DNA of 64,000 nucleotides from a virus (Duplodnaviria > Caudoviricetes), in IMG/VR virus record IMGVR_UViG_3300021963_003887, positions 15,170-79,169 of that record, one strand, 5' to 3'. Every line of letters starts with the position of its first letter. Position 1 is the stretch's first letter. The notes under the pieces are model-generated. The model had not been told where the DNA came from. It ran no database searches and worked only from the letters and a program-made list of their open reading frames with translations. Positions 1 through 64,000 of this stretch are shown in pieces. The position numbers were made by a program, and so were the translations under genes.

Positions 1-51
1 TACGTACTCAGCTTGTTTATCGTTAAAATAGAAAAATTCTAGAAGCTTCAT
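1..51 (-). CDS. partial CDS (N-terminus MKLLEFFYFNDKQAEYV...), runs off the window edge; probable late/virion protein
   Basis: ATG at 51-49, frame open to position 1; lies 5 nt after an AATAAATA late-promoter-like box overlapping the portal stop codon. Confidence 0.55.
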   Translation of the reverse strand, partial: MKLLEFFYFNDKQAEYV

Positions 52-56
52 TCTAA

Positions 57-64
57 TATTTATT
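57..64 (-). promoter_or_regulatory. late promoter-like box AATAAATA
   Basis: one mismatch to the T4 gp55 consensus TATAAATA; immediately upstream of an ATG. Confidence 0.5.
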
Positions 65-1781
65 AGATTGCCGTCGGAGTTGATGGCGTTGCTGCAGCTG
101 TATCCCCACCTTCTGGGGCTGGATTTTCAGCTTGTGCGGCTAAATCATCTGGTGCTTCTTGATCCTGTGCATCCATATCTGCTGATATTCCACCGGGTGT
201 TACACCTACTGATCTCATTTCGCTTGCTGCATTCATTGCGGCCGATACCAGCGTTCCGTTTTCTTCTTTCCACATACGCTCGTTTTCTGTGATTTCTTCT
301 TGACTTAGGCCTAAGAAGCGTTTTAGAGCAAAGCGTTTACTCATAAAAGGAACTTCTTGCAGTGCTGCGAATGTCTGTACTCGAGCATTGTCAAGTTCAC
401 TTTGACGATAGGCCGCAAAGTTTTGCGGAGGATTAAACTTTAATTCAAATAAACTGTTGTCGATATTAATGCCAGTATCGATCAACCATGTTTTAAATTC
501 TAGATCAAATTCTTCAATTAAATTTGTCTGTAGGCGTTTACAGTATTCATTAAAACGTAGCTCTTGGATGTAGGCTGTGCCTACTTTTCCGTCTGTGAAT
601 GCTGCTTGACTATCGTCGGGCATTGTAGGAAGATAGCTGCTAGGAATACGTAATGCACGGAATAATTTATTAGTAAAATAACGTAAGTCGTCGATCTCGC
701 CTAGATTAGTACCACCTGGTAAAGTATCAACTTTTGATCCTCGTCCTTCTGCTGTCTGCGGGAAAAAGTAATCTTCGGATATGCTTAATGGATTATAACT
801 AGCATCAATCATATTAGCACCGCCGCCGCTTTGGCTAGGTATGCGTCTTTGATTAATTTCGTTTTTTACACGTTCTACAAAGCTCATGGCCATGTGTGCT
901 GGCATGTTACCGACGTCAATATAGAACACTCTGCGTTCTGGAGCACGTTGTACACGATAGATAATAATAGCGTCTTCAAGCAGTTCTTTCTGCTTGTAGA
1001 CTTTGAATACTGATTCTAATAATGAATTGCCAAACGGATAGTTATTGTCTAATCCTTCTGATAAGCTCAAATGTACGATATGTTTAGCATCGATAGCTAA
1101 TTCTTCTTGGGTAGTACTGAACCTAGTACCTGTCTGTGTAGGTGCTGTGCCTACCATGCCTCGTCCAAAAGACCCGCCGCTGACGTATGAGGCAGAACCT
1201 GCTGGAGTTTTATTTGTATTATTCAGTAATGAAGTTGCTACTAGATTTCTAAAATTAAAATTCATGTCACGAACTACATACTGTTCGGGCTTTTTACCTT
1301 CAGATTCGTTGACTATAATTTTTACTAGTTTAGCAGGATCAACATAATGGAGTTTTTGTGTTTCCGGATCTCTGATAAAAAACGAATCACCGTATTTGAA
1401 AACGTTACGCACAATGCGGAACATACGTGTTTCAAATTGTTGGAACTTATGCCACTTCTGTAATCCATCTTTAAGGATTTTAACTTCTGTAGCTGTAGGT
1501 TGTCCTTTGAAATTGATTTGGAAAGCTGTGTTGTTTTCTCTGTTAGTTTGTGTACAGAATTCTGCTAGGATGTCTAGGGCAGCATTAACTTCTGAGTCCA
1601 TGTCCATAGTTTCATACTGCATGTATCGTTCTACACGATTTGGAGTACCCGCATATACATCAGGTAAAAAACTAGAATAGTTTGAGCGTGCCGGGCCTGG
1701 TCGAGAACCATTCCCCAATGGGCTCATGGATCCTGCTTGTTTAGCTACAGGTACAGGCGTAAAATATTTTTTCCAACTCAA
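63..1781 (-). CDS. gp20: portal vertex protein, T4 gp20-like
   Basis: hallmark motifs LEDAIIIYRVQRAPERRVFYIDVGNMP, EDYFFP..EGRGSKVDTLPGGTNLGEIDD, LFRALRIPSSYL; TTG start preceded by GGAG. Confidence 0.95.
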   Translation of the reverse strand: MSWKKYFTPVPVAKQAGSMSPLGNGSRPGPARSNYSSFLPDVYAGTPNRVERYMQYETMDMDSEVNAALDILAEFCTQTNRENNTAFQINFKGQPTATEVKILKDGLQKWHKFQQFETRMFRIVRNVFKYGDSFFIRDPETQKLHYVDPAKLVKIIVNESEGKKPEQYVVRDMNFNFRNLVATSLLNNTNKTPAGSASYVSGGSFGRGMVGTAPTQTGTRFSTTQEELAIDAKHIVHLSLSEGLDNNYPFGNSLLESVFKVYKQKELLEDAIIIYRVQRAPERRVFYIDVGNMPAHMAMSFVERVKNEINQRRIPSQSGGGANMIDASYNPLSISEDYFFPQTAEGRGSKVDTLPGGTNLGEIDDLRYFTNKLFRALRIPSSYLPTMPDDSQAAFTDGKVGTAYIQELRFNEYCKRLQTNLIEEFDLEFKTWLIDTGINIDNSLFELKFNPPQNFAAYRQSELDNARVQTFAALQEVPFMSKRFALKRFLGLSQEEITENERMWKEENGTLVSAAMNAASEMRSVGVTPGGISADMDAQDQEAPDDLAAQAENPAPEGGDTAAATPSTPTAI

Positions 1782-1802
1782 TTTATTCTCCAGTGCTTGA
1801 CC

Positions 1803-4289
1803 TTAGGTCATAGCTAACAGTTTAGAACGTTCTAATCCAACATCTTGTTTTGCTACATCAATCATGCGATTAATATTACTATTTAAACGTTTTACTACAT
1901 CTCTCATCGAGATCTGAGCACTTGTATTGATCACATTTTGAAGTTGTCCTGGTGATACTACTGCTTCTTTTCCGTGAAGTGTGGCCATTGTACCGCGTTT
2001 AAAGTTTCCAAACAATCCTCCAAGGGTTCCAAGAGTACCAGTATTCATACCCATATAAGTTGAAGGATATTCTTTACGTAATCTTTCTACTTCATCGGCA
2101 TACTCTTTTCTCTCCATGATCTTTTGAATTTTAGGGAGATTTCTATCTTTTGTTTGGGCAAACATCTTAGCATCAAACATTACTCGTCTTAAAGGATTTA
2201 GATTAGTACCTATTCCACGTATGTTCTTGTTTAAAAGATTAGCCACTGCTTCTCTCTGTAACAGTGTTAATCCTCCAAATTGATCGCTATCATCAATTAT
2301 TGAAGCACCCGCCTGTGCTTTACGTTCTCGAAGTGCTAGAATTGCTGCGGTAAGAGCAGCATTTGTAACTTCACTGCCGCTACCTCCTTCATAAACGCTT
2401 CCGTAAGATCTAAAACGTCCATCTGAGCCTCTTAATAAATCTCTAATATAATATGTTTTACCATCTATAACAACTTTTTCATCTTCCGGATTCACCGGCA
2501 TCCTTCTTTCTTCTTTAGGCAAAAATATCTGTCTTCCACTTTCTTTGGCAAAGCCAAGTTTAGCTTCAGCTGCTGCTGCCATCCGATCAAGGTCTGGGCC
2601 GATTCCTATTTTTGCCAGCCACTTTGCTGCACCTTCAACATTAAATGTTGAATATATTGCTTTTCGCATGTACATATGAAAATATATAATAGCCGCTTCA
2701 AACATGCCTTCAAATATATTTTTCATGTATACAAGCGTGTCATCATCTGTGAGATTTGCAAAAAAGTTTTTTACATATGGTAAAGCATCATTAGCTAATT
2801 GTATTAGATATTTGTTAAACGCTCTCAGTTGATCGGGCACCATAGCTATTTTAAATTCTTTAGCCAGATCTTTCATAACGGGAAAGAATCCTTTTAATAA
2901 CGCCCGATAGACACGATATACCGATCTTTGAAATTTTCTTAGAGTGTCTGTAAACGCATCTGTTTTACCTTGTTCTTTTTTAGCGGCTTCAACCATCTTA
3001 ACAAATTGACTTTGCATGTTTTTGCTTAGACCGCCTTGTTTAATCATAAATTCCATTGCTGGTGTGAGAGCCTTAACTAGTTTTTTAGAACTTTCATTTC
3101 CCGACACCGAACCTTTTATTATGCCTTCTAATTCTCTCATAGCTTCTTTAGAATTAGCTAATTGACTACCTATGGTATTATTAACATAATCTTCAAATAC
3201 TTTAGGACTAACACTAGTATCTTTAGCCATTTTAATAATAGTGTCCATAGACCTTTCAAAACTTGGCCCTAACGCATACTGTAATGCTATTACAGTATCA
3301 TTGATAGACTGAACACCCAATTCTCTAGATTTAAATAGTTCTGCTCCCTGAGCACCAAACACCATAGAAAAACTCTGTAAAGCTGTTTCCATCCTAGCCT
3401 GCTGAGCAGGCAGTAATTTTCCAACTTTTAGTTTATATGATATATCTTGATTAGCTGCTGCTGCGGCTTCTTGACGCTGCTCCTTGCCCATACCTGTTAT
3501 TTTTTGAAAAGCATCAATTTGACTAGCATATTGTAAAAATTCGTTGCTGGTGCTGTTAAGATTTTTTTCTGTTACAGCTTTTCCTCTTCTAGTTGCGGCA
3601 TAGAATTCTAATAGTAAATCATTTTGTTGATATGTGTTATATCCCCATCGGTCTAATATATCCGATACTTTATCAGAATCCATAAACATAGCAGCAGATA
3701 ATTTTCGTAGATTATCTATACCGGTAGTCATCGTACCTCCGCCTAAAGATACCAACGTTTCTGCGTTACTTCCAACCAACGACACAAGCTCGTCAGTAGA
3801 CAATCCCATATCTAAAGCAGTTTCTTTAAATTTAAAAATACTATAATTAAATGTTGCTCCGTGCTTGTTTGCTTCTCGCAGCCCGTCGTTCCAAGATTCT
3901 AAAGCCACTATAGTTTCTGTTACAATGCCGGCAAGATCACCCAAGGTGTCTCCTACTACTGGAAGTTTTTTAATTAAATCATCTTGTATAAATTTTCCGT
4001 AAGCACTGAGTTTATCTTCACCCCTAGCTATCATAGAGATAAAATTCTTACCAGCACTGACTGTATTTGATAGTCCGGCAGTTAATGTAGTAAACCCTTT
4101 TTTTAGTAATTTAAGTGATGTGCCAGCAGCACCTGCTTCGTCAGCTACGTCATCATCGCCTCCTCTGTTGTTGTTAGAGTTGTCTTTATAATATCTAACA
4201 ATTTCTTGAAGCGTGGCTTCAGACGCAGCATTGTTGATTACGCCGCTACCTAATTTTGAACTAAAGTATTCTACAGTATTTTTGGCCAT
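1803..4289 (-). CDS. tape-measure-like protein (paralog 2, no peptidase domain)
   Basis: 828 aa, A/L/K/S-rich helical composition; C-terminal LHGKEAVVSP motif typical of phage tape measures; paralogous to 4289..6874. Confidence 0.7.
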   Translation of the reverse strand: MAKNTVEYFSSKLGSGVINNAASEATLQEIVRYYKDNSNNNRGGDDDVADEAGAAGTSLKLLKKGFTTLTAGLSNTVSAGKNFISMIARGEDKLSAYGKFIQDDLIKKLPVVGDTLGDLAGIVTETIVALESWNDGLREANKHGATFNYSIFKFKETALDMGLSTDELVSLVGSNAETLVSLGGGTMTTGIDNLRKLSAAMFMDSDKVSDILDRWGYNTYQQNDLLLEFYAATRRGKAVTEKNLNSTSNEFLQYASQIDAFQKITGMGKEQRQEAAAAANQDISYKLKVGKLLPAQQARMETALQSFSMVFGAQGAELFKSRELGVQSINDTVIALQYALGPSFERSMDTIIKMAKDTSVSPKVFEDYVNNTIGSQLANSKEAMRELEGIIKGSVSGNESSKKLVKALTPAMEFMIKQGGLSKNMQSQFVKMVEAAKKEQGKTDAFTDTLRKFQRSVYRVYRALLKGFFPVMKDLAKEFKIAMVPDQLRAFNKYLIQLANDALPYVKNFFANLTDDDTLVYMKNIFEGMFEAAIIYFHMYMRKAIYSTFNVEGAAKWLAKIGIGPDLDRMAAAAEAKLGFAKESGRQIFLPKEERRMPVNPEDEKVVIDGKTYYIRDLLRGSDGRFRSYGSVYEGGSGSEVTNAALTAAILALRERKAQAGASIIDDSDQFGGLTLLQREAVANLLNKNIRGIGTNLNPLRRVMFDAKMFAQTKDRNLPKIQKIMERKEYADEVERLRKEYPSTYMGMNTGTLGTLGGLFGNFKRGTMATLHGKEAVVSPGQLQNVINTSAQISMRDVVKRLNSNINRMIDVAKQDVGLERSKLLAMT

Positions 4290-6874
4290 TATGCTATTGT
4301 CATTTTATTATTTTCTATATAAGAAAGTTGAGATCTTGATAGATTAGTACGCTCTCTCATTAACAATTCTAATCTTGCAAAATTTACATCTATAGATTCC
4401 AACAATTCTCTAGTGGCTATATTGCCAGCACCTGTCATAACATTATTCATTTGCTCAGGAGTCATAACAGCTTTTGTACCTTCTAACATAACATCTGTGG
4501 CTGATCCAAAATCTTTAAACAAACTACCATAAGTTCCTAAAGTTCCTGTACTCATACCTGGCTTTATTAACGATGTAGGATCAAATCTTACTCCGTTGCG
4601 TCTAGCTTCTAAATGTAGATGTCGACCTGTAGAAGTTCCTGCTCCCGGATCGCCCTTGCCGCCTCCTGATATTCCTATCTCTGTGCCAGCCGTTACTGTA
4701 CCGCCATGTAGTTTTCTAGTAAATTGTTCTTGTGTGTCGTTTTGGTGTAAATGACCGTAAAGTAATTCAACACCGTCGGCACCTAAAATTTTTGCATAGT
4801 ATCCGTAACCCGGTTCATGTCCGTATAAAATTTTTCCGTCTATGCCGGCTCTTATTTTTGCTTTATCCGCCTTTACATCTAAACCTGGATGTGCAGTTTC
4901 ACGCATCACGTTACCATTATCATCGCGATATTGACGTATATTACCAAATTCGCTGTTTATTGATAAAGCTGCTCCTTTTCCTACGGGATTAAAAATAGCT
5001 AGTTTATCTTTTAATTCAGCAACTATTTTATCTGAAGCAGCTATTACACCTTGATCTTTTTTACCGGTTTCGGTTATTGAGCTTGCCCTACCACTCTTAT
5101 TTGGTACTGCTGCCCCTCTTTCTGATTGTGGTGTATATCTTTCTGGTAACTTTGGACGAAGTATATTTTGTCTCTGTTCGTGATCTTCTAGAGCTTTTGC
5201 TAATGCGTTATCTCTATCTACAGCAAAATCGCCCATCTTATCTTTATCAAACATGGTTTTAGCATGGTACATAAAATTAATGCCCATACGATCAAAGAAA
5301 TATGTTACTTCGTTCCAGATAAAGTCTCTGCCGTTTTCATCTCCTAGATATTTGAAAAATGTTATCACATCAGGCAGATACTTTTCAACACTGTCTTTGA
5401 TCCAGGTACCAAACTGTCTTACTTTACCCGGAAGATCTTGTCTTTCTAAAAATTTTCCTAGATCATCTAACAATGGATATAAAAACTCCATTAGCTGAAA
5501 TTTTAAATCCTGCATCGCCATTTCAAAATCATTTAGAAATTTAGTAATTGCGTCTCTAGCTTTTTGTTCTTCTCTGGCTTTCTTAAACATGTCGCGAAGA
5601 TCTTTTTCAGTTAACTTAGACACATCTCCGTATTTTACCAATTGATTTAGAATAGGATTTATAGCAGCGGTAAGAGATTTTGCATCTCCGTAACTGGCAC
5701 CAGCAGCAGCTAATAGTCCTTCTAAACCAGATGCTGATTTAGCAGATTTTAACATCACTGAAATAATATCATCTTCTATTCTACTAGACATCTTATCTAC
5801 AGTAACATTGGTATCTAACGCAGTGTTAATAGAATCTTTCATAGCCCTAACTAATTGCGGTTGTAATACCATTAAGTTTCTAGCACCTTCATCGCCTGGC
5901 GGCATTTGAAGATACAATGATTTATACAGTTCAGCACCAGACTGGCCATACATAGCAGTGTAATTGGCTAATGTGTTAAGCAACTTAGTTCGTTCTTTTT
6001 CATCTAATTTTTGTAAAGCCATTTTAAACACAACGTCTTTAGTTGCTACAGCCATTTCTTCTTCTAATTTTTTTACACTTTTTCCTGTCAATGAAGTCAA
6101 TCTCATTATGTTGAGTTGAAACTTTTCATAACTTTCTGCGACATCGTCATCTGAACGTTTATCTTTAAGTAATCCTCCGCCCATAATATCAATATAGCTA
6201 ATCAATCCTTCATTAACATTCCTAGCATTCATACCCATTTGTCTTAGAGTTTGTGTTGCTTTGCCGCCATCCCTATTCAGTAGTCTAGATATTTTACTAA
6301 ATCTTTCAGCACCTTCAGTAACTGTTTTTCCTAGGTTCAGCATCACTGATGAGTTGCTAGAAATCATTTTCATATACGAATCAATATCCATAGCCGCAGC
6401 CGTTGCTGCTTTTGAAGCTCTAAGGATACTGTTACCAAATGTTGCTCCAGTTTGAGTGCCTGTTTTTAAACTGTCATTCCAATCTTCAAACACTTCAATG
6501 CTGTCACTGATTATTCCACCTAGTCCACCTAACAGGCCCCCAACGATAGGCAATTTAGCAATAACTTGATCATTTAATGTTTTGGTATAAGAACTCATCT
6601 TGGTGTTGCCTGTTAGCAACATTGCTCCCATACTGCCCACGGCACCTATTACATTGCCAATCTGATTACCTAGACCGTTGGCTAATTTTGACATTACATC
6701 TAGATTTTTAGCTGGATTTTTTGCCTTGCCAGATCCGCCACCACCGCCACCGGAAGATTTAGATTCTGATTTAATTGCGGCCAGTAGTTCACGCATAGTA
6801 GCTTCGCTAGCTATGTTGTTTAGTACTGTACCGTCTAGTTCTCCGCCTAGGATTTCTACTGTAGTTTTTGCCAT
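4289..6874 (-). CDS. tape-measure-like protein with C-terminal M23 (LytM) peptidase domain
   Basis: 861 aa helical body; M23 zinc motifs HPGLD (HxxxD), YGHL, STGRHLHLE (HxH). Confidence 0.8.
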   Translation of the reverse strand: MAKTTVEILGGELDGTVLNNIASEATMRELLAAIKSESKSSGGGGGGSGKAKNPAKNLDVMSKLANGLGNQIGNVIGAVGSMGAMLLTGNTKMSSYTKTLNDQVIAKLPIVGGLLGGLGGIISDSIEVFEDWNDSLKTGTQTGATFGNSILRASKAATAAAMDIDSYMKMISSNSSVMLNLGKTVTEGAERFSKISRLLNRDGGKATQTLRQMGMNARNVNEGLISYIDIMGGGLLKDKRSDDDVAESYEKFQLNIMRLTSLTGKSVKKLEEEMAVATKDVVFKMALQKLDEKERTKLLNTLANYTAMYGQSGAELYKSLYLQMPPGDEGARNLMVLQPQLVRAMKDSINTALDTNVTVDKMSSRIEDDIISVMLKSAKSASGLEGLLAAAGASYGDAKSLTAAINPILNQLVKYGDVSKLTEKDLRDMFKKAREEQKARDAITKFLNDFEMAMQDLKFQLMEFLYPLLDDLGKFLERQDLPGKVRQFGTWIKDSVEKYLPDVITFFKYLGDENGRDFIWNEVTYFFDRMGINFMYHAKTMFDKDKMGDFAVDRDNALAKALEDHEQRQNILRPKLPERYTPQSERGAAVPNKSGRASSITETGKKDQGVIAASDKIVAELKDKLAIFNPVGKGAALSINSEFGNIRQYRDDNGNVMRETAHPGLDVKADKAKIRAGIDGKILYGHEPGYGYYAKILGADGVELLYGHLHQNDTQEQFTRKLHGGTVTAGTEIGISGGGKGDPGAGTSTGRHLHLEARRNGVRFDPTSLIKPGMSTGTLGTYGSLFKDFGSATDVMLEGTKAVMTPEQMNNVMTGAGNIATRELLESIDVNFARLELLMRERTNLSRSQLSYIENNKMTIA

Positions 6875-6912
6875 TTAAGTGTCCAGGATTATAATACCAG
6901 AAAATCTGCGTA

Positions 6913-6920
6913 TATAAATA
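6913..6920 (+). promoter_or_regulatory. T4-type late promoter TATAAATA for the 6952 gene
   Basis: exact T4 late consensus in a 77-bp divergent intergenic gap; a gp55-like sigma is encoded in the window. Confidence 0.7.
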
Positions 6921-6932
6921 TCTTGCTACGTT

Positions 6933-6940
6933 TATTTATA
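6933..6940 (-). promoter_or_regulatory. T4-type late promoter TATAAATA for the tape-measure/portal operon
   Basis: TATTTATA on plus strand equals the exact consensus on minus, upstream of the 6874 start. Confidence 0.7.
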
Positions 6941-6951
6941 GGTGGAAAAAC

Positions 6952-7845
6952 ATGCCAGATTTTGATCCAAGTAAGTTTCAGTCTCAACAAAATGCTGCTC
7001 CAGCAGTTAATCCTCTAGCGGCGTTTTTTAGACAACCAAAGATCTATGTTTCTCTGCCGTCAAAAGGTGAATTTTATCCGGAAGGGTCGTTAAAAAAGAC
7101 CACTAACAACGAATATCCTGTGTTCGCCATGACGGCCAGGGATGAATTGTTATTTAAAACTCCAGACGCATTGATGAACGGAGTAGCAACTAGAGAAGTT
7201 ATCAGCAGCTGCATCCCCAACATTTTAGATCCTTGGAAAATTCCAAGTCTCGATGTTGATGCTGTATTATCAGCAATTAGGATTGCTACATACGGCGAAG
7301 AGATGGAAGTTTCTGTTAGATGCCCCCAATGTGAAAATCTTAACGACTCTATGGTTGATCTACGTGATGTGTTAGATAGATTAAACAAAATTAATTTTGA
7401 TACCAAAGTTGAAATTGGTTCAGACATGATTGTGTATCTGCGTCCTATGACTTACGAAGAAATTACTAAAACTGCTTTAAAGGCATTTGAGCATCAGCGA
7501 ATTTTTCAAGTAATCAACGATGACACAATTGAAGAGCAAGAAAAATTAAGAATTTTCCAAGAAAGTTTTATTAAATTAACCGATTTAACCATAGACACTG
7601 CTGTAAACTGTATTACAAGGATTGAAAGTTCTGCGGGTATGACTGAGGATCCTGCGTTTATAAAAGAATTTTTACAAAAGACCGACAAGTCTGTGTTTGA
7701 ACAGATTAACACAGCAGTAAGCAAGACTAGAGAAACTGGAAATCTTAGCAGCTTCCATAGCAAATGTCAAAAATGCGAGCATGAATGGGATGTTGAGCTT
7801 ACTATGGACCAATCGGATTTTTTCGGCAACGGCTTTCGACGTTAA
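6952..7845 (+). CDS. gp26: baseplate hub / tail assembly chaperone, T4 gp26-like
   Basis: LPSKGEFYP, MTARDELL, IRIATYGE, two CxxC pairs (CPQC, CQKC), ends DFF-GNGFRR; adjacent to tape-measure genes. Confidence 0.7.
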   Translation: MPDFDPSKFQSQQNAAPAVNPLAAFFRQPKIYVSLPSKGEFYPEGSLKKTTNNEYPVFAMTARDELLFKTPDALMNGVATREVISSCIPNILDPWKIPSLDVDAVLSAIRIATYGEEMEVSVRCPQCENLNDSMVDLRDVLDRLNKINFDTKVEIGSDMIVYLRPMTYEEITKTALKAFEHQRIFQVINDDTIEEQEKLRIFQESFIKLTDLTIDTAVNCITRIESSAGMTEDPAFIKEFLQKTDKSVFEQINTAVSKTRETGNLSSFHSKCQKCEHEWDVELTMDQSDFFGNGFRR

Positions 7846-8054
7846 GTATCCCCGAGGTATTAGCCGAGTCGAAAGCCCTTGATGAACAGGCAAAGCAGAT
7901 CAAACTAGAAGCTATGCGTTCAGTTTGGTATATGCGTGGCGGATTGTCGTTTGCCGAAGCCATGAACCTCAGTTGGGACGAAAGAGAGTTAGTCCTTGAG
8001 ATTGTCAAGGACAACATGGATATTACTAAGAGTTCTGGACTACCGTTCTTTTAA
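7824..8054 (+). CDS. -1 frame extension of the gp26-like gene (gp51/gpT-like), not in the ORF track
   Basis: -1 frame is open 7797-8054: RQRLSTLSIPEVLAESKALDEQAKQIKLEAMRSVWYMRGGLSFAEAMNLSWDERELVLEIVKDNMDITKSSGLPFF; slippery T TTT TTC at 7818-7824; first in-frame ATG only at 7914. Confidence 0.7.
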   Translation, partial: RQRLSTLSIPEVLAESKALDEQAKQIKLEAMRSVWYMRGGLSFAEAMNLSWDERELVLEIVKDNMDITKSSGLPFF

Positions 8055-9103
8055 CCAGCACGTACAGCTTTTAATAACTGAAGTGCCTTAGCAGTCTGAG
8101 CAGGATCCATCTTAACCAATTCTCCAAAAGCATTAGACATCACATTCATTTGCTCTCTAGTTAATGGATTCCCAGCCATATAGCTAGTAACCGATTTTCT
8201 TAATTGATTAGCATCAATACCTGGAAGTAATTCTGATAGTTTACCGTAGTTAAGACTGCCCTTGGTTTTAGTTGGCTCCTCGCCACCAGACATGCCCTGT
8301 TTAACTCCGCGAATGAATGATGATCCTATACCGCTGCTACCATCATCATCACCGGCATCGCCGCCTGCTTTACTAATATCTTGGGCCGAAGCACCTTGAC
8401 CACCGATAACCGCATCAAGTTGTTGTCCCATTTTGGCTTTAAGGATATCAGTAACTGCTGCTTTGATAATACTATCTACAGTTGAATTCTTAAGTTCTAC
8501 TTCGTCAATGATTGTTTCACTAACTGGGTTATATCGTAATCCCGCTAATTGAGCGATGCGTGACAATTCACCAATTCCCTCAGCTGGTTTTTTCTTTTTT
8601 TCTTTAGGAGGAACTTCACTTGCTGCCGGTGCCTCTGGTTCAGCTGGAGTTTCTGGAGCAGCAGAATCAGCCGGTGCCTCAGGACTGCCAGGCTCAGCTG
8701 GAGTTTCTGGGGCAGCGTCGCTGTCCGGACCAGGAGGTACCTCTATAGTACCAGTGGGCTCAATTTTATCCGCTCCAAGTTCTTTGGCAATATCTCCGGT
8801 TGCTGCCCCACCTGACGCCATAGCTGCTTGTTTTAATGCTGCTTCAGCTCCTGCAGTAGGAAAACCATTTGATTTTAAAAAGGCAATTAACGCATCTGAA
8901 TTAGGCTTTTGATCTGTTTGACCTAGATAAAAGTCAAATTGTTTTCTAAGACCGTTGGCGTATTTGGCCATGTCAAGAGCACCTTTAGCAGTACTACTTC
9001 CAAACTTAGAAGCAATACCTAGACCAGCCCTTTTTAACATACCTACAGGTGCTTCAGATACCTGTTGTTGTTGTTTTTGAGATAATATATCAGTGATTTT
9101 CAT
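8051..9103 (-). CDS. hypothetical late protein, possibly internal head protein; Pro/Ala/Glu-rich linker
   Basis: 350 aa; TATAAATA box and AGGA upstream; MKITDIL..SEAP N-terminus; ELSRIAQLAGL motif. Confidence 0.6.
   Translation of the reverse strand: MKITDILSQKQQQQVSEAPVGMLKRAGLGIASKFGSSTAKGALDMAKYANGLRKQFDFYLGQTDQKPNSDALIAFLKSNGFPTAGAEAALKQAAMASGGAATGDIAKELGADKIEPTGTIEVPPGPDSDAAPETPAEPGSPEAPADSAAPETPAEPEAPAASEVPPKEKKKKPAEGIGELSRIAQLAGLRYNPVSETIIDEVELKNSTVDSIIKAAVTDILKAKMGQQLDAVIGGQGASAQDISKAGGDAGDDDGSSGIGSSFIRGVKQGMSGGEEPTKTKGSLNYGKLSELLPGIDANQLRKSVTSYMAGNPLTREQMNVMSNAFGELVKMDPAQTAKALQLLKAVRAG
8626..8725. repeat. imperfect intragenic tandem duplication (~54-nt period) encoding AAPETPAEP twice
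   Basis: TCAGCTGGAGTTTCTGG occurs at ~8640 and ~8694; CCGGTGCCTC at 8626 and 8671. Confidence 0.75.
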
Positions 9104-9131
9104 TTAAAAGTGTCCTAAGAACTTATAGAGT

Positions 9132-9139
9132 TATTTATA
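9132..9139 (-). promoter_or_regulatory. T4-type late promoter TATAAATA
   Basis: exact consensus ~30 nt upstream of the 9103 start. Confidence 0.7.
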
Positions 9140-9144
9140 TGTTT

Positions 9145-9610
9145 AGGAGTGAGCGATGCTCACTCGTGTCTATCGCTAACGCTCAGACACATTTTTTTTA
9201 GAGTTAACTGCGAAGCAGTTTTAACTATTATCCAGATTGTTTCAGTCAGACGGAACCTATCTACATGGTTCCGTCTTTGCTTGGGCATTATCCGAGTTGC
9301 AACAGCCAAGACATTGGAAGTAGGTGTTTTTACCGTATGCTAATGGGCTCTGACCTTTCCCAACCTACGTCGACTCGCTTAATTTTAAGCGTCTTAGACC
9401 TCGTTCCTAGTGTCTAAGTTTTTATAGCACGGTTTTTCGTATGCTAACAATCATACTATAGCAATGCGTCGGGCATATGGTTCGAACCCTCTGACTCACT
9501 TCCGATTTTTCAGGATACTGGAATTCCTCCAGGGGAGTGCCTTACTATGTTTCGTGTGCCGTTTCTTACGCGGCCCTTTCACAGCGGTATTACAAACTGG
9601 CCCGCCAACC
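9145..9610 (-). ncRNA. candidate large structured non-coding RNA (~470 nt)
   Basis: only long intergenic gap in the window; GC-richer than flanks; many stems (9248-9276 10-bp perfect, 9376-9391, 9393-9418, 9425-9446, 9320-9368, 9147-9165, 9206-9220); G-U pairs and A-rich loops favour the minus strand. Confidence 0.6.
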
Positions 9611-9871
9611 TTAAGTGTTAGATGAAATGTAGCCTTTTGGTAACCAAGTAATAAATTTGCCTCCGCAACTATTACAGATTACTTTGCCTGCGTGTGGACC
9701 TGTCGGTTTATTGATGATTTCCCAATGATGATCTTTGTGAACGCCTAAATGATCTTGTAGTTTTGCCCGCTGACTATGCCATTTTTGATCAAAACCTTGC
9801 TTTGGATTACGATAATAATCTGAATTTAACACACTATTAACGGGGTTTCTATTCCAGTTTAGCTTGGTCAT
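9611..9871 (-). CDS. small hypothetical protein with putative zinc ribbon
   Basis: 86 aa; GPHAGKVICNSCGGKFITWLPK (H..CxxC). Confidence 0.6.
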   Translation of the reverse strand: MTKLNWNRNPVNSVLNSDYYRNPKQGFDQKWHSQRAKLQDHLGVHKDHHWEIINKPTGPHAGKVICNSCGGKFITWLPKGYISSNT

Positions 9872-9887
9872 TATTAAAAAATGGTTC

Positions 9888-10322
9888 TTATTTTGCCTTT
9901 TTATGTTCTTCTAGACGCTGTCTAAGTATGTTTGATCCGCCAACTCTGACGTTTATAATGCCATTATAATAGTCATCTGTTTCTAAAACTCTGCGTTCAA
10001 ACTGCTCTCTAGCCTCTAGATATGACATTTCTGCCTTGGATTTACAGTAGTAAAGTATTTCTCTAGTGAAGTTTTCCGGACCTAATGCTTGGACGTCTGC
10101 GTTGAGCCTATCAGAAGAACCAAAGTAGTCACGCCAATCGCTTTCTACTACTGATCTTCTTTTAAGTTTTTTGCCTTTAAGGGGTGGTTTAGTACGTTTG
10201 AATTGAGCTAATTTCTTGCCTATGTACTTCTGTCCGGTTTTGAGATTCGTGATGAGATAAACAAAGCCAATATAGCCTTCGGGAATTTCTTCTACGGGTT
10301 GATTTTGGTATGTCCACAGCAC
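9888..10322 (-). CDS. GIY-YIG family nuclease (Seg-like, stand-alone catalytic domain)
   Basis: GFVYLITNLKTGQKYIGKK, YFGSS, F.REIL, conserved E and YN. Confidence 0.8.
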   Translation of the reverse strand: MLWTYQNQPVEEIPEGYIGFVYLITNLKTGQKYIGKKLAQFKRTKPPLKGKKLKRRSVVESDWRDYFGSSDRLNADVQALGPENFTREILYYCKSKAEMSYLEAREQFERRVLETDDYYNGIINVRVGGSNILRQRLEEHKKAK

Positions 10323-10553
10323 TCACTTAGTTATTTTTGGGGGTCTGCCTAACATGCCTTTTCTGGCTGCTTTACGTTGTTGCCTTTTTTCTTGTATTTC
10401 TACACGCCTAACACTTGCCTCGTTGCGTATTTCTGATAGCCAATATCTTGCCTTTATTCCTGCCTCGTCAGATCCTTTGTACTCAAAGCGGTCCTGCCAC
10501 TTAAAGTACTCTTGGAATGCCTTGATCATACGATCGTGAGCATCTGTGCTCAA
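10323..10553 (-). CDS. small basic protein, resembles histone H1-like Hc1 family
   Basis: KG...AG.KAR..LSEI......RR.EIQEKR pattern, K/R-rich tail; TTG start overlapping the gp46 stop. Confidence 0.5.
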   Translation of the reverse strand: MSTDAHDRMIKAFQEYFKWQDRFEYKGSDEAGIKARYWLSEIRNEASVRRVEIQEKRQQRKAARKGMLGRPPKITK

Positions 10554-12328
10554 GCTACGATCTCCACATCATTCGAATAACTGGTAAAACCGTTTTCTTT
10601 TATTACTTTTAGCACATGATTCACCCTGCTGGTTAGGTCGTCTCTATGCGATATTAAGAACACATTCTTATTGCGTTCACGTGTCATGCGTTTCAATACT
10701 GCGATAGAACTCTCAACACCGCTAGAATCCATGCCGCTGTCTACTAATTCGTCAATGAACAACAGATTAATTGGCTGATATAGGTTTTCCCACACATCAC
10801 GGAATGCCCAACTTAGACTTAATATCAGTCTATTACGCTCTCCACGGCTCAAGTTATCAAAATCTAGGTCTTGTCCTAGCTGTGTAATGATCACTGATAG
10901 GTCGTTTTGGAATTCTACTATGTGTGGCAAGCCGATCTTGTCCAGATAATAAGTTAACCGCTGATTCAAGAACGCTAGATTTTGATCAATAATACGTTTG
11001 CGTACAAAACTGTCTTTGTTAGTCAACAATTTGTATAGAAACTCTTGATGATCCTTGAGTTTTGTTAACTCATTAACTGCTTCCCAGTCTATTTCTTGTA
11101 CTGCGGTATTTTTTAAATCATCAATCTGTTCAGCATACGGATTGGTTTCTGCTTCTTTGATAGTGATATCTTTTTCTAAACCAGATAATGTGTTTTTATG
11201 ATTTAGAGCTTCTTCGAGATTATCATAACTTACCTGCGGACAAGCATTAAGTTCGCCTAGTAACACCAGTGCTTCTCTAAGGGTATCTAACTCTTTTTGG
11301 TGTTCATTAACAGAATTAGCACTATCTTCTAATTGTTTGGTTTTAGTAGACACCATACTTTCATGTTTTTCGTCATGTAAGTCTTGTCCACAGCTATGAC
11401 ATTTATGATCGGCTAATAGACTTAATTCTTTTTCTAGTTTGTCTAGTGTTTTTTGTTCTTTTTCAAAAGTAGTAACCTGTTTTGCGATCATCGCAGTTAG
11501 ATTATCGTGTTCTTTTTTGTTTTTGTTCCACTCTATCAGAGCACGTTGGTTAATAATTTCCTGATCGATATCAATAGTACCTAATATATCGATACTTTTT
11601 CTAAGGTTCTCTAAAGCCTTTTCTTTTTGATCTTCCCAGAGTTTTTGTTTACGTTCTAAACTTTCAATACTTTGTTGTATTTTTTCGTTAGAGATCTTAA
11701 TAGTCTCTATCCTTGTGTTTTCTGTAGCAATAGCATCTTTAGTCTGCTTGACTTGTTCTTTGAGATTTTCTGCTTTCTCGCTGAGCAGCGTGATACCTAA
11801 GAGCTGCTCAATAATTGATCGTTGATCAGCAGCCTTCATTGATAAGAATGGCTCGGTGTAGGTATTCAAAGCCACAAGGTGTTTGAACATTTCGTGCGTC
11901 ATTCCAAACATTTCTTCGATGGCTTTTTGTGTCTCTCTAGAATCGCCTTGACTTTCGTCTAGATCATCTAGCTCTTGTTCTTGGCCGTTGACACTAAACT
12001 TTAATAAGTTAGGCTTACGTCCGCGTTCGATATGATACTCGATACCGTCTTTTTCGAAAGTCACGGTGGCTAACATTCCCTTGCCGTTGATTTTATTAAC
12101 AAGGTTGTCTTTCTTAATATTGGTCAAAGCATTGCCGTAGATAGCATAGCTCAGTCCGTTGATGATTGTAGTTTTACCAGTGCCGTTACGAGCACCGCTG
12201 TCATCACCACCTAGGTCTAAATTTTCACCTAACACCAAAGTTAATTGCCCGCGGTCAAAATCAATAGCTTGGGTTTGATTCCCCACACTCATAAAATTTT
12301 TAACAGTAAGATTTTTTATTTTAATCAT
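10550..12328 (-). CDS. gp46: recombination endonuclease ATPase subunit (SbcC/Rad50, T4 gp46-like)
   Basis: Walker A NGTGKTT, coiled coil with CHSC zinc hook, signature LSRGE, Walker B LFIDE, ISH. Confidence 0.95.
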   Translation of the reverse strand: MIKIKNLTVKNFMSVGNQTQAIDFDRGQLTLVLGENLDLGGDDSGARNGTGKTTIINGLSYAIYGNALTNIKKDNLVNKINGKGMLATVTFEKDGIEYHIERGRKPNLLKFSVNGQEQELDDLDESQGDSRETQKAIEEMFGMTHEMFKHLVALNTYTEPFLSMKAADQRSIIEQLLGITLLSEKAENLKEQVKQTKDAIATENTRIETIKISNEKIQQSIESLERKQKLWEDQKEKALENLRKSIDILGTIDIDQEIINQRALIEWNKNKKEHDNLTAMIAKQVTTFEKEQKTLDKLEKELSLLADHKCHSCGQDLHDEKHESMVSTKTKQLEDSANSVNEHQKELDTLREALVLLGELNACPQVSYDNLEEALNHKNTLSGLEKDITIKEAETNPYAEQIDDLKNTAVQEIDWEAVNELTKLKDHQEFLYKLLTNKDSFVRKRIIDQNLAFLNQRLTYYLDKIGLPHIVEFQNDLSVIITQLGQDLDFDNLSRGERNRLILSLSWAFRDVWENLYQPINLLFIDELVDSGMDSSGVESSIAVLKRMTRERNKNVFLISHRDDLTSRVNHVLKVIKENGFTSYSNDVEIVA

Positions 12329-13335
12329 AAGTCTCTGTAAATGTCCAACAATAATTTTTTGTCGTAGGAATCGCTTTCGATAGCATCGATCTGATTCATT
12401 ACGATAGTATCAACAGATTCAAAATTAACGTCTATGGCCACAGCATTGCTTTCTACCTCTACTTTTTCGGGTATAAGCATAAGTTCTCTAAGATTATACT
12501 GAGGTATAAACTGTTCTTTGATAAAGTTAGCCTCTTCAAATGTGATAGGTAGATCTATAGTGACTCTACAGTGCATTTTTTCTTTAAGCAAAGAATCCGG
12601 GCTATCTATAATTTGGCTCAACTTGTAGGTTCTAAATGTAGGCTGATTAGGCCAAACACGATATTCGGGCTTGCTGCCCCATTCTAACATCATCATGCCT
12701 CTATCGTCATCACCGGCATCGGCATAATTATGCGGAAAGGCATTACCAATGTAAGTGATGTTCCTGCTGGTTTGACGCTTATGGAAGTGTCCAGAGAATA
12801 CATATTCTTGATTTACAAAATGTGTGCTCTGTAGTTGTCCATGGTCAGGCATCTGTACCATAGCATTCATGTAGAAATTTGGAAGCTCGAGGTGTCCAAA
12901 AATATAACGACTCTTGATCTTAGGAACCCGTTGCCATTCGTCGCCCACTAGCCACGGTAGAATAGTAACATCGCCTTCGGTAAATGGATCTCTAATGGGT
13001 ACTACATTAGGAAACAATCTCATAAACTCTATAGAGTTAATTTCACGTTTGTCTTTATAAAATAGATCGTGGTTTCCTAGAATAAAATATACTTTTTCAA
13101 AGTTTTGACTTAGTCGTTCTAGATTCGAAACGGTATAGTTCATGGTACTAACATCAGTGGTCGCACGATTGTGATGCCAGTCGCCTAAAAATATAGCAGT
13201 TTCGCAACCTTCGTCCTTGGCAGTGTCGCAAAACCATTTGACAAATCCTTCACAATCGGCGTTATGCGTTCGACTGCCCGATTTTAATCCAAAATGTATA
13301 TCTGTAAAACACGCTGCTTTTTTGAATAGACTCAT
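12325..13335 (-). CDS. gp47: recombination endonuclease nuclease subunit (SbcD/Mre11, T4 gp47-like)
   Basis: metallophosphoesterase motifs DIHFG, GDWHH, GNHD, GH, SGHFH. Confidence 0.95.
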   Translation of the reverse strand: MSLFKKAACFTDIHFGLKSGSRTHNADCEGFVKWFCDTAKDEGCETAIFLGDWHHNRATTDVSTMNYTVSNLERLSQNFEKVYFILGNHDLFYKDKREINSIEFMRLFPNVVPIRDPFTEGDVTILPWLVGDEWQRVPKIKSRYIFGHLELPNFYMNAMVQMPDHGQLQSTHFVNQEYVFSGHFHKRQTSRNITYIGNAFPHNYADAGDDDRGMMMLEWGSKPEYRVWPNQPTFRTYKLSQIIDSPDSLLKEKMHCRVTIDLPITFEEANFIKEQFIPQYNLRELMLIPEKVEVESNAVAIDVNFESVDTIVMNQIDAIESDSYDKKLLLDIYRDL

Positions 13336-13341
13336 AAAGTT

Positions 13342-13370
13342 ATTATACTATTTTTGTTATAAAAGATCAA
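13342..13370 (-). promoter_or_regulatory. sigma70-type promoter for gp47-gp46 (TTGATC-17-TATAAT), probably leaderless
   Basis: -35 at 13370-13365, -10 at 13347-13342, ATG 6 nt downstream. Confidence 0.65.
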
Positions 13371-14221
13371 TCCCAATCACCGCCTTCGGTGGTAACTGGA
13401 CCAGGAGCAGCAACGCCGCCCCCCCCGCCACTGTTCTGTCTAGTCCAACTAGGATTCATTCCATTCATTTCAAGAATGTCGTCTCGAATGTTTTGATTGC
13501 GTTTCTCAATGTTGATAATTCTAACGAATGAGTTAGTAACAGCAGCGGTATAATAAGCAAAAGGATTATTAGATTTACTTTCATCGAATTGTAGTCCTAT
13601 CTGAGTTAGTTGTAGAATAGCCTGCCCTTTCATCTCATCGTTATAGGTATAACCACGAACGTTACCGCGGGTGGCATAGCGTTCGCAGAGTTTGATAAAC
13701 ATACGGGCTAGGTCATTGGTCATCTGACCGTGATCCTTACAGAACTCTCCGGAGTCAATGCCTCCCTTCCAATGACTTTTTCCAACACATATAAGATTGT
13801 TATTCTCGTCATATTTCCAGTGCTGGAACGGCGGAAAGTTAACCTTTTCATGGCTGTCTGCTCTAGATTTAACTGTCTTTTTACGACCCGGTGCTAAGGG
13901 TATATGATCAAAGGTCATGATCCTAAACACAAGATCGTGTTTGTTAATTTTTTTATAATCTATTTCTGAATCTTTAGCAGATGCTTTTTTATTAGTCTGT
14001 TGTGCTATTTCGTGTGCCTTCTTGCTTTCTTTGGCGGCCCTATTTCTTTTGGCTTCTGCTACGGTTCTTACATTTAGTTTGTCAAGATTGGGTATTATTA
14101 GATCATAATCTGAATATTCTGGACTGGTATAAAAACAAAATGTATTTTTACTTCTGTGTATTTCTGCTAGTAAATCCTTGTTTGTTAAGTACTTTACTTT
14201 TGGTGGTTGTATTATCGTCAT
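13367..14221 (-). CDS. gp55: late transcription sigma factor, T4 gp55-like
   Basis: YLTNKDLLAEI, RGYTYNDEM, QFDESKSNNPFAYYT...NSF.R.INIEKR; matching TATAAATA boxes occur upstream of structural genes. Confidence 0.85.
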   Translation of the reverse strand: MTIIQPPKVKYLTNKDLLAEIHRSKNTFCFYTSPEYSDYDLIIPNLDKLNVRTVAEAKRNRAAKESKKAHEIAQQTNKKASAKDSEIDYKKINKHDLVFRIMTFDHIPLAPGRKKTVKSRADSHEKVNFPPFQHWKYDENNNLICVGKSHWKGGIDSGEFCKDHGQMTNDLARMFIKLCERYATRGNVRGYTYNDEMKGQAILQLTQIGLQFDESKSNNPFAYYTAAVTNSFVRIINIEKRNQNIRDDILEMNGMNPSWTRQNSGGGGGVAAPGPVTTEGGDWD

Positions 14222-14244
14222 CTATTGATTCCTCTGGAAATATA

Positions 14245-14253
14245 ATAATAGCA
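14245..14253 (-). promoter_or_regulatory. possible extended -10 promoter (TGcTATTAT) for the late sigma gene
   Basis: TGn plus -10-like hexamer upstream of a GAGG SD; no good -35. Confidence 0.35.
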
Positions 14254-14265
14254 CATTTTTAAGAA

Positions 14266-14273
14266 AATAAATA
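14266..14273 (+). promoter_or_regulatory. late promoter-like AATAAATA for the baseplate operon
   Basis: upstream of an AAGGA SD and the 14293 start. Confidence 0.6.
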
Positions 14274-14292
14274 GTCTAAAGGATACCAATTT

Positions 14293-15312
14293 ATGCCATT
14301 ACCATTAAACACGGAAACTACTATCGGCGGAGTAGCGGTCGTTGTGAAGTCAGTTCCGGAGAAGTCATCGGGGCCAAATAGAGGCGGCCGTAGCGATACT
14401 CCCCAGAATGCTGCCGATCAGGCGGTAAGTGCTTATGCCGCCCCGGGCGGTAGTAATAGTTATAACAATAGGCCTAAGGGATTCAACATTCCTGATTTTA
14501 GCGGATTAGATAAGGCTTTAGGAATCCTAGGAACGGCAGCTGCTCTAATATCATCTGGAAAATCTGCGTATGAAAATGTTAAAGATCTAAAGTTTGATTT
14601 CGGTGCCTTATCGTATAACCGATTAACAACTACCTCTGTACCAACCCTAAACCTGTGGTCTTCTGCGGTTGATCTCGGTGAAAGAAATACAACTAGACGC
14701 AGTGTTCTCGGCGACTCTCGTATACGGTTGAATACTGATTTTACTGTTTTTAACGGCAATTCAGGAAATCCATACTTTAAACGGTTAATAGAAACCGGAG
14801 GTTTACTATTTCCCTATACCCCAAATATTTCTCTAACATACAAAGCTAATTATACAGGCACTGAAGGAATAGTTCATTCAAATTTTCCTTTTCAAGCATA
14901 TAAAAATAGTCAGATCGAAGATATAACTATACAAGGTGAATTTACAGTACAAAATGCTGCCGAAGGGCAATACTGGTTAGCAGCAAATCATTTCCTGCGT
15001 TCCGCTACTAAAATGTTTTATGGTAAATCAGTCCCTGCCGGATTTCCGCCAGTGGTGTGTACGTTAACTGGCTACGGGCCAGAAATGTTGCCTTCTCTGC
15101 CAGTGGTAGTTAAATCTTTTCAGGTAGACCTTAAAGATAACGTGCAGTATCTAACAGTTCCGTCATTGGTACAGGCTGGAGCAGGCGGAAACAACAGTGT
15201 TCCAATGCACAGTACTATAACAGTTATTCTTAGCCCTATGTACAATAGAGAACAAACACGAAGAGAATTTAATCTTGCTGATTACTCAGCAGGCAGATTA
15301 ACAGGATTTTAA
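14293..15312 (+). CDS. baseplate/tail-tube initiator protein (gp48/gp54-like)
   Basis: FPYTPNIS..Y.ANY, ITIQGEFT, PPVVCTL.GYG, PVVVKSF; position before the gp53-like gene. Confidence 0.55.
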   Translation: MPLPLNTETTIGGVAVVVKSVPEKSSGPNRGGRSDTPQNAADQAVSAYAAPGGSNSYNNRPKGFNIPDFSGLDKALGILGTAAALISSGKSAYENVKDLKFDFGALSYNRLTTTSVPTLNLWSSAVDLGERNTTRRSVLGDSRIRLNTDFTVFNGNSGNPYFKRLIETGGLLFPYTPNISLTYKANYTGTEGIVHSNFPFQAYKNSQIEDITIQGEFTVQNAAEGQYWLAANHFLRSATKMFYGKSVPAGFPPVVCTLTGYGPEMLPSLPVVVKSFQVDLKDNVQYLTVPSLVQAGAGGNNSVPMHSTITVILSPMYNREQTRREFNLADYSAGRLTGF

Positions 15313-15314
15313 TA

Positions 15315-15614
15315 ATGGCCAACTATAAAAATACATCACCTTGGTTTAAGACTAGACAAAATTCTCTTTACCTAGACATCTTAAAGATTAGACCAGTACC
15401 GTCTAGCGACACTGATTTTACCTACATCATAGATACAAAATATAAACATAGGCCAGATCTACTGGCTTACGATCTTTATGGAACACCTAAGCTGTGGTGG
15501 GTATTTGTACAAAGAAACATGTCTATTATCAAAGATCCCATATATGATTTTGAACCGGGATTAGAAATAAAAATACCTCAAAAAAATAATCTAATGAATT
15601 ATCTAGGAATATAA
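15315..15614 (+). CDS. gp53: baseplate wedge protein gp53-like (LysM fold)
   Basis: RPDLLAYDLYGTPKLWWVF...N...DP..D...G..IKIP. Confidence 0.8.
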   Translation: MANYKNTSPWFKTRQNSLYLDILKIRPVPSSDTDFTYIIDTKYKHRPDLLAYDLYGTPKLWWVFVQRNMSIIKDPIYDFEPGLEIKIPQKNNLMNYLGI

Positions 15615-15615
15615 G

Positions 15616-17958
15616 ATGGCTGATCAAGTTACACCTGCTACTGCTTCGCCCCTAAATGCTGTAGTGGGGGGCACGTTGCCAGACCGGGCAATAGTTGACT
15701 TAAGAAAAGAACTAGACAGCGGTAGTCCTGCTAAAGAATTTGCCAATGTTGAAGATAATATTTTAAAATATTATACTAATGTTACTCCTGTTTTTACCTT
15801 AGCACCATTAACACCAACAAATTTAGATTCTTTGCAATCTAACGGAACGTTTGGTACTGCTTTACAAAATGTAGTGCTATCATCTGCTGGGCGATATGAT
15901 GCTGAGCGGGTTACTACTTTTTATGGTTCGCCTGAATATTTTATCAACAACGTTGAAATTTACACGTTTGCTACCCCGACAAAAATATCTGGTCTCTCCG
16001 GCAACCTTACTATAAATTTTGATGTTCATGAGCCTTATAGCTTAGGCCTATTCATGCAGAGTTTACAAACCGCTGCTATCAAATCCGGATATACAAATTA
16101 TGTAGAATGTGCTTGGTTATTAAGGATAGAATTTCTTGGATATACGCCTAATACTTTTAAACAACAGATAATCCCAGGTACAACTAGAGATTATCCAATA
16201 AAATTACAACAAATACAGTTCACGTCTAACGAAGGCGGCAGCAAGTATACTGTGAGATGTTTAGATTTTAATCTTGAAGCATTTAATAATGTATATGGAA
16301 GTGTGGAAGGTAGTATAACAGTTGAAGGCAGCACTGTTGGAGAAGTTCTTGCGGATTTAACTAAAAAACTAAACGAGGCACAACTAAAATTAAAAGACAG
16401 TAAATTAATACTTAATGAGGATACGTATAAAATTATAGTATCCGGAGCCGAACCAGATAAAATTTTAAAATCTAAATTTGTTAACGCAGACGGACAACCT
16501 GCCGAGCGTGGATCAAACAGTACTAATGTTAAAAACGAATCTGAAGATAGGAATCAAAAACAAGGAGGAAAACGAAGTTTTTCTTTTCCTGCCTTAGAAG
16601 GTCGCCCTCGAAAAATTGAAGACATTATTAAAGAAATAATGAAAACTTCTGAGTACTGTGTTAATGCTCTAAAAAATATTCCAAAGGATGGTTATGTTGT
16701 TTGGTACAGGCCTTCAGCAAAATTAAAATATAAAGGTCAAAAATTTCAGTTAGATACTGTGCAAAACAGACCGGCATACGACATAGAATATTATATTAGG
16801 CCTTACAGAGCTCATCATTCAAATTGGAAACTGCCTTCAGACGAAACCAAAGGATTCGCCCCCGACGATATCCCTGCCCAAATTAAAAAGAAATATGATT
16901 ATCTGTACACCGGACAAAATGATGATATTATTCGTTGGGAACTAAAATTTGACAATACTTTTTATACTGCTATGTCAGCTCAAGGATATAATAGTCAACG
17001 AGGAGCCATCGACAGCGACGGAAAAACTATCAAACCTGAAGACATAGGAGGAAACGAACCTGGCACTAATGTCAAAGGGTTAACTTTAGAAACCCATGCA
17101 GGAAGAATGTTAAGAGATAAAAGATCATCTTATAGTGCTCCACAGGGCGGAGGCACCAAAGATACAGCAGAAATAAGAGTAGCCAGGGCCTTTGAACAGG
17201 CCATGTTGTTAGATACAGAAATGATAATGTTAGATCTCACTATACTAGGTGACCCATACTATCTAACTAAATCTGGAGTTTTTATAGACAATGTAGCACC
17301 AGTAGCAGCAGGTGCCCAGATCAATAGTGACGGAACGATGGCCAGCGAAGAAGTTGAAATTCGACTTTATCTAAGATTTAAAAGTCCAATTGATGCTCCT
17401 CGTACTGGAAGGTCGCTGTTCCTATTTCCAGCAGCTGGTTTTACAGATAGTCCTTACAGCGGCTTGTTTAGAATCAGAACAGTTAAAAGTAAATTTGTTG
17501 ATGGCGTTTTTACACAAGAATTAAATTTATTTAGAGATCGAGGACAACAACCTGAAGAATTAATTAATCAGAAATCAGATCCATTCTTACAAAGTCCAGG
17601 ACTATCACCTACTCCTGATCCTAATAGGGCTCAGGTAAAAGCAACCACAGCAGCAGCATCAGCCGCTCCGGCTATCATAAACGCTCCAGAAGTATCTGCC
17701 TCACCTGCGGCCGCTCCTAATGCTAAGGTTGACGTTACAACAGGCAACGTAACTGTTACCGAATCAGCTACCGTGAAGGTAGAGACATTCCCAGTACCCT
17801 CAGATACAATTGAAATTACTAATCAATGGAGAGCTTCAGACTTATCAAATAAACCTCCATTTGAGGGTTTTAAGAAAACCGGCCCTAACGTTCAAAAAAT
17901 CGAGGTTACCCCTGAAATACGAGATGCTTTAGATGCCGTAGAGAACAAAACAGATTAA
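15616..17958 (+). CDS. baseplate hub protein (gp27-like)
   Basis: between gp53 and the spike gene; LTILGDP and YSGLFRI..VKSKF..G.FTQEL.L.R motifs. Confidence 0.6.
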   Translation: MADQVTPATASPLNAVVGGTLPDRAIVDLRKELDSGSPAKEFANVEDNILKYYTNVTPVFTLAPLTPTNLDSLQSNGTFGTALQNVVLSSAGRYDAERVTTFYGSPEYFINNVEIYTFATPTKISGLSGNLTINFDVHEPYSLGLFMQSLQTAAIKSGYTNYVECAWLLRIEFLGYTPNTFKQQIIPGTTRDYPIKLQQIQFTSNEGGSKYTVRCLDFNLEAFNNVYGSVEGSITVEGSTVGEVLADLTKKLNEAQLKLKDSKLILNEDTYKIIVSGAEPDKILKSKFVNADGQPAERGSNSTNVKNESEDRNQKQGGKRSFSFPALEGRPRKIEDIIKEIMKTSEYCVNALKNIPKDGYVVWYRPSAKLKYKGQKFQLDTVQNRPAYDIEYYIRPYRAHHSNWKLPSDETKGFAPDDIPAQIKKKYDYLYTGQNDDIIRWELKFDNTFYTAMSAQGYNSQRGAIDSDGKTIKPEDIGGNEPGTNVKGLTLETHAGRMLRDKRSSYSAPQGGGTKDTAEIRVARAFEQAMLLDTEMIMLDLTILGDPYYLTKSGVFIDNVAPVAAGAQINSDGTMASEEVEIRLYLRFKSPIDAPRTGRSLFLFPAAGFTDSPYSGLFRIRTVKSKFVDGVFTQELNLFRDRGQQPEELINQKSDPFLQSPGLSPTPDPNRAQVKATTAAASAAPAIINAPEVSASPAAAPNAKVDVTTGNVTVTESATVKVETFPVPSDTIEITNQWRASDLSNKPPFEGFKKTGPNVQKIEVTPEIRDALDAVENKTD

Positions 17959-17979
17959 TTAGCAAACTAGGAAATAATA

Positions 17980-19617
17980 ATGGCACAGACGCATAGATTA
18001 AATGAAGAACGATATCAAGAACAGAGATCGCTAGGAATCCGTTTAGCCAAAGTAGTCGCTCATAAAGATCCAAATTTTATGGGGAGACTAACGGTTACTC
18101 TAGTTACTACGGATTCTGATCCAATAGGTCTAGAAGGTCAAACAGTAGATGTATATTATTGTCCTCCATTTTTTGGCTCTACAAATTATGTTTTTAACGG
18201 CTCTAACACCGGCAACGAAAACGCATTCAATGACACACAAAAATCTTACGGGATGAGTTTTATTCCGCCAGATATTGGAGTAACTGTGTTGTGTGTATTT
18301 GAATCAGAAACTGGCAAAGGATTTTGGGTAGGCTGTGTTCCTGATACTTATATGAACAATATGGTCCCCGCTATAGCCGCTTCGTCGGCAGTCGATCTCT
18401 CACCGAGCCAAAAAGAAGATTTTGGAAATATTCCGCTTCCTGTAGCAGAATACAATAGGGCAATACAAAGAAAAGAAAGCCCCGACGAAACTAAAAAGCC
18501 TGTTCACCCTATAGCAGGATTTATGTTAGAACAGGGACTAATCGAAGACGATATACGCGGTAGAACTTCATCTACTATGCGAAGAAATCAAACACCGTCT
18601 GTGTTTGGTATATCAACTCCGGGGCCTTTAGACAAGCGTCCGGGTGCTAAAAGAATGCCTACCGGAACTTCCGATGATAAGACTAAACCTATACCAGTAA
18701 GCAGAGTGGGCGGCACACAATTTGTTATGGATGACGGGGACGACAGATTTGTAAGAAAGACGCCAGCAGCAGAAGGTCCTCCAGAATATGCTAATGTTCT
18801 TAAAGGGGAAAAGGGCGATGTTAGGATTCCTATCAGCGAATATTTTAGAGTAAGAACACGAACCGGTCATCAGATACTATTACATAACTCTGAAGATTTA
18901 ATTTATATAGGAAATTCAAGAGGAACATCTTGGATTGAATTAACTAGTAATGGAAAAATTGATATCTTTGCGGCAGATAGTGTGAGTATTCATACTCAAG
19001 GAGATTTTAATTTTAGAGCAGATAGAGACATTAATTTAGAAGCTGGGCGTAATATTAATGTCCGTGCCGAAAAGAATTACACTCAAGATATTGAAAAAGC
19101 GTTTTCATCATATATTGGCGGTACTGTTAACAATTATGTTGGCGGAGAAATACAAAATGTTTTCAACGGATCATTATTACAAACAGTAGAGGGAAGCCTA
19201 GAATTATCTGTCGGTGCTGATCAAAAAATCTTAGTTGCTGGTAATAGTCATCTAACAGCCGGTACAAGTATATTTTCGACAGCAGGAACTGACAGTCATT
19301 TTTTAAGCGGTAGTAAACATGTACAATATGCTGAACGCATAGAAATTAAATGTGATCCTGCTACTCCCGCAGAATCTCCAACATTGGCAGAGAGTATTGT
19401 AAAAGAAGAAAGAATAAAACTTCATCCTAACGAAGTAGTTGATGCTTCGCAAAAATATGCTCAAACAAGATATCAATCATTTAATCTGATACAAAGCATA
19501 ATGAAACGTATGCCTATGCACGAGCCATGGTACAAACATGAAAATGTAAATCCTCAAGAGAGTGCGTTAGAAAAGACCGATAGAGAAACTCGTCAAGCTC
19601 TTCCACCTGCCACATAA
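17980..19617 (+). CDS. gp5: central spike, gp5/VgrG-like (OB fold plus beta-helix repeats)
   Basis: DP..MGRL.V, PPDIGVTVLCVF, RTRTGHQILL, SWIELTSNGKIDI, V/I-G-G repeat region; no lysozyme domain recognised. Confidence 0.75.
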   Translation: MAQTHRLNEERYQEQRSLGIRLAKVVAHKDPNFMGRLTVTLVTTDSDPIGLEGQTVDVYYCPPFFGSTNYVFNGSNTGNENAFNDTQKSYGMSFIPPDIGVTVLCVFESETGKGFWVGCVPDTYMNNMVPAIAASSAVDLSPSQKEDFGNIPLPVAEYNRAIQRKESPDETKKPVHPIAGFMLEQGLIEDDIRGRTSSTMRRNQTPSVFGISTPGPLDKRPGAKRMPTGTSDDKTKPIPVSRVGGTQFVMDDGDDRFVRKTPAAEGPPEYANVLKGEKGDVRIPISEYFRVRTRTGHQILLHNSEDLIYIGNSRGTSWIELTSNGKIDIFAADSVSIHTQGDFNFRADRDINLEAGRNINVRAEKNYTQDIEKAFSSYIGGTVNNYVGGEIQNVFNGSLLQTVEGSLELSVGADQKILVAGNSHLTAGTSIFSTAGTDSHFLSGSKHVQYAERIEIKCDPATPAESPTLAESIVKEERIKLHPNEVVDASQKYAQTRYQSFNLIQSIMKRMPMHEPWYKHENVNPQESALEKTDRETRQALPPAT

Positions 19618-19631
19618 AATAAGGAATAAAA

Positions 19632-20072
19632 ATGTCTAATAAAATTTATAATGTAAAAAAAGTTGAGTCTATCAAGGCATCAACTGGGGACGATAGAATC
19701 AGCGGAGGTATTGCGTACAGAGGATTTAGTAGTAAAGCTATCCGACAAAAATTTAAATTATATGATATAGATCTTGTTAAACAAGATATTATGAACGCCT
19801 TTAATATTAAAAAAGGCGAAAAGATGGAAAATCCAGAATTTGGAACTGTAATTTGGTCTATGATATACGAACCAATGAATGACAATAATATCAGGATGAT
19901 AGAGGATGATGTTATAAGAATACTTAGAGCAGATCCTAGAATTGAAGTTAAAAGTGTAGCAGTTGTTCCTAACGAGCAAGGAATAAGAATTGAAGCCGAT
20001 CTTAAGTATGTAGAATTTGATATTACAGAAGAAATGTTTATTGCTTTTAATCGAAACGATATTCCGAGATAA
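19632..20072 (+). CDS. gp25: baseplate wedge protein gp25-like
   Basis: LYDIDLVKQDI...KGEK..NPEFGT.IW..IYEP...DPRI. Confidence 0.85.
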   Translation: MSNKIYNVKKVESIKASTGDDRISGGIAYRGFSSKAIRQKFKLYDIDLVKQDIMNAFNIKKGEKMENPEFGTVIWSMIYEPMNDNNIRMIEDDVIRILRADPRIEVKSVAVVPNEQGIRIEADLKYVEFDITEEMFIAFNRNDIPR

Positions 20073-20092
20073 TATGCGTACATTTTAAAAAA

Positions 20093-20100
20093 AATAAATA
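20093..20100 (+). promoter_or_regulatory. late promoter-like AATAAATA
   Basis: upstream of an AGGA SD and the 20119 start. Confidence 0.55.
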
Positions 20101-20118
20101 TTATACAGGACACATTAG

Positions 20119-23100
20119 ATGACTACAACTACTAGACAAAATAACTTAATTTTAGCTGAAGACTGGACTAGAATTTATCAAACTTTCCGTAATGCGGATT
20201 TTCAAAGTTATGATTTTGAAAATCTTCGCAGGGTAATGATTAACTATATCAAAGAAAATTATCCAGAAGATTTCAACGATTTTATAGAAAGTTCTGAATA
20301 CGTGGCATTAATAGATCTGATAGCTTTTCTAGGGCAGAGTCTAGCATTTAGGATCGACTTAAACAGTAGAGAAAATTTCATTGAACTAGCTGATAGAAAA
20401 GAAAGTGTATTGCGTCTAGCTAGAATGCTGTCTTATAATGCTAGGAGAAACAAATCTGCTTCAGGGTTGTTGAAATTTGAATCTGTTTCAACAACAGAAG
20501 GACTAGTCGACAGCAATGGAACAAACCTATCTAATCAAATTATTGTATGGAATGATCCAGCAAACTCTAATTGGTATGAACAATTTATATCAATTTTAAA
20601 CGCTGCTATGATACCAAACGTTGAGTTTGGAAAAGAACAATCAAATAAAATTATAGACGGAATTAGGACAGAGCAGTATAGACTCAATTCTTTTAGTACC
20701 GGGTTGCCAATATTTTCTTTCAGCAAATCTGTAGCCGGCAGATCTATGGGGTTTGAATTAGTTAGTACAGGACTAGCTGAGTCTAGAGATTTTATATTTG
20801 AAGAAGCACCAGTTCCGAGCCGACAAGTGGGATTTATTTATAGACAAGACGGTAAAGGCACAGCAAGTAATAATACTGGATTCTTTATGATGTTTAAACA
20901 AGGAACATTAGAAAGTGCAGATTTTAGTATATCTCGCCCAACCCCAAATGAAATAGTTTCTATCACTACCCAAAATATTAATAATGATGATGTATGGTTA
21001 TATTCTATTGATGGTTCAAGTAATATTACAAATGTCTGGACAGAAGTTTCATCAGTTGCCGGAAACAACATTGTTTTTAATAGTTTAAGTAATAATCAAA
21101 GAAATGTATATTCAGTAATTACACAGGCCAACGATGCTGTAGATTTACAATTCTCAGATGGTGCGTATGGAAAATTGCCTCAAGGAACTTTTAGATTTTA
21201 TTATAGAGTAAGCAACGGTCAAAGTTATGTTGTAAATCCTTCAGAAATGAAGGCAATCACTATATCAGTTCCTTACATTAATAAACGAGGAACCCAACAC
21301 AGCTTATCGATAACTTTAAGTTTAGAATATACTGTCGACAATGCGTCATCGTCAGAAACTATAGATTCTATTAGATCTAAAGCCCCTGCTGTGTACTACA
21401 CTCAAAATAGGATGATTACTGGAGAAGATTATAATATTGCTCCATTATCAAGTTCGCAAGAAGTAATAAAAGTCAAAGCTATCAATAGAACTAGCAGCGG
21501 CATTAGCAGAAATTTTGACATCATTGATGCTTCTGGAAAATATTCTAAAATAAACATTTTTGCCGATGACGGATTAATTTATAGAAAAGATGAAGAAAGA
21601 TATTATTCTTTCAAATATACTAATTCTGCTACAGTTTTAAATTTTATACGAAATATAGTTCAGCCTGCTTTAAGCTCTTTTCAGACATATAATTTTTATC
21701 TTACAAATTTTGATAAAATTTTTACAGCCGACGTGAATGTTAAGTGGATTAAATCTACCACAGAGGAAAACGCATCGACTGGATATTTTGGAAACGTATT
21801 TGATTCATTTCCTATTAAAATCGGATCTTATACAAGCAGTAATTTAAAATATATAGAGCTAGGAAGCCTTATTAAATTTATTCCTCCTTCAGCAGACAAA
21901 GCATTTTATAACGGAGAAATAGTTAATTATGATCCTTCAAATGCTAACCATAAGAAATTTATATGGACTAAAGTTGTTAAATTAATAGGCGACGGAACCA
22001 ATGCCGGAAAGGGAAATCTAAGCTCAGGTAAAGGGCCTATAACCTACAGTGAAAATATTCCTACAGGATCTTTGCCTAGTCAGGTAGTATCTAAATTTGT
22101 AACGACATTGCCGACAGATATTGAAAATGAAATTTTAAATCTAACATTTAGTTCCGAAACATTTGGTTTAAGATATGATGTATTAGATGGTATGTGGAAA
22201 GTAATAAGCTCTACAAACATTGATTTAGAAAATGATTTTAATTTAGGACAAGCTGGTAATACTAGCAACGAAGCTGTTGATACATCGTGGATTGTAGCAT
22301 TTGTCTATGACGGCGACGAATATAGGGTTAGAGTAAGAGGCACGGAATATATTTTTTCTAGTATTCTGCAAAATAGATTTTATTTTGACAGGGGAGAAAA
22401 AGTATACGATAGTCGTGCTAGAACTGTAATTAAAGACCAAGTTAAAGTATTGGCTATTAATACTTCGCCTTTAAGTTCTGTATTAAGCAATACAGAAATA
22501 GCCAACGCAATAGTAAATTTAAGACAGGTAAATCCTCTATTTTCCGTATCAGAAGTATTGGCAATAGTAGATAGACAGCAAACACTAAAAGATGATATAT
22601 CTTTTGAGATAGCCGATTCTGTGAGATTTCAAGACGGGTACAAGAGCTCCGATTCTGTTAAAATATCATTTTATGATAGCGACAACGACGGAGTTATAGA
22701 CAATCCTGATTCATTTGATGAAATAGTAGGATCTAATATCAATAACAAATATGTGTTTTTCCAACAAGTTCAAGATGAAAACGGATTCGATATCTTTAAT
22801 TATATTCCAAATGTTAACAACAAGTTTATTATTATAGACAAAGAAGTTAACGCTAACGTTAATGATTACGAACATAATCAATTAATTTATTTTTATGATA
22901 GGGCTGAAAATTTAATTAAAAAAGTTGATCTTATAACTCGTTCTTTTGTTCTAGAACCTAGTTATGTAGGATATATTGGTAGGGATAACTTAAAATTTCA
23001 ATACATTCATAATGCCAGTGAAAATAGAAGAATTGATCCTAGCGTTAGCAATATTATTGACATATATCTTTTAACCAGGTCCTATGATGACAACTATCGA

Positions 23101-23631
23101 TTATGGCTCACTGGCGGATTATCAACTAAACCCGCAGAGCCTACTTCCGAAAGTTTAAGCATACAATTTGGATCTACACTTGGACCAATTAAATCTATCA
23201 GCGATGAAATAGTTTATCATCCTGTAAAATATTTTCCTTTATTTGGGGACAAGGCAAGCCCAGAATTTCAGGCAATTTTTAAAGTTGTAAAAAATCCTAA
23301 CAGAGTTATAAATGATAACGACCTCAAAGTAAGAATAATTAATAGTATCAATGAATTTTTTGATGTAGGCAATTGGGATTTTGGCGATAGATTTTTTGCT
23401 AGCGAATTAATCACTTATATTGTTTCTAACAATTCTCCTAATATTAGTAATATTGCGTTAGTGCCTAAGCAGGAAAATCAAGCGTATGGAAGTTTGTCAG
23501 AAATAAGAGCCCAGCCAGATGAAATTCTAGTAAGTGCTGCTACAGTAGATAGTATTGAAATATTGTATAATATTACAGCTACAGAATTAAATCTTTTGAA
23601 TAGTCAGGTTGTAACTAGGACAGCAAAATAA
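20119..23631 (+). CDS. gp6: baseplate wedge protein gp6-like
   Basis: DFENLR..MI.Y...NYPEDFNDF.ESSE..ALID, ESVLRLARMLSY, F.DG..GK.P, ETIDSIR.KAP..YYTQNRMITGEDY. Confidence 0.85.
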   Translation: MTTTTRQNNLILAEDWTRIYQTFRNADFQSYDFENLRRVMINYIKENYPEDFNDFIESSEYVALIDLIAFLGQSLAFRIDLNSRENFIELADRKESVLRLARMLSYNARRNKSASGLLKFESVSTTEGLVDSNGTNLSNQIIVWNDPANSNWYEQFISILNAAMIPNVEFGKEQSNKIIDGIRTEQYRLNSFSTGLPIFSFSKSVAGRSMGFELVSTGLAESRDFIFEEAPVPSRQVGFIYRQDGKGTASNNTGFFMMFKQGTLESADFSISRPTPNEIVSITTQNINNDDVWLYSIDGSSNITNVWTEVSSVAGNNIVFNSLSNNQRNVYSVITQANDAVDLQFSDGAYGKLPQGTFRFYYRVSNGQSYVVNPSEMKAITISVPYINKRGTQHSLSITLSLEYTVDNASSSETIDSIRSKAPAVYYTQNRMITGEDYNIAPLSSSQEVIKVKAINRTSSGISRNFDIIDASGKYSKINIFADDGLIYRKDEERYYSFKYTNSATVLNFIRNIVQPALSSFQTYNFYLTNFDKIFTADVNVKWIKSTTEENASTGYFGNVFDSFPIKIGSYTSSNLKYIELGSLIKFIPPSADKAFYNGEIVNYDPSNANHKKFIWTKVVKLIGDGTNAGKGNLSSGKGPITYSENIPTGSLPSQVVSKFVTTLPTDIENEILNLTFSSETFGLRYDVLDGMWKVISSTNIDLENDFNLGQAGNTSNEAVDTSWIVAFVYDGDEYRVRVRGTEYIFSSILQNRFYFDRGEKVYDSRARTVIKDQVKVLAINTSPLSSVLSNTEIANAIVNLRQVNPLFSVSEVLAIVDRQQTLKDDISFEIADSVRFQDGYKSSDSVKISFYDSDNDGVIDNPDSFDEIVGSNINNKYVFFQQVQDENGFDIFNYIPNVNNKFIIIDKEVNANVNDYEHNQLIYFYDRAENLIKKVDLITRSFVLEPSYVGYIGRDNLKFQYIHNASENRRIDPSVSNIIDIYLLTRSYDDNYRLWLTGGLSTKPAEPTSESLSIQFGSTLGPIKSISDEIVYHPVKYFPLFGDKASPEFQAIFKVVKNPNRVINDNDLKVRIINSINEFFDVGNWDFGDRFFASELITYIVSNNSPNISNIALVPKQENQAYGSLSEIRAQPDEILVSAATVDSIEILYNITATELNLLNSQVVTRTAK

Positions 23632-26600
23632 TGTCAAATAAAATTTTCAAAAAAAGTGAACTACCAGTAAGAAGAACCGTTGATCTACTTCCTGATGCTT
23701 TTAAAACAAGTACCAATGATAAGTTTCTTTCAACTACGCTAGATGCGTTAGTCCAACCCGGTACTTTAGAAAGATTGTCGGGATTTGTTGGTCGTCGTTA
23801 TGGAAAAACATTTAATTCTCAAGACATTTATGTTGATGTAGAAAAATCTTTAAGATCATCTTATCAACTAGAACCTGCGGTAGTAATAGAAAGCGGTCAG
23901 AAAGTAAAGAAAGTATATGACTATGTTGATTTAAAAAATCAATTAAAATTTTTTAATAACTTATCTGAAAGAGACGATTTAGCAACTTATCAAGAACAAT
24001 ATAGTTGGAACCCCCCTATCGATTGGGACAAGTTTATAAACTATAGAGAATATTATTGGTTGCCAGTCGGGCCAGAAACAGTCTCAGTAGCCGGTCAAGC
24101 AGAAAATGTTATATCTAGTTATCGTGTACGTTCAGACGGCCAGAACGAATGGTTGTTCTATCCAGACGGATTAAAAAGAAATCCTCAACTTACTCTTTAC
24201 AGAGGCCAAACATATATTTTTGATGTTAATAGTCCCGGTGATCCGTTTGTTATTAGATCCGGAAATCTTAAAGGTAATCAAGAAAATTATAATAAAGGTG
24301 TAACTAATAACGGAATTGAAGTTGGTACTATAACATTCGAAGTTCCGTTAGATGCTCCAGAATTATTATATTATCAAAGCGAAAATAATATTAATCGTAT
24401 TGGCAGTTTTGTAATTGCGTCTGTTTTAGAAAATTCTTTTATAGACGTTGAAAAAGAAATTCTTGGTAAGGTAAATTACACAAGTTCTAATAATATAAAA
24501 TTTACCAATGGATTAAAAGTACAATTCGTAGGTAAAGTACAGCCTGCTATCTACAATGATAGTTTATGGCTAGTAGAAGGAGTTGGCGAATCTATTAAAT
24601 TAGTAAATTTTGCCGAATTAGAAATTCCTCCTATTATATCCAATGAGATAGAAATTACTTTTGATGATGGCGGATTCGATACTTTGCCTTTCGACGATGC
24701 TTCGTCATACCCTACACAAAAAGATTATATTACTATTAATAGAAGTAGTAAAGATAAAAATCCGTGGACACGTTATAATAGATGGTTCCACAGAGATGTT
24801 ATAGAATATGCTGCTAATATAAACGGAGTACCGCCGTCGTTAACAGAAACTGGCAGAGCCAAGCGTCCTATAATAGAATTCCTTCCAAATATTCAATTGT
24901 TTAATCATGGGTCAACGCCTAAGAAAACAGTTGATTTGGTAGACGATTTTACTAAAGATGTATTTTCAACTATAGAAGGATCTGCCGGTTATAATATTGA
25001 CGGGCAATCAGTTGAGGATGGCGATAGAATTTTATTTTTAAATGACGCTGATCCATTTGTTAAGAATAAAATTTTTGAAGTAAAGATTATAACTGTTCAA
25101 ACTAGTACAAACACTATTAATAGAACCCAAATTAGTTTAGTTGAAACCAACGATACTGATCCTATTATAGGTGAAGCTATAATCATATCTAAGGGTAGTG
25201 TGCCAAACAAAGGTAGGATGTATCATTATGATGGCGAACAGTGGGTACGTAGCCAAACAAAAAATTCTATAAATCAATTCCCGTTATTTGATTTGTTTGA
25301 TGACGAGGGAGTTTCGTTTTCCGATAATCAAAAATACGAAACATCAACTTTTGCTGGAAGTGAACTTATTAGCTATAAAATAGGAAAAGGACCGGTAGAT
25401 AAAGAATTAGGGTTCTCGTTGTCCTATTTGAATATTAATAATTCTGGAGATATTTTATTTGAAGTTGATTTCGAAAAAGATTCATTTCTATATCAACAGT
25501 CTGGACAGACCATTAATAAATTATCAGCGTCCGGTTTTTTTAAAAATCATCAAACTGAAGAATTTTTCAACGGGTGGATTAAAACTAATCCTAATTTAAG
25601 ACAACCTATCCTTGAAACTTTTGTTATAGAAAGTGATACAAGTTCATTAACATCATCGGCGTGTATTTGGTCAAACAATGCTACAGAGCATATATTATTT
25701 TATATTAATGGTAAAAAAATTAACGCAAGTTTTACCAGCACAGTTGTAGCAAATACAAGAACTTTTGTTTTTAATCAAACTTTAAAAGCAGGAGAAACTG
25801 TAACCTTAAAAATTTTTACGACTGACGAGCCAAATCTAGGTTATTATGAAATTCCTAATTCTTTAGAAAAAAATCCCCTAAATGAAAACCTAGAACAATT
25901 TACTCTAGGTCAGGCCAATGATCACTTAAAAACTATGATTGAAGTAGACACCGGATTCCAAGGAGAATTTCCGGGAGCTAGTAATATCAGAGATATAGTG
26001 AATTATAGACAGAACGGTTCTAGATTTATGAAACGAGCTAGTTTAGGAGTATTGGCATTTCCATTATTATGTGATAAAGATATTAATCTAATAAAGTCTA
26101 TTAGACACGCAGCCAACGAATACGAAAAGTTTAAAAATAATTTTATTACTCTAGCTAGCGAATTAGATTTTGATCAACGTAGTATTGTGGAATTTGTAGA
26201 TAAAATTTTAGATAAGATGTCTAAATCTAATGTTATTGATTTTCCTTTTGCTACATCGGACATGATCGGTAGTGGTGCTTATAAAGTAATTAATTATACT
26301 GTTGAAGATGAAGGCATTACAACTTTTGCTTTAAATGAAAAATTTGATTTAGATACAAATTCATCTCGTGCTGTCTACGTGTATGTTAACGATATCCAAT
26401 TGTTACATGGGTTTGATTATGTATTTGATTCTACCTTTGGATTTGTAAAATTATTAGTAAATCTAAACGAAAATGACAGAATTGAGATTAGAGAATATCT
26501 AACAACGGCTTACAATTTTATTCCAGAAACACCTACTAAATTAGGGTTGTACAAAAAATTTACTCCTAGAATTTATCTTGATGACACTCTGGTAGAACCT

Positions 26601-29600
26601 ACAGAAGTAATACAAGGGCACGACGGCAGTATTACGATTGCTTTTGGTGATTTAAGAGATGATATTATATTGGAATTAGAAAAGAGAATCTATAATAATC
26701 TTAAAATAAAATATGATACAGAAATTTTTGATGTTGATAGATTTTTTAAAGGATATCACGGTCAAGCAATATATGATGTATCTACAATAGACGATGTTAT
26801 AGAGACAGATTTTTTAAAATGGTCTAATAATTTAGGAATTGACATTTATAAAAATGAAGTTTATCAGTCCGAAAATCCTTTTACATACACATATTTTAGA
26901 GCCACTGATAGAAACAAAAAACTTAAACTTCCTCAATATTGGAGAGGCATATACAAATTTTTATACGATACTGATAGACCTCATACATGCCCCTGGGAGA
27001 TGTTAGGGTTTAGCGAAAAGCCCTTATGGTGGGAAGAAGAATATGGTCCTGCTCCTTATACCAAAGGTAACCTATTATTATGGGAAGATTTAGAACAGGG
27101 AATTATAAGACAAGGTCCAACTACGGGAGCAAACCCTAGATATGCTAAGCCGGGTTTATTAGATTACATTCCTGTAGATGATCATGGAAATTTATTATCA
27201 CCGCAAGACGCTTCTGCGATTATAGATTATTCATTGAATAAAATAAATGAAGATTTTCAATTTGGAGATTACGGACCAGTTGAAAATTCTTGGAGAAGAA
27301 GTTCGCTGTACCCGTTTTCTATAATTACAGCCGCGTGTCTCCTAACTCCTTTTGAATTTATATCTACAAATTTTAATAGGAACAAAATTGTAAAAAACAA
27401 ATTAGATCAATTAATTGACAAAGATACTGGAACATTTATCGATAAGCAAACCTTAACGTCTAGTGTAGACAGTGACCCATCGGGTTTGTTTACTTACATT
27501 CAAAATTATCTAAAATTTAATGCTATAGATATTTCGCTATTGTCAAATACAATAAGCAATTTAGACGTAAGAATATCTCATAAGATAGGCGGATTTGTTG
27601 AAAAAGCAAGACAACGATACATTTTAGATAGTAAGAGTCCGACATCTAAATCTCCAGCAGTCTTTATACCGCCAGAAGATTTTCAAATTATTTTTAATAC
27701 TGGTTCTGTAGCAAAATCTATCAGCTATTCTGGGTTAGTAATAGAAAAAGTTGACGGCGGTTTTAAATTGTTTGGCTACGATAAATTAAATTCGTACTTC
27801 AGTGTATATGAACCGTACACTAGGGTTGACGATCCGATTATATCTGTGGGCGGTATAAGCGAAAAATATGTAGATTGGGATGCTGAAAAATTTTATGGCA
27901 AAGGCTCCTTGGTACGGTATCAAGGATTATACTATCGTTGTACAGCAAATCATGTTTCTGCTAATAGTTTTCAAAATGAAAATTTTACAGTATTGCCAGC
28001 ATTACCGATAGTTAATGATGTTACAGCAATAAAAAGGACCACCTTTAATAAATTTTTAGTAAAGCGTATTCCATATAATGCCTTTTTCTCTACAATACAA
28101 CAAGTAGTTGATGTAATATTAGGTTACAGCGAATGGTTAATAGATCAAGGAATTGTCTTTGATGATTTCAATAAAGAATTACTAGTTCCTAACGACTGGA
28201 TGTTGTCAGTTCAAGAATTTATGTTCTGGACTTCTCATAACTGGGCTGTGGGTGCGTTAATAACTTTAAGTCCGGCTGCAACATTATTAAAAATTGTCAA
28301 TGCCGGTAGTGTAGCAGATAATATTTTAGATAATTTTTACGAATATAATATTTTTAAAAATGACGGAACTAAAATACCTGCCTCTGATATCCAAGTTTAC
28401 AGAGGATATAATGAATTTATTTTAACTCCGTTAGATACACAGGCTACCGGAATATATTTTGCTAAAATTAATTTTGTACAAAAAGAACATGTGGCAATCT
28501 TCAACGATAGAACTATGTTTGGAGATGTTATATTTGATAAAGGTCCGGGATACAGACAAGATAGAATGAAATTAGTAGGATTTAGGACTACTGATTGGGA
28601 CGGAGACTACACCAGCCCGGGCTTTATATACGATTCTGCTGACATTACTCCGTGGCAGGCATTTACAGATTACAAATTAGGAGACATTGTTCAATATAGA
28701 GAATATTATTATGTCTCTAAAGTTTCTCAATCTGGATCTAACGATTTCAATTTTAACGATTGGGAAAGATTAGATTCGATTCCTACACCTAGTTTAGTTG
28801 CTAATATTGATTATAAGATTAATCAAATTGAAGATTATTATGAATTAGGTTATCAAGGAATTGATGATACTGAAAAAGAATTAGCTAGACATTCTATTGG
28901 ATATCAAAAACGTGGATATCTAGACGAATTAGCTCAGGACGAAGTTACGCAGTTTAGAATTTATCAAGGATTTATTAGGGAAAAGGGAACAAAAAATTCT
29001 ATTACTAAAATTTTTGATAAGCTAAGTTCTTTAGATCAAGATGCTATTGAAATGAATGAAGAGTGGGCATTCTTAATGGGAACATTCGGGGGCTCATCTC
29101 AATTTAAAGAATTGGAATTATTATTAAATCAAAAGGATATAAGATTAAATCCTCAGCCTGTTATCATCGATAGTAGAGGGTTATCAAAATCAAATTATCA
29201 AAATTATATTTTAATAGGATCTAATGATTTTACTATCGGTGGTCCAGAATATATTTTTCCAACAAAATCTTATCCTGTGACCGAATCATCGGCAGGTTAT
29301 GTATATTCTGGCGATGTAGATTTTGTAGTAAAAACTAGAACTAACTTATATGCTTTAGATATAACTGAATTAAAAGACGGTTCTAAGGTGTGGGTGACTT
29401 TTGATAGTCCGGGCTGGTCTGTATTGAGATATACAATTACAGATATTATTATAGGAGCAGTGGCAGTAGTTGATACTACGTCAGTTACTTTAGAATGTAA
29501 TAAACCACACGGATTAAAAGTGGATGATATTATAGGAATTAATAATATCAAATACTTGGAAGGTTTTTGGAGAGTTAAAGCGGTTGATCCTAATACGATA

Positions 29601-32600
29601 ATCATTGAAATAGCCGGCTTTGATGAGGAACCAGTTATTGATCAAAGTTCTTTTGCTACAATATCTATTTTTGAAACCTTACGTGTAGGTCAATACAGCG
29701 ACTTAATTTCTGACAGATTCGCAGCTTATAAAGAAGGAACCAGAGTTTGGTTAGATGACAATGGAGAAGGCAAGTGGGAAGTCTTAGAAAAGAAAAGAAT
29801 TTATAAACCTGTTGATGTAGCCAATTATGGTGTGGCATTCCCTACCGGTTCGGGAAAAGATGTTTTATTTTTAGAAGCAAGAAATCAAATTATTTCGTCA
29901 AATCCTGGTCAGGTAGTGCCTGCTGGAGAAGTGATTAGAGAATCAGCAGTGGTTGTCTACGGCCAGAGCGAGGAAGGATTAATTCCTTTACAGATATTAA
30001 ATCCTAATTCAAATTTAAGATCAATATTTTTAGGATCCTACGGAGAAGTATTAGCGACAAGTAAAGATGGACGATGGCTAATGGTAGGGTCTCCTACTGT
30101 TTCTTATATTCCCAGCAATTATAAAGAAGTCTTTAGTCCTAGTGCAACATACAATCCGGGCGACACTGTGTTATTTGCTGGTAAATTGTACCAAGCACAG
30201 ACTACAGTTGTAGGCGATGGGTCAACAATTAACATAGATAGTCAAGATTGGAAACCGGCCACAGAACATCTTGCTAACCCCTTAGGTATAGGATTGTATG
30301 ATGTTAATCAAGGATATAGACAGCAAGGTGCTTTAGAGATATTTGAGTACGATGAAATTTTTAGCCAATATCAATTAAGGCATACGATAATAAGCCCACG
30401 TCCAGCACACGGAGAAAAATTTTCGTCTACAATTAGTTTATCGAAAAGAGAAGGCATAGAAGGAACCAGCGGAGACGTAACCTTAACAGTGGCTTCTATA
30501 GACAGTGTTGGCGGAATTTTAGAAGTATCTGCCCAAGGAGAAAGCGGATTAGAAGACACTAGATTTTCAAACGTCAGCGGGTCAGATATCAGTTTGCCAG
30601 GTTCTAATGCTACATTTGATGTCCAGAAAACCAATAATACCTATAGTGTTTTAGTAAGAACTGGCGGATCTAGATATGCTATAGGTGACAGAATAAAAAT
30701 TACCGGTAGTAACTTATTAGGTCTTACTCCTTTTAATGATTTAATCATAACTGTAACAGCAGTCACGTCAACAGGGGAAATAGTTGGATCGGCAACCTAC
30801 AATAATATCAAAGGTATTAATTCAATATTGCCTGACGAAGAAGCTACTTTTAGAGTAACTAAATCTGGAAACAGGTACGCGGTTACTCGTACTAGTGCTG
30901 GTAGCGGATATAGCTCAAGAAGTATCGTAAGATACTCTGGCAGATTGTATGCTTGTATCAAAGATACTAGAATAGATCTAGGGGTGTGGAATCCTAGCCG
31001 AACATACCAACCCGGAGATGTAGTCAAATATCCAGCTAACTCTACAGCATATTATACAGCTACTGGACTAAACACTGGGATCGTTCCTACAGATGTTTCC
31101 AAATGGGAAAACACTTTACCAATATTCCCAACTAATCAAGAGTACTGGGAACAGGTGTCTGGTGCTGTGTTTGCCGAAACAGCAGTAGAATGGGCAGATT
31201 TAGATTTGACCGGAAATAAAATTAGATACACAGCGGGGTCTGTCATAGTTATTCCCGGTAGCGAACTCGGCGGCGAAGACGGTGAACATAACATTACCAT
31301 TCGAGTAAATTTAGTTACAACAAATTCTGCTATTGATAATTTTTCTTATAGAGGCACTGCTTCGTCGGGAATTATTTGGTCAGGAACTGCCACTGCCGGA
31401 GAAAGACAATTTAATGATCTACAAGGCGAAGATGTTAGCGATCCGGGCCAGGGGGCTATTTTTGATCTTGTAAGAGAGGATGGTAGATATAATGCTATAG
31501 TTAATGTAGCAGGAACAAGATATAATGTTGGAGACCAAATAAGAATTTTAGGCAGCACGTTAGGTGGTGTTGAAGAAGCTTATTATATGGTAGTAGGTGC
31601 TCCGGGATCTAAAGACGATATGGGTCGTGCCTACCTTTATAAATTTGACGGCGTAAGCTGGAAGCATCTTGACGATCCTAATTTTGTAGGAATATATTCG
31701 TCAACAAAAAATTATCCGTTAGGTTCTAAGGTATGGTATAATTCCGATTATTGGCAAGCATTGTCGAATATACCCGCTGTTCCTAATAACCAACCCGGCA
31801 CCGGCAATTGGGAAAAAATTGCTGAAGTTACTAACAGTATATTTCCTCCTTCGTTGGCCTACGCTGACGATGGATCCACTATACAACAACCAGCCACCGG
31901 CGACATAGAATTTTTGAATATTGGAAGTTCTTACGGAACGTTCTCAGCGTTCAATAAAGACGGTTCTGTAATGATAATATCAGCTCCAGCAAATGACACA
32001 GCCAGCTTTGAAAATTTTAAAGGTGTCTGGAGAAACAATATCAATTACCTAGCAGGTGATACTGTAAGACGTGGCACTTTTTATTATAACTGTCTAGCAG
32101 ATAATATTAATTCTATTCCAGAATTTTCTCCATCTATTTGGCAAGAAAATTCAGATTCTACATTAGGAAAAACTGGTTCGGTTTTTGTATACGAAAAAAC
32201 TTCTAATGAAACATTTATTCTTATTCAAACAATAGATAGCGACGAAGTTGAATTAGAAGCTGGTGATGAGTTTGGTCACAAAGTAGTATTAAATCAAGAA
32301 GGTACCCGATTATTTGTATCTGCTCCTAACTTTGATTATCTAGGCAAGGATCAAGGCAGTGTATTTGTTTTTGACAGAACCGCCTCTGGATTTGTTTTAA
32401 AACAAAAATTAAATGGCCTAATTATGGAACCTGGAGAACGATTTGGGTCTAACGTGTCTGTATCGCCAGACGGCGTAACTTTGGCTATTTCGGCAGAAGG
32501 AGCGGCAAGTTACAAGACCACTATATTTGACAGAGGCAATACTGCGTTTGATAGATTTGTAACTAGATTTAGAGACAGTCAAGGAAAAACCGGTAAAGTC

Positions 32601-35600
32601 TATGTGTATACAAATTACACTGGATCTTTTGTATTGTCAGAAATTTTAGATCAGGGATTAAACACTGATGAAGATTTCGGTAGAGGGCTGTCTGTTTCTA
32701 ATAATTCTATAATAGTAGGTAGTCCGTCGTTCATATCCGAAGATCCTGCGTTCGAAGCTGTTAGGATTGGTAGGCTTCAAAAATTTGATAAAATACCTAA
32801 TTCGAAGCCTTGGTTTACTATTAAACAACAAGATGATCAAGTAAACATTGATTTGCTTAAGAATTTTTCTTTCTACGACAAATTTAATAACGTAAAACTA
32901 GCAGATGTTGATATCTTAGATCCTGCTAAAGGAAAAATCTTATCTCTAGCCGACCAGTATATTGATTTTAAAACATCATTCGATCCAGCGGTATATTCTG
33001 TTGGAACTGAAGAATCCGCTATTGATCCTAAACAATCATGGCAGTTGGATAAAGTTGGCACAATTTGGTGGGATTTATCTGCGGTTAAGTGGGCGTTATA
33101 CGAACAAAACTCTTTATCTTTTAGAAACGGAAACTGGGGCTCTACAGCAGTCGGTAGTAGCGTAGATGTTTATGAATGGGTTGAAAGCCCTTACAGTCCT
33201 AGCGAGTGGAACGCTCTTACTGGAACCACCGAAGGATTTTCGTTAGGCGTAACCGGAACGGCCCGCTATGGCGATGATACAAATTACAGTGTCAAAACTA
33301 ATTTTGATACTATTACAGGATTGCCATCCGGATCAATGTATTACTATTGGGTAAAAAATAAAACTACTGTACCTGAAGATTCAGACAGGGGTCTTAGTGC
33401 TAGTCAAATAGCCAATTACATTTTAGCTCCTTCGTCTGCTGGGATACCTTATGCTTTATTAACATCTAAAAACACATTTAGCTTAGTAAATTTCAACAGT
33501 GTAATAGACGACGATGAATTTTTAGTTAATATACAATTTTATGATCAAGAAAAAGAAATCAATCTAATTCATAATGAGTATCAACTATTAGCTGAAGGTA
33601 CGATACAAGTACCTAATTTAGAATTAGAAAATAAATGGATCGACAGTTTGATAGGTGAGGATATCGCTGGACAAGCTGTTCCGGATAGAAAATTACCAGT
33701 AAAATTAAGATACGGCATTTCTTCTAGACCAAGACAGTCGATGTTTATAAACAGAAATAAAGCAGTTAATTTAATAATTGATTACGTTAACAATATCCTA
33801 AAGAAAAAACCATTTGCTGAGATAATAGACTATGGCAATCTTAATTTACAAGATGAAAAACCTGCTTTAACAAAAAATCTTTATGATCAAGTATTAGAAA
33901 CTGAAAAAGAATTAAGATTTATTGCTACTTCTAAAATTAAAACAGCAAAACTTAAAGCAAACATAGTAAATGGTCACATTAATACCGTGGACATTATTGA
34001 TGGCGGGTACGGATACAAAACGGCTCCCAATATAAAAATTGTTGGCTCAGGGTCAGGTGCAAAATTTAAACCAATCCTAGATAATAGAGGATCTATAACT
34101 TCTGTAGAAGTAATAAATCAAGGAAAAAAATATCTAACTGCTAGCTTAATAGTCAGACCATTTTCTGTTCTCGTTTTACAAGATTCTAGTGTAAACAATT
34201 TTTGGAGCATTTATTCTCTAGATGAAAAAAATAAAGAATTTTATAGAACAGCTACGCAATCTTTTGATACTAAAAACTTTTGGAAAAAGGTTGATTGGTG
34301 GCTAGAACCGTTTAATGAAAAATCTAAAATTAAAAAAACCATTGCCGGTCTTTATGAAGAAGCTAGTGTAGATCTAGCAATTGGTGATTTATTAAGATTA
34401 GAAAATTATGGAATTGGTGGTTGGGCCGTTCTTGAAAGGGTTGATGCTACTGATGCTGATATAAGCGGAAAATATAAATTAGTGGGAAGAAAACTAGGAA
34501 CTATTCAAATTATTAACGGTTTTTATAACACTGATTCTGAGTCTACCGGTTACGATTTAACACAGGCATTTGATAGTAACAAATATGATAGTTCAGCATC
34601 TACAGAATTTAGAAACATTTTAAACGCTGTAAAAGAAGATATTTTCAAAGAAGATTTATCTGTAGAGTGGAATAAACTTTTCTTTGTAAGTTTACGATAT
34701 GTATTTTCAGAACAACTATATGTTGACTGGGCATTTAAAACTAGTTTCTTAAATGCTGTACATAACGTCGGTACTCTCGAACAAAAATTAAATTATAAAA
34801 ATGATAATCTTTCTAGTTACCAATCTTATATTGAAGAAGTAAAACCATACAGGACTAAGATTAGAAATTTTATCAGCAAATATTTTAATCTAGAAACAGC
34901 TAACCAGTTAACTACTGATTTTGATTTACCGCCTGTATGGAACTCAGAAACTTCTTCAGTGGATATTATTGGTAGCAATTCTAACCAACTATCTCAATAC
35001 CCATGGAAGCTTTGGGTTGAAAATAACCATTATTCTGTTATAGATATTAAGATAGTAAGTCCAGGAAAAAATTATTCTTCTGTGCCTCAAATTGTATTTG
35101 ATGGTGGAAACGGAACAGGTGCTCAAGCTCAGGCATATATTTCAAACGGCAAAATTTCTAAAATTGTAGTTACTAATCCAGGTAGTGGTTATGTTTCTGC
35201 TCCTACCGTTATGATTGTAGGCGGCGTAGGCAGTGAAATACAAAATGCTGCTCGTGCTGTAGCTATTATTGGAGATTCAAAAGTTAGAACTTTTGATATG
35301 AAGATGAAGTTTGATAGAATTTCTAAAACTCCTAATTTTAAATCTTACAGTTTCAATGAAAAGTTTATAGAAATAGAAACGTTTAACGCTTCGGCAAAAC
35401 AAACAACTTATAAATTAAAATATCCTTTATCCTTAGATAAATCTACAATCACAGTAACGTTAGACGGATCTAGATTATTGTCTAGTCAATATTCTGTAAC
35501 ACTAACTGAAGAATTAATTAATTCTAAAACAGAACTCATTGGAAGATTAATTCTTAATTCTGCTCCTGACGAGGGAAGTGTGGTTGATATTGAATATCAG

Positions 35601-38303
35601 AAAAACAATGAAATACTTGATAGTCTAAACAGAATAGACAAATACTATAAACCTAAAGACGGACAGTTAGGTGTAGAAAAAACTAGAATTGATGATATTG
35701 AAGGCAGTGAAGTAGTTTCTGATTACTCTCAGTTAATTACAGGTATCGATTACGGCGGCACTATTGTTCAGGGAGCTACTTTTGACATTGGTGCGGGCTG
35801 GGATGCTCTACCTTGGTTTACTGAAGGATGGGATAGTTCTGAAGTTAACGAAACTGATTTCTACTTCCTAGTTGACGGAAGCACTACTTCGGTGTTATTG
35901 CCCGAGGTTCCTAAGCAGGGCACAGACATTAACATTTACGTTAAGAGAGCATCTACAGGAAAAACAGTAAGATTAGATTTTGAAACTTATAATGAATATC
36001 AGTTAGGTGATAGTTCTTACACTGGCGAAGTTCCGCCCGACACAGCAATAATGAATACATTCGTTGGCGACGGGTCTACAGCATCAATAATAATTCCTCA
36101 AACGGCAAATTTAGAATCTGGCGATTTATTGATTTTCCGCCCATCCACTAGCGATGGCAGTTTAGTTATTGGCGGACGTAACAGCATAGACGCTTATATA
36201 TCAGGCGGCTCTTTATCGGGAATGTCGGCGTATTCAACTGCCACAGGAACTACTGCTGCTGAGATAGTACTTGACGGAGATAGACTTATCAGTCCCGAGC
36301 AAGTTCCTGCTCCTGAGGAAAATGTTCCTGGTCAGGTCTTAGAAGCATTAAGTATCAAAGTGTTTCATTCTTCAAGAAGCGGATCTTCGGCTGTTCAGTC
36401 TAAAATTTATATAGCTGACGGAAATACCATTATTTTTGACATAGGACAAAAAATAATTGAAAAAACAAATATACTTGTATTTGTAGATAAGTTTAAAAAG
36501 GATATCGATACAGAGTTTGTTATATTGTCAGAAACTAATTCTATTAGATTTATTGGAACAACGCCAACTGCCGGAGCAGTGATTGAAATTTTCACTATGG
36601 GCACAGGCGGCAAAGGAATACTAGATTACAGAGAATTTACCGGCACAGGCAACGATAGATATTTTATTACGGGAGCATCATTTAACGAAACAGTTACAGT
36701 ATTTGCTAGCGTGGATACTCAGCCAGTTGATGTCGGGTTTATTAACAGTGCACAACTTACCGATACTCAAGATAAAACTCTTGTGGAATTTGGAGTGGCA
36801 CCCACTGAAGGTTCTAGAATAGTATTGATAGCCTTAAACACAGACCAACGTCCGTTAGTCAAAATTAATCAAGTTGAAATACCTCTTGACGAAGCGATTA
36901 AAGAATATGCTATACCTACTTTTAGCGGATTAGATATTGATCCAGCTGGAGACATGTTGGTAGAAATTAATGGTGAATTATTACGAACTGTTGAAACAAC
37001 CTATAAGATCTATGACGGAAACAATAATATACAAATAGGTGTTGATACTCCAAGAGATCCAGGAACAGTTATTTTTACTGACTTAAAAGTATTCGTTGAT
37101 AATCAACTAAAAACATTCGGTATTGATTTTACATTTACATCTGAAAACAACACAGTTACTTTTATTAAACCAGTAACGTTAGGAGCTGTGATACGTATAG
37201 AAGATTCGTCTGGTAGACAGTATTCTATAGCAGATACTAATATTGTTTTAGAGCAGTTTACAGAATATTCAACCGGCGATACCTTATCTATAACTTGGTT
37301 TGAAAGATATACAGAATTAGATATAGTCAAAGACGAATTCGTTGGAGGAAAAGTTAGCTTTTCTTTACAAAGACCCCTAATAGGAATTTCATATGTATGG
37401 GTATACAAGAATGGTATTCGACTAACGCCTGACATTGATTTTTATGTAGAATTACCAAGGGCTATATATCTAAGACAGCAAACAACAGAATCTGATATAA
37501 TTGAAACTATTAGTTTTGGAGATCGATTATATAAGCAGCCGTTATCTTTTGAAATATTCAAAGATGTGTTGAATAGAAATCATTACAACAGATACAGTGT
37601 TCTTGATCTAAAACTTGATAAAGACTTTAACTATTTTGATAATGAAATTACTCTTGTGGATGCTAGTCCTTTAGCACTTCCATCAAAAGATCAGCCAGGT
37701 ATAATAACTATACAGGGAGAAAAGATTCAGTACTACGAAAAAATAGGAAATGTGCTAAAAAATATTAGAAGAGGACTTTTTGGAACGGCTATCAGAGCAG
37801 TCTACCCAAAAAATACTCCTGTAGTTGATACTGGTTTCTTAGAGTTTATTCCGTATCAAGAATTACAAGAAAAAGAAGATTTTATTTCAGACGGTACATC
37901 CTTATTAGTAGGGCCTTTAAATTTCCTACCAAGAAAAGCCGATATCAGTAACTGGTACAGAAATACTATTCCTACAAACTTTGGAAGATGTGATGAGATT
38001 GAAGTTTTTGTAGGAGGAAGAAGACTTCGCAAAGATGCTACTAAAATTTATGATTCTACAGTAGGTGCTTATAGCCCTGCGGGAGATATTGATATAGAAG
38101 CAGAATTTTCCGTAGACGGGATTAATGAAAATATAAGATTGACATACCCAGTTCCAGCAGGAACACGTATCACAGTTATCCGTAGACAAGGTAGATTGTG
38201 GTATGATAGGGGAGCATCAACTGCTACAACCGGCCAAGGACTCAGCTATAGTAACACCGCTATCGCTAAGTTCTTACAAAATAGCAGTACAAAATTACCA
38301 TAA
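23631..38303 (+). CDS. giant (4890 aa) baseplate/virion structural protein, gp7-like position, with carbohydrate-binding and beta-propeller repeats
   Basis: uninterrupted ORF translationally coupled to gp6; about seven W/Y-x4-Y-x2-G-x2-V-x-Y CBM5/12-like repeats; FG-GAP-like blades (FG..V......L.VSAP); GSGY...P repeats; IEEVKPYRTKIR motif. Confidence 0.8.
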   Translation: MSNKIFKKSELPVRRTVDLLPDAFKTSTNDKFLSTTLDALVQPGTLERLSGFVGRRYGKTFNSQDIYVDVEKSLRSSYQLEPAVVIESGQKVKKVYDYVDLKNQLKFFNNLSERDDLATYQEQYSWNPPIDWDKFINYREYYWLPVGPETVSVAGQAENVISSYRVRSDGQNEWLFYPDGLKRNPQLTLYRGQTYIFDVNSPGDPFVIRSGNLKGNQENYNKGVTNNGIEVGTITFEVPLDAPELLYYQSENNINRIGSFVIASVLENSFIDVEKEILGKVNYTSSNNIKFTNGLKVQFVGKVQPAIYNDSLWLVEGVGESIKLVNFAELEIPPIISNEIEITFDDGGFDTLPFDDASSYPTQKDYITINRSSKDKNPWTRYNRWFHRDVIEYAANINGVPPSLTETGRAKRPIIEFLPNIQLFNHGSTPKKTVDLVDDFTKDVFSTIEGSAGYNIDGQSVEDGDRILFLNDADPFVKNKIFEVKIITVQTSTNTINRTQISLVETNDTDPIIGEAIIISKGSVPNKGRMYHYDGEQWVRSQTKNSINQFPLFDLFDDEGVSFSDNQKYETSTFAGSELISYKIGKGPVDKELGFSLSYLNINNSGDILFEVDFEKDSFLYQQSGQTINKLSASGFFKNHQTEEFFNGWIKTNPNLRQPILETFVIESDTSSLTSSACIWSNNATEHILFYINGKKINASFTSTVVANTRTFVFNQTLKAGETVTLKIFTTDEPNLGYYEIPNSLEKNPLNENLEQFTLGQANDHLKTMIEVDTGFQGEFPGASNIRDIVNYRQNGSRFMKRASLGVLAFPLLCDKDINLIKSIRHAANEYEKFKNNFITLASELDFDQRSIVEFVDKILDKMSKSNVIDFPFATSDMIGSGAYKVINYTVEDEGITTFALNEKFDLDTNSSRAVYVYVNDIQLLHGFDYVFDSTFGFVKLLVNLNENDRIEIREYLTTAYNFIPETPTKLGLYKKFTPRIYLDDTLVEPTEVIQGHDGSITIAFGDLRDDIILELEKRIYNNLKIKYDTEIFDVDRFFKGYHGQAIYDVSTIDDVIETDFLKWSNNLGIDIYKNEVYQSENPFTYTYFRATDRNKKLKLPQYWRGIYKFLYDTDRPHTCPWEMLGFSEKPLWWEEEYGPAPYTKGNLLLWEDLEQGIIRQGPTTGANPRYAKPGLLDYIPVDDHGNLLSPQDASAIIDYSLNKINEDFQFGDYGPVENSWRRSSLYPFSIITAACLLTPFEFISTNFNRNKIVKNKLDQLIDKDTGTFIDKQTLTSSVDSDPSGLFTYIQNYLKFNAIDISLLSNTISNLDVRISHKIGGFVEKARQRYILDSKSPTSKSPAVFIPPEDFQIIFNTGSVAKSISYSGLVIEKVDGGFKLFGYDKLNSYFSVYEPYTRVDDPIISVGGISEKYVDWDAEKFYGKGSLVRYQGLYYRCTANHVSANSFQNENFTVLPALPIVNDVTAIKRTTFNKFLVKRIPYNAFFSTIQQVVDVILGYSEWLIDQGIVFDDFNKELLVPNDWMLSVQEFMFWTSHNWAVGALITLSPAATLLKIVNAGSVADNILDNFYEYNIFKNDGTKIPASDIQVYRGYNEFILTPLDTQATGIYFAKINFVQKEHVAIFNDRTMFGDVIFDKGPGYRQDRMKLVGFRTTDWDGDYTSPGFIYDSADITPWQAFTDYKLGDIVQYREYYYVSKVSQSGSNDFNFNDWERLDSIPTPSLVANIDYKINQIEDYYELGYQGIDDTEKELARHSIGYQKRGYLDELAQDEVTQFRIYQGFIREKGTKNSITKIFDKLSSLDQDAIEMNEEWAFLMGTFGGSSQFKELELLLNQKDIRLNPQPVIIDSRGLSKSNYQNYILIGSNDFTIGGPEYIFPTKSYPVTESSAGYVYSGDVDFVVKTRTNLYALDITELKDGSKVWVTFDSPGWSVLRYTITDIIIGAVAVVDTTSVTLECNKPHGLKVDDIIGINNIKYLEGFWRVKAVDPNTIIIEIAGFDEEPVIDQSSFATISIFETLRVGQYSDLISDRFAAYKEGTRVWLDDNGEGKWEVLEKKRIYKPVDVANYGVAFPTGSGKDVLFLEARNQIISSNPGQVVPAGEVIRESAVVVYGQSEEGLIPLQILNPNSNLRSIFLGSYGEVLATSKDGRWLMVGSPTVSYIPSNYKEVFSPSATYNPGDTVLFAGKLYQAQTTVVGDGSTINIDSQDWKPATEHLANPLGIGLYDVNQGYRQQGALEIFEYDEIFSQYQLRHTIISPRPAHGEKFSSTISLSKREGIEGTSGDVTLTVASIDSVGGILEVSAQGESGLEDTRFSNVSGSDISLPGSNATFDVQKTNNTYSVLVRTGGSRYAIGDRIKITGSNLLGLTPFNDLIITVTAVTSTGEIVGSATYNNIKGINSILPDEEATFRVTKSGNRYAVTRTSAGSGYSSRSIVRYSGRLYACIKDTRIDLGVWNPSRTYQPGDVVKYPANSTAYYTATGLNTGIVPTDVSKWENTLPIFPTNQEYWEQVSGAVFAETAVEWADLDLTGNKIRYTAGSVIVIPGSELGGEDGEHNITIRVNLVTTNSAIDNFSYRGTASSGIIWSGTATAGERQFNDLQGEDVSDPGQGAIFDLVREDGRYNAIVNVAGTRYNVGDQIRILGSTLGGVEEAYYMVVGAPGSKDDMGRAYLYKFDGVSWKHLDDPNFVGIYSSTKNYPLGSKVWYNSDYWQALSNIPAVPNNQPGTGNWEKIAEVTNSIFPPSLAYADDGSTIQQPATGDIEFLNIGSSYGTFSAFNKDGSVMIISAPANDTASFENFKGVWRNNINYLAGDTVRRGTFYYNCLADNINSIPEFSPSIWQENSDSTLGKTGSVFVYEKTSNETFILIQTIDSDEVELEAGDEFGHKVVLNQEGTRLFVSAPNFDYLGKDQGSVFVFDRTASGFVLKQKLNGLIMEPGERFGSNVSVSPDGVTLAISAEGAASYKTTIFDRGNTAFDRFVTRFRDSQGKTGKVYVYTNYTGSFVLSEILDQGLNTDEDFGRGLSVSNNSIIVGSPSFISEDPAFEAVRIGRLQKFDKIPNSKPWFTIKQQDDQVNIDLLKNFSFYDKFNNVKLADVDILDPAKGKILSLADQYIDFKTSFDPAVYSVGTEESAIDPKQSWQLDKVGTIWWDLSAVKWALYEQNSLSFRNGNWGSTAVGSSVDVYEWVESPYSPSEWNALTGTTEGFSLGVTGTARYGDDTNYSVKTNFDTITGLPSGSMYYYWVKNKTTVPEDSDRGLSASQIANYILAPSSAGIPYALLTSKNTFSLVNFNSVIDDDEFLVNIQFYDQEKEINLIHNEYQLLAEGTIQVPNLELENKWIDSLIGEDIAGQAVPDRKLPVKLRYGISSRPRQSMFINRNKAVNLIIDYVNNILKKKPFAEIIDYGNLNLQDEKPALTKNLYDQVLETEKELRFIATSKIKTAKLKANIVNGHINTVDIIDGGYGYKTAPNIKIVGSGSGAKFKPILDNRGSITSVEVINQGKKYLTASLIVRPFSVLVLQDSSVNNFWSIYSLDEKNKEFYRTATQSFDTKNFWKKVDWWLEPFNEKSKIKKTIAGLYEEASVDLAIGDLLRLENYGIGGWAVLERVDATDADISGKYKLVGRKLGTIQIINGFYNTDSESTGYDLTQAFDSNKYDSSASTEFRNILNAVKEDIFKEDLSVEWNKLFFVSLRYVFSEQLYVDWAFKTSFLNAVHNVGTLEQKLNYKNDNLSSYQSYIEEVKPYRTKIRNFISKYFNLETANQLTTDFDLPPVWNSETSSVDIIGSNSNQLSQYPWKLWVENNHYSVIDIKIVSPGKNYSSVPQIVFDGGNGTGAQAQAYISNGKISKIVVTNPGSGYVSAPTVMIVGGVGSEIQNAARAVAIIGDSKVRTFDMKMKFDRISKTPNFKSYSFNEKFIEIETFNASAKQTTYKLKYPLSLDKSTITVTLDGSRLLSSQYSVTLTEELINSKTELIGRLILNSAPDEGSVVDIEYQKNNEILDSLNRIDKYYKPKDGQLGVEKTRIDDIEGSEVVSDYSQLITGIDYGGTIVQGATFDIGAGWDALPWFTEGWDSSEVNETDFYFLVDGSTTSVLLPEVPKQGTDINIYVKRASTGKTVRLDFETYNEYQLGDSSYTGEVPPDTAIMNTFVGDGSTASIIIPQTANLESGDLLIFRPSTSDGSLVIGGRNSIDAYISGGSLSGMSAYSTATGTTAAEIVLDGDRLISPEQVPAPEENVPGQVLEALSIKVFHSSRSGSSAVQSKIYIADGNTIIFDIGQKIIEKTNILVFVDKFKKDIDTEFVILSETNSIRFIGTTPTAGAVIEIFTMGTGGKGILDYREFTGTGNDRYFITGASFNETVTVFASVDTQPVDVGFINSAQLTDTQDKTLVEFGVAPTEGSRIVLIALNTDQRPLVKINQVEIPLDEAIKEYAIPTFSGLDIDPAGDMLVEINGELLRTVETTYKIYDGNNNIQIGVDTPRDPGTVIFTDLKVFVDNQLKTFGIDFTFTSENNTVTFIKPVTLGAVIRIEDSSGRQYSIADTNIVLEQFTEYSTGDTLSITWFERYTELDIVKDEFVGGKVSFSLQRPLIGISYVWVYKNGIRLTPDIDFYVELPRAIYLRQQTTESDIIETISFGDRLYKQPLSFEIFKDVLNRNHYNRYSVLDLKLDKDFNYFDNEITLVDASPLALPSKDQPGIITIQGEKIQYYEKIGNVLKNIRRGLFGTAIRAVYPKNTPVVDTGFLEFIPYQELQEKEDFISDGTSLLVGPLNFLPRKADISNWYRNTIPTNFGRCDEIEVFVGGRRLRKDATKIYDSTVGAYSPAGDIDIEAEFSVDGINENIRLTYPVPAGTRITVIRRQGRLWYDRGASTATTGQGLSYSNTAIAKFLQNSSTKLP

Positions 38304-38309
38304 TAAATA
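38302..38309 (+). promoter_or_regulatory. late promoter-like AATAAATA
   Basis: overlaps the stop codon of the giant gene, 6 nt before ATG 38316. Confidence 0.55.
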
Positions 38310-38315
38310 CATGAT

Positions 38316-38978
38316 ATGAATAAAGACGAGTCAAACACTATGCTAGAACAACCAACACAACAGCAGCCTTACGATAAAAAACCAGACGAAACCGGCGGTT
38401 TTCACGTAGAAGGGCATATAAAGATTTTTGATCCGGAAAACGGAGAGATTTTCATTGATAAACGAAACGCTATTCACTATGAAAATATGAGTGTTGCTAT
38501 GGCACAATCATTGTCCAACCAGTTACAGGGGTGGATATCAGAAATGGTATTCGGCAACGGGGGAACTGTAGTAGATCCTACTGGGCTAATTACCTATCTA
38601 ACTCCAAACACTAATGGTACTAATTCAAGTCTTTATTCTCAAACATACAGCAAAGTAGTAGATCAAAACTCTGCCACAAACAACGATCCTGTTAGAAATA
38701 AAATGGAAATTCGCCATGTAACTGGTGCTACCTACACAGACATTGTTGTATCTTGTCTACTAGATTACGGTGAGCCAGAAAATCAAGAAGCATTTGACAA
38801 TTCTGTAGACATGGCAGGCGATTTTGTTTTTGATGAGTTAGGTTTAAAAGCTGCCGGAACAGGCAAATTACTAACACATGTTATATTCCATCCTGTACAA
38901 AAATCTTTAAACCGATTAATACAGATCGATTATACCATTAGAATACAGAGCCTAACTGGCTTCACTGAGGTACAATAA
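38316..38978 (+). CDS. virion structural protein (baseplate/fibre attachment)
   Basis: FDELGL, LLTHVIFHPVQKS.NR.IQI.YT motif; position between baseplate and fibre genes. Confidence 0.6.
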   Translation: MNKDESNTMLEQPTQQQPYDKKPDETGGFHVEGHIKIFDPENGEIFIDKRNAIHYENMSVAMAQSLSNQLQGWISEMVFGNGGTVVDPTGLITYLTPNTNGTNSSLYSQTYSKVVDQNSATNNDPVRNKMEIRHVTGATYTDIVVSCLLDYGEPENQEAFDNSVDMAGDFVFDELGLKAAGTGKLLTHVIFHPVQKSLNRLIQIDYTIRIQSLTGFTEVQ

Positions 38979-41173
38979 TGGCATATAAAGTATTTTTTAC
39001 CGACAGCACATTACATCCAGAACCGTTAGACGTTCCAGATAATTTTCCTAATACGTCAACGAGTATTTCTATTCCTGGTAGGAATCAAACAGGGTACGGA
39101 AAAATTATTGCTGAAAATTTTATTCATTTGCTTGAAAATTTTGCCAGCGGTTCAGCACCAGAAACATCTAAATCCGTTATAGGCCAACTATGGTTTAATT
39201 CAGATGAAAATAAACTTTACGTATATGATGGAATAGAATATAAGACAACCAGCAACATTAGCACAGGGGTCAATGAGCCAACAGGTGCTAGTCTTGGAGA
39301 CTTATGGGTAAACTCTAGTACTCAACAATTATACCTATGGTCTGGAACTAATTGGGTTTTAATTGGACCGCAATTTAGTGAAGGTACAAAATCAGGACCA
39401 TTAGTTGAAACTATTCTCGACATTGATAACATTGAAAGAACAGTTATTGTATTTTACACTAAAGACATACCAGTGAGTATTGTCAGTAAAGACGATTTTA
39501 TTCCTAAAGTTGTTATTCAGGGTTTTCCGGAAATCGGAGCAGGTATAAATGTTACTGCTAGAACAGATATTTCTGAAGAAGTGGTATTACCTAGATTAAT
39601 AGGTGTAGCTAGATCAGCACAGAATTTATTAGTAGCAGACGAGGAAATACCATCCTCTAGATTTATTAGAAGTGATGAATCGGGAACAATACAAGCAACA
39701 CTAGCTGTAAGAGACGATGCTGGATTATTTGTAGGTACTAACGGTAATATCAACTTATCGGTAAGATCGTCTAACGGCACACTGTATAATTCTACTCCTG
39801 GTGCTGCTATTGATTTACAAACAACAAGAACCGGTGCTGCTGGGTTACCAACAACCGTTGTAAAAATAGTTGAAGACAGGGTAGGCATTAACAACACCAA
39901 TCCTCAACAGCCGTTAGATGTCGGCGGTAATGTTAAGATAGCAGGCGAAATTATTAATACATCAGAACAGCAGTCGTCAAATCTTAGCAATGGTGCTATA
40001 CAAACAGCTGGCGGTGCTGCTATCGCTAAGAACTTAAACGTTGGCGGCGACCTTTCGGTATTAAGCGGAAACATTTTTTCTAAATCTATTAAACCGTTAA
40101 CAGGCTCCGAAACAATTGGAGATGCTTCTAATAGATATAGTACAGTTTATGCCAATACAATTGATGCTTCAATTATTAAAGGTAACTTAAGCGGTAACCT
40201 TGCTGGTAACGCTCAAACAGCAACATCGTTACAATCAGCAACTAATTTTAAGTTAGAAGGTGACATTTCTAGTAACGTGGTAGTATTCAATGGTACAGGA
40301 AATCTTACAAAAACATTTGTTACTACATTAACATCTGATATTATTTCTACAAAATCTGCACTAGGTAATGTACGGGATACAGATGAATTGTTAGTATATA
40401 GAAGTACTCTTGGTCTTCGTAAGATGACAAGAGAAACCTTTATTGACGATGCTGGTGTTCCTCTTGGAGCAGTGTTACCATATGCCGGAACTACAGCACC
40501 GACTGGTTATCTACTTTGTGATGGATCGGAATATGAAGCTTATAGATTTAGAGATCTGTATGATGTAATCGGAGCAAATGTAAACTATAAAAATTTAGGA
40601 AGAACAGTCAACCTTGACTTAAAAGGATCAGACAAGGGTGCTACTTTCCGTGTGCCAGATCTGCGAGGCAGATTTGTTTTAGGTAAACAGGATATGAACG
40701 CAGATACAACTATTCCTTATCCTGGCGGAAATAATAGTCCTGCAGCTGAAACTCCGTTATCTGAAGTGGGAGGTAACAGAGTAGCAGATACAGCCTCGGC
40801 AAATAGTTTAGGTAGAGCAGGCGGTGCTGACCAATACACGTTACAAACACCAAACGTTCCTGACCACGAACACGACATGTATGGTAGATCTAGTGCTAAT
40901 ATTAGAGCTACTCAATATTATGCCATTACAGAATCGCCTACAGCTAATTTAGATTATCAACCGGGCGGATCTGTTGCCAATGTAAGGATAGAAGGCGGAA
41001 CAGTGGCGAACGGAGCACAGGCAATGGCGTCATCTGGATTAGTCAAAGTCACAGATGAGAATAAAAGAAGACCAGGCTTTGCTGATTCGCAAACGGGTAA
41101 ACCTTTTACAGTAATGAATCCGTTCCTTACTTTAAATTATATTATTCGAAGCGGTAGACCTTCTAATGATTAA
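38978..41173 (+). CDS. tail fibre protein with tail-collar domain
   Basis: shared fibre N-terminus (GYG...AENFIHLLENFA); collar motif PLGAVLPYAG..AP.GYLLCDG, VPDLRGRF, HEH, MNPFLTLNYII. Confidence 0.85.
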   Translation: MAYKVFFTDSTLHPEPLDVPDNFPNTSTSISIPGRNQTGYGKIIAENFIHLLENFASGSAPETSKSVIGQLWFNSDENKLYVYDGIEYKTTSNISTGVNEPTGASLGDLWVNSSTQQLYLWSGTNWVLIGPQFSEGTKSGPLVETILDIDNIERTVIVFYTKDIPVSIVSKDDFIPKVVIQGFPEIGAGINVTARTDISEEVVLPRLIGVARSAQNLLVADEEIPSSRFIRSDESGTIQATLAVRDDAGLFVGTNGNINLSVRSSNGTLYNSTPGAAIDLQTTRTGAAGLPTTVVKIVEDRVGINNTNPQQPLDVGGNVKIAGEIINTSEQQSSNLSNGAIQTAGGAAIAKNLNVGGDLSVLSGNIFSKSIKPLTGSETIGDASNRYSTVYANTIDASIIKGNLSGNLAGNAQTATSLQSATNFKLEGDISSNVVVFNGTGNLTKTFVTTLTSDIISTKSALGNVRDTDELLVYRSTLGLRKMTRETFIDDAGVPLGAVLPYAGTTAPTGYLLCDGSEYEAYRFRDLYDVIGANVNYKNLGRTVNLDLKGSDKGATFRVPDLRGRFVLGKQDMNADTTIPYPGGNNSPAAETPLSEVGGNRVADTASANSLGRAGGADQYTLQTPNVPDHEHDMYGRSSANIRATQYYAITESPTANLDYQPGGSVANVRIEGGTVANGAQAMASSGLVKVTDENKRRPGFADSQTGKPFTVMNPFLTLNYIIRSGRPSND

Positions 41174-41185
41174 CGGAGCGATTTA

Positions 41186-43252
41186 ATGGCCTATACAGTA
41201 AACAAAACAGACGGATCGATAGTAGCTACAGTAGCTGACGGTCAGATAGATCAAGGATCTACTGATTTAACGTTAATAGGAAAAAATTTCAGCGGGTTCG
41301 GTGATTACCTTAATGAAAATTTTGTACACCTACTAGAAAATTTTGCTGGACAATCACAGCCGTCTCAACCTTTGTTGGGACAATTATGGTTTGACACAAC
41401 AGAAAACAGAATTAAAGTTTATTCGGGCAACGAATGGAAATCTGTAGGAACTGCTGCGTTATCTATCGCACGACCTTTAGATATCAGCACCGGTGACTTT
41501 TGGTTTAATACATCATTGGCACAGTTATTTTTCTTTGATGGCAATCAAGATACACTAGTAGCTCCTATATATAGTTCGTCTCAAAATATCAGCGGATTTA
41601 GAATAGAAACAGTTGAAGATTCGGATAGAAGAAATAAAATTATATCTGGTGTTTATAATGCTGGAAGATTGATGGGGTATTTTAGTGCCCAGGAATTTAC
41701 ATTAAGAAATCCTATATCAGATTATAATACAGCCAATCAAAACGGTGAAACTATACCTAATACTTTAATTAAGATTGGATTTAACCCAGCAGATCCATCT
41801 TTTAAATGGCAAGGTACTACTTATAATTCTGATAGATTAGGAGAAGTAGATTCGTCAAATTATGTAAGAAAAGATTTATCTAACGTTCTTACAGCGGCAT
41901 TAACAGTTCAAAATAATGAAGGATTGTTTTTTGGAACAGGTCCTCAAGGGCAATTAGCTGTTGAAAATTTTAGAGATGTGACTATAAGGAACACATCAGA
42001 TGAGGGAAGAATAACTTTAAGAGCTACACGGGCTGGAAACTTATTAAGTTATTTTTCAATCGCTCCCGATGCTAGCGGTTCAGATTTGATCGAGATTGCT
42101 CCATCAAATCCTTTGAGCTTAACTACAATTGGAGGCAGTGTTGAAATTACAGGAGACCTAAAAGTATTAGGAAATATGGTCAGCGTTGATGTTTCAACAC
42201 TAAGGGTAGAAGATAAAAATATAGAACTTGGTAAAAAATCCGACAATACAAACATTACTGATGCTCAAGCCTATGGTGGCGGAATTGTATTAAAAGGGGA
42301 TACTGATCATTACATTGTTTGGAATCAAATTGAGTCGGCAGTAGCCGATGAACAAGATTGGGACTTTAGTGAAAACATTGATATTCCGTCTACCCGCTCT
42401 TATAAGATAGGTGGTGTCGAAGTTTTACGAAATAATGGTGTTACTATAGAACTAACATCAGCAGTGACAACAGCTCCGGGATTAGTTAGTTTCGGATCAC
42501 AAACATCACTTACAGCAGACAATATCACAATCGACGATAATAGGATTTCTAATAATGGACGCACAACTCCGTATGTAAACGGAGATCCTGCTAATCCTAC
42601 TAATTTAGTTTTTGAACCTTTAGGTGATGTAGAATTTACAGGTAATCCTAGATTGTTAGGAATTGCCACCGACGGCGAAAATGCTCCGGATCAAACTCAA
42701 GAAGGATATACCTACCTTTCTGTTAACGATCCTGATCAATTAGAACAAGCAACATCTAAAAAATATGTTACTAATCTAGTTAGAACTCGTAGCATTCCTT
42801 TAACTTTAGACATTACAAAAAATACCAACAGTGGACAAGGTACACAGGCAGAACAACCATTAACTAACGCAGAAATTATTGCCATAGTTACTGATATTTG
42901 TCCTCCAGACGAGTATGAAGAAAATACATTGTGTCGCATAGCAACTACTAGGTACTATCAAGAAGATATTGCTCAGCAGACATTTACTATTAATTACTCT
43001 ACATTGTATGAAGTTGATGGTTCAGAAACACCCGGCGGAGTAGAAACACCACACGGTGTTGTACTGGATATACAAAATCCTGTAGTAATACCTGCTAAAG
43101 CACCGCCGTTGTTATTTGTAAGAAGAGGGTTGATAATATTAAAATTAGAAAATATTTCATCAACATTAACATGGACCGTTGACACCGCGTTGGTTGAAGA
43201 TCCATCGCCATACGACATCCCGTATTCAACATACAGTACAAGATTACCATAA
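41186..43252 (+). CDS. tail fibre protein (paralog)
   Basis: LIGKNFSGFG..LNENFVHLLENFA, GQLWFD/GDFWFN repeats, VEDKNIELG. Confidence 0.75.
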   Translation: MAYTVNKTDGSIVATVADGQIDQGSTDLTLIGKNFSGFGDYLNENFVHLLENFAGQSQPSQPLLGQLWFDTTENRIKVYSGNEWKSVGTAALSIARPLDISTGDFWFNTSLAQLFFFDGNQDTLVAPIYSSSQNISGFRIETVEDSDRRNKIISGVYNAGRLMGYFSAQEFTLRNPISDYNTANQNGETIPNTLIKIGFNPADPSFKWQGTTYNSDRLGEVDSSNYVRKDLSNVLTAALTVQNNEGLFFGTGPQGQLAVENFRDVTIRNTSDEGRITLRATRAGNLLSYFSIAPDASGSDLIEIAPSNPLSLTTIGGSVEITGDLKVLGNMVSVDVSTLRVEDKNIELGKKSDNTNITDAQAYGGGIVLKGDTDHYIVWNQIESAVADEQDWDFSENIDIPSTRSYKIGGVEVLRNNGVTIELTSAVTTAPGLVSFGSQTSLTADNITIDDNRISNNGRTTPYVNGDPANPTNLVFEPLGDVEFTGNPRLLGIATDGENAPDQTQEGYTYLSVNDPDQLEQATSKKYVTNLVRTRSIPLTLDITKNTNSGQGTQAEQPLTNAEIIAIVTDICPPDEYEENTLCRIATTRYYQEDIAQQTFTINYSTLYEVDGSETPGGVETPHGVVLDIQNPVVIPAKAPPLLFVRRGLIILKLENISSTLTWTVDTALVEDPSPYDIPYSTYSTRLP

Positions 43253-43264
43253 TGGAAGAGCGAC

Positions 43265-45235
43265 ATGCCATATCAAATTAATAAATTCAACGGAGAGCGA
43301 CTAGTTATACTAGAAGATGGTACACTAGATTCTACAACCAACATTAACCTAGTAGGTAAAAACTTTGCCGGCTACGGCGAAACACAAAATGAAAATTTTG
43401 TATGGTTACTAGAAAATTTTGCCAGCGGTATAGCACCCGGAAAACCGTTAACCGGACAAATATGGTATGATACTGTTACTAAAAAAATTAAAGTTTATTC
43501 GGGATCAACATGGAATTTTGTAGGCGGAACTAAACTATCAGCCACTGAACCAATTGATCCTTCAGAGGGTGATGGTTGGTACGATAGTGATGATGGAAAA
43601 TTTTATGTATATGACGGCACAGATTTTAAGTTTATAGGACCCGAAACTGTAGCAGGTTTTGGAAATACAAGACACGTTTCAGATAAGATAGTTGATTCAT
43701 TAGGAAACAATGTTCCAGTAATTAAAACTTTAATTAATGACTCAGTAATAGCTATCACAGCAGATAGATCTTTCAATCCGTTAACTCCTATTACAGGATT
43801 TACATCATTTGTAAAAGGTATAAATTTTTCTAGTACATCTGTCCTTAACGGCAACGTTTCGGGAAATGCTGGCTCAGCAAATGTTTTATCTACAGCTAGA
43901 AATATCAACGGAGTATCATTTAATGGATCCGCTGATGTTACTGTAAAAGCATCTACTACTCATGAGTTGATAGCTGGAAATTACATCACAGGTTCTGATT
44001 TTGACGGATCTAGTCCTATCACATGGACACTTGATGCTTCATCTAACAATGTTCAGGATACTGTGGTTGTTAGAGATAGCTCGGGAAATTTTGCTGCTAA
44101 TACTATAGTAGCTAATCTTACAGGCAACAGTGTAGGCACACATACCGGCCCTGTTGTTGGTGGTGTCACAGGAAATGTTATAGGTAATTTAACCGGTAAT
44201 GTTTTAGGAAATGTCACAGGCGATGTAGTTGGTGATGTCACAGGTTCATTAACAGGCAGTGTGTTGGGTAATGTCAAGGGTAGTTTAATTGCTGCCGACA
44301 ATTCCGTAGCCTATGACGGTACTACGAAAATTTTTACAGGTACGCTAACAGGTAATGCTACCACAGCTACACGACTACAGAGCAACATACTCATCAACAA
44401 CGTTCCTTTTACAGGACAATCTAGTATCACTGTTTATGATAATACTAAATTTCCTAGTACTGGAGGAACATTAACTGGACCGTTAGTTCTTTATAACGAT
44501 CCTACCACAGGATTAAGTGCTGCTACAAAACAATATGTAGATAGTAGAGATACGTTAATTAGAAATGATGTTCTTGCTGCTATTCCAACAAACTATGTAA
44601 TTACTTACGGCAACACTCAGTATAGTCAGGCAGGATTTACAAATCAAGTAGGATCATTTAATAATGGAGCAAACTTTTTTGATGTTTATCCTCCGGGCGG
44701 GGAACCATCACAGGTAGTTTCTGCTAACATTAGAACTATTAATGATTGGATTAATTGGGCAAACAATCCTAATTCGATTGATGCTAATCAATGGATTGTT
44801 ATAGATCCTCCGTTAAGAGCACCTGCGTTTTTAGGAACTGAATTTTATAATGTAGATTTAGCGATTGATTATAACGGAGAAACTGTAGCAACATCGACAC
44901 AAGAAACTGCTACACAATTAACTGTTGGCAATCGAACATATAGTAGAGGTGCTCTAGCATTTTCTGGACAATTTTCAACAGATTTTGGAGATGGTGAAAA
45001 AATATATACTGTCGCTGTTTATGATTATTCAATTTTATCAACTGGCGGCAAAACAATGAACGACCTCGTAGCATTTATACCAAGTATTGCTGTTATTCAT
45101 TATGCTGGCGGTGTTGACGGAAACGACAGTCTACGTTGTACTTGGACTAATTTAGGCGATAGGATTAGAGTTTATGTACAGAATACAGAACAACGATCAA
45201 CCCCAGCTGCCAACTGGTTAGCTATTTGGAGATAA
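43265..45235 (+). CDS. tail fibre protein (paralog) with GxVT/GNVxG repeats
   Basis: shared N-terminus; ARNINGVSFNGSADVT, GGTLTGPL, AATKQYVD fibre motifs. Confidence 0.8.
   Translation: MPYQINKFNGERLVILEDGTLDSTTNINLVGKNFAGYGETQNENFVWLLENFASGIAPGKPLTGQIWYDTVTKKIKVYSGSTWNFVGGTKLSATEPIDPSEGDGWYDSDDGKFYVYDGTDFKFIGPETVAGFGNTRHVSDKIVDSLGNNVPVIKTLINDSVIAITADRSFNPLTPITGFTSFVKGINFSSTSVLNGNVSGNAGSANVLSTARNINGVSFNGSADVTVKASTTHELIAGNYITGSDFDGSSPITWTLDASSNNVQDTVVVRDSSGNFAANTIVANLTGNSVGTHTGPVVGGVTGNVIGNLTGNVLGNVTGDVVGDVTGSLTGSVLGNVKGSLIAADNSVAYDGTTKIFTGTLTGNATTATRLQSNILINNVPFTGQSSITVYDNTKFPSTGGTLTGPLVLYNDPTTGLSAATKQYVDSRDTLIRNDVLAAIPTNYVITYGNTQYSQAGFTNQVGSFNNGANFFDVYPPGGEPSQVVSANIRTINDWINWANNPNSIDANQWIVIDPPLRAPAFLGTEFYNVDLAIDYNGETVATSTQETATQLTVGNRTYSRGALAFSGQFSTDFGDGEKIYTVAVYDYSILSTGGKTMNDLVAFIPSIAVIHYAGGVDGNDSLRCTWTNLGDRIRVYVQNTEQRSTPAANWLAIWR
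44150..44290. repeat. 12-nt-period coding repeat (G-N/D/S-V/L-T/I/L tetrapeptide)
   Basis: TGTCACAGG recurs three times; protein GGVTGNVIGNLTGNVLGNVTGDVVGDVTGSLTGSVLGNVKG. Confidence 0.7.
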
Positions 45236-45236
45236 C

Positions 45237-45596
45237 ATGTACTACGTTTGTATAGAAAATAATCAAATCACAACAATATTAAATTATCAGCCTAATGTTC
45301 CTGGTACTGTGTCAGTAACTGCAATTACTGATGAACAATATGATCAACTTGTTAACGACACACATTTTTTTAATGTAGCAACAAACACAGTTGAGTCATT
45401 GACCAATGAACAAATAATTGCTAAATCAACGTTTAATCAAAACAGTGTACATAGAGAATTTTTAAACACCACTGATTGGAAAGTTTTAAGACACATGAGA
45501 CAAAAGGCATTGGCGTTGCCTACAACACTAACAGACGCTGAGTATTTAGAACTAGAGCAGCAAAGACAAACTGCCGCAGATAGCATAACAGAATAA
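45237..45596 (+). CDS. tail fibre assembly chaperone-like protein
   Basis: directly follows a fibre gene; R.FLNTTDWKVLRH...RQ.A motif typical of fibre chaperones. Confidence 0.65.
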   Translation: MYYVCIENNQITTILNYQPNVPGTVSVTAITDEQYDQLVNDTHFFNVATNTVESLTNEQIIAKSTFNQNSVHREFLNTTDWKVLRHMRQKALALPTTLTDAEYLELEQQRQTAADSITE

Positions 45597-45608
45597 TAGG
45601 AGCAAGTA

Positions 45609-47390
45609 ATGCCATACCAGATAGATAGATATAACGGATCGTTTTTTATAGAAGTTCCTGATCAAACGGTTGACAGTTCTAGTTCCGATCTAAAACTTAT
45701 TGGAAAAAATTATGCTGGATATGGTGAGGTCCAGAACGAAAATGTTTTACATCTGCTAGAAAATTTTAGAGGATTTAGTGCTCCTAGAAGACCTATTATT
45801 GGTCAGATATGGTACGACGAATTAAACAATAAATTAAAATTTTATGACGATACTCAAAAATGGAAAACTGTTTCTGTAACCGACGTGTCCAGCACAGCAC
45901 CAACAGGCTTGTCAGTTAAAGACAAGGGAAACCTTTGGTACAACGATGCTCTAGATCAATTAAACATCTGGGATGGTACTGATTATAGAATTATTGGACC
46001 AGAAATAGCAGTAGGATTCGGAGAAACTAAATTATCATCAGGAACAATACGTGATAACGGAAACGTTGAATATCCTATAATCAAAGTCTTTAATAATGAT
46101 AAAGTTATCGCAGTTGTAAGTAACGATCAATTTGACATTGGAATTATTGATACTATTGATGGATTTACAACTATCAAGAAAGGATTCACTCTAGTTGATA
46201 CTGCTGCTAGCGGTGTAACATCTTCGCAATATAGATACTGGGGAACAGCTAGTAATTCGGAAAAGTTCTCAGGATTTACTACTGCTGATTTTGTTATGCG
46301 TGGCATGAACGGATCTACTTTTGGAGATACAGGGGTAACTTTAGGCGATGACAACGATTTAAAAATATTTGTTGAAGATTTTAACAAGATTGTTATATCT
46401 AGCCAGTTAAATGGTCCATTAAAAATACGTGTAAAGAACGGTGCTATTAACAATGATGTAGCTATTTTCTCTGAAGCAGGCATAGAACCTAATACTACTG
46501 AAGTATATAACTTGGGTTCGTCTGCTAAAAAATGGAGTGCTATACATTCCAAAGATGTATTTGGTAATGTCATAGGTACATTACAAGGGGATCTACTAGC
46601 AGAAGACGATCAAGTAATGTTCGATGCTAGTCTTAAAGAATTTTACGGTACACATGTAGGTATTAACAAAGGCGACATCAGAGCAGCAGATAATTCGTTA
46701 TGTTTTGATTCATCTGCTAGGGCGTTTACAGGTGCTTCGGGTACATTTACTAATGTAACTACAGATATACTAACATTAGTTGACAAAGTTATTGGTGATC
46801 TCAAAGGAGACATCTACGCCAGTGATGATACTATTGCCTATAATGCAGGAACAAAAATATTCACAGGATCGTTAGTCGGTAACGCAGACACAGCCGCTAA
46901 ATTACAATCGCCTAAGTATATTAACGGTGTTGCTTTTGACGGATCAGAAAATATCAATGTCATTGACGAAACTAGAGTAGCTAAATCCGGCGGCATTATG
47001 ACCGGGTATCTAACCTTAGTAGATGACCCTATTAATGATAAACATGCTGCCACTAAGAAATATGTTGATGATCAAATAGCAAATAGAACATTATATTTTA
47101 GTTTGGATACTAATGGATTATCGACTACAGGTTCGGGACCAGGGTCAGTAGCAGGTTTGTTAAATCAATTAGCACCACCATTAAACTTCCGTGTGGGCAC
47201 AATGGCACACATCGCCAGCACTATACAGAATGTATCAACATCAACGTCTGTTTCTAGAGGTAGTTGGATCAGCGTTTCGTTCGTAAGCAATGTTAGTGTA
47301 ACTACTACTGTTTCTAATCCTTCTAGAAATAATTTATTGATATATCGAGTTAATACAATACAGTCGAGTTGGGAATATGTCTCAGGTTAA
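45609..47390 (+). CDS. tail fibre protein (paralog)
   Basis: LIGKNYAGYGEVQNENVLHLLENF; INGVAFDGSENI; GGIMTGYL; HAATKKYVD. Confidence 0.8.
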   Translation: MPYQIDRYNGSFFIEVPDQTVDSSSSDLKLIGKNYAGYGEVQNENVLHLLENFRGFSAPRRPIIGQIWYDELNNKLKFYDDTQKWKTVSVTDVSSTAPTGLSVKDKGNLWYNDALDQLNIWDGTDYRIIGPEIAVGFGETKLSSGTIRDNGNVEYPIIKVFNNDKVIAVVSNDQFDIGIIDTIDGFTTIKKGFTLVDTAASGVTSSQYRYWGTASNSEKFSGFTTADFVMRGMNGSTFGDTGVTLGDDNDLKIFVEDFNKIVISSQLNGPLKIRVKNGAINNDVAIFSEAGIEPNTTEVYNLGSSAKKWSAIHSKDVFGNVIGTLQGDLLAEDDQVMFDASLKEFYGTHVGINKGDIRAADNSLCFDSSARAFTGASGTFTNVTTDILTLVDKVIGDLKGDIYASDDTIAYNAGTKIFTGSLVGNADTAAKLQSPKYINGVAFDGSENINVIDETRVAKSGGIMTGYLTLVDDPINDKHAATKKYVDDQIANRTLYFSLDTNGLSTTGSGPGSVAGLLNQLAPPLNFRVGTMAHIASTIQNVSTSTSVSRGSWISVSFVSNVSVTTTVSNPSRNNLLIYRVNTIQSSWEYVSG

Positions 47391-47874
47391 ATTAGTAAAA
47401 AACTATGTTACTAATGTAGATGAAATCATCGAACTAGCTGAAAAGCATAGCGATAAGTTCTCTAGCCGCACTTCAACCGACACACATAATTTTAAAACAT
47501 CATACGGTAGCAGTAAATTAAAAAGCCTATTCCACTTTAATATGGATTCTGAATTAAAATCTGCTATCACAAAAACAATACCTGATGATGCTAGATTTAT
47601 AACCAGCATGACTATTAATAGATATGATCCGGGCGATTATCTATTGCGTCACAGAGATAGTATTGGGGGATATTGGAAATTTAAATTGATTTTTTTAAGA
47701 AGCGATAGGCCACATTTCAAATATTATGATGATCAAGGACAAGACCATTTGGTGGATGAGGAACCAGGTTCTCTTATCGACATGCCTTTACATCTAGAAC
47801 ATGAAGTTACAGAAATTGGATCTACTGAAAAATCCAAATACAGTTTAGTATTAGCTTGGGGAAGGATAGGATAA
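47377..47874 (+). CDS. 2OG-Fe(II) oxygenase
   Basis: INRYDPGDYLLRHRD (HxD), HEVTEI (distal H), KYSLV. Confidence 0.75.
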   Translation: MSQVKLVKNYVTNVDEIIELAEKHSDKFSSRTSTDTHNFKTSYGSSKLKSLFHFNMDSELKSAITKTIPDDARFITSMTINRYDPGDYLLRHRDSIGGYWKFKLIFLRSDRPHFKYYDDQGQDHLVDEEPGSLIDMPLHLEHEVTEIGSTEKSKYSLVLAWGRIG

Positions 47875-48344
47875 TGACAAAAATAGCAAGAGAATTACTT
47901 TTTATAAAAAACAGCGGAGTCCTTATTGGAGAAATTACTCCAGAAACTGACAGATCAACTTTAAATCTAGACAGCTTTGTTGTTAAGATGGTTGAATTAG
48001 ACGAGGATGCTGGTGACTATTGGTATGGAGATTATACCACAGGTGAAGTTAGATCTAGAGCAGATAAACCTGTAATCACAGAATCATATGTGAAGTATAA
48101 TACTAACGTATCTATACTTAATGAATACCCTATACATAAACAACTCAATATAATAATTGATATGTTAGATAGAAGCGAGATCGCAAAAACGTCTGAATTT
48201 ACAGCTCTTAAAGAGTTTTTAGAAGCTGCTAAACAGAATCATAGAGAGCAAATTGCTTCATATTCGGCAAATGCCGCTGCTTTTACATTTGTTTCTGAAG
48301 CCGAAGAAAAAGAAATTATAGCAAAAAAGCAGAATTTTGAATAA
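47874..48344 (+). CDS. hypothetical protein, possibly fibre chaperone
   Basis: ATG at 47874 coupled to the upstream TAA (TAATG) is preferred over the TTG at 47856; YPIHKQLNII motif. Confidence 0.55.
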   Translation: MTKIARELLFIKNSGVLIGEITPETDRSTLNLDSFVVKMVELDEDAGDYWYGDYTTGEVRSRADKPVITESYVKYNTNVSILNEYPIHKQLNIIIDMLDRSEIAKTSEFTALKEFLEAAKQNHREQIASYSANAAAFTFVSEAEEKEIIAKKQNFE

Positions 48345-48353
48345 ACAGTCTGC

Positions 48354-48361
48354 GATAAATA
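48354..48361 (+). promoter_or_regulatory. late promoter-like GATAAATA
   Basis: in a short intergenic gap before a fibre gene. Confidence 0.55.
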
Positions 48362-48382
48362 CAGTGAATTGGACGAACAACT

Positions 48383-50179
48383 ATGACATACCGCGTAGAC
48401 AGATATAACGGAACTTTTTTAACGAATGTTGCCGATGGCACCATCGATAATACTACGGATTTAAAATTTGTAGGCAGGAACTATACGGGCTACGGCGAAG
48501 TACAAAACGAAAATTTTCTTCATTTATTAGAAAATTTTGCTAACACGATACCGCCATCTAAGCCAATCTTAGGACAGATATGGTTTGATTCTGTTAATAA
48601 AAAATTAAAATTCTACGACGGAACAAAATTTAAAGTAGCCAGCGGTGCTGAAATAGCGTCAACTCCTCCCCCAGGGCTAACGGCAGGTGATTTATGGTTT
48701 GATACTAATACTAATCAATTATCAGCTTGGAACGGATCGAGCTTTGTGCTAATTGGGCCTCAGAGTGCTCCGGGATTTGGTACTTCACAGATTGTTACAC
48801 AGGTTGTAAAAGATTCTAATAATACCAGCCATGTTATCCTACGTGCTGTGGTCGGCGGAGTCACTACAGCTATTTTCAGCAACGATGACGATTTTACTTT
48901 ATCGACTTCAAATAACATAGCAGGTTTTTCAGAAACTGGACGACAAGTTAAGAAAGGTGTTACTTTAAATTCTGTAAATTCTACAGGTGTAAGTACTGGT
49001 CAAGTATTTTGGGGTACGGCTAGTGATGCTCTTAAATTAGGGGGTGTATCTCCATCTAATTATATTCGTTCAGACATCGAAGGTGGATTTAATAACACCA
49101 TTGGATTCCAGGCAGGTTTAACTGTTGGAACCAGTACAAGAAAAGACCTTAAAATTTATGTAAATTCTTCAGTTGGCCAACAACCAATTATTGAAAATCA
49201 AATCAATGGTCAGATTTTAGTTAGAATAAGTGCTGGTGGATCAAACGTCGATAAAGACGATATGATGATATTTTCTAGGCAAATATATGACGTTGCCGAT
49301 CCAGACTCAGAATTTTGTATTTTACCAGGGTCTACATCAAAGTATAATCTAGGTTACAGTGGTAAAAGATGGAACAAAATTTATGCTAACCATCTATTTG
49401 GCGACGTTGAGGGAAATGTAACAGGAAATAGTACTGGTGTACACAAAGGCAGCGTTAGGGACAACACAAATGTCATCTCTTTTGATGCCGACACAAGAAC
49501 ATTTTATGGAAGATTTGAAGGCGAATTCGCTGGTCCTATCGTAGGTCAAGCTTCATCTGCTATCAGTGCTAGTAGATTACAAGTGGGAGCTAACATTTAT
49601 AACCCCAGTGATTTGGCTCTTCCTGGTTCGGCGTCGATACCAATTAGAACTTCAATAGGAACTATCAGTGCCGTATTGTTTAATGGTACATCGACTAACA
49701 GCCAGACACTTGAAGGAAGATTACCGTCTGTAGAAAAAGATCCCGATACTGTAGTGCTTAGAACTGCAGGAGCAGATATAAATGCTAGATTTTTTAACGG
49801 TACATCTACTAGTTCTAGATACGCCGACTTGGCTGAAAAATATCTCGCAGATAAAGAATATGCTGTGGGCACAGTAGTAACAGTAGGCGGAGAAGCAGAA
49901 GTTCGGGAAGCACAATTTGGAGATAGAGCCATAGGTGTAGTGTCAGAGAACCCTGCGTTCAGAATGAATGAGGATTTAGCGAACGGCACATATATAGCAT
50001 TAAAGGGAAGAGTTCCAGTTAAAGTCACTGGATCTATTAAGAAAGGGGACAGGCTAGTAGCTGCTAATAATGGTTGTGCTATCCATGCTAGTTTCCATCA
50101 GTACCCAGATGTGTTTGCTATTGCCCTAGAATCTTCAGATGATGTAGGAACAAAAATAGTGGAAGCTTTAGTATTATAA
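48383..50179 (+). CDS. tail fibre/spike protein with C-terminal Peptidase G2-like intramolecular chaperone
   Basis: shared N-terminus; YADLAEKY...GTVV..GG...IGVVSENPA..MN...IALKGRVPVKV.G.IKKGD.LV. Confidence 0.8.
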   Translation: MTYRVDRYNGTFLTNVADGTIDNTTDLKFVGRNYTGYGEVQNENFLHLLENFANTIPPSKPILGQIWFDSVNKKLKFYDGTKFKVASGAEIASTPPPGLTAGDLWFDTNTNQLSAWNGSSFVLIGPQSAPGFGTSQIVTQVVKDSNNTSHVILRAVVGGVTTAIFSNDDDFTLSTSNNIAGFSETGRQVKKGVTLNSVNSTGVSTGQVFWGTASDALKLGGVSPSNYIRSDIEGGFNNTIGFQAGLTVGTSTRKDLKIYVNSSVGQQPIIENQINGQILVRISAGGSNVDKDDMMIFSRQIYDVADPDSEFCILPGSTSKYNLGYSGKRWNKIYANHLFGDVEGNVTGNSTGVHKGSVRDNTNVISFDADTRTFYGRFEGEFAGPIVGQASSAISASRLQVGANIYNPSDLALPGSASIPIRTSIGTISAVLFNGTSTNSQTLEGRLPSVEKDPDTVVLRTAGADINARFFNGTSTSSRYADLAEKYLADKEYAVGTVVTVGGEAEVREAQFGDRAIGVVSENPAFRMNEDLANGTYIALKGRVPVKVTGSIKKGDRLVAANNGCAIHASFHQYPDVFAIALESSDDVGTKIVEALVL

Positions 50180-50188
50180 GGAAAAAAA

Positions 50189-51424
50189 ATGCCGACAATT
50201 ACGCCGGGTGTAACACCAATATCGTTTAGCGATTGGGACAATTTATATAACACATTATTAGGTATCATTGGACCTATCGCTGTAGATAATACAGGAAAAC
50301 CATTAAACTCATCCAAAGGTGTGGGTTACGGACTAACTTCGGCATTCTTGGCTTCAGCACCATATCCTTTTACTAAAATTATTTCTACAATTACTAGAGC
50401 TAATCCGGGAGTAGTTACTACATCCACACCACATGGATTCGCAAACGGCGATATTATATTTCTTTCAGGACTACCAGGACTCTGGGCTAGCGAAGCAGCA
50501 GGCCTCGAAGGGCAATACTTTGAAGTTACAAGTGCTACTACAAACACGTTTGCTCTTAAAGACTCATTTTTATCCGGCCTAGGATTGCCAGCGTACCCGT
50601 CAAATAACGGAACAGTTACTCAACCTATTGTACATAAGAGTCAATTTGATAGAATTAAAGTAGATCTTGATGCAGTTTATCAACACATTTATGGAATCAG
50701 TTCCAGTGCATCATCGCCAACAAGATCGACCACAATACAGGGAAATGTATATAATCAATATTATACAGGTATAGATACAGCACTATCTAAAAAGTTAGTT
50801 TTAAAAACATATGATTCTGTACTGATAGCTACTAGAAGTCAAACAGCCAACTGGGGTGATGGTGCCGCTGGTATCGATGCTACATTTACAGTGACTTGGC
50901 CTGATGAGTTGAAATTTTTCCAATATTGGAACACTGGCGGATACTTAAAATTTAATATTATTATATCTAACCAAACAACTACAGGGGCCCAGGCAGCTAA
51001 AGAAACATCATGGACAAGTCTGATAACCAATAACTTTCCTATGTACTATACAGGATTTACCAAATCGGTCATGGGCTACGACGGGTCAACTTTTGTTGAA
51101 AATAGAACATCTGATACAAACAATTTCACAGAAGAAGGAGCATTTGCTTCATCTACAGCTGGATTCTCACAAATCTATCAAAAAAATGCAACTACTAGCC
51201 CGTACACATCGAACTACATCCGTATGGAGCATTTTAGGGTAGTGGGTCGACCATTTGAAATTCAATTTAATTTATTATTACAGGATCAAGTTGCAAACGC
51301 TTTTACTTCAGGTGTAACGGCAGATATAACATTTAATATTAATGCTGTCTACTCTAAGGCCCCAATTCCTCTCGGATGGGATCCCTCTACACAACTCGTT
51401 TGTTCATTCAGTAATACCCTATAA
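50189..51424 (+). CDS. virion structural protein with small beta-barrel insert
   Basis: T/S/G-rich; ITRANPGVVTTSTPHGFANGDIIFLSG (E1 FCCH-like module common in phage structural proteins); YWNTGG. Confidence 0.6.
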   Translation: MPTITPGVTPISFSDWDNLYNTLLGIIGPIAVDNTGKPLNSSKGVGYGLTSAFLASAPYPFTKIISTITRANPGVVTTSTPHGFANGDIIFLSGLPGLWASEAAGLEGQYFEVTSATTNTFALKDSFLSGLGLPAYPSNNGTVTQPIVHKSQFDRIKVDLDAVYQHIYGISSSASSPTRSTTIQGNVYNQYYTGIDTALSKKLVLKTYDSVLIATRSQTANWGDGAAGIDATFTVTWPDELKFFQYWNTGGYLKFNIIISNQTTTGAQAAKETSWTSLITNNFPMYYTGFTKSVMGYDGSTFVENRTSDTNNFTEEGAFASSTAGFSQIYQKNATTSPYTSNYIRMEHFRVVGRPFEIQFNLLLQDQVANAFTSGVTADITFNINAVYSKAPIPLGWDPSTQLVCSFSNTL

Positions 51425-51429
51425 TCCAG

Positions 51430-51460
51430 TTAGCTCGGCATATATAATTTGTCGAGCTAA
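51430..51460 (+). promoter_or_regulatory. 11-bp hairpin abutting a start codon
   Basis: TTAGCTCGGCA-tatataatt-TGTCGAGCTAA (one G-U), ATG at 51464. Confidence 0.55.
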
Positions 51461-51463
51461 ACT

Positions 51464-51787
51464 ATGGAAAAATCTCTTGAACTTATAATTAAAAAATCTG
51501 ATAGATTGTTATCAGCTAAAATCAAACGACAGACTCTTAAGGAGAGGTTTGATGCTGATATTACATTTGGATATAATAGTGGAATTTTTAAAGTTGATCA
51601 GCAGCTGATAACTTATACAAATTTCTTATTATCTCTAGACAAACAACATAATGTAATACTATTGGATATCAATCAAACACCTATTGTAATAGATGATCTA
51701 TCTAAATTTCAAAAAGATATTTTAGAAAGATATTTTATGGCACTAGGGCGATACAATGCTGGATACCAAGATTTAAAAAATGGATAA
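51464..51787 (+). CDS. hypothetical protein
   Basis: 107-aa ORF; G.FK....LI, ILLDINQTPI; overlaps the next gene. Confidence 0.7.
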   Translation: MEKSLELIIKKSDRLLSAKIKRQTLKERFDADITFGYNSGIFKVDQQLITYTNFLLSLDKQHNVILLDINQTPIVIDDLSKFQKDILERYFMALGRYNAGYQDLKNG

Positions 51788-52553
51788 AGGTATAGTAATA
51801 TTTGGTCATAATTCTAAAGATATAGATTATGTTAAATTATCCGATATGGCAGCAGGCTATGCTGTAAAAAAATTAGATGTTCCAGTAACACTAATTACCG
51901 ATCATAAATCTGTAACTAACAGCCAATCCAAATTAAAAAATATAGATAATCTTTTAGTTATAGACAGGCCGCCTAGTGTCAATACAAGACAACTTTTGGG
52001 TCAGCATATAGATTTTATTAATACTAATAGACATCTAGCTTTTAAATATTCCCCATATGACCGTACTTTATTAATTGATTCAGATTTTTTTATTCTTACA
52101 GATAGATTAAACGCATACTGGAATTCAGATAAAGAATTTTTAATAACTGAAGGAATGATTCCTATTGGTGATCGATTATCTTCAGACACTGTAAAATTAT
52201 CACCAACAACTATAACTATGCGGTGGGCTACAGCTATCATGTTTTCTAAAACTGACACAGTTGAAAATATTTTTAAAGTAGTAGAATATGTTAAAGAAAA
52301 TTGGTTTTACTTTATCGATCTTTATAATTTACCCCCTACTAGTTTTAGGAATGATTTTGCTTTCACTATCGCTAATCATATTGTTTACGGTTTCTTGCCA
52401 GCAGATAATTTTTTACCAAGTCCGATGATGGCATTAGAAAATTTAAAAGTTAAACAATTTAATAACGATAATATTATTATTGACAACTACACTATTGATA
52501 CTGATGTTCATATTATGAACAAATTTAGTTTACAGGATGGTGTATATGAATAA
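51780..52553 (+). CDS. glycosyltransferase-like (GT-A fold, GT8-like)
   Basis: SPYDRTLLIDSD (DxD), RNDFAF, VHIMNK. Confidence 0.65.
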   Translation: MDKGIVIFGHNSKDIDYVKLSDMAAGYAVKKLDVPVTLITDHKSVTNSQSKLKNIDNLLVIDRPPSVNTRQLLGQHIDFINTNRHLAFKYSPYDRTLLIDSDFFILTDRLNAYWNSDKEFLITEGMIPIGDRLSSDTVKLSPTTITMRWATAIMFSKTDTVENIFKVVEYVKENWFYFIDLYNLPPTSFRNDFAFTIANHIVYGFLPADNFLPSPMMALENLKVKQFNNDNIIIDNYTIDTDVHIMNKFSLQDGVYE

Positions 52554-53397
52554 TGATTTTGGTTATCTAATTATAATTTCTAAAAGCCAAACTCATAGAT
52601 ACGATCTGATGGCAGTATTATTGGCTCAATCTATAAAACGTACCCAGAAACAGGGCTATGATAAGGTAGCATTAATCACTGATGATAAAGATAAGTTATC
52701 ATGGTTTAAAGGTATGCCTTATTTTGATACTGTGGTTTTTTGGGATAAAAAAACACACTGGGACGGCAGGTCTTACATGGACGAATTATCTCCTTGGAAA
52801 TTCACAGTATGTTTAGATTCCGACATGATTTTTTTCCGTGATACCAGTCACTGGATTGATTATTTTATCAGAGAAAATTATCTATACGTTGCTAATAAAG
52901 TTTTACAATATAATGGTGAGCCAATGACCAACGATTATTGTAGAAAAACTTTTACAGACAACGATCTTCCTATGCTTTATTCCGGTTATACTTTTTTTGC
53001 TAAAAATGAAAAATCTAAAGATTTTTTTGACTTAGGTAAGAAAATAATAGAAAATCCTAGAGAATTTAAAAATTTCTTTCTTTCTAATAACATTCCTGAA
53101 GTTGTAGGTACAGACGAAGCATTTGCTTTAGCTGCTAAAATTTTAGATATAGATAATGATATATCCTATCCTTTAGAATTTCCAAGATTTACTCATTTGA
53201 AATCTATATTACAGGATGGGGTTACTGGAACAATCAACGATGACCTTGGATATTATTTTGATGAAAAAAATTTTAAAATTGGAATTTTTAATCAAATAGA
53301 TATTTTACATTATTCTGATAAAGATATTGACATTGGTACTTTAATACAATGTTACCAAAACGAATTTTTAAAAAATATGAAGGTTAATCATGGATAA
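52546..53397 (+). CDS. glycosyltransferase-like (GT-A fold), paralog of the preceding gene
   Basis: SPWKFTVCLDSD (DxD), TDEAFALA, FTHLK, LHY; ATG at 52546 preferred over GTG 52537. Confidence 0.65.
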   Translation: MNNDFGYLIIISKSQTHRYDLMAVLLAQSIKRTQKQGYDKVALITDDKDKLSWFKGMPYFDTVVFWDKKTHWDGRSYMDELSPWKFTVCLDSDMIFFRDTSHWIDYFIRENYLYVANKVLQYNGEPMTNDYCRKTFTDNDLPMLYSGYTFFAKNEKSKDFFDLGKKIIENPREFKNFFLSNNIPEVVGTDEAFALAAKILDIDNDISYPLEFPRFTHLKSILQDGVTGTINDDLGYYFDEKNFKIGIFNQIDILHYSDKDIDIGTLIQCYQNEFLKNMKVNHG

Positions 53398-53962
53398 TCT
53401 TTATATTCTTTTTGATATCTCATCAGGCACTATTATAAAGATATCATCTACAGAAATAGAAAACGATCTTGATTCTAGACAAGCTATAAAAGTGGATCAA
53501 CATATTTTAGATCAGTTAAATGAAAGTAACTCTATCGACAGATTATTTACGGATTTTAAAGCCTTTATAACAGATAGAGGATTACGCATTGTTGATCAAC
53601 GTAAAACCACAGCTGATAAAACCTATAATAAATTATTACCTATACCATATATACATAGATTACAAGAAGTTGCGGCAGATCTTAAACTGGAAATTACCAG
53701 TTTAGAAAATAAACCAGTATTAAAAATTAAATTACTAGCAGAAAACGATATTCGTTTAAATCCTTACAAGAACAAGACCTATATACATCTAACAGAAAAA
53801 AATGATGTTAATTGTCATTATCAGACTTTTGAAATTGATCTTAATAAGTTTGGTGATGAACTAATTTTTGATATTGATCGTTGCGACTATAAAAAATTAT
53901 TTGCCAATCAAATTAGTTTTTATCATCGTAAAAAAATGAACATAGTATATACAATTATATGA
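53390..53962 (+). CDS. hypothetical protein
   Basis: 190-aa ORF overlapping both neighbours. Confidence 0.7.
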   Translation: MDNLYILFDISSGTIIKISSTEIENDLDSRQAIKVDQHILDQLNESNSIDRLFTDFKAFITDRGLRIVDQRKTTADKTYNKLLPIPYIHRLQEVAADLKLEITSLENKPVLKIKLLAENDIRLNPYKNKTYIHLTEKNDVNCHYQTFEIDLNKFGDELIFDIDRCDYKKLFANQISFYHRKKMNIVYTII

Positions 53963-54876
53963 AAACATCTGACCTAGATATTATTTTTATTTCTTATGAC
54001 GAACCTAACGGAGATTTTAATTATGCCGATCTCTGTAATAAAGTTCCTTATGCTAAACGTGTACACGGAGTCAAAGGCAGCGATAATGCTCATAAAGCCG
54101 CGGCAGAGTTAGCTGACACAGATTGGTTCGTCACTGTCGATGGAGATAATATAGTTGATAATAAATTTTTTCATATAGAAATAAACGAAACACCAAATAT
54201 ACAAGTATACGGTTGGTCTGGCGAAAATATTATTAACAACCTACGCTATGGCAACGGCGGATTAAAAGTTTGGAAAAGAGATTTTGTTTTGAATATGCGT
54301 ACTCACGAAGCGGCTATTGAATCCAAGGCACAAGTTGATTTTTGCTGGGAAGAAGGTTATTTAAACCATCCTACAGTTTTCAGTAAAACTGTTATAAATT
54401 CTACGCCATTCCAGGCATGGAGAGCAGGCTTCCGTGAGGGTGTAAAGATGCTGTTGAAAGACGGAGTGAAGGTTGACAGTACAGCAATTACCAATCAAAT
54501 ATACTGGCACAATTTACATAGATTAAAAATTTGGTCTTGTGTCGGCGACCATGTTGAAAATGGTATCTATGCGATGCTTGGTGCTAGAGCAGGAAGTTAC
54601 ATGACCTATTGTACTGATTGGAATCACATAGAAGTTAGAGATTTTGAATGTTTAAAAAACATATATGAAGAACACTATGCTGGCATTGAAGGTAATAGAA
54701 ATCAAATTTTAGAAAAGTTAGAGTCTTTGTCTTTTGAAATACAAGCAGGTATAGGGTTACAGTTAACTACTTTTGATGCTGATCAGAGTAGATACTTCAC
54801 TGATCTGTACGCTGAAACAGTGGCACTAGGGCAGACATATTATAACAAGGATCCTGTGTGGAAAAGTTCTTCTTAA
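53959..54876 (+). CDS. glycosyltransferase-like (GT2-like)
   Basis: DIIFISYDEPN, RVHGVKG...AHK, VDGDN (DxD), YGNGGLK, AWRAGFREGVK. Confidence 0.65.
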   Translation: MKTSDLDIIFISYDEPNGDFNYADLCNKVPYAKRVHGVKGSDNAHKAAAELADTDWFVTVDGDNIVDNKFFHIEINETPNIQVYGWSGENIINNLRYGNGGLKVWKRDFVLNMRTHEAAIESKAQVDFCWEEGYLNHPTVFSKTVINSTPFQAWRAGFREGVKMLLKDGVKVDSTAITNQIYWHNLHRLKIWSCVGDHVENGIYAMLGARAGSYMTYCTDWNHIEVRDFECLKNIYEEHYAGIEGNRNQILEKLESLSFEIQAGIGLQLTTFDADQSRYFTDLYAETVALGQTYYNKDPVWKSSS

Positions 54877-55541
54877 GTTATGATGATCCTAATCTAGCTG
54901 AAAATTTTTTAGTGGCTAGATCTAAAATAAACGATCTTAATCTTTTTACTACAAAAGAGGGCATAGTCAAATCTCATAAACTTTGTGGAGACCAGTCTCT
55001 AACAGATATGTTTTTAGTTATAGATTCGGATGCTTATCTACTTGATAGTTTTAGAATATCACAAGTCTATGACAGTATTAATGACCCTAGCAAGATGTAT
55101 ATTTTTTCTGCTAGAAATCCTATAAACGATTTAGAATACGGGCACGGTGCTATAAAAATATTTCGAAAGTCTTTTTTTACTGATGCGGAAGTCGTTGATT
55201 TCTCTACAAGTTTTTTTGGTAAGATTGAACATGTAAATTTAACTTTAAATATACATCGTTTTAATTCTAGTGAATTTCATACTTGGCGTACAGCATTTAG
55301 GGAATGTGTAAAACTGTCGTCCTCTGTAATCAAAAATAGAAATAAGTATGATGACGAATATAGATTAGAAACCTGGTGTGAAAAAGCCAACGGAAATGAT
55401 TTTTCTCAAGAATGTTTAAATGGTGCCCGAGAAGGTAGGGAGTATGGTTACAGATTTAAACACAGTGTTGACGATCTAAGAAAGATAAATGATTTTAATT
55501 TTTTAAAAGAACAATATGTTTTGGCAACGAGATCCGAATAA
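54858..55541 (+). CDS. glycosyltransferase-like, paralog of the preceding gene
   Basis: LSYDDPN, SHK, IDSDA (DxD), YGHGAIK, TWRTAFRECVK, GAREG. Confidence 0.65.
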   Translation: MEKFFLSYDDPNLAENFLVARSKINDLNLFTTKEGIVKSHKLCGDQSLTDMFLVIDSDAYLLDSFRISQVYDSINDPSKMYIFSARNPINDLEYGHGAIKIFRKSFFTDAEVVDFSTSFFGKIEHVNLTLNIHRFNSSEFHTWRTAFRECVKLSSSVIKNRNKYDDEYRLETWCEKANGNDFSQECLNGAREGREYGYRFKHSVDDLRKINDFNFLKEQYVLATRSE

Positions 55542-56901
55542 AAAGTATATTAAGATAGCTAATCAATTAGACAAAACAGGCAAAGGGTTTTGTCTAGCTA
55601 AATGGCACATGGTGACTATTCATCTTCACACGGGGGATAATCACAGTTGTTATCATCCGTCTATGCACAGAGTTAGTGTTGAAGAAATTAACGATAATCC
55701 CGCAGCATTACATAACAGCAATTACAAAAAACAACAAAGAAAATTAATGCTAGAGGGTGAACGTCCTTCGGAATGTAGTTATTGTTGGGCGTTAGAAGAT
55801 TTAGGACAAATCAGCGATAGACATCTAAGAAGTTGGGAATTTGAAAATACTATACCTAGCATCGATCAGGTAAAAAATTTACCATGGGATGCTGACGTTT
55901 ATCCTAGATATATGGAACTAAGTTTTGGATCAGAATGTCAGATGAAGTGTATGTATTGTGCTCCAACCATTAGCAGTGCGTGGGAAGGTGAAATTAAAAA
56001 ACACGGAGAATATCCTTTACAATATTTGCCTAATCGTAGACAGTATTCAATAAATCCTAAAGCAAGAACTGTATATAAAGAAGAAAATAATCCTTACATT
56101 GATGCGTTTTGGAAATGGTTTCCAGAATGCTATAAAAATTTAGAGACCCTTCGAGTTACTGGTGGCGAACCATTATTAAGCACAAACTTTATAAAGATGT
56201 TAGATTATATTGAAAATAATCCAAGGCCAGATTTACAGTTTGCTATTAATAGTAACATGAGTGTACCTCAACGTAATCTTGATAAATTTATCCATCGTGC
56301 TAAATCTCTGAAAGAAAATAAAAAAGTAAAAGAAATAATGCTTTACACCAGTATTGATACTTGGGGCAATCAAGCAGAATATATTAGGAATGGTTTAGAT
56401 TTAGTCCAATGGGAGAACAATATTCATAGGTATCTAAACGAAGTTCCGAATAGCAAATTGGGTTTTATGATAACTGTGAATCTTTTAAGCATTTATAACT
56501 TTGAAGAATTATTAGATAAAATATTAGAGTTGCGTAAAAAGTATAATACTCGTTTTAATAGAAGAATACAAATTGATACTCCCTATCTTTTAGAACCACC
56601 ACATTTAAGTCTTCAAATAGCCAACGATGATCAAATTAAACGACTGTATAGAGCCGTTGAATACATGTCAACACAAGTTGATAATTTAAGTTATAAACAA
56701 TTTGATAGCACAGAATTATCTAAATTTCAGCGTGTAGCCAAATGGGCAGAAGATAATAGATATGGTCAAGACCTATTGCCTACTCTAAGAAAAGATTTTG
56801 TTTCTTTTGTTGATGAACATGATAAGAGACGAGGAACGAACTTTTTAAGTACGTTCCCCGAAATGGAAAGTATTTACAATCAGTGGAAAGTTACTGATTA
56901 A
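55516..56901 (+). CDS. radical SAM protein with N-terminal Cys-rich (twitch/SPASM-like) domain
   Basis: CQMKCMYC (CxxxCxxC), TGGEPLL, SID; N-terminal FCLAKW...SCYH...ECSYCW. Confidence 0.9.
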   Translation: MFWQRDPNKKYIKIANQLDKTGKGFCLAKWHMVTIHLHTGDNHSCYHPSMHRVSVEEINDNPAALHNSNYKKQQRKLMLEGERPSECSYCWALEDLGQISDRHLRSWEFENTIPSIDQVKNLPWDADVYPRYMELSFGSECQMKCMYCAPTISSAWEGEIKKHGEYPLQYLPNRRQYSINPKARTVYKEENNPYIDAFWKWFPECYKNLETLRVTGGEPLLSTNFIKMLDYIENNPRPDLQFAINSNMSVPQRNLDKFIHRAKSLKENKKVKEIMLYTSIDTWGNQAEYIRNGLDLVQWENNIHRYLNEVPNSKLGFMITVNLLSIYNFEELLDKILELRKKYNTRFNRRIQIDTPYLLEPPHLSLQIANDDQIKRLYRAVEYMSTQVDNLSYKQFDSTELSKFQRVAKWAEDNRYGQDLLPTLRKDFVSFVDEHDKRRGTNFLSTFPEMESIYNQWKVTD

Positions 56902-57559
56902 TAAAATCTTTAGTTAGCGGAAAAATTTCAGCAATAACTTTAGCACAAGCAATAGCAACTTCCTGATGTTCTAGTTGTGTACCATTAGCACTACGTAATT
57001 CAATAAAGTGAATCCAACTACGTAGAGTACCATTCATGTATAACCGACTTTCTGTAAGCCCTTCTGGCAATACAGCACGAGCTTGCTCTTTGGCTATGCC
57101 TTTAGCGATAGCCCATTGATAGGCACTTCGAGCATAGTCGATGACCTGCTGCTGTTGACGTTCCCAATCTCGTTGTAGGCGTTCGTCATCCGTTTGGATG
57201 CTGTTCTGTCTGTTTTTTGTGTCTTGGAGTCTAGCTTCTCTTGTAACGAACGCCAAATCTTGAGTTGGGTCAGCATAGCGTTGACTGAACTCTTGGAAAC
57301 TGAAACTTCTATGTCGCAGGATCTGTCTAGCAATATCTCGGGTTGTTGTGATTTCGATACAGGCGGAGACCATTTCGAGTGGTGACCAGTGTTGGTGTTT
57401 GACCAAGTATCTGATGAGTTTTTCTGATGTTTCGGTGTTAAGTTGGTTGCTGGGATTGCTGACACGGGCACAATACGCAATGAGTTCCTGTGCATCCGAG
57501 ATGCCCAGGTCTCTAAATTCACCTGTTGGTTGGGAATAGGATAAAAGTTTAACATTCAT
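56891..57559 (-). CDS. thyX: FAD-dependent thymidylate synthase
   Basis: HWSPLE, QILRHRSFSFQEFSQRY, EQARAVLP, LRSWIHF..LR. Confidence 0.97.
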   Translation of the reverse strand: MNVKLLSYSQPTGEFRDLGISDAQELIAYCARVSNPSNQLNTETSEKLIRYLVKHQHWSPLEMVSACIEITTTRDIARQILRHRSFSFQEFSQRYADPTQDLAFVTREARLQDTKNRQNSIQTDDERLQRDWERQQQQVIDYARSAYQWAIAKGIAKEQARAVLPEGLTESRLYMNGTLRSWIHFIELRSANGTQLEHQEVAIACAKVIAEIFPLTKDFINQ

Positions 57560-57870
57560 TTGTCACCTAATATATTTTTTGTTATTTTTAAAACGTCTTG
57601 TTTAAGCCTATCAATATCGACTTGAAAATTGATAGTTACGATTTCTTCTTGAAAGTCTTTTATACCTTCAGAAAGTCTTTCCAAAATATCGTCCTCGTCA
57701 ACTAAATCTAGTTGTTCTGGAACATCTATTTCCCAAACTCTGCCATCCTGAAATGTTAGCTCGACACCATGAATATACTTAATGGGCATTGAGCTCATGT
57801 ATATCTCTTCAAATACTTCAGGCCATTCTTTTATAACATCTTTTGGTGGCTTAAAGTATTTTTTAGGCAC
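57556..57870 (-). CDS. hypothetical protein
   Basis: 104-aa ORF coupled to neighbours; EWPEVF, MPIKY. Confidence 0.7.
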   Translation of the reverse strand: MPKKYFKPPKDVIKEWPEVFEEIYMSSMPIKYIHGVELTFQDGRVWEIDVPEQLDLVDEDDILERLSEGIKDFQEEIVTINFQVDIDRLKQDVLKITKNILGDK

Positions 57871-58483
57871 TAGCTTCTTCTGATACCTTTGTTGTCTTTT
57901 TCTTAGGGGGATCTAGTTCGTCTGCTTGCTTACGTAGTCTTGCAGCTTCTTTATACATAGCATCTGCTTGACTTCTGTAAGATTTAGCTAGATCAGTATC
58001 AGAAAGCACACCAGCATTCTCCTGTGTTACAGGAGCAGCAGTTTCCATCAAATCTTTTACTTTTGCTACTTCTTTAACTTCGGATTTAGCAGGACCGTCG
58101 GTGATGGCTAGATCTTCTACCTTAACTCCCCTTTGCTCTGCGATTAGTTTGTTTAGTTCATCTAAGGGCATTATTGTAGTTGGGTTTGGAGTCATCTCTA
58201 CATCTTTAGTTGCAACTTTAACTAAATTTCTACCTTGATGTAGAGCTGGTAGCATTGGTTTACCATCAGCAAAATAACGGATCGAAAGGATTTCTCCGAA
58301 TTCGAATGTATCTTGTGCCTGTTGGCTTTCGACTAGATCGATAATTGAATTATGATAACTATCGTCGAGACCGGAAGTTCCGACTACGAGACAATGATCT
58401 GGATCATTGGGTAATGTTTTGAAAACTACAAGGACTTTGGCCTTGTTGCTCTTCATACGACCAAGATGTTTTAAATTAACCAT
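57863..58483 (-). CDS. hypothetical protein
   Basis: 206-aa ORF in an overlapping operon. Confidence 0.75.
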   Translation of the reverse strand: MVNLKHLGRMKSNKAKVLVVFKTLPNDPDHCLVVGTSGLDDSYHNSIIDLVESQQAQDTFEFGEILSIRYFADGKPMLPALHQGRNLVKVATKDVEMTPNPTTIMPLDELNKLIAEQRGVKVEDLAITDGPAKSEVKEVAKVKDLMETAAPVTQENAGVLSDTDLAKSYRSQADAMYKEAARLRKQADELDPPKKKTTKVSEEASA

Positions 58484-58709
58484 TTTCTTTTTGTCCTTCT
58501 GGTTTTGGTGTTACACTGTCTAAGAACGATGCTAATCTGTTATAAACCTTTCCAACAGATTCCATCTCTGCTGCTTTAAAAGCACCTCGCTGTGTAGCAA
58601 CATCAACAATAGTGCGTAACGCACCTAGGTCATTAATAGTAAGCTCTGGAGCTTTGGTCTCTGGCTGCTGCGGCTGAGCCTGTTCTTGTTTCACTTCTTC
58701 TGTCATCAT
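58476..58709 (-). CDS. hypothetical protein
   Basis: 77 aa; AGGAG SD; RGAFKA.EM..VG..Y. Confidence 0.75.
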   Translation of the reverse strand: MMTEEVKQEQAQPQQPETKAPELTINDLGALRTIVDVATQRGAFKAAEMESVGKVYNRLASFLDSVTPKPEGQKENG

Positions 58710-58951
58710 ATTCTCCTAAAATGCGGACATGCTAACATAAAATAAGTTAGCTCTTTATCATCTTCAAATCCTAAGGTAGCACTACTGTTATCCGAATTTT
58801 GAATAAAGCAGTATCTTCCTTTTAATTTGTATTTTACCCAATCCTCTAGATCAGTTTCAAACACCTGATGTTTAACTTTGATCTTGGCAAAATGCGGAGG
58901 AATCCAAGTTAATGATCGTTTGTTTAGAACATCTAAGGGATTAAGATTCAT
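58706..58951 (-). CDS. hypothetical protein
   Basis: 81 aa; GFEDDKELTYFML; preceded by a CGTAAATA box. Confidence 0.7.
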   Translation of the reverse strand: MNLNPLDVLNKRSLTWIPPHFAKIKVKHQVFETDLEDWVKYKLKGRYCFIQNSDNSSATLGFEDDKELTYFMLACPHFRRI

Positions 58952-58984
58952 GATAGTATTTACGGGGATGAAATAAAAGCTGAG

Positions 58985-59374
58985 TTATTCTTGGCTCATT
59001 CGTTGGCTCAAGGCCTTGCCGTAACCCAATTTTCGAATATCACCAGAAAACAAATAAAGCTCAAACGCAGCTTTTTCGGTTATTACTGTAATATCTTTCT
59101 TAGTTATATAATACGGGCTTTCAATGAAATTGTCAAGCCATACAAGTATTTGTGGAGTGATTGTAATTTCTTTTGGAAATTTAATTGTGTAGGTTTTGAG
59201 TTCAGCAGTTTCGGTAATAAAGTTGATGCCTTCTTCAGTTAGCCTGAGGCCTCCACTATCTTTATTTCTAGTATTCCACCACCAAATACTTTTTTTAGAT
59301 TTTACTAAATCTTCGTTGATTTGTTCTTGGGCAGCTTTTAAGAATACTTGAGTATAAACGTCTTTGGTTTTCAT
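58985..59374 (-). CDS. hypothetical protein
   Basis: 129 aa; WW.N.R...GLRLTEEG. Confidence 0.7.
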   Translation of the reverse strand: MKTKDVYTQVFLKAAQEQINEDLVKSKKSIWWWNTRNKDSGGLRLTEEGINFITETAELKTYTIKFPKEITITPQILVWLDNFIESPYYITKKDITVITEKAAFELYLFSGDIRKLGYGKALSQRMSQE

Positions 59375-59664
59375 TTCATTGACTTAATGATTTCACCCTG
59401 AGTCAATTTAACAACTTGGAAATCTTCTGTCTTGAATAATTTGTTTAACTTCTTAGCTAGATTGTATGCGTGGCCGGGATTACTAAATGATACTTTTTTA
59501 TATTTAGGTCCGGGGTAACTTGATATGAGACTACCACTTTTTAAATTAAACGGCTTTCCTTGATAAAAGACCGCCCATATAGCATCAGATTCGAGAATCT
59601 GTTCTACCTTGAAATTTTCTTTGTTAGCATACTCTAACAGTACTTTTGGCTTGGGTCTACTCAT
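59371..59664 (-). CDS. hypothetical protein
   Basis: 97 aa; GPKYKKVSFSNPGHA; downstream of a GATAAATA box. Confidence 0.75.
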   Translation of the reverse strand: MSRPKPKVLLEYANKENFKVEQILESDAIWAVFYQGKPFNLKSGSLISSYPGPKYKKVSFSNPGHAYNLAKKLNKLFKTEDFQVVKLTQGEIIKSMK

Positions 59665-59691
59665 CTATATCTCTATAATAATACACGCATA

Positions 59692-59699
59692 TATTTATC
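59692..59699 (-). promoter_or_regulatory. late promoter-like GATAAATA
   Basis: intergenic, upstream of the 59664 start. Confidence 0.5.
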
Positions 59700-59702
59700 T
59701 CT

Positions 59703-59951
59703 CTAGAAAGTTCCTCCATCCATCTGTACTGATATTTGTTGTTGTTCGCCAGTTAATTTATCCAATCTAGCATGTATTTCTTGTATCTGTTTGCCCAATT
59801 TAGAAGTTAAAAGACCAAGATCTGTAACAAGCTCTCGTGCTTCTTGAACTGTGATTCTAATCTCTTTTTGATTGGTTTTTTCTGCTGTTATTACTCTTTG
59901 TATAAGACGCTCTACACTAGGCATTTGGATTGATAATTTATCTTGAGACAT
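59703..59951 (-). CDS. hypothetical protein
   Basis: 82-aa ORF in operon. Confidence 0.65.
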   Translation of the reverse strand: MSQDKLSIQMPSVERLIQRVITAEKTNQKEIRITVQEARELVTDLGLLTSKLGKQIQEIHARLDKLTGEQQQISVQMDGGTF

Positions 59952-60414
59952 GTGATAACCTTTGACGCATTTCTACTTCTGTTTTAAAAGGACCTTCGTA
60001 TTGATAACGTTGTAGAGTTATCAGTTTAGGACAAAATGATTTAACCCAACCTTTGTCAAAACGAATAACATAGTAACCAGCACAATACAAACTTTTGCTA
60101 TCGCCGCTTTTTGTAAACAACGGAAGTCTTTTCTGAATGTCGTACATGGCGTTGTGTGGATCGGCACTAGTCGGATATCCATGAACTTCTAATGGAAGAG
60201 AATCTCTTGCCTCTTTAAGAATTTTTACAACAAAAAAGTCTTTACCAAACTGATCAGTTAAACTTTTTTTTGTTTCGTAAATCTTAACACCGTTGTCATT
60301 ACTCATAACAAATCGTTCATCTTCGTTCTTTCGAAGCGTGGCTATCTTTTCGCCATTTTCTTCTACTATCCAAAATTTATTATCGATAATAGGTTTAGCA
60401 TGTATGTCTGTCAT
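59938..60414 (-). CDS. hypothetical protein
   Basis: 158-aa ORF coupled (ATGA overlap) to the RNase H gene. Confidence 0.75.
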   Translation of the reverse strand: MTDIHAKPIIDNKFWIVEENGEKIATLRKNEDERFVMSNDNGVKIYETKKSLTDQFGKDFFVVKILKEARDSLPLEVHGYPTSADPHNAMYDIQKRLPLFTKSGDSKSLYCAGYYVIRFDKGWVKSFCPKLITLQRYQYEGPFKTEVEMRQRLSHVSR

Positions 60415-61397
60415 TGTGTATACCTCGCATTAAGTGGTTCTGAATAACTCTGGGCTTGATCAGAAATCTTTTTAAGATCAAACAGATTACAAAATTTCAT
60501 CAATCTAATACCAACCTGACTGATGTCTTTATTAGCAGTAATAGCTGTCTGAATTGTTTGGTTAATAATACCTTTGATGTCGTCGGGTTGATGTGCTAGA
60601 TCAATTAGTCTACGATTGCGTTCATAATCTTCTAACACTCTGTGTTCTTTACCTTCGTGGTCAGTCCATCTCTGAAGCATGAGATTGTTCCACGAATATC
60701 CTTTGCTTTTACGATCTTCGAACGCTTCAGCAAGACCCACTTTCTTGCTTGTGCCTTTAGTACGCACACCTGGATACGCTGAGAAGACATTATCACTGGT
60801 ATCACCACGCATACATTTTTCGAACAAGAGCCATTCTGGATTGGGTGCGGCTTTTTCTTCGCCTGTTTTTTTGTCTTTAACTTTGTTACCTTTGGCATCA
60901 AAATAACCTTCGTGTGTGATAGTGACTTCGCTGACTCCGTTATATTGTTTAACGTTAGGAGCGATCAATTGTTCAAAGTCGCTATCGGTAGAAATTATTA
61001 CATGTTTTGATTGTGGGTGATTTTGAATCCATCCTGCGATAAGATCGTCGGCTTCTAGTTGGGGATTTTGTAGTACGGTACAATTTGTTTTGTCAGATAC
61101 AAATTCTTTAAATGTATCAAATGCTTCCCAAAACAATTTATCCTCTTCTTGTTCTTTAGCAGTTAATGCCGCACGAGCATCGCTGCGATTGCGTTTATAA
61201 GGCTCGTAGTAATCTTTACGCCATGATCGACCTTCTAAACAGAATATAACATGACTGCCGTCAAAGTCCTGCCATGCTTTACGTATGGAATTTAAGGTAA
61301 TGTGAAAAGCCATGCCAATTTTAATATCAGCGTCGCCACGGACTACGTGTCTAGCACGAAAAAACGTATTAGCAGTATCTACTAGTATATATGTCAT
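60411..61397 (-). CDS. rnh: 5'-3' exonuclease / RNase H, T4 rnh-like (FEN family)
   Basis: ILVD, SWRKDYYEPYKRNR, LEADDLIA, ISTDSDFEQL, GDTSDNV. Confidence 0.9.
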   Translation of the reverse strand: MTYILVDTANTFFRARHVVRGDADIKIGMAFHITLNSIRKAWQDFDGSHVIFCLEGRSWRKDYYEPYKRNRSDARAALTAKEQEEDKLFWEAFDTFKEFVSDKTNCTVLQNPQLEADDLIAGWIQNHPQSKHVIISTDSDFEQLIAPNVKQYNGVSEVTITHEGYFDAKGNKVKDKKTGEEKAAPNPEWLLFEKCMRGDTSDNVFSAYPGVRTKGTSKKVGLAEAFEDRKSKGYSWNNLMLQRWTDHEGKEHRVLEDYERNRRLIDLAHQPDDIKGIINQTIQTAITANKDISQVGIRLMKFCNLFDLKKISDQAQSYSEPLNARYTQ

Positions 61398-61822
61398 GAA
61401 ACTTCGGACTTTCCTTTAGAAATAGGTGTAACATTGATGTATCCTGCTGGTCTATTAGTATCAAGACCTTCTTCTGATAACATTTGTCTTACAATGTCTC
61501 TAAACCAACGATCTACAATTTCTTCTTCTGGATCACCGTCAAATCCGTAACCCTCTTGCTTTAATTTTAACACAAATTGGTCGTTCCAGTCAAGTTCGAA
61601 AAATCCATTTCGAATATTATCTGGATTTACTTTGGTGTCGAGGACGCTAACCCAAGGTTCATTTTTATGAGTAGCTCTTTCTTTTGGGGTTAGTTTAGCC
61701 TGCTCAGCTTCTTCTTGTGCCCGAACTGTTTCGGCTACGGCTTTATCTCTAGCTGCTTGTAATGCTTCTTTTTCTGCCTTTAATTTATCAAGGCCAAATA
61801 CTTTATCTATGATTTTTTTCAT
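61394..61822 (-). CDS. hypothetical protein
   Basis: ATG at 61822 coupled to the queE stop; GFFELDWN..F...L...GY..EEIVDRWF. Confidence 0.7.
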   Translation of the reverse strand: MKKIIDKVFGLDKLKAEKEALQAARDKAVAETVRAQEEAEQAKLTPKERATHKNEPWVSVLDTKVNPDNIRNGFFELDWNDQFVLKLKQEGYGFDGDPEEEIVDRWFRDIVRQMLSEEGLDTNRPAGYINVTPISKGKSEVS

Positions 61823-62673
61823 TAAGTTCCCCACTCGTTTTTAAATAACGGTACCTGTAGTCTGTCGCTATAACGTAAACCTGCGTTCATTGCTAGTTCG
61901 GCTACCCGTCGATTGTTAAGAGCATAGACACTTTCGACTCCGCCTACAGGCATTAGATAACAAGGACCACTAAATCCTTCTGCTCTATAAATGTCATATG
62001 TTTCGATCGCCTCTTCGGCATCCTCTTCTGTGGCTACGACAAACTTGAGATAAGTGTAGCCAACTTCTTCGTATTCGCAGACGACCTCAGGTCGAATAGC
62101 TTCATGTCGCTCCTCGCCAGAACAACTTAATTTAGCACTTACCGAAAATGTCAATCGATGATACCCACGATTTTCCATGCCCCAATCTAAAAGATATTTT
62201 TTAAATTCTGGAGTTAGCTTTTGAGTACCGTTTGTTTCGAACGTGATCTCTTTGAGATCTTTCATCTTGGGATGATCTAACAGTTCGGGGTAAGCACGTT
62301 GCCACCCGAGCAGAGGTTCTCCTCCGGTAATGACAAGGTGTTCGTCTCGCCATTCCTTGAATGGTAGAATTTCAGAGATTCTTTCTGCGATGGCGTCGCT
62401 AGTAAGCATTGGGCTAAGATCCTTAAAGCGAGGATCCCAGCTAGCATAACTATCACAACCAGTAGAAACCAATGGAAGTTCTTCATACTGCTTAAACTCT
62501 CCTATTCTAGTAGCGATAGCTTCGACCTCTGTACTTAGTTCGCCTCTCGGCATACCAAAGCCAGCACATTTAAAGTTACAACCGAATGTACGTAAAAACA
62601 CAGAAGGCACACCCATGTAGCGTCCTTCACCTTGAATGCTGTAAAACAGCTCTGCGATTTTAATTTTGCTCAT
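61822..62673 (-). CDS. queE: 7-carboxy-7-deazaguanine synthase QueE-like radical SAM
   Basis: ELFYSIQGEGRYMGVPSVFLRTFGCNFKC...GCDS, VITGGEPLL, ETNGT, LKFVV, RLQ. Confidence 0.88.
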   Translation of the reverse strand: MSKIKIAELFYSIQGEGRYMGVPSVFLRTFGCNFKCAGFGMPRGELSTEVEAIATRIGEFKQYEELPLVSTGCDSYASWDPRFKDLSPMLTSDAIAERISEILPFKEWRDEHLVITGGEPLLGWQRAYPELLDHPKMKDLKEITFETNGTQKLTPEFKKYLLDWGMENRGYHRLTFSVSAKLSCSGEERHEAIRPEVVCEYEEVGYTYLKFVVATEEDAEEAIETYDIYRAEGFSGPCYLMPVGGVESVYALNNRRVAELAMNAGLRYSDRLQVPLFKNEWGT

Positions 62674-62938
62674 AGATGCTTGACCATTTTTTTAATTTTT
62701 CAAATTTAGCTTTTTTAGCATTTTCCATTTTGTCTTTGGAAATGATGCCGTCTTTTTCTAAAAGATCAACCATAGCTAACAGGTCACCTAGTTCTTCTTC
62801 CAGATGCTCTCTGTTTGTCTTGGGTTTTCCTGGTTTATAATTATCGATTCCAAAACGATTAATTTTAGAAACCGCTTGTATGACTTCAGAACATTCTTCT
62901 TGTAGAATGCTCATAATTTCGTGAGATTTAGTATTCAT
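62660..62938 (-). CDS. mazG: MazG-like nucleotide pyrophosphohydrolase
   Basis: LQEECSEVIQAVSK...LEEELGDLL; start reassigned to ATG 62938. Confidence 0.75.
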   Translation of the reverse strand: MNTKSHEIMSILQEECSEVIQAVSKINRFGIDNYKPGKPKTNREHLEEELGDLLAMVDLLEKDGIISKDKMENAKKAKFEKLKKWSSIYEQN

Positions 62939-62944
62939 ACTAAT

Positions 62945-62974
62945 ATTATACACTCTCTTTGTTCTCATTGTCAA
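62945..62974 (-). promoter_or_regulatory. consensus sigma70 promoter TTGACA-18-TATAAT, probably leaderless
   Basis: -35 at 62974-62969, -10 at 62950-62945, ATG 6 nt downstream. Confidence 0.75.
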
Positions 62975-63113
62975 GCTTCTTAGACAATGTCCAAGAACCA
63001 TCACCATTATCTTTCCAAACTAACACATCTCCTTCTTTCCAACCGTTGGCTTCTAAGAGATCAGGCGGGAAGGTTATCACCCCGTCGTCATCAATAGTTA
63101 AAACCCATCTCAT
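62946..63113 (-). CDS. AbrB/MazE/SpoVT-like small DNA-binding protein (55 aa, below the ORF-track cutoff)
   Basis: MRWVLTIDDDGVITFPPDLLEANGWKEGDVLVWKDNGDGSWTLSKK...; AAGGAG SD. Confidence 0.7.
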   Translation of the reverse strand: MRWVLTIDDDGVITFPPDLLEANGWKEGDVLVWKDNGDGSWTLSKKLDNENKESV

Positions 63114-63693
63114 ACAGCTTCTCCTTAATTCGTTGAGCTACAATTTTATTACCTTCCTCGGTATAATGATTTACTAGCCCTCTGTGGAAAGTCCAGTGAT
63201 TAGTAAAATCCATGTGTAATTCTTCAAAAGCATGGTTACAGCTAGTTGGTGTATGATCTATAGCTAGATACGGTAGCTTAATTAATCTACGAATTTCTCT
63301 TCTAATAATATCGTAGATATCTTTTTGATATTGTTCATCATAATGATGTTTGAACCAATTGTATGCCGTAACAGTACTTTCATTTTTAGGATCTAGATTA
63401 GCTTCTACATCACTAAAGATCAGATCACAGTTAGCGTGTAACTTACTTTGATGTATAGGGTTAAGAGTGTGGACCCTAAAAGGACTAGTATGGTTTACTA
63501 TTACTAAATCAAATTTATCTAAGTTTTGATTTTTAATCTGATTTAATATTTTATATTCGCCTACTCCGGCCTGAGAAACGTTAGTAATATTATAATCTTT
63601 TTTTAATAACTCAGGCCAACCGGACGGACTGTCGGGCCATTTAGCAGAGAAACTATCTCCTGCTAATAAAATTTTTAAATTGTTTTTAGCCAT
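63091..63693 (-). CDS. SGNH/GDSL-like hydrolase-fold protein
   Basis: GDSFS (block I), SQAGVG, NHYTEEGN (block V-like). Confidence 0.6.
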   Translation of the reverse strand: MAKNNLKILLAGDSFSAKWPDSPSGWPELLKKDYNITNVSQAGVGEYKILNQIKNQNLDKFDLVIVNHTSPFRVHTLNPIHQSKLHANCDLIFSDVEANLDPKNESTVTAYNWFKHHYDEQYQKDIYDIIRREIRRLIKLPYLAIDHTPTSCNHAFEELHMDFTNHWTFHRGLVNHYTEEGNKIVAQRIKEKLYEMGFNY

Positions 63694-64000
63694 GGAATAA
63701 ATTTAGTAGCAATTAAATCGTGAAACGATTTGTTGTAGTGTTCATTATCTTCGAGATAATATTTTTTATGATCAATAAATTTCTTTCTAAAGAATGATTC
63801 TACTGTAATAGGTGATATTGTAGTAGACTTTAATTTTGTATAAAAATCAAACTTTTCTGGAAATTTTACTCTATCAGTCATATTAAACAGATAGAGTTTA
63901 CAACCGTGATCCTCACACATCCTATCCATAACAAGCACATCTTTAAAAAAATCTCTTTGTTCTAGATGGGTATTTAGATCAAAGAATAATTTTACATCCA
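63675..64000 (-). CDS. partial CDS (5' end outside window), SGNH-like C-terminus
   Basis: frame open to the window edge; DNEHYN..FH..IA motif. Confidence 0.55.
   Translation of the reverse strand, partial: DVKLFFDLNTHLEQRDFFKDVLVMDRMCEDHGCKLYLFNMTDRVKFPEKFDFYTKLKSTTISPITVESFFRKKFIDHKKYYLEDNEHYNKSFHDLIATKFIPWLKTI

Follow-up and report, generated by a model that had tools for sequence, protein, structure and literature searches.

A pseudoknotted non-coding RNA with a covarying fold at the end of a recombination-gene string in uncultured large phages

Results

An ORF-free gap beside gp47, gp46 and a GIY-YIG gene

The window, a 64,000-nucleotide stretch of phage DNA, contains an ORF-free gap at 9104-9610 (507 nt) that is bounded by minus-strand ORFs at 8051-9103 and 9611-9871. 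The sequence-only reading had reported about 500 bp without a credible ORF here, which proved to be real; its accompanying statement that other gaps are shorter than 80 bp held roughly, but one gap of ∼220 nt (58484-58705) was found when ORFs of at least 80 aa were listed. A structured RNA gene, hereafter B-type, was delimited to 9225-9621 on the minus strand by nhmmer copies and covariation; it sits at the 3′ end of a gp47-gp46-GIY-YIG gene string, on the strand of these genes. Its previously suggested extent, 9226-9610, was broadly correct, but the 5′ end reaches slightly further, to 9621, inside the last codons of an 86-aa ORF. In the family, the 5′ leader of the RNA overlaps the last codons of whichever small ORF precedes it.

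The GIY-YIG gene (9888-10322, minus strand) encodes a 144-aa domain-only protein (SegE_GIY-YIG, Pfam E 8.6e-37; phrog_447), in which the Pfam match covers residues 3-123, essentially the catalytic domain only. This gene is the usual upstream neighbour both of the B-type RNA and of an alternative, A-type RNA described below: a GIY-YIG gene of 138-150 aa was found at most 400 nt upstream, on the same strand, in 66/72 A-type and 70/97 B-type loci. In loci without an additional ORF in between, the RNA begins 20-30 nt past the GIY-YIG stop codon. The gene lies directly downstream of the RNA in 6 B-type loci, and in 13 of the 67 B-type loci for which both flanks were available, no GIY-YIG gene was present within 3 kb. 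Members of this protein family were found in 586 phage records; in the three of these that were inspected (Melnitz-3, 64.7% identical; S-RSM4; and YB07), no such RNA followed the gene.

Between the GIY-YIG gene and the RNA lies p86 (9611-9871, minus strand), an optional 86-aa ORF with H45, H48, C66 and C69 conserved in the alignment of its homologues. All 52 homologues are located directly before a B-type RNA, p86 being present in 53/105 B-type loci and in 0 of 81 A-type loci; a second kind of small ORF fills the same slot in some loci. Searches of p86 against Pfam and PHROG gave no family match. An AlphaFold model of p86 was too weak for a fold search (mean pLDDT 63.6), and the ESM Atlas returned unnamed clusters only, scoring 0.89.

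The genes downstream of the RNA fell into 34 clusters in 157 loci. The largest cluster (41/157 loci) is on the same strand, ∼127 nt away, the four largest opposite-strand clusters account for 62 loci, and the 350-aa gene directly follows the RNA in only 2/81 B-type loci. Because the downstream genes vary and are often convergent, the B-type RNA is not a 5′ UTR element. A spacer at 9104-9224 (minus strand), outside the RNA family alignment, carries three hairpins and a TATAAATA word and is shared with the closest relatives, in all 8 of which it is 85-97% identical. TATAAATA, a T4-type late-promoter word, is located just upstream of the 350-aa gene, at 9132-9139, where it separates this gene from the RNA; the window is depleted of the word, and of the 4 copies present, 3 precede gene starts. 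No intrinsic terminator was found in the window 3′ of the B-type RNA on its own strand.

A family of RNA genes in large phages

Near-full-length B-type copies were recovered by nhmmer at 113 viral-contig loci, comprising 82 distinct sequences. Genomes of one clade of uncultured large phages hold a single copy each; gp46 of this clade shares 49.6% identity with its counterpart in Pseudomonas phage PA5oct. An exact 18-19-nt word within the RNA served to retrieve most of the family, so that the invariance of this word is by construction and more divergent members were missed. In 12 loci that were fetched via the neighbouring protein, the RNA stretch was 75-78% identical, compared with 66-72% for the flanking genes. 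The B-type core, which runs from the 5′ leader CUAACA to GUCUGACU and has the second repeat copy after it, has a median length of 374 nt in the family; the window RNA measures roughly 400 bases.

The stretch does not behave as coding sequence: each of the six frames contains 3-11 stops, and 536/626 indel events are not multiples of three. Short ORFs of 49-64 aa overlap the RNA region. Folding energy was better than that of shuffled sequences on both strands (z = -3.16 for the minus strand and -4.59 for the plus strand). The minus strand had been proposed as the RNA strand, and this was borne out, because many consensus pairs are G-U (for example GU 51, GU 48, UG 62 and GU 56 as pair counts in 67 representatives) and have no pairing counterpart on the plus strand; the flanking genes share the minus-strand orientation. 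RNA libraries yielded matches only in short, diverged pieces over 9294-9460, 9580-9623 and the GIY-YIG gene (four runs, assembled contigs). In the search of sequencing runs, only small shares of the sampled words were matched.

In bacterial and archaeal genomes, the RNA was found in 0 of at least 120 word-bearing stretches, the local matches spanning 30-57 nt only. When the RNA region and the A-type segment were compared by blastn with 50,697 phage records, no match was obtained. In the syntenic regions of PA5oct and Atu_ph07, there was no Rfam match at E≤0.1, and nhmmer found neither RNA type.

Fold and covariation of the B-type RNA

The minus strand of 9225-9621 encodes a real, pseudoknotted non-coding RNA whose fold is conserved by covariation. 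The consensus built from 67 representatives comprises 76 pairs in 16 helices, pseudoknots included, and 98.2% of its cells are paired, compared with 86.7% (sd 0.3) in shuffled and 32-42% in slid controls. Covariation among homologs, which the sequence-only reading had named as the check on its large, ornate minus-strand RNA, was present: 49/76 pairs change on both sides in a compensatory manner, a number reached by 0/500 shuffles, and the covariation score was 0.349, versus 0.139 for shuffled and 0.04-0.06 for slid alignments. RNAalifold, run independently, found compensatory change at 41/67 predicted pairs. With PK0 the total rises to 17 helices, of which several are pseudoknotted.

PK0 is a 6-bp pairing of the leader CUAACA (9616-9621, minus strand, overlapping the last codons of the 86-aa ORF) with the loop UGUUAG (9444-9449) of P8, a hairpin GUAUG/CAUAC of the covariation consensus at 9439-9456. 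The two strands pair in 79/79 distinct sequences, with 8 haplotypes and compensatory change at 4/6 pairs, and slid controls were paired at 18-42%. Next to the leader are the hairpins P1 (GGCGG/CCGCU, 9583-9606; compensatory at 3/5 pairs, e.g. GC 55, CG 8 and AU 4) and P3 (GCCG/CGGC, 9558-9574; compensatory at 4/4 pairs, the window's register in the alignment being off by one column). The long-range helix P4, AUAGUAAGGC / GCAUUGCUAU (9458-9548; compensatory at 6/9 pairs), encloses P5 (9518-9532), P6 (UCC/GGA, 9501-9515) and P7 (9471-9489), of which P5 shows compensatory change at 5/5 and P7 at 3/4 pairs and P6 is invariant.

The 3′ domain (9339-9428, minus strand) is closed by P9, in which GCUA at 9425-9428 pairs with UAGC at 9339-9342 with compensatory change at 4/4 pairs (pair types AU 54, GC 9 and CG 3). 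Inside this domain are P10 (9393-9418; 7/7 pairs compensatory), the variable stem P11 (9376-9391; 4/4), P14 (9359-9362/9344-9347; 2/4) and the pseudoknot P12 (9369-9371/9352-9354; 3/3), which crosses P14. P13 (9320-9368), formed by GUAGG at 9364-9368 and CCUAC at 9320-9324, is 100% paired, with compensatory change at 4/5 pairs, and forms a pseudoknot by crossing P9 and P12. Directly 3′ of P13, UUCC at 9316-9319 is tentatively the 3′ strand of P2, which is almost invariant. The terminal hairpin P15, AGACGGAACC / GGUUCCGUCU (9248-9276), is 100% paired with 1 compensatory pair; because it is nearly invariant, covariation provides little evidence for it. P15 is not followed by a U-run in the window sequence.

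Six of the seven stems proposed from the sequence alone recurred in the family consensus, namely UGGCGG/CCGCUG as P1, CTGGA/TCCAG as P5, CTTAGAC/GTCTAAG as P10, CGCTTAA/TTAAGCG as P11, GTAGGT/ACCTAC as P13 and AGACGGAACC/GGTTCCGTCT as P15. The stem TAGCA/TGCTA (9425-9446) was not supported, since the GCUA at 9425-9428 covaries instead with its P9 partner. The T-loop-like element GGTTCGAACC turned out to be the 5′ strand and loop of P7 and is not conserved in this form, most relatives having GGCUAGAAAC or GGGUAGAACC in its place. A 10-nt direct repeat is real and present in the family consensus, but the alternative pairing that it had been proposed to allow, of GCUA with the UAGC of the P8 loop, has no covariation support and was dropped. 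A pairing of the P1 loop GCCAG with CUUGGC was also discarded, as it consists of 3 invariant G-C pairs only and the next position is A-C in 21/67 representatives.

An alternative RNA at the same position

In all 8 of the closest relatives, a different ORF-free segment of ∼341 nt, the A-type, was found at the same position; window 9252-9887 is replaced in each of these relatives, and the flanks are 80-97% identical. The 5′ part of the A-type segment is the Polynucleobacter-1 motif (RF01718), which scored 58.1 and 59.6 bits in the 2 sister-phage segments scanned out of the 8 (gathering score, 37 bits). B-type RNAs gave no match to RF01718, either in the window at E≤10 or in 12 other B-type loci at E≤5. 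The conserved A-type RNA is ∼365 nt in all, and Polynucleobacter-1 makes up its 5′ part, about one third. A comparison of the B-type RNA with 81 A-type RNAs by nhmmer at E≤10 returned 0 matches, and a covariance model of the B-type core returned 0 matches inside the A-type RNAs of 84 loci. The A and B bodies thus have no detectable similarity by nhmmer or covariance model, comparisons that are silent on three-dimensional folds. On a tree of 113 GIY-YIG proteins, at least 18 switches between A and B type were counted, versus 30-41 with shuffled labels, and a protein 100% identical to the GIY-YIG protein of the window is encoded beside an A-type RNA.

A 3′ module is common to the two types and consists of aCUC followed by a 7-mer, a hairpin, (G/C)UGACU, and AAUCU followed by the same 7-mer. 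In the window, comparison of the repeats placed copy 1 (UC-GGAUAAU) at 9287-9295, 5′ of P15, and copy 2 (CU-GGAUAAU) at 9227-9235, 3′ of P15, both on the minus strand. The two 7-mers were identical in 88/108 parsed B-type and 39/45 parsed A-type loci, with 6 variants in the B-type and 5 in the A-type. As a genome-wide promoter word the repeat was rejected, YYGGATAAT occurring 5 times in the window against 3.0 expected.

Polynucleobacter-1 and the B-type RNA share their setting and some structural elements. In the window's closest relatives, Polynucleobacter-1 occupies the slot directly after the same GIY-YIG gene, and the extended RNA, like the B-type, ends in the repeat-hairpin-repeat 3′ module. 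RF01718 has three 5′ hairpins followed by a multi-stem with a CC/GG mini-hairpin and a 6-bp hairpin; the B-type has similar elements in P1, P3 and the multi-stem P4 with P5, P6 (UCC/GGA) and P7, but one of its hairpins is inside rather than outside the closing helix. Both have a short UAUCC-loop-GGA hairpin in a multi-stem closed by a long-range helix, as well as a 3′ domain with a 4-bp long-range closing helix and an H-type pseudoknot. They differ in that the Polynucleobacter-1 body has no detectable sequence or model similarity to the B-type, in how the hairpins are ordered with respect to the closing helix, and in p86, which accompanies the B-type only.

Comparison with catalogued RNA families

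The Rfam search that the sequence-only reading had recommended, covering ROOL, GOLLD, RNase P, tmRNA and introns, gave no match. With Rfam 15, the whole window had no match at gathering thresholds, window 9000-9950 had no relevant match at E≤10 (RF01718 included), and 12 further B-type members had no match inside the RNA at E≤5. Specifically, no Rfam model of ROOL, GOLLD, RNase P RNA, 6S RNA, HEARO/omega RNA or small self-cleaving ribozymes matched, nor did group I or group II intron models (window at E≤10, 12 relatives at E≤5), and ARAGORN found 0 tRNA or tmRNA genes in the window. Kinship with ROOL, GOLLD, RNase P, tmRNA or introns is thus undetectable, because Rfam 15 gives nothing. The sequence-only reading had left open whether the RNA diverged from a known class or founded a class of its own; the B-type RNA behaves as a new family, previously uncatalogued and absent from Rfam 15. 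Fremin et al. 2023 listed over 10,000 candidate structured RNAs drawn from IMG/VR; the main text of that study contains neither 'GIY-YIG' nor 'Polynucleobacter', and its supplementary candidates may include the motif under a serial name.

Discussion

Our preferred reading of the locus, to which we give a probability of roughly one in two, is that an early operon ends here in a gene for a stable RNA that acts in trans, and that the small nuclease-type genes flanking it are selfish; the function of the RNA is inferred. The B-type RNA would be made as the tail of an early or middle transcript and would persist as a stable trans-acting RNA, acting either as a protein-binding scaffold or as a self-assembling or catalytic RNA, while its clamped ends (PK0, P2/P13 and P15) would shield it from degradation. 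Judged from their position, the A and B bodies may be functionally equivalent alleles. The GIY-YIG gene, p86 and the other small ORF are putative selfish homing-type genes for which the conserved RNA gene could serve as a landing pad and which could drive repeated allele replacement. Seg-type homing enzymes carry a DNA-binding domain. Counting against a homing role are the restriction of the GIY-YIG protein to its catalytic domain and the lack of a recognisable nuclease family for p86. This favoured model leaves the co-varying direct repeat on both sides of the terminal hairpin unaccounted for, and we could match this feature to no known RNA mechanism.

A possible but rather unlikely extension is that a single large-phage RNA system, catalytic or self-assembling, exists as two idiomorphs, the B-type and the extended Polynucleobacter-1 RNA; in each, the variable body would determine specificity and the common 3′ module would be read by a lineage-specific factor, and conflict would keep both in circulation. 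The co-varying repeat would then be the site of that factor, and the conflict, occurring in co-infection, might take the form of RNA-determined incompatibility or exclusion, or of nuclease-driven allele replacement. In a bolder version, the shared 3′ module would recruit the adjacent domain-only GIY-YIG nuclease.

That the RNA is a scaffold or guide partner of the GIY-YIG protein, derived from the 3′ end of the nuclease mRNA as TnpB reRNAs are, appears improbable to us. It would suit the close upstream gene on the same strand, the protein reduced essentially to its catalytic domain, the RNA start just past the stop codon, and the 6 B-type loci with the gene directly downstream, because of which the adjacency can be said to survive rearrangement. 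However, the protein family is spread over hundreds of phage records and the RNA is missing in 3/3 of those inspected, 13/67 two-flank B-type loci lack the gene within 3 kb, and the body has switched at least 18 times, with identical or 93-96% identical proteins beside unrelated bodies. The switches and the near-identical proteins indicate that the protein is not co-evolving with the body, which leaves the shared 3′ module as the sole possible site. We likewise doubt that the RNA acts as a ribozyme or is what remains of a self-splicing or mobile (group I-like) RNA with neighbouring endonucleases as its homing genes. Its size, its pseudoknots and its highly conserved unpaired stretches are what one typically sees in catalytic RNAs, the RNA adjoins GIY-YIG and small zinc-finger ORFs as introns do, and the cassette is replaced cleanly between close relatives; yet models of group I, group II and small self-cleaving RNAs gave no match at the thresholds above, the RNA lies between genes and not within one, and there is no split host gene, the flanking ORFs being complete and different between phages.

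A cis-regulatory, riboswitch-like leader of the downstream gene would agree with Weinberg et al. 2010 (PMC2864571), who class Polynucleobacter-1 as a likely cis-regulatory RNA, and with the same-strand orientation of the largest downstream cluster. It is nevertheless very unlikely, given 34 unrelated downstream clusters, many on the opposite strand, the late-promoter word between the window RNA and the next gene, and the rarity of the 350-aa gene at that position. As little credence is due to an element that works at the DNA level or by transcript priming, for example a replication origin whose primer RNA is structured and whose direct repeats are protein sites. A co-varying direct repeat around a hairpin is more typical of DNA protein sites than of RNA helices, the element adjoins recombination and replication genes, and a locus with alternative specificity types is reminiscent of incompatibility or immunity determinants; but covariation keeps G-U pairs that exist in the minus-strand RNA only, which argues for an RNA fold over the whole 374 nt and not for repeats alone, and the window sequence has neither an AT-rich unwinding region nor an iteron array. 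The idea of a decayed gene or chance-structured spacer, to which the short overlapping ORFs might point, is refuted by a stretch more conserved than its flanking genes, by compensatory change at 49/76 pairs and by indels that are mostly not multiples of three.

The preferred reading, a stable RNA gene with selfish neighbours, has a parallel in the T4 tRNA region, where stable RNA genes have the free-standing homing endonuclease segB beside them. In both cases optional small nuclease genes adjoin a conserved RNA gene and close relatives differ by replacement of the adjacent segment, and in cyanophage S-RSM4 a homologue of the window's GIY-YIG gene lies ∼670 nt upstream of a tRNA cluster; the B-type RNA, however, is not a tRNA, and homing by GIY-YIG or p86 is putative. 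OMEGA/TnpB systems share with our locus the immediate succession of a nuclease ORF and a structured RNA, the latter overlapping an ORF end, but neither TnpB nor IscB is found here, the GIY-YIG family is widespread without the RNA, and no HEARO or omega-RNA model matches the B-type. ROOL and GOLLD are large ornate RNAs of roughly 580 and 800 nt that often occur in phages and prophages. They have been described as homo-oligomeric cages by cryo-EM (Kretsch et al. 2025, PMC12286853). The B-type resembles them as a large, multi-helix, pseudoknotted phage non-coding RNA of unknown function without a dedicated protein. It differs in giving no match to their models, in its smaller size (∼374-400 nt) and in its location at the end of a recombination-gene operon.

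It is rare for a large, intricately folded RNA to lack a known job, and earlier examples were eventually recognised as ribozymes, as riboswitch-like sensors or, in the latest cases, as cages made of RNA alone. The B-type RNA combines unusually strong covariation with a wide distribution in uncultured large phages and absence from Rfam. Since near-identical phages have either this RNA or a second, unrelated large one at the locus, the system is a natural experiment, and the A/B alternation offers direct experimental handles. Polynucleobacter-1, an orphan motif since 2010, can be re-read as the 5′ third of a ∼365-nt phage RNA rather than a bacterial 5′ UTR element.

Results

A conserved non-coding stretch between minus-strand genes

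The window derives from a 79-kb IMG/VR virus record. As the sequence-only reading had stated in describing about 500 bp free of ORFs, a gap of 507 nt without a credible ORF was found between the minus-strand ORFs 8051-9103 (a 350-aa gene) and 9611-9871 (the 86-aa ORF p86, on the upstream side). Farther upstream, on the same strand, lie genes for a 144-aa GIY-YIG protein (Pfam SegE_GIY-YIG, E 8.6e-37; phrog_447), a 76-aa ORF, and a gp46/SbcC-like protein that is 49.6% identical to gp46 of Pseudomonas phage PA5oct. The gap folded better than shuffled sequences on both strands (z = -3.16 for minus and -4.59 for plus). The RNA within it, hereafter the B-type RNA, occupies 9225-9621 on the minus strand. 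All frames of this stretch hold stops (3-11 each), and of 626 indel events counted against the window copy, 536 were not multiples of three. The stretch is non-coding, and the alternative that it is a decayed gene is refuted. Elsewhere in the window, 58484-58705 (about 220 nt) ranks second in size among the gaps between ORFs of at least 80 aa, and a single ORF of 4890 aa spans 23631-38303 (+).

When p86 was used as bait, 12 more distant viral loci were recovered; in all 12, an ORF-free stretch lay downstream of p86, with DNA identity of 75-78% for that stretch and 66-72% for the flanking genes. Scanning of viral contigs for an 18-19-nt word inside the RNA (the seed word) yielded at least 119 stretches, and nhmmer with a profile of the first alignment gave at least 123 hits in 139 loci. 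Near-full-length copies were present in at least 113 loci, representing at least 82 distinct sequences, with some contigs fetched twice among the locus counts. Most B-type members were obtained via an exact word within the RNA, and the invariance of that word is by construction; the sampling of both RNA types discussed here is biased by seed words. The seed word was also present in 12 of 12 loci obtained through p86 instead. The core, from the 5' leader to GUCUGACU, has a median length of 374 nt (range 350-408). None of the 120 bacterial and archaeal genome stretches listed for the seed word contained the B-type RNA. A blastn search against cultured phage records returned no match, and neither RNA type was found in the syntenic regions of PA5oct and Atu_ph07.

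Covariation defines a pseudoknotted minus-strand RNA

After removal of pairs at 97% identity or more, 67 distinct B-type sequences were retained as representatives, for which RNAalifold predicted 67 pairs, with compensatory change at 41. The curated structure, counted on the same representatives, comprises 76 pairs in 16 helices, two of which are written as pseudoknots. Standard pairs occupied 98.2% of cells, compared with 86.7% in shuffled controls (sd 0.3; reached in 0 of 500) and 32-42% in slid controls; the covariation score was 0.349, compared with 0.139 and 0.04-0.06, respectively. The claim of a structured RNA was borne out by this covariation, as 49 of the 76 pairs were changed on both sides (shuffled mean 26.1, reached in 0 of 500; slid 12-17). 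Its assignment to the minus strand, made from G-U pairs, also held: G-U pairs are numerous in the consensus, the flanking genes lie on the minus strand as well, and minus is the RNA strand.

Compensatory change was seen in 13 helices (P1, P3, P4, P5, P7-P14, and P15, the last at a single pair). On P6 (UCC/GGA), P2 and the closing helix H0 covariation is neutral, because these are almost invariant. P12 crosses P14 and P13 crosses P9, and the 3' domain is therefore pseudoknotted. In a further pseudoknot, PK0, the leader CUAACA pairs with the P8 loop UGUUAG in 100% of cells over 79 distinct sequences; the eight haplotypes show compensatory change at four of six pairs (slid controls, 18-42%). P11 varies among members, a few of which carry tens of inserted bases in this stem. 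The window copy makes 72 of the 76 consensus pairs, and three of the four missed pairs reflect a one-column alignment shift in P3.

The B-type RNA matches no Rfam family

Whether the RNA belonged to a known class or a new one had been left as alternatives by the sequence-only reading. With Rfam 15 at gathering thresholds, nothing was found in the whole window, and at E<=10 only two snoRNA-like chance hits appeared in 9000-9950. ARAGORN found no tRNA or tmRNA in the window, and in 12 further B-type loci no Rfam model matched inside the RNA at E<=5. The B-type profile found 0 of 81 A-type RNAs (the other RNA at this locus, which contains Polynucleobacter-1, RF01718) at E<=10. A covariance model of the B-type core only (R1; P4-P8) found no A-type RNA in 84 loci, its single match (E 2.5) lying elsewhere on the other strand. 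Because the Rfam, profile and covariance-model searches were negative, the B-type RNA is not a detectable member of RF01718 or any other Rfam family; each of the available model tests marks it as new.

In a table of Weinberg et al. 2010 (PMC2864571), Polynucleobacter-1 is described as a probable RNA, probably cis-regulatory, from Burkholderiales and from fresh water or estuary; within the text that a literature search could reach, Polynucleobacter-1 was met solely in that paper. The IMG/VR catalogue of Fremin et al. 2023 holds more than 10,000 candidate structured RNAs. The terms 'GIY-YIG' and 'Polynucleobacter' are absent from the main text of that paper, the part within the search, and the B-type motif may be listed under a serial name in its supplements.

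A second RNA occupies the same locus

The 350-aa protein is encoded by eight viral contigs (65-97% identity). In all eight of these close relatives, DNA identity extends up to window position 9888 on one side and resumes from 9251 on the other; the intervening 9252-9887, comprising p86 and most of the ORF-free stretch, is swapped for an ORF-free segment of 339-341 nt. In the two of eight relatives scanned, RF01718 matched the 5' 138 nt of this segment on the gene strand, at 58.1 and 59.6 bits (gathering score, 37 bits). A 15-nt A-type word identified 120 viral stretches, then 98 nhmmer hits were obtained, and 81 loci align with an A-type profile, about 365 nt long, all the way to its end. Using a MAFFT alignment and our own helix counter, covarying helices were found past the 141-nt Rfam model in 32 distinct full-length sequences, and the 3' domain, beyond that model, is closed by a covarying 4-bp long-range helix. 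The Rfam Polynucleobacter-1 model covers no more than the 5' part of this phage RNA, which is conserved over about 365 nt. A 5-bp helix (GUUGU/AUAAC) reaches a loop enclosed by an invariant GAGG/CCUC pairing read from the consensus, and is likely a pseudoknot if that pairing forms. The extended RNA is seen at L002:3513-3880 and at 81 further loci (L140-L259). Its 3' part gave weak, non-significant scores with cow-rumen-2 (RF02947; E 0.095 and 4.9).

In overall layout the A-type appears to resemble the B-type: at the 5' end a multi-stem that includes a UAUCC-loop-GGA mini-hairpin, then a 3' domain read as pseudoknotted, and last a terminal module. Homology was not detected by the profile or by the core covariance model. 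In both types the terminal module reads aCUC-[7-mer], a strong hairpin, (G/C)UGACU, and AAUCU-[same 7-mer]. The two 7-mers were identical in 88 of 108 parsed B-type loci (six variants) and 39 of 45 parsed A-type loci (five variants), most non-identical cases looking like regular-expression parsing errors; when partners were shuffled among distinct 7-mer pairs, about one identical pair remained. The window has GGAUAAU in both copies (9287-9295 and 9227-9235, minus strand), flanking the terminal hairpin. GGAUAAU is also present in the A-type sisters of the window, and most B-type RNAs have ACAUGAA. As a general promoter word of the genome the repeat was rejected (5 occurrences in the window vs 3.0 expected). 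We know of no mechanism that fits a co-varying direct repeat; our guess is that it might provide two sites for one lineage-specific factor.

When the RNA type was mapped on a tree of 113 distinct GIY-YIG proteins, of which 66 adjoin A-type and 47 adjoin B-type RNAs, at least 18 changes of type were required, compared with 30-41 (mean 36) for shuffled labels, a rough count given a short protein and a quick tree. Pairwise comparison is consistent with the tree: the GIY-YIG protein of the window shares 100% identity with one adjoining an A-type RNA, and other such B/A pairs are 96, 94, 93 and 93% identical. The neighbouring GIY-YIG protein does not co-evolve with the RNA body, and the B-type and extended Polynucleobacter-1 RNAs are interchangeable in evolution.

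Genes and signals flanking the RNA

A same-strand GIY-YIG gene (138-150 aa) precedes the RNA by no more than 400 nt in 66 of 72 A-type and 70 of 97 B-type loci; in six B-type loci it is just downstream of the RNA, and in 13 of 67 B-type loci with both flanks it is absent within 3 kb. The same protein family is carried by 586 phage records, mostly cyanophages. In all three phages inspected (Melnitz-3, whose protein is 64.7% identical to the window's, S-RSM4 and YB07), no A- or B-type-like RNA stood beside the homologue. In the Synechococcus phage S-RSM4 (L383, 1471-2840), the homologue is one gene before a tRNA cluster (Arg, Leu, Val, Ser) about 670 nt downstream, which is another instance of this family near RNA genes.

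p86 was found in 53 of the 105 B-type loci whose upstream flank was long enough; wherever it occurs it immediately precedes the RNA, and none of 81 A-type loci has it. The protein is zinc-finger-like, with conserved residues H45, H48, C66 and C69; Pfam, PHROG and ESM Atlas found no family, and its predicted model was weak (pLDDT 63.6). In some loci an alternative 82-87-aa ORF with the motif FGKYYGTP..LP.SYL fills the slot that separates the GIY-YIG gene from the RNA. The slot ORFs (window 9611-9871, minus; L083:642-887; L112:11684-11932; L080:1569-1817; L042:928-1188) all terminate in ...NT-stop, since the conserved 5' leader of the RNA overlaps their final codons.

On the downstream side, the first genes of 157 loci formed 34 clusters, of which the four largest on the opposite strand made up 62 loci, and the 350-aa gene followed the RNA in just 2 of 81 B-type loci. 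The word TATAAATA is the late-promoter consensus of T4. The window is depleted of it (4 copies vs 12.1 expected), and three of the four copies are just before gene starts: 6913-6920 (+), 6933-6940 (-) and 9132-9139 (-), the last between the RNA and the 350-aa gene. Such depletion and placement are what T4-type late promoters would be expected to look like. At about 9160-9196 (+), antisense to the 350-aa gene, a hairpin GTGTCT...AGACAC is followed by a run of eight T, and reads as a putative intrinsic terminator for the plus strand. Its stem covaries in relatives (GTGTCT/AGACAC, ATTAAC/GTTAAT, GTTGAT/ATCAAC) around a conserved loop, GAGCG..AGCGA; it was not among the terminators listed by a consensus scan.

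A search of sequencing runs matched only small shares of words, and four RNA-library runs, all consisting of assembled contigs, matched parts of the RNA, and the GIY-YIG gene, in short and diverged pieces.

Discussion

The minus strand of the locus encodes a pseudoknotted RNA, conserved and about 374-400 nt long, with which an early-type operon ends. A role as cis-regulatory leader is contradicted by downstream genes that are variable and convergent; since these genes vary or lie on the opposite strand, and since TATAAATA stands between the RNA and the 350-aa gene, the RNA is not the leader of the downstream gene. It lies after the last of the upstream genes, at the 3' end of their string. That the RNA is a partner of the adjoining GIY-YIG nuclease is weakened, as the protein is widespread without the RNA and shows no co-variation with it. 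Against a ribozyme or intron remnant stand the absence of any model match and of a split gene. An origin or primer element is a further, improbable reading of the locus.

We instead infer that the B-type is a stable trans-acting RNA, which could serve as a scaffold, a self-assembling particle or a catalyst. Selfish small nuclease-type genes, in turn, may use the RNA gene as a landing pad, which would explain why the ORFs on both sides are optional, why the cassette has clean boundaries and why alleles have been replaced repeatedly.
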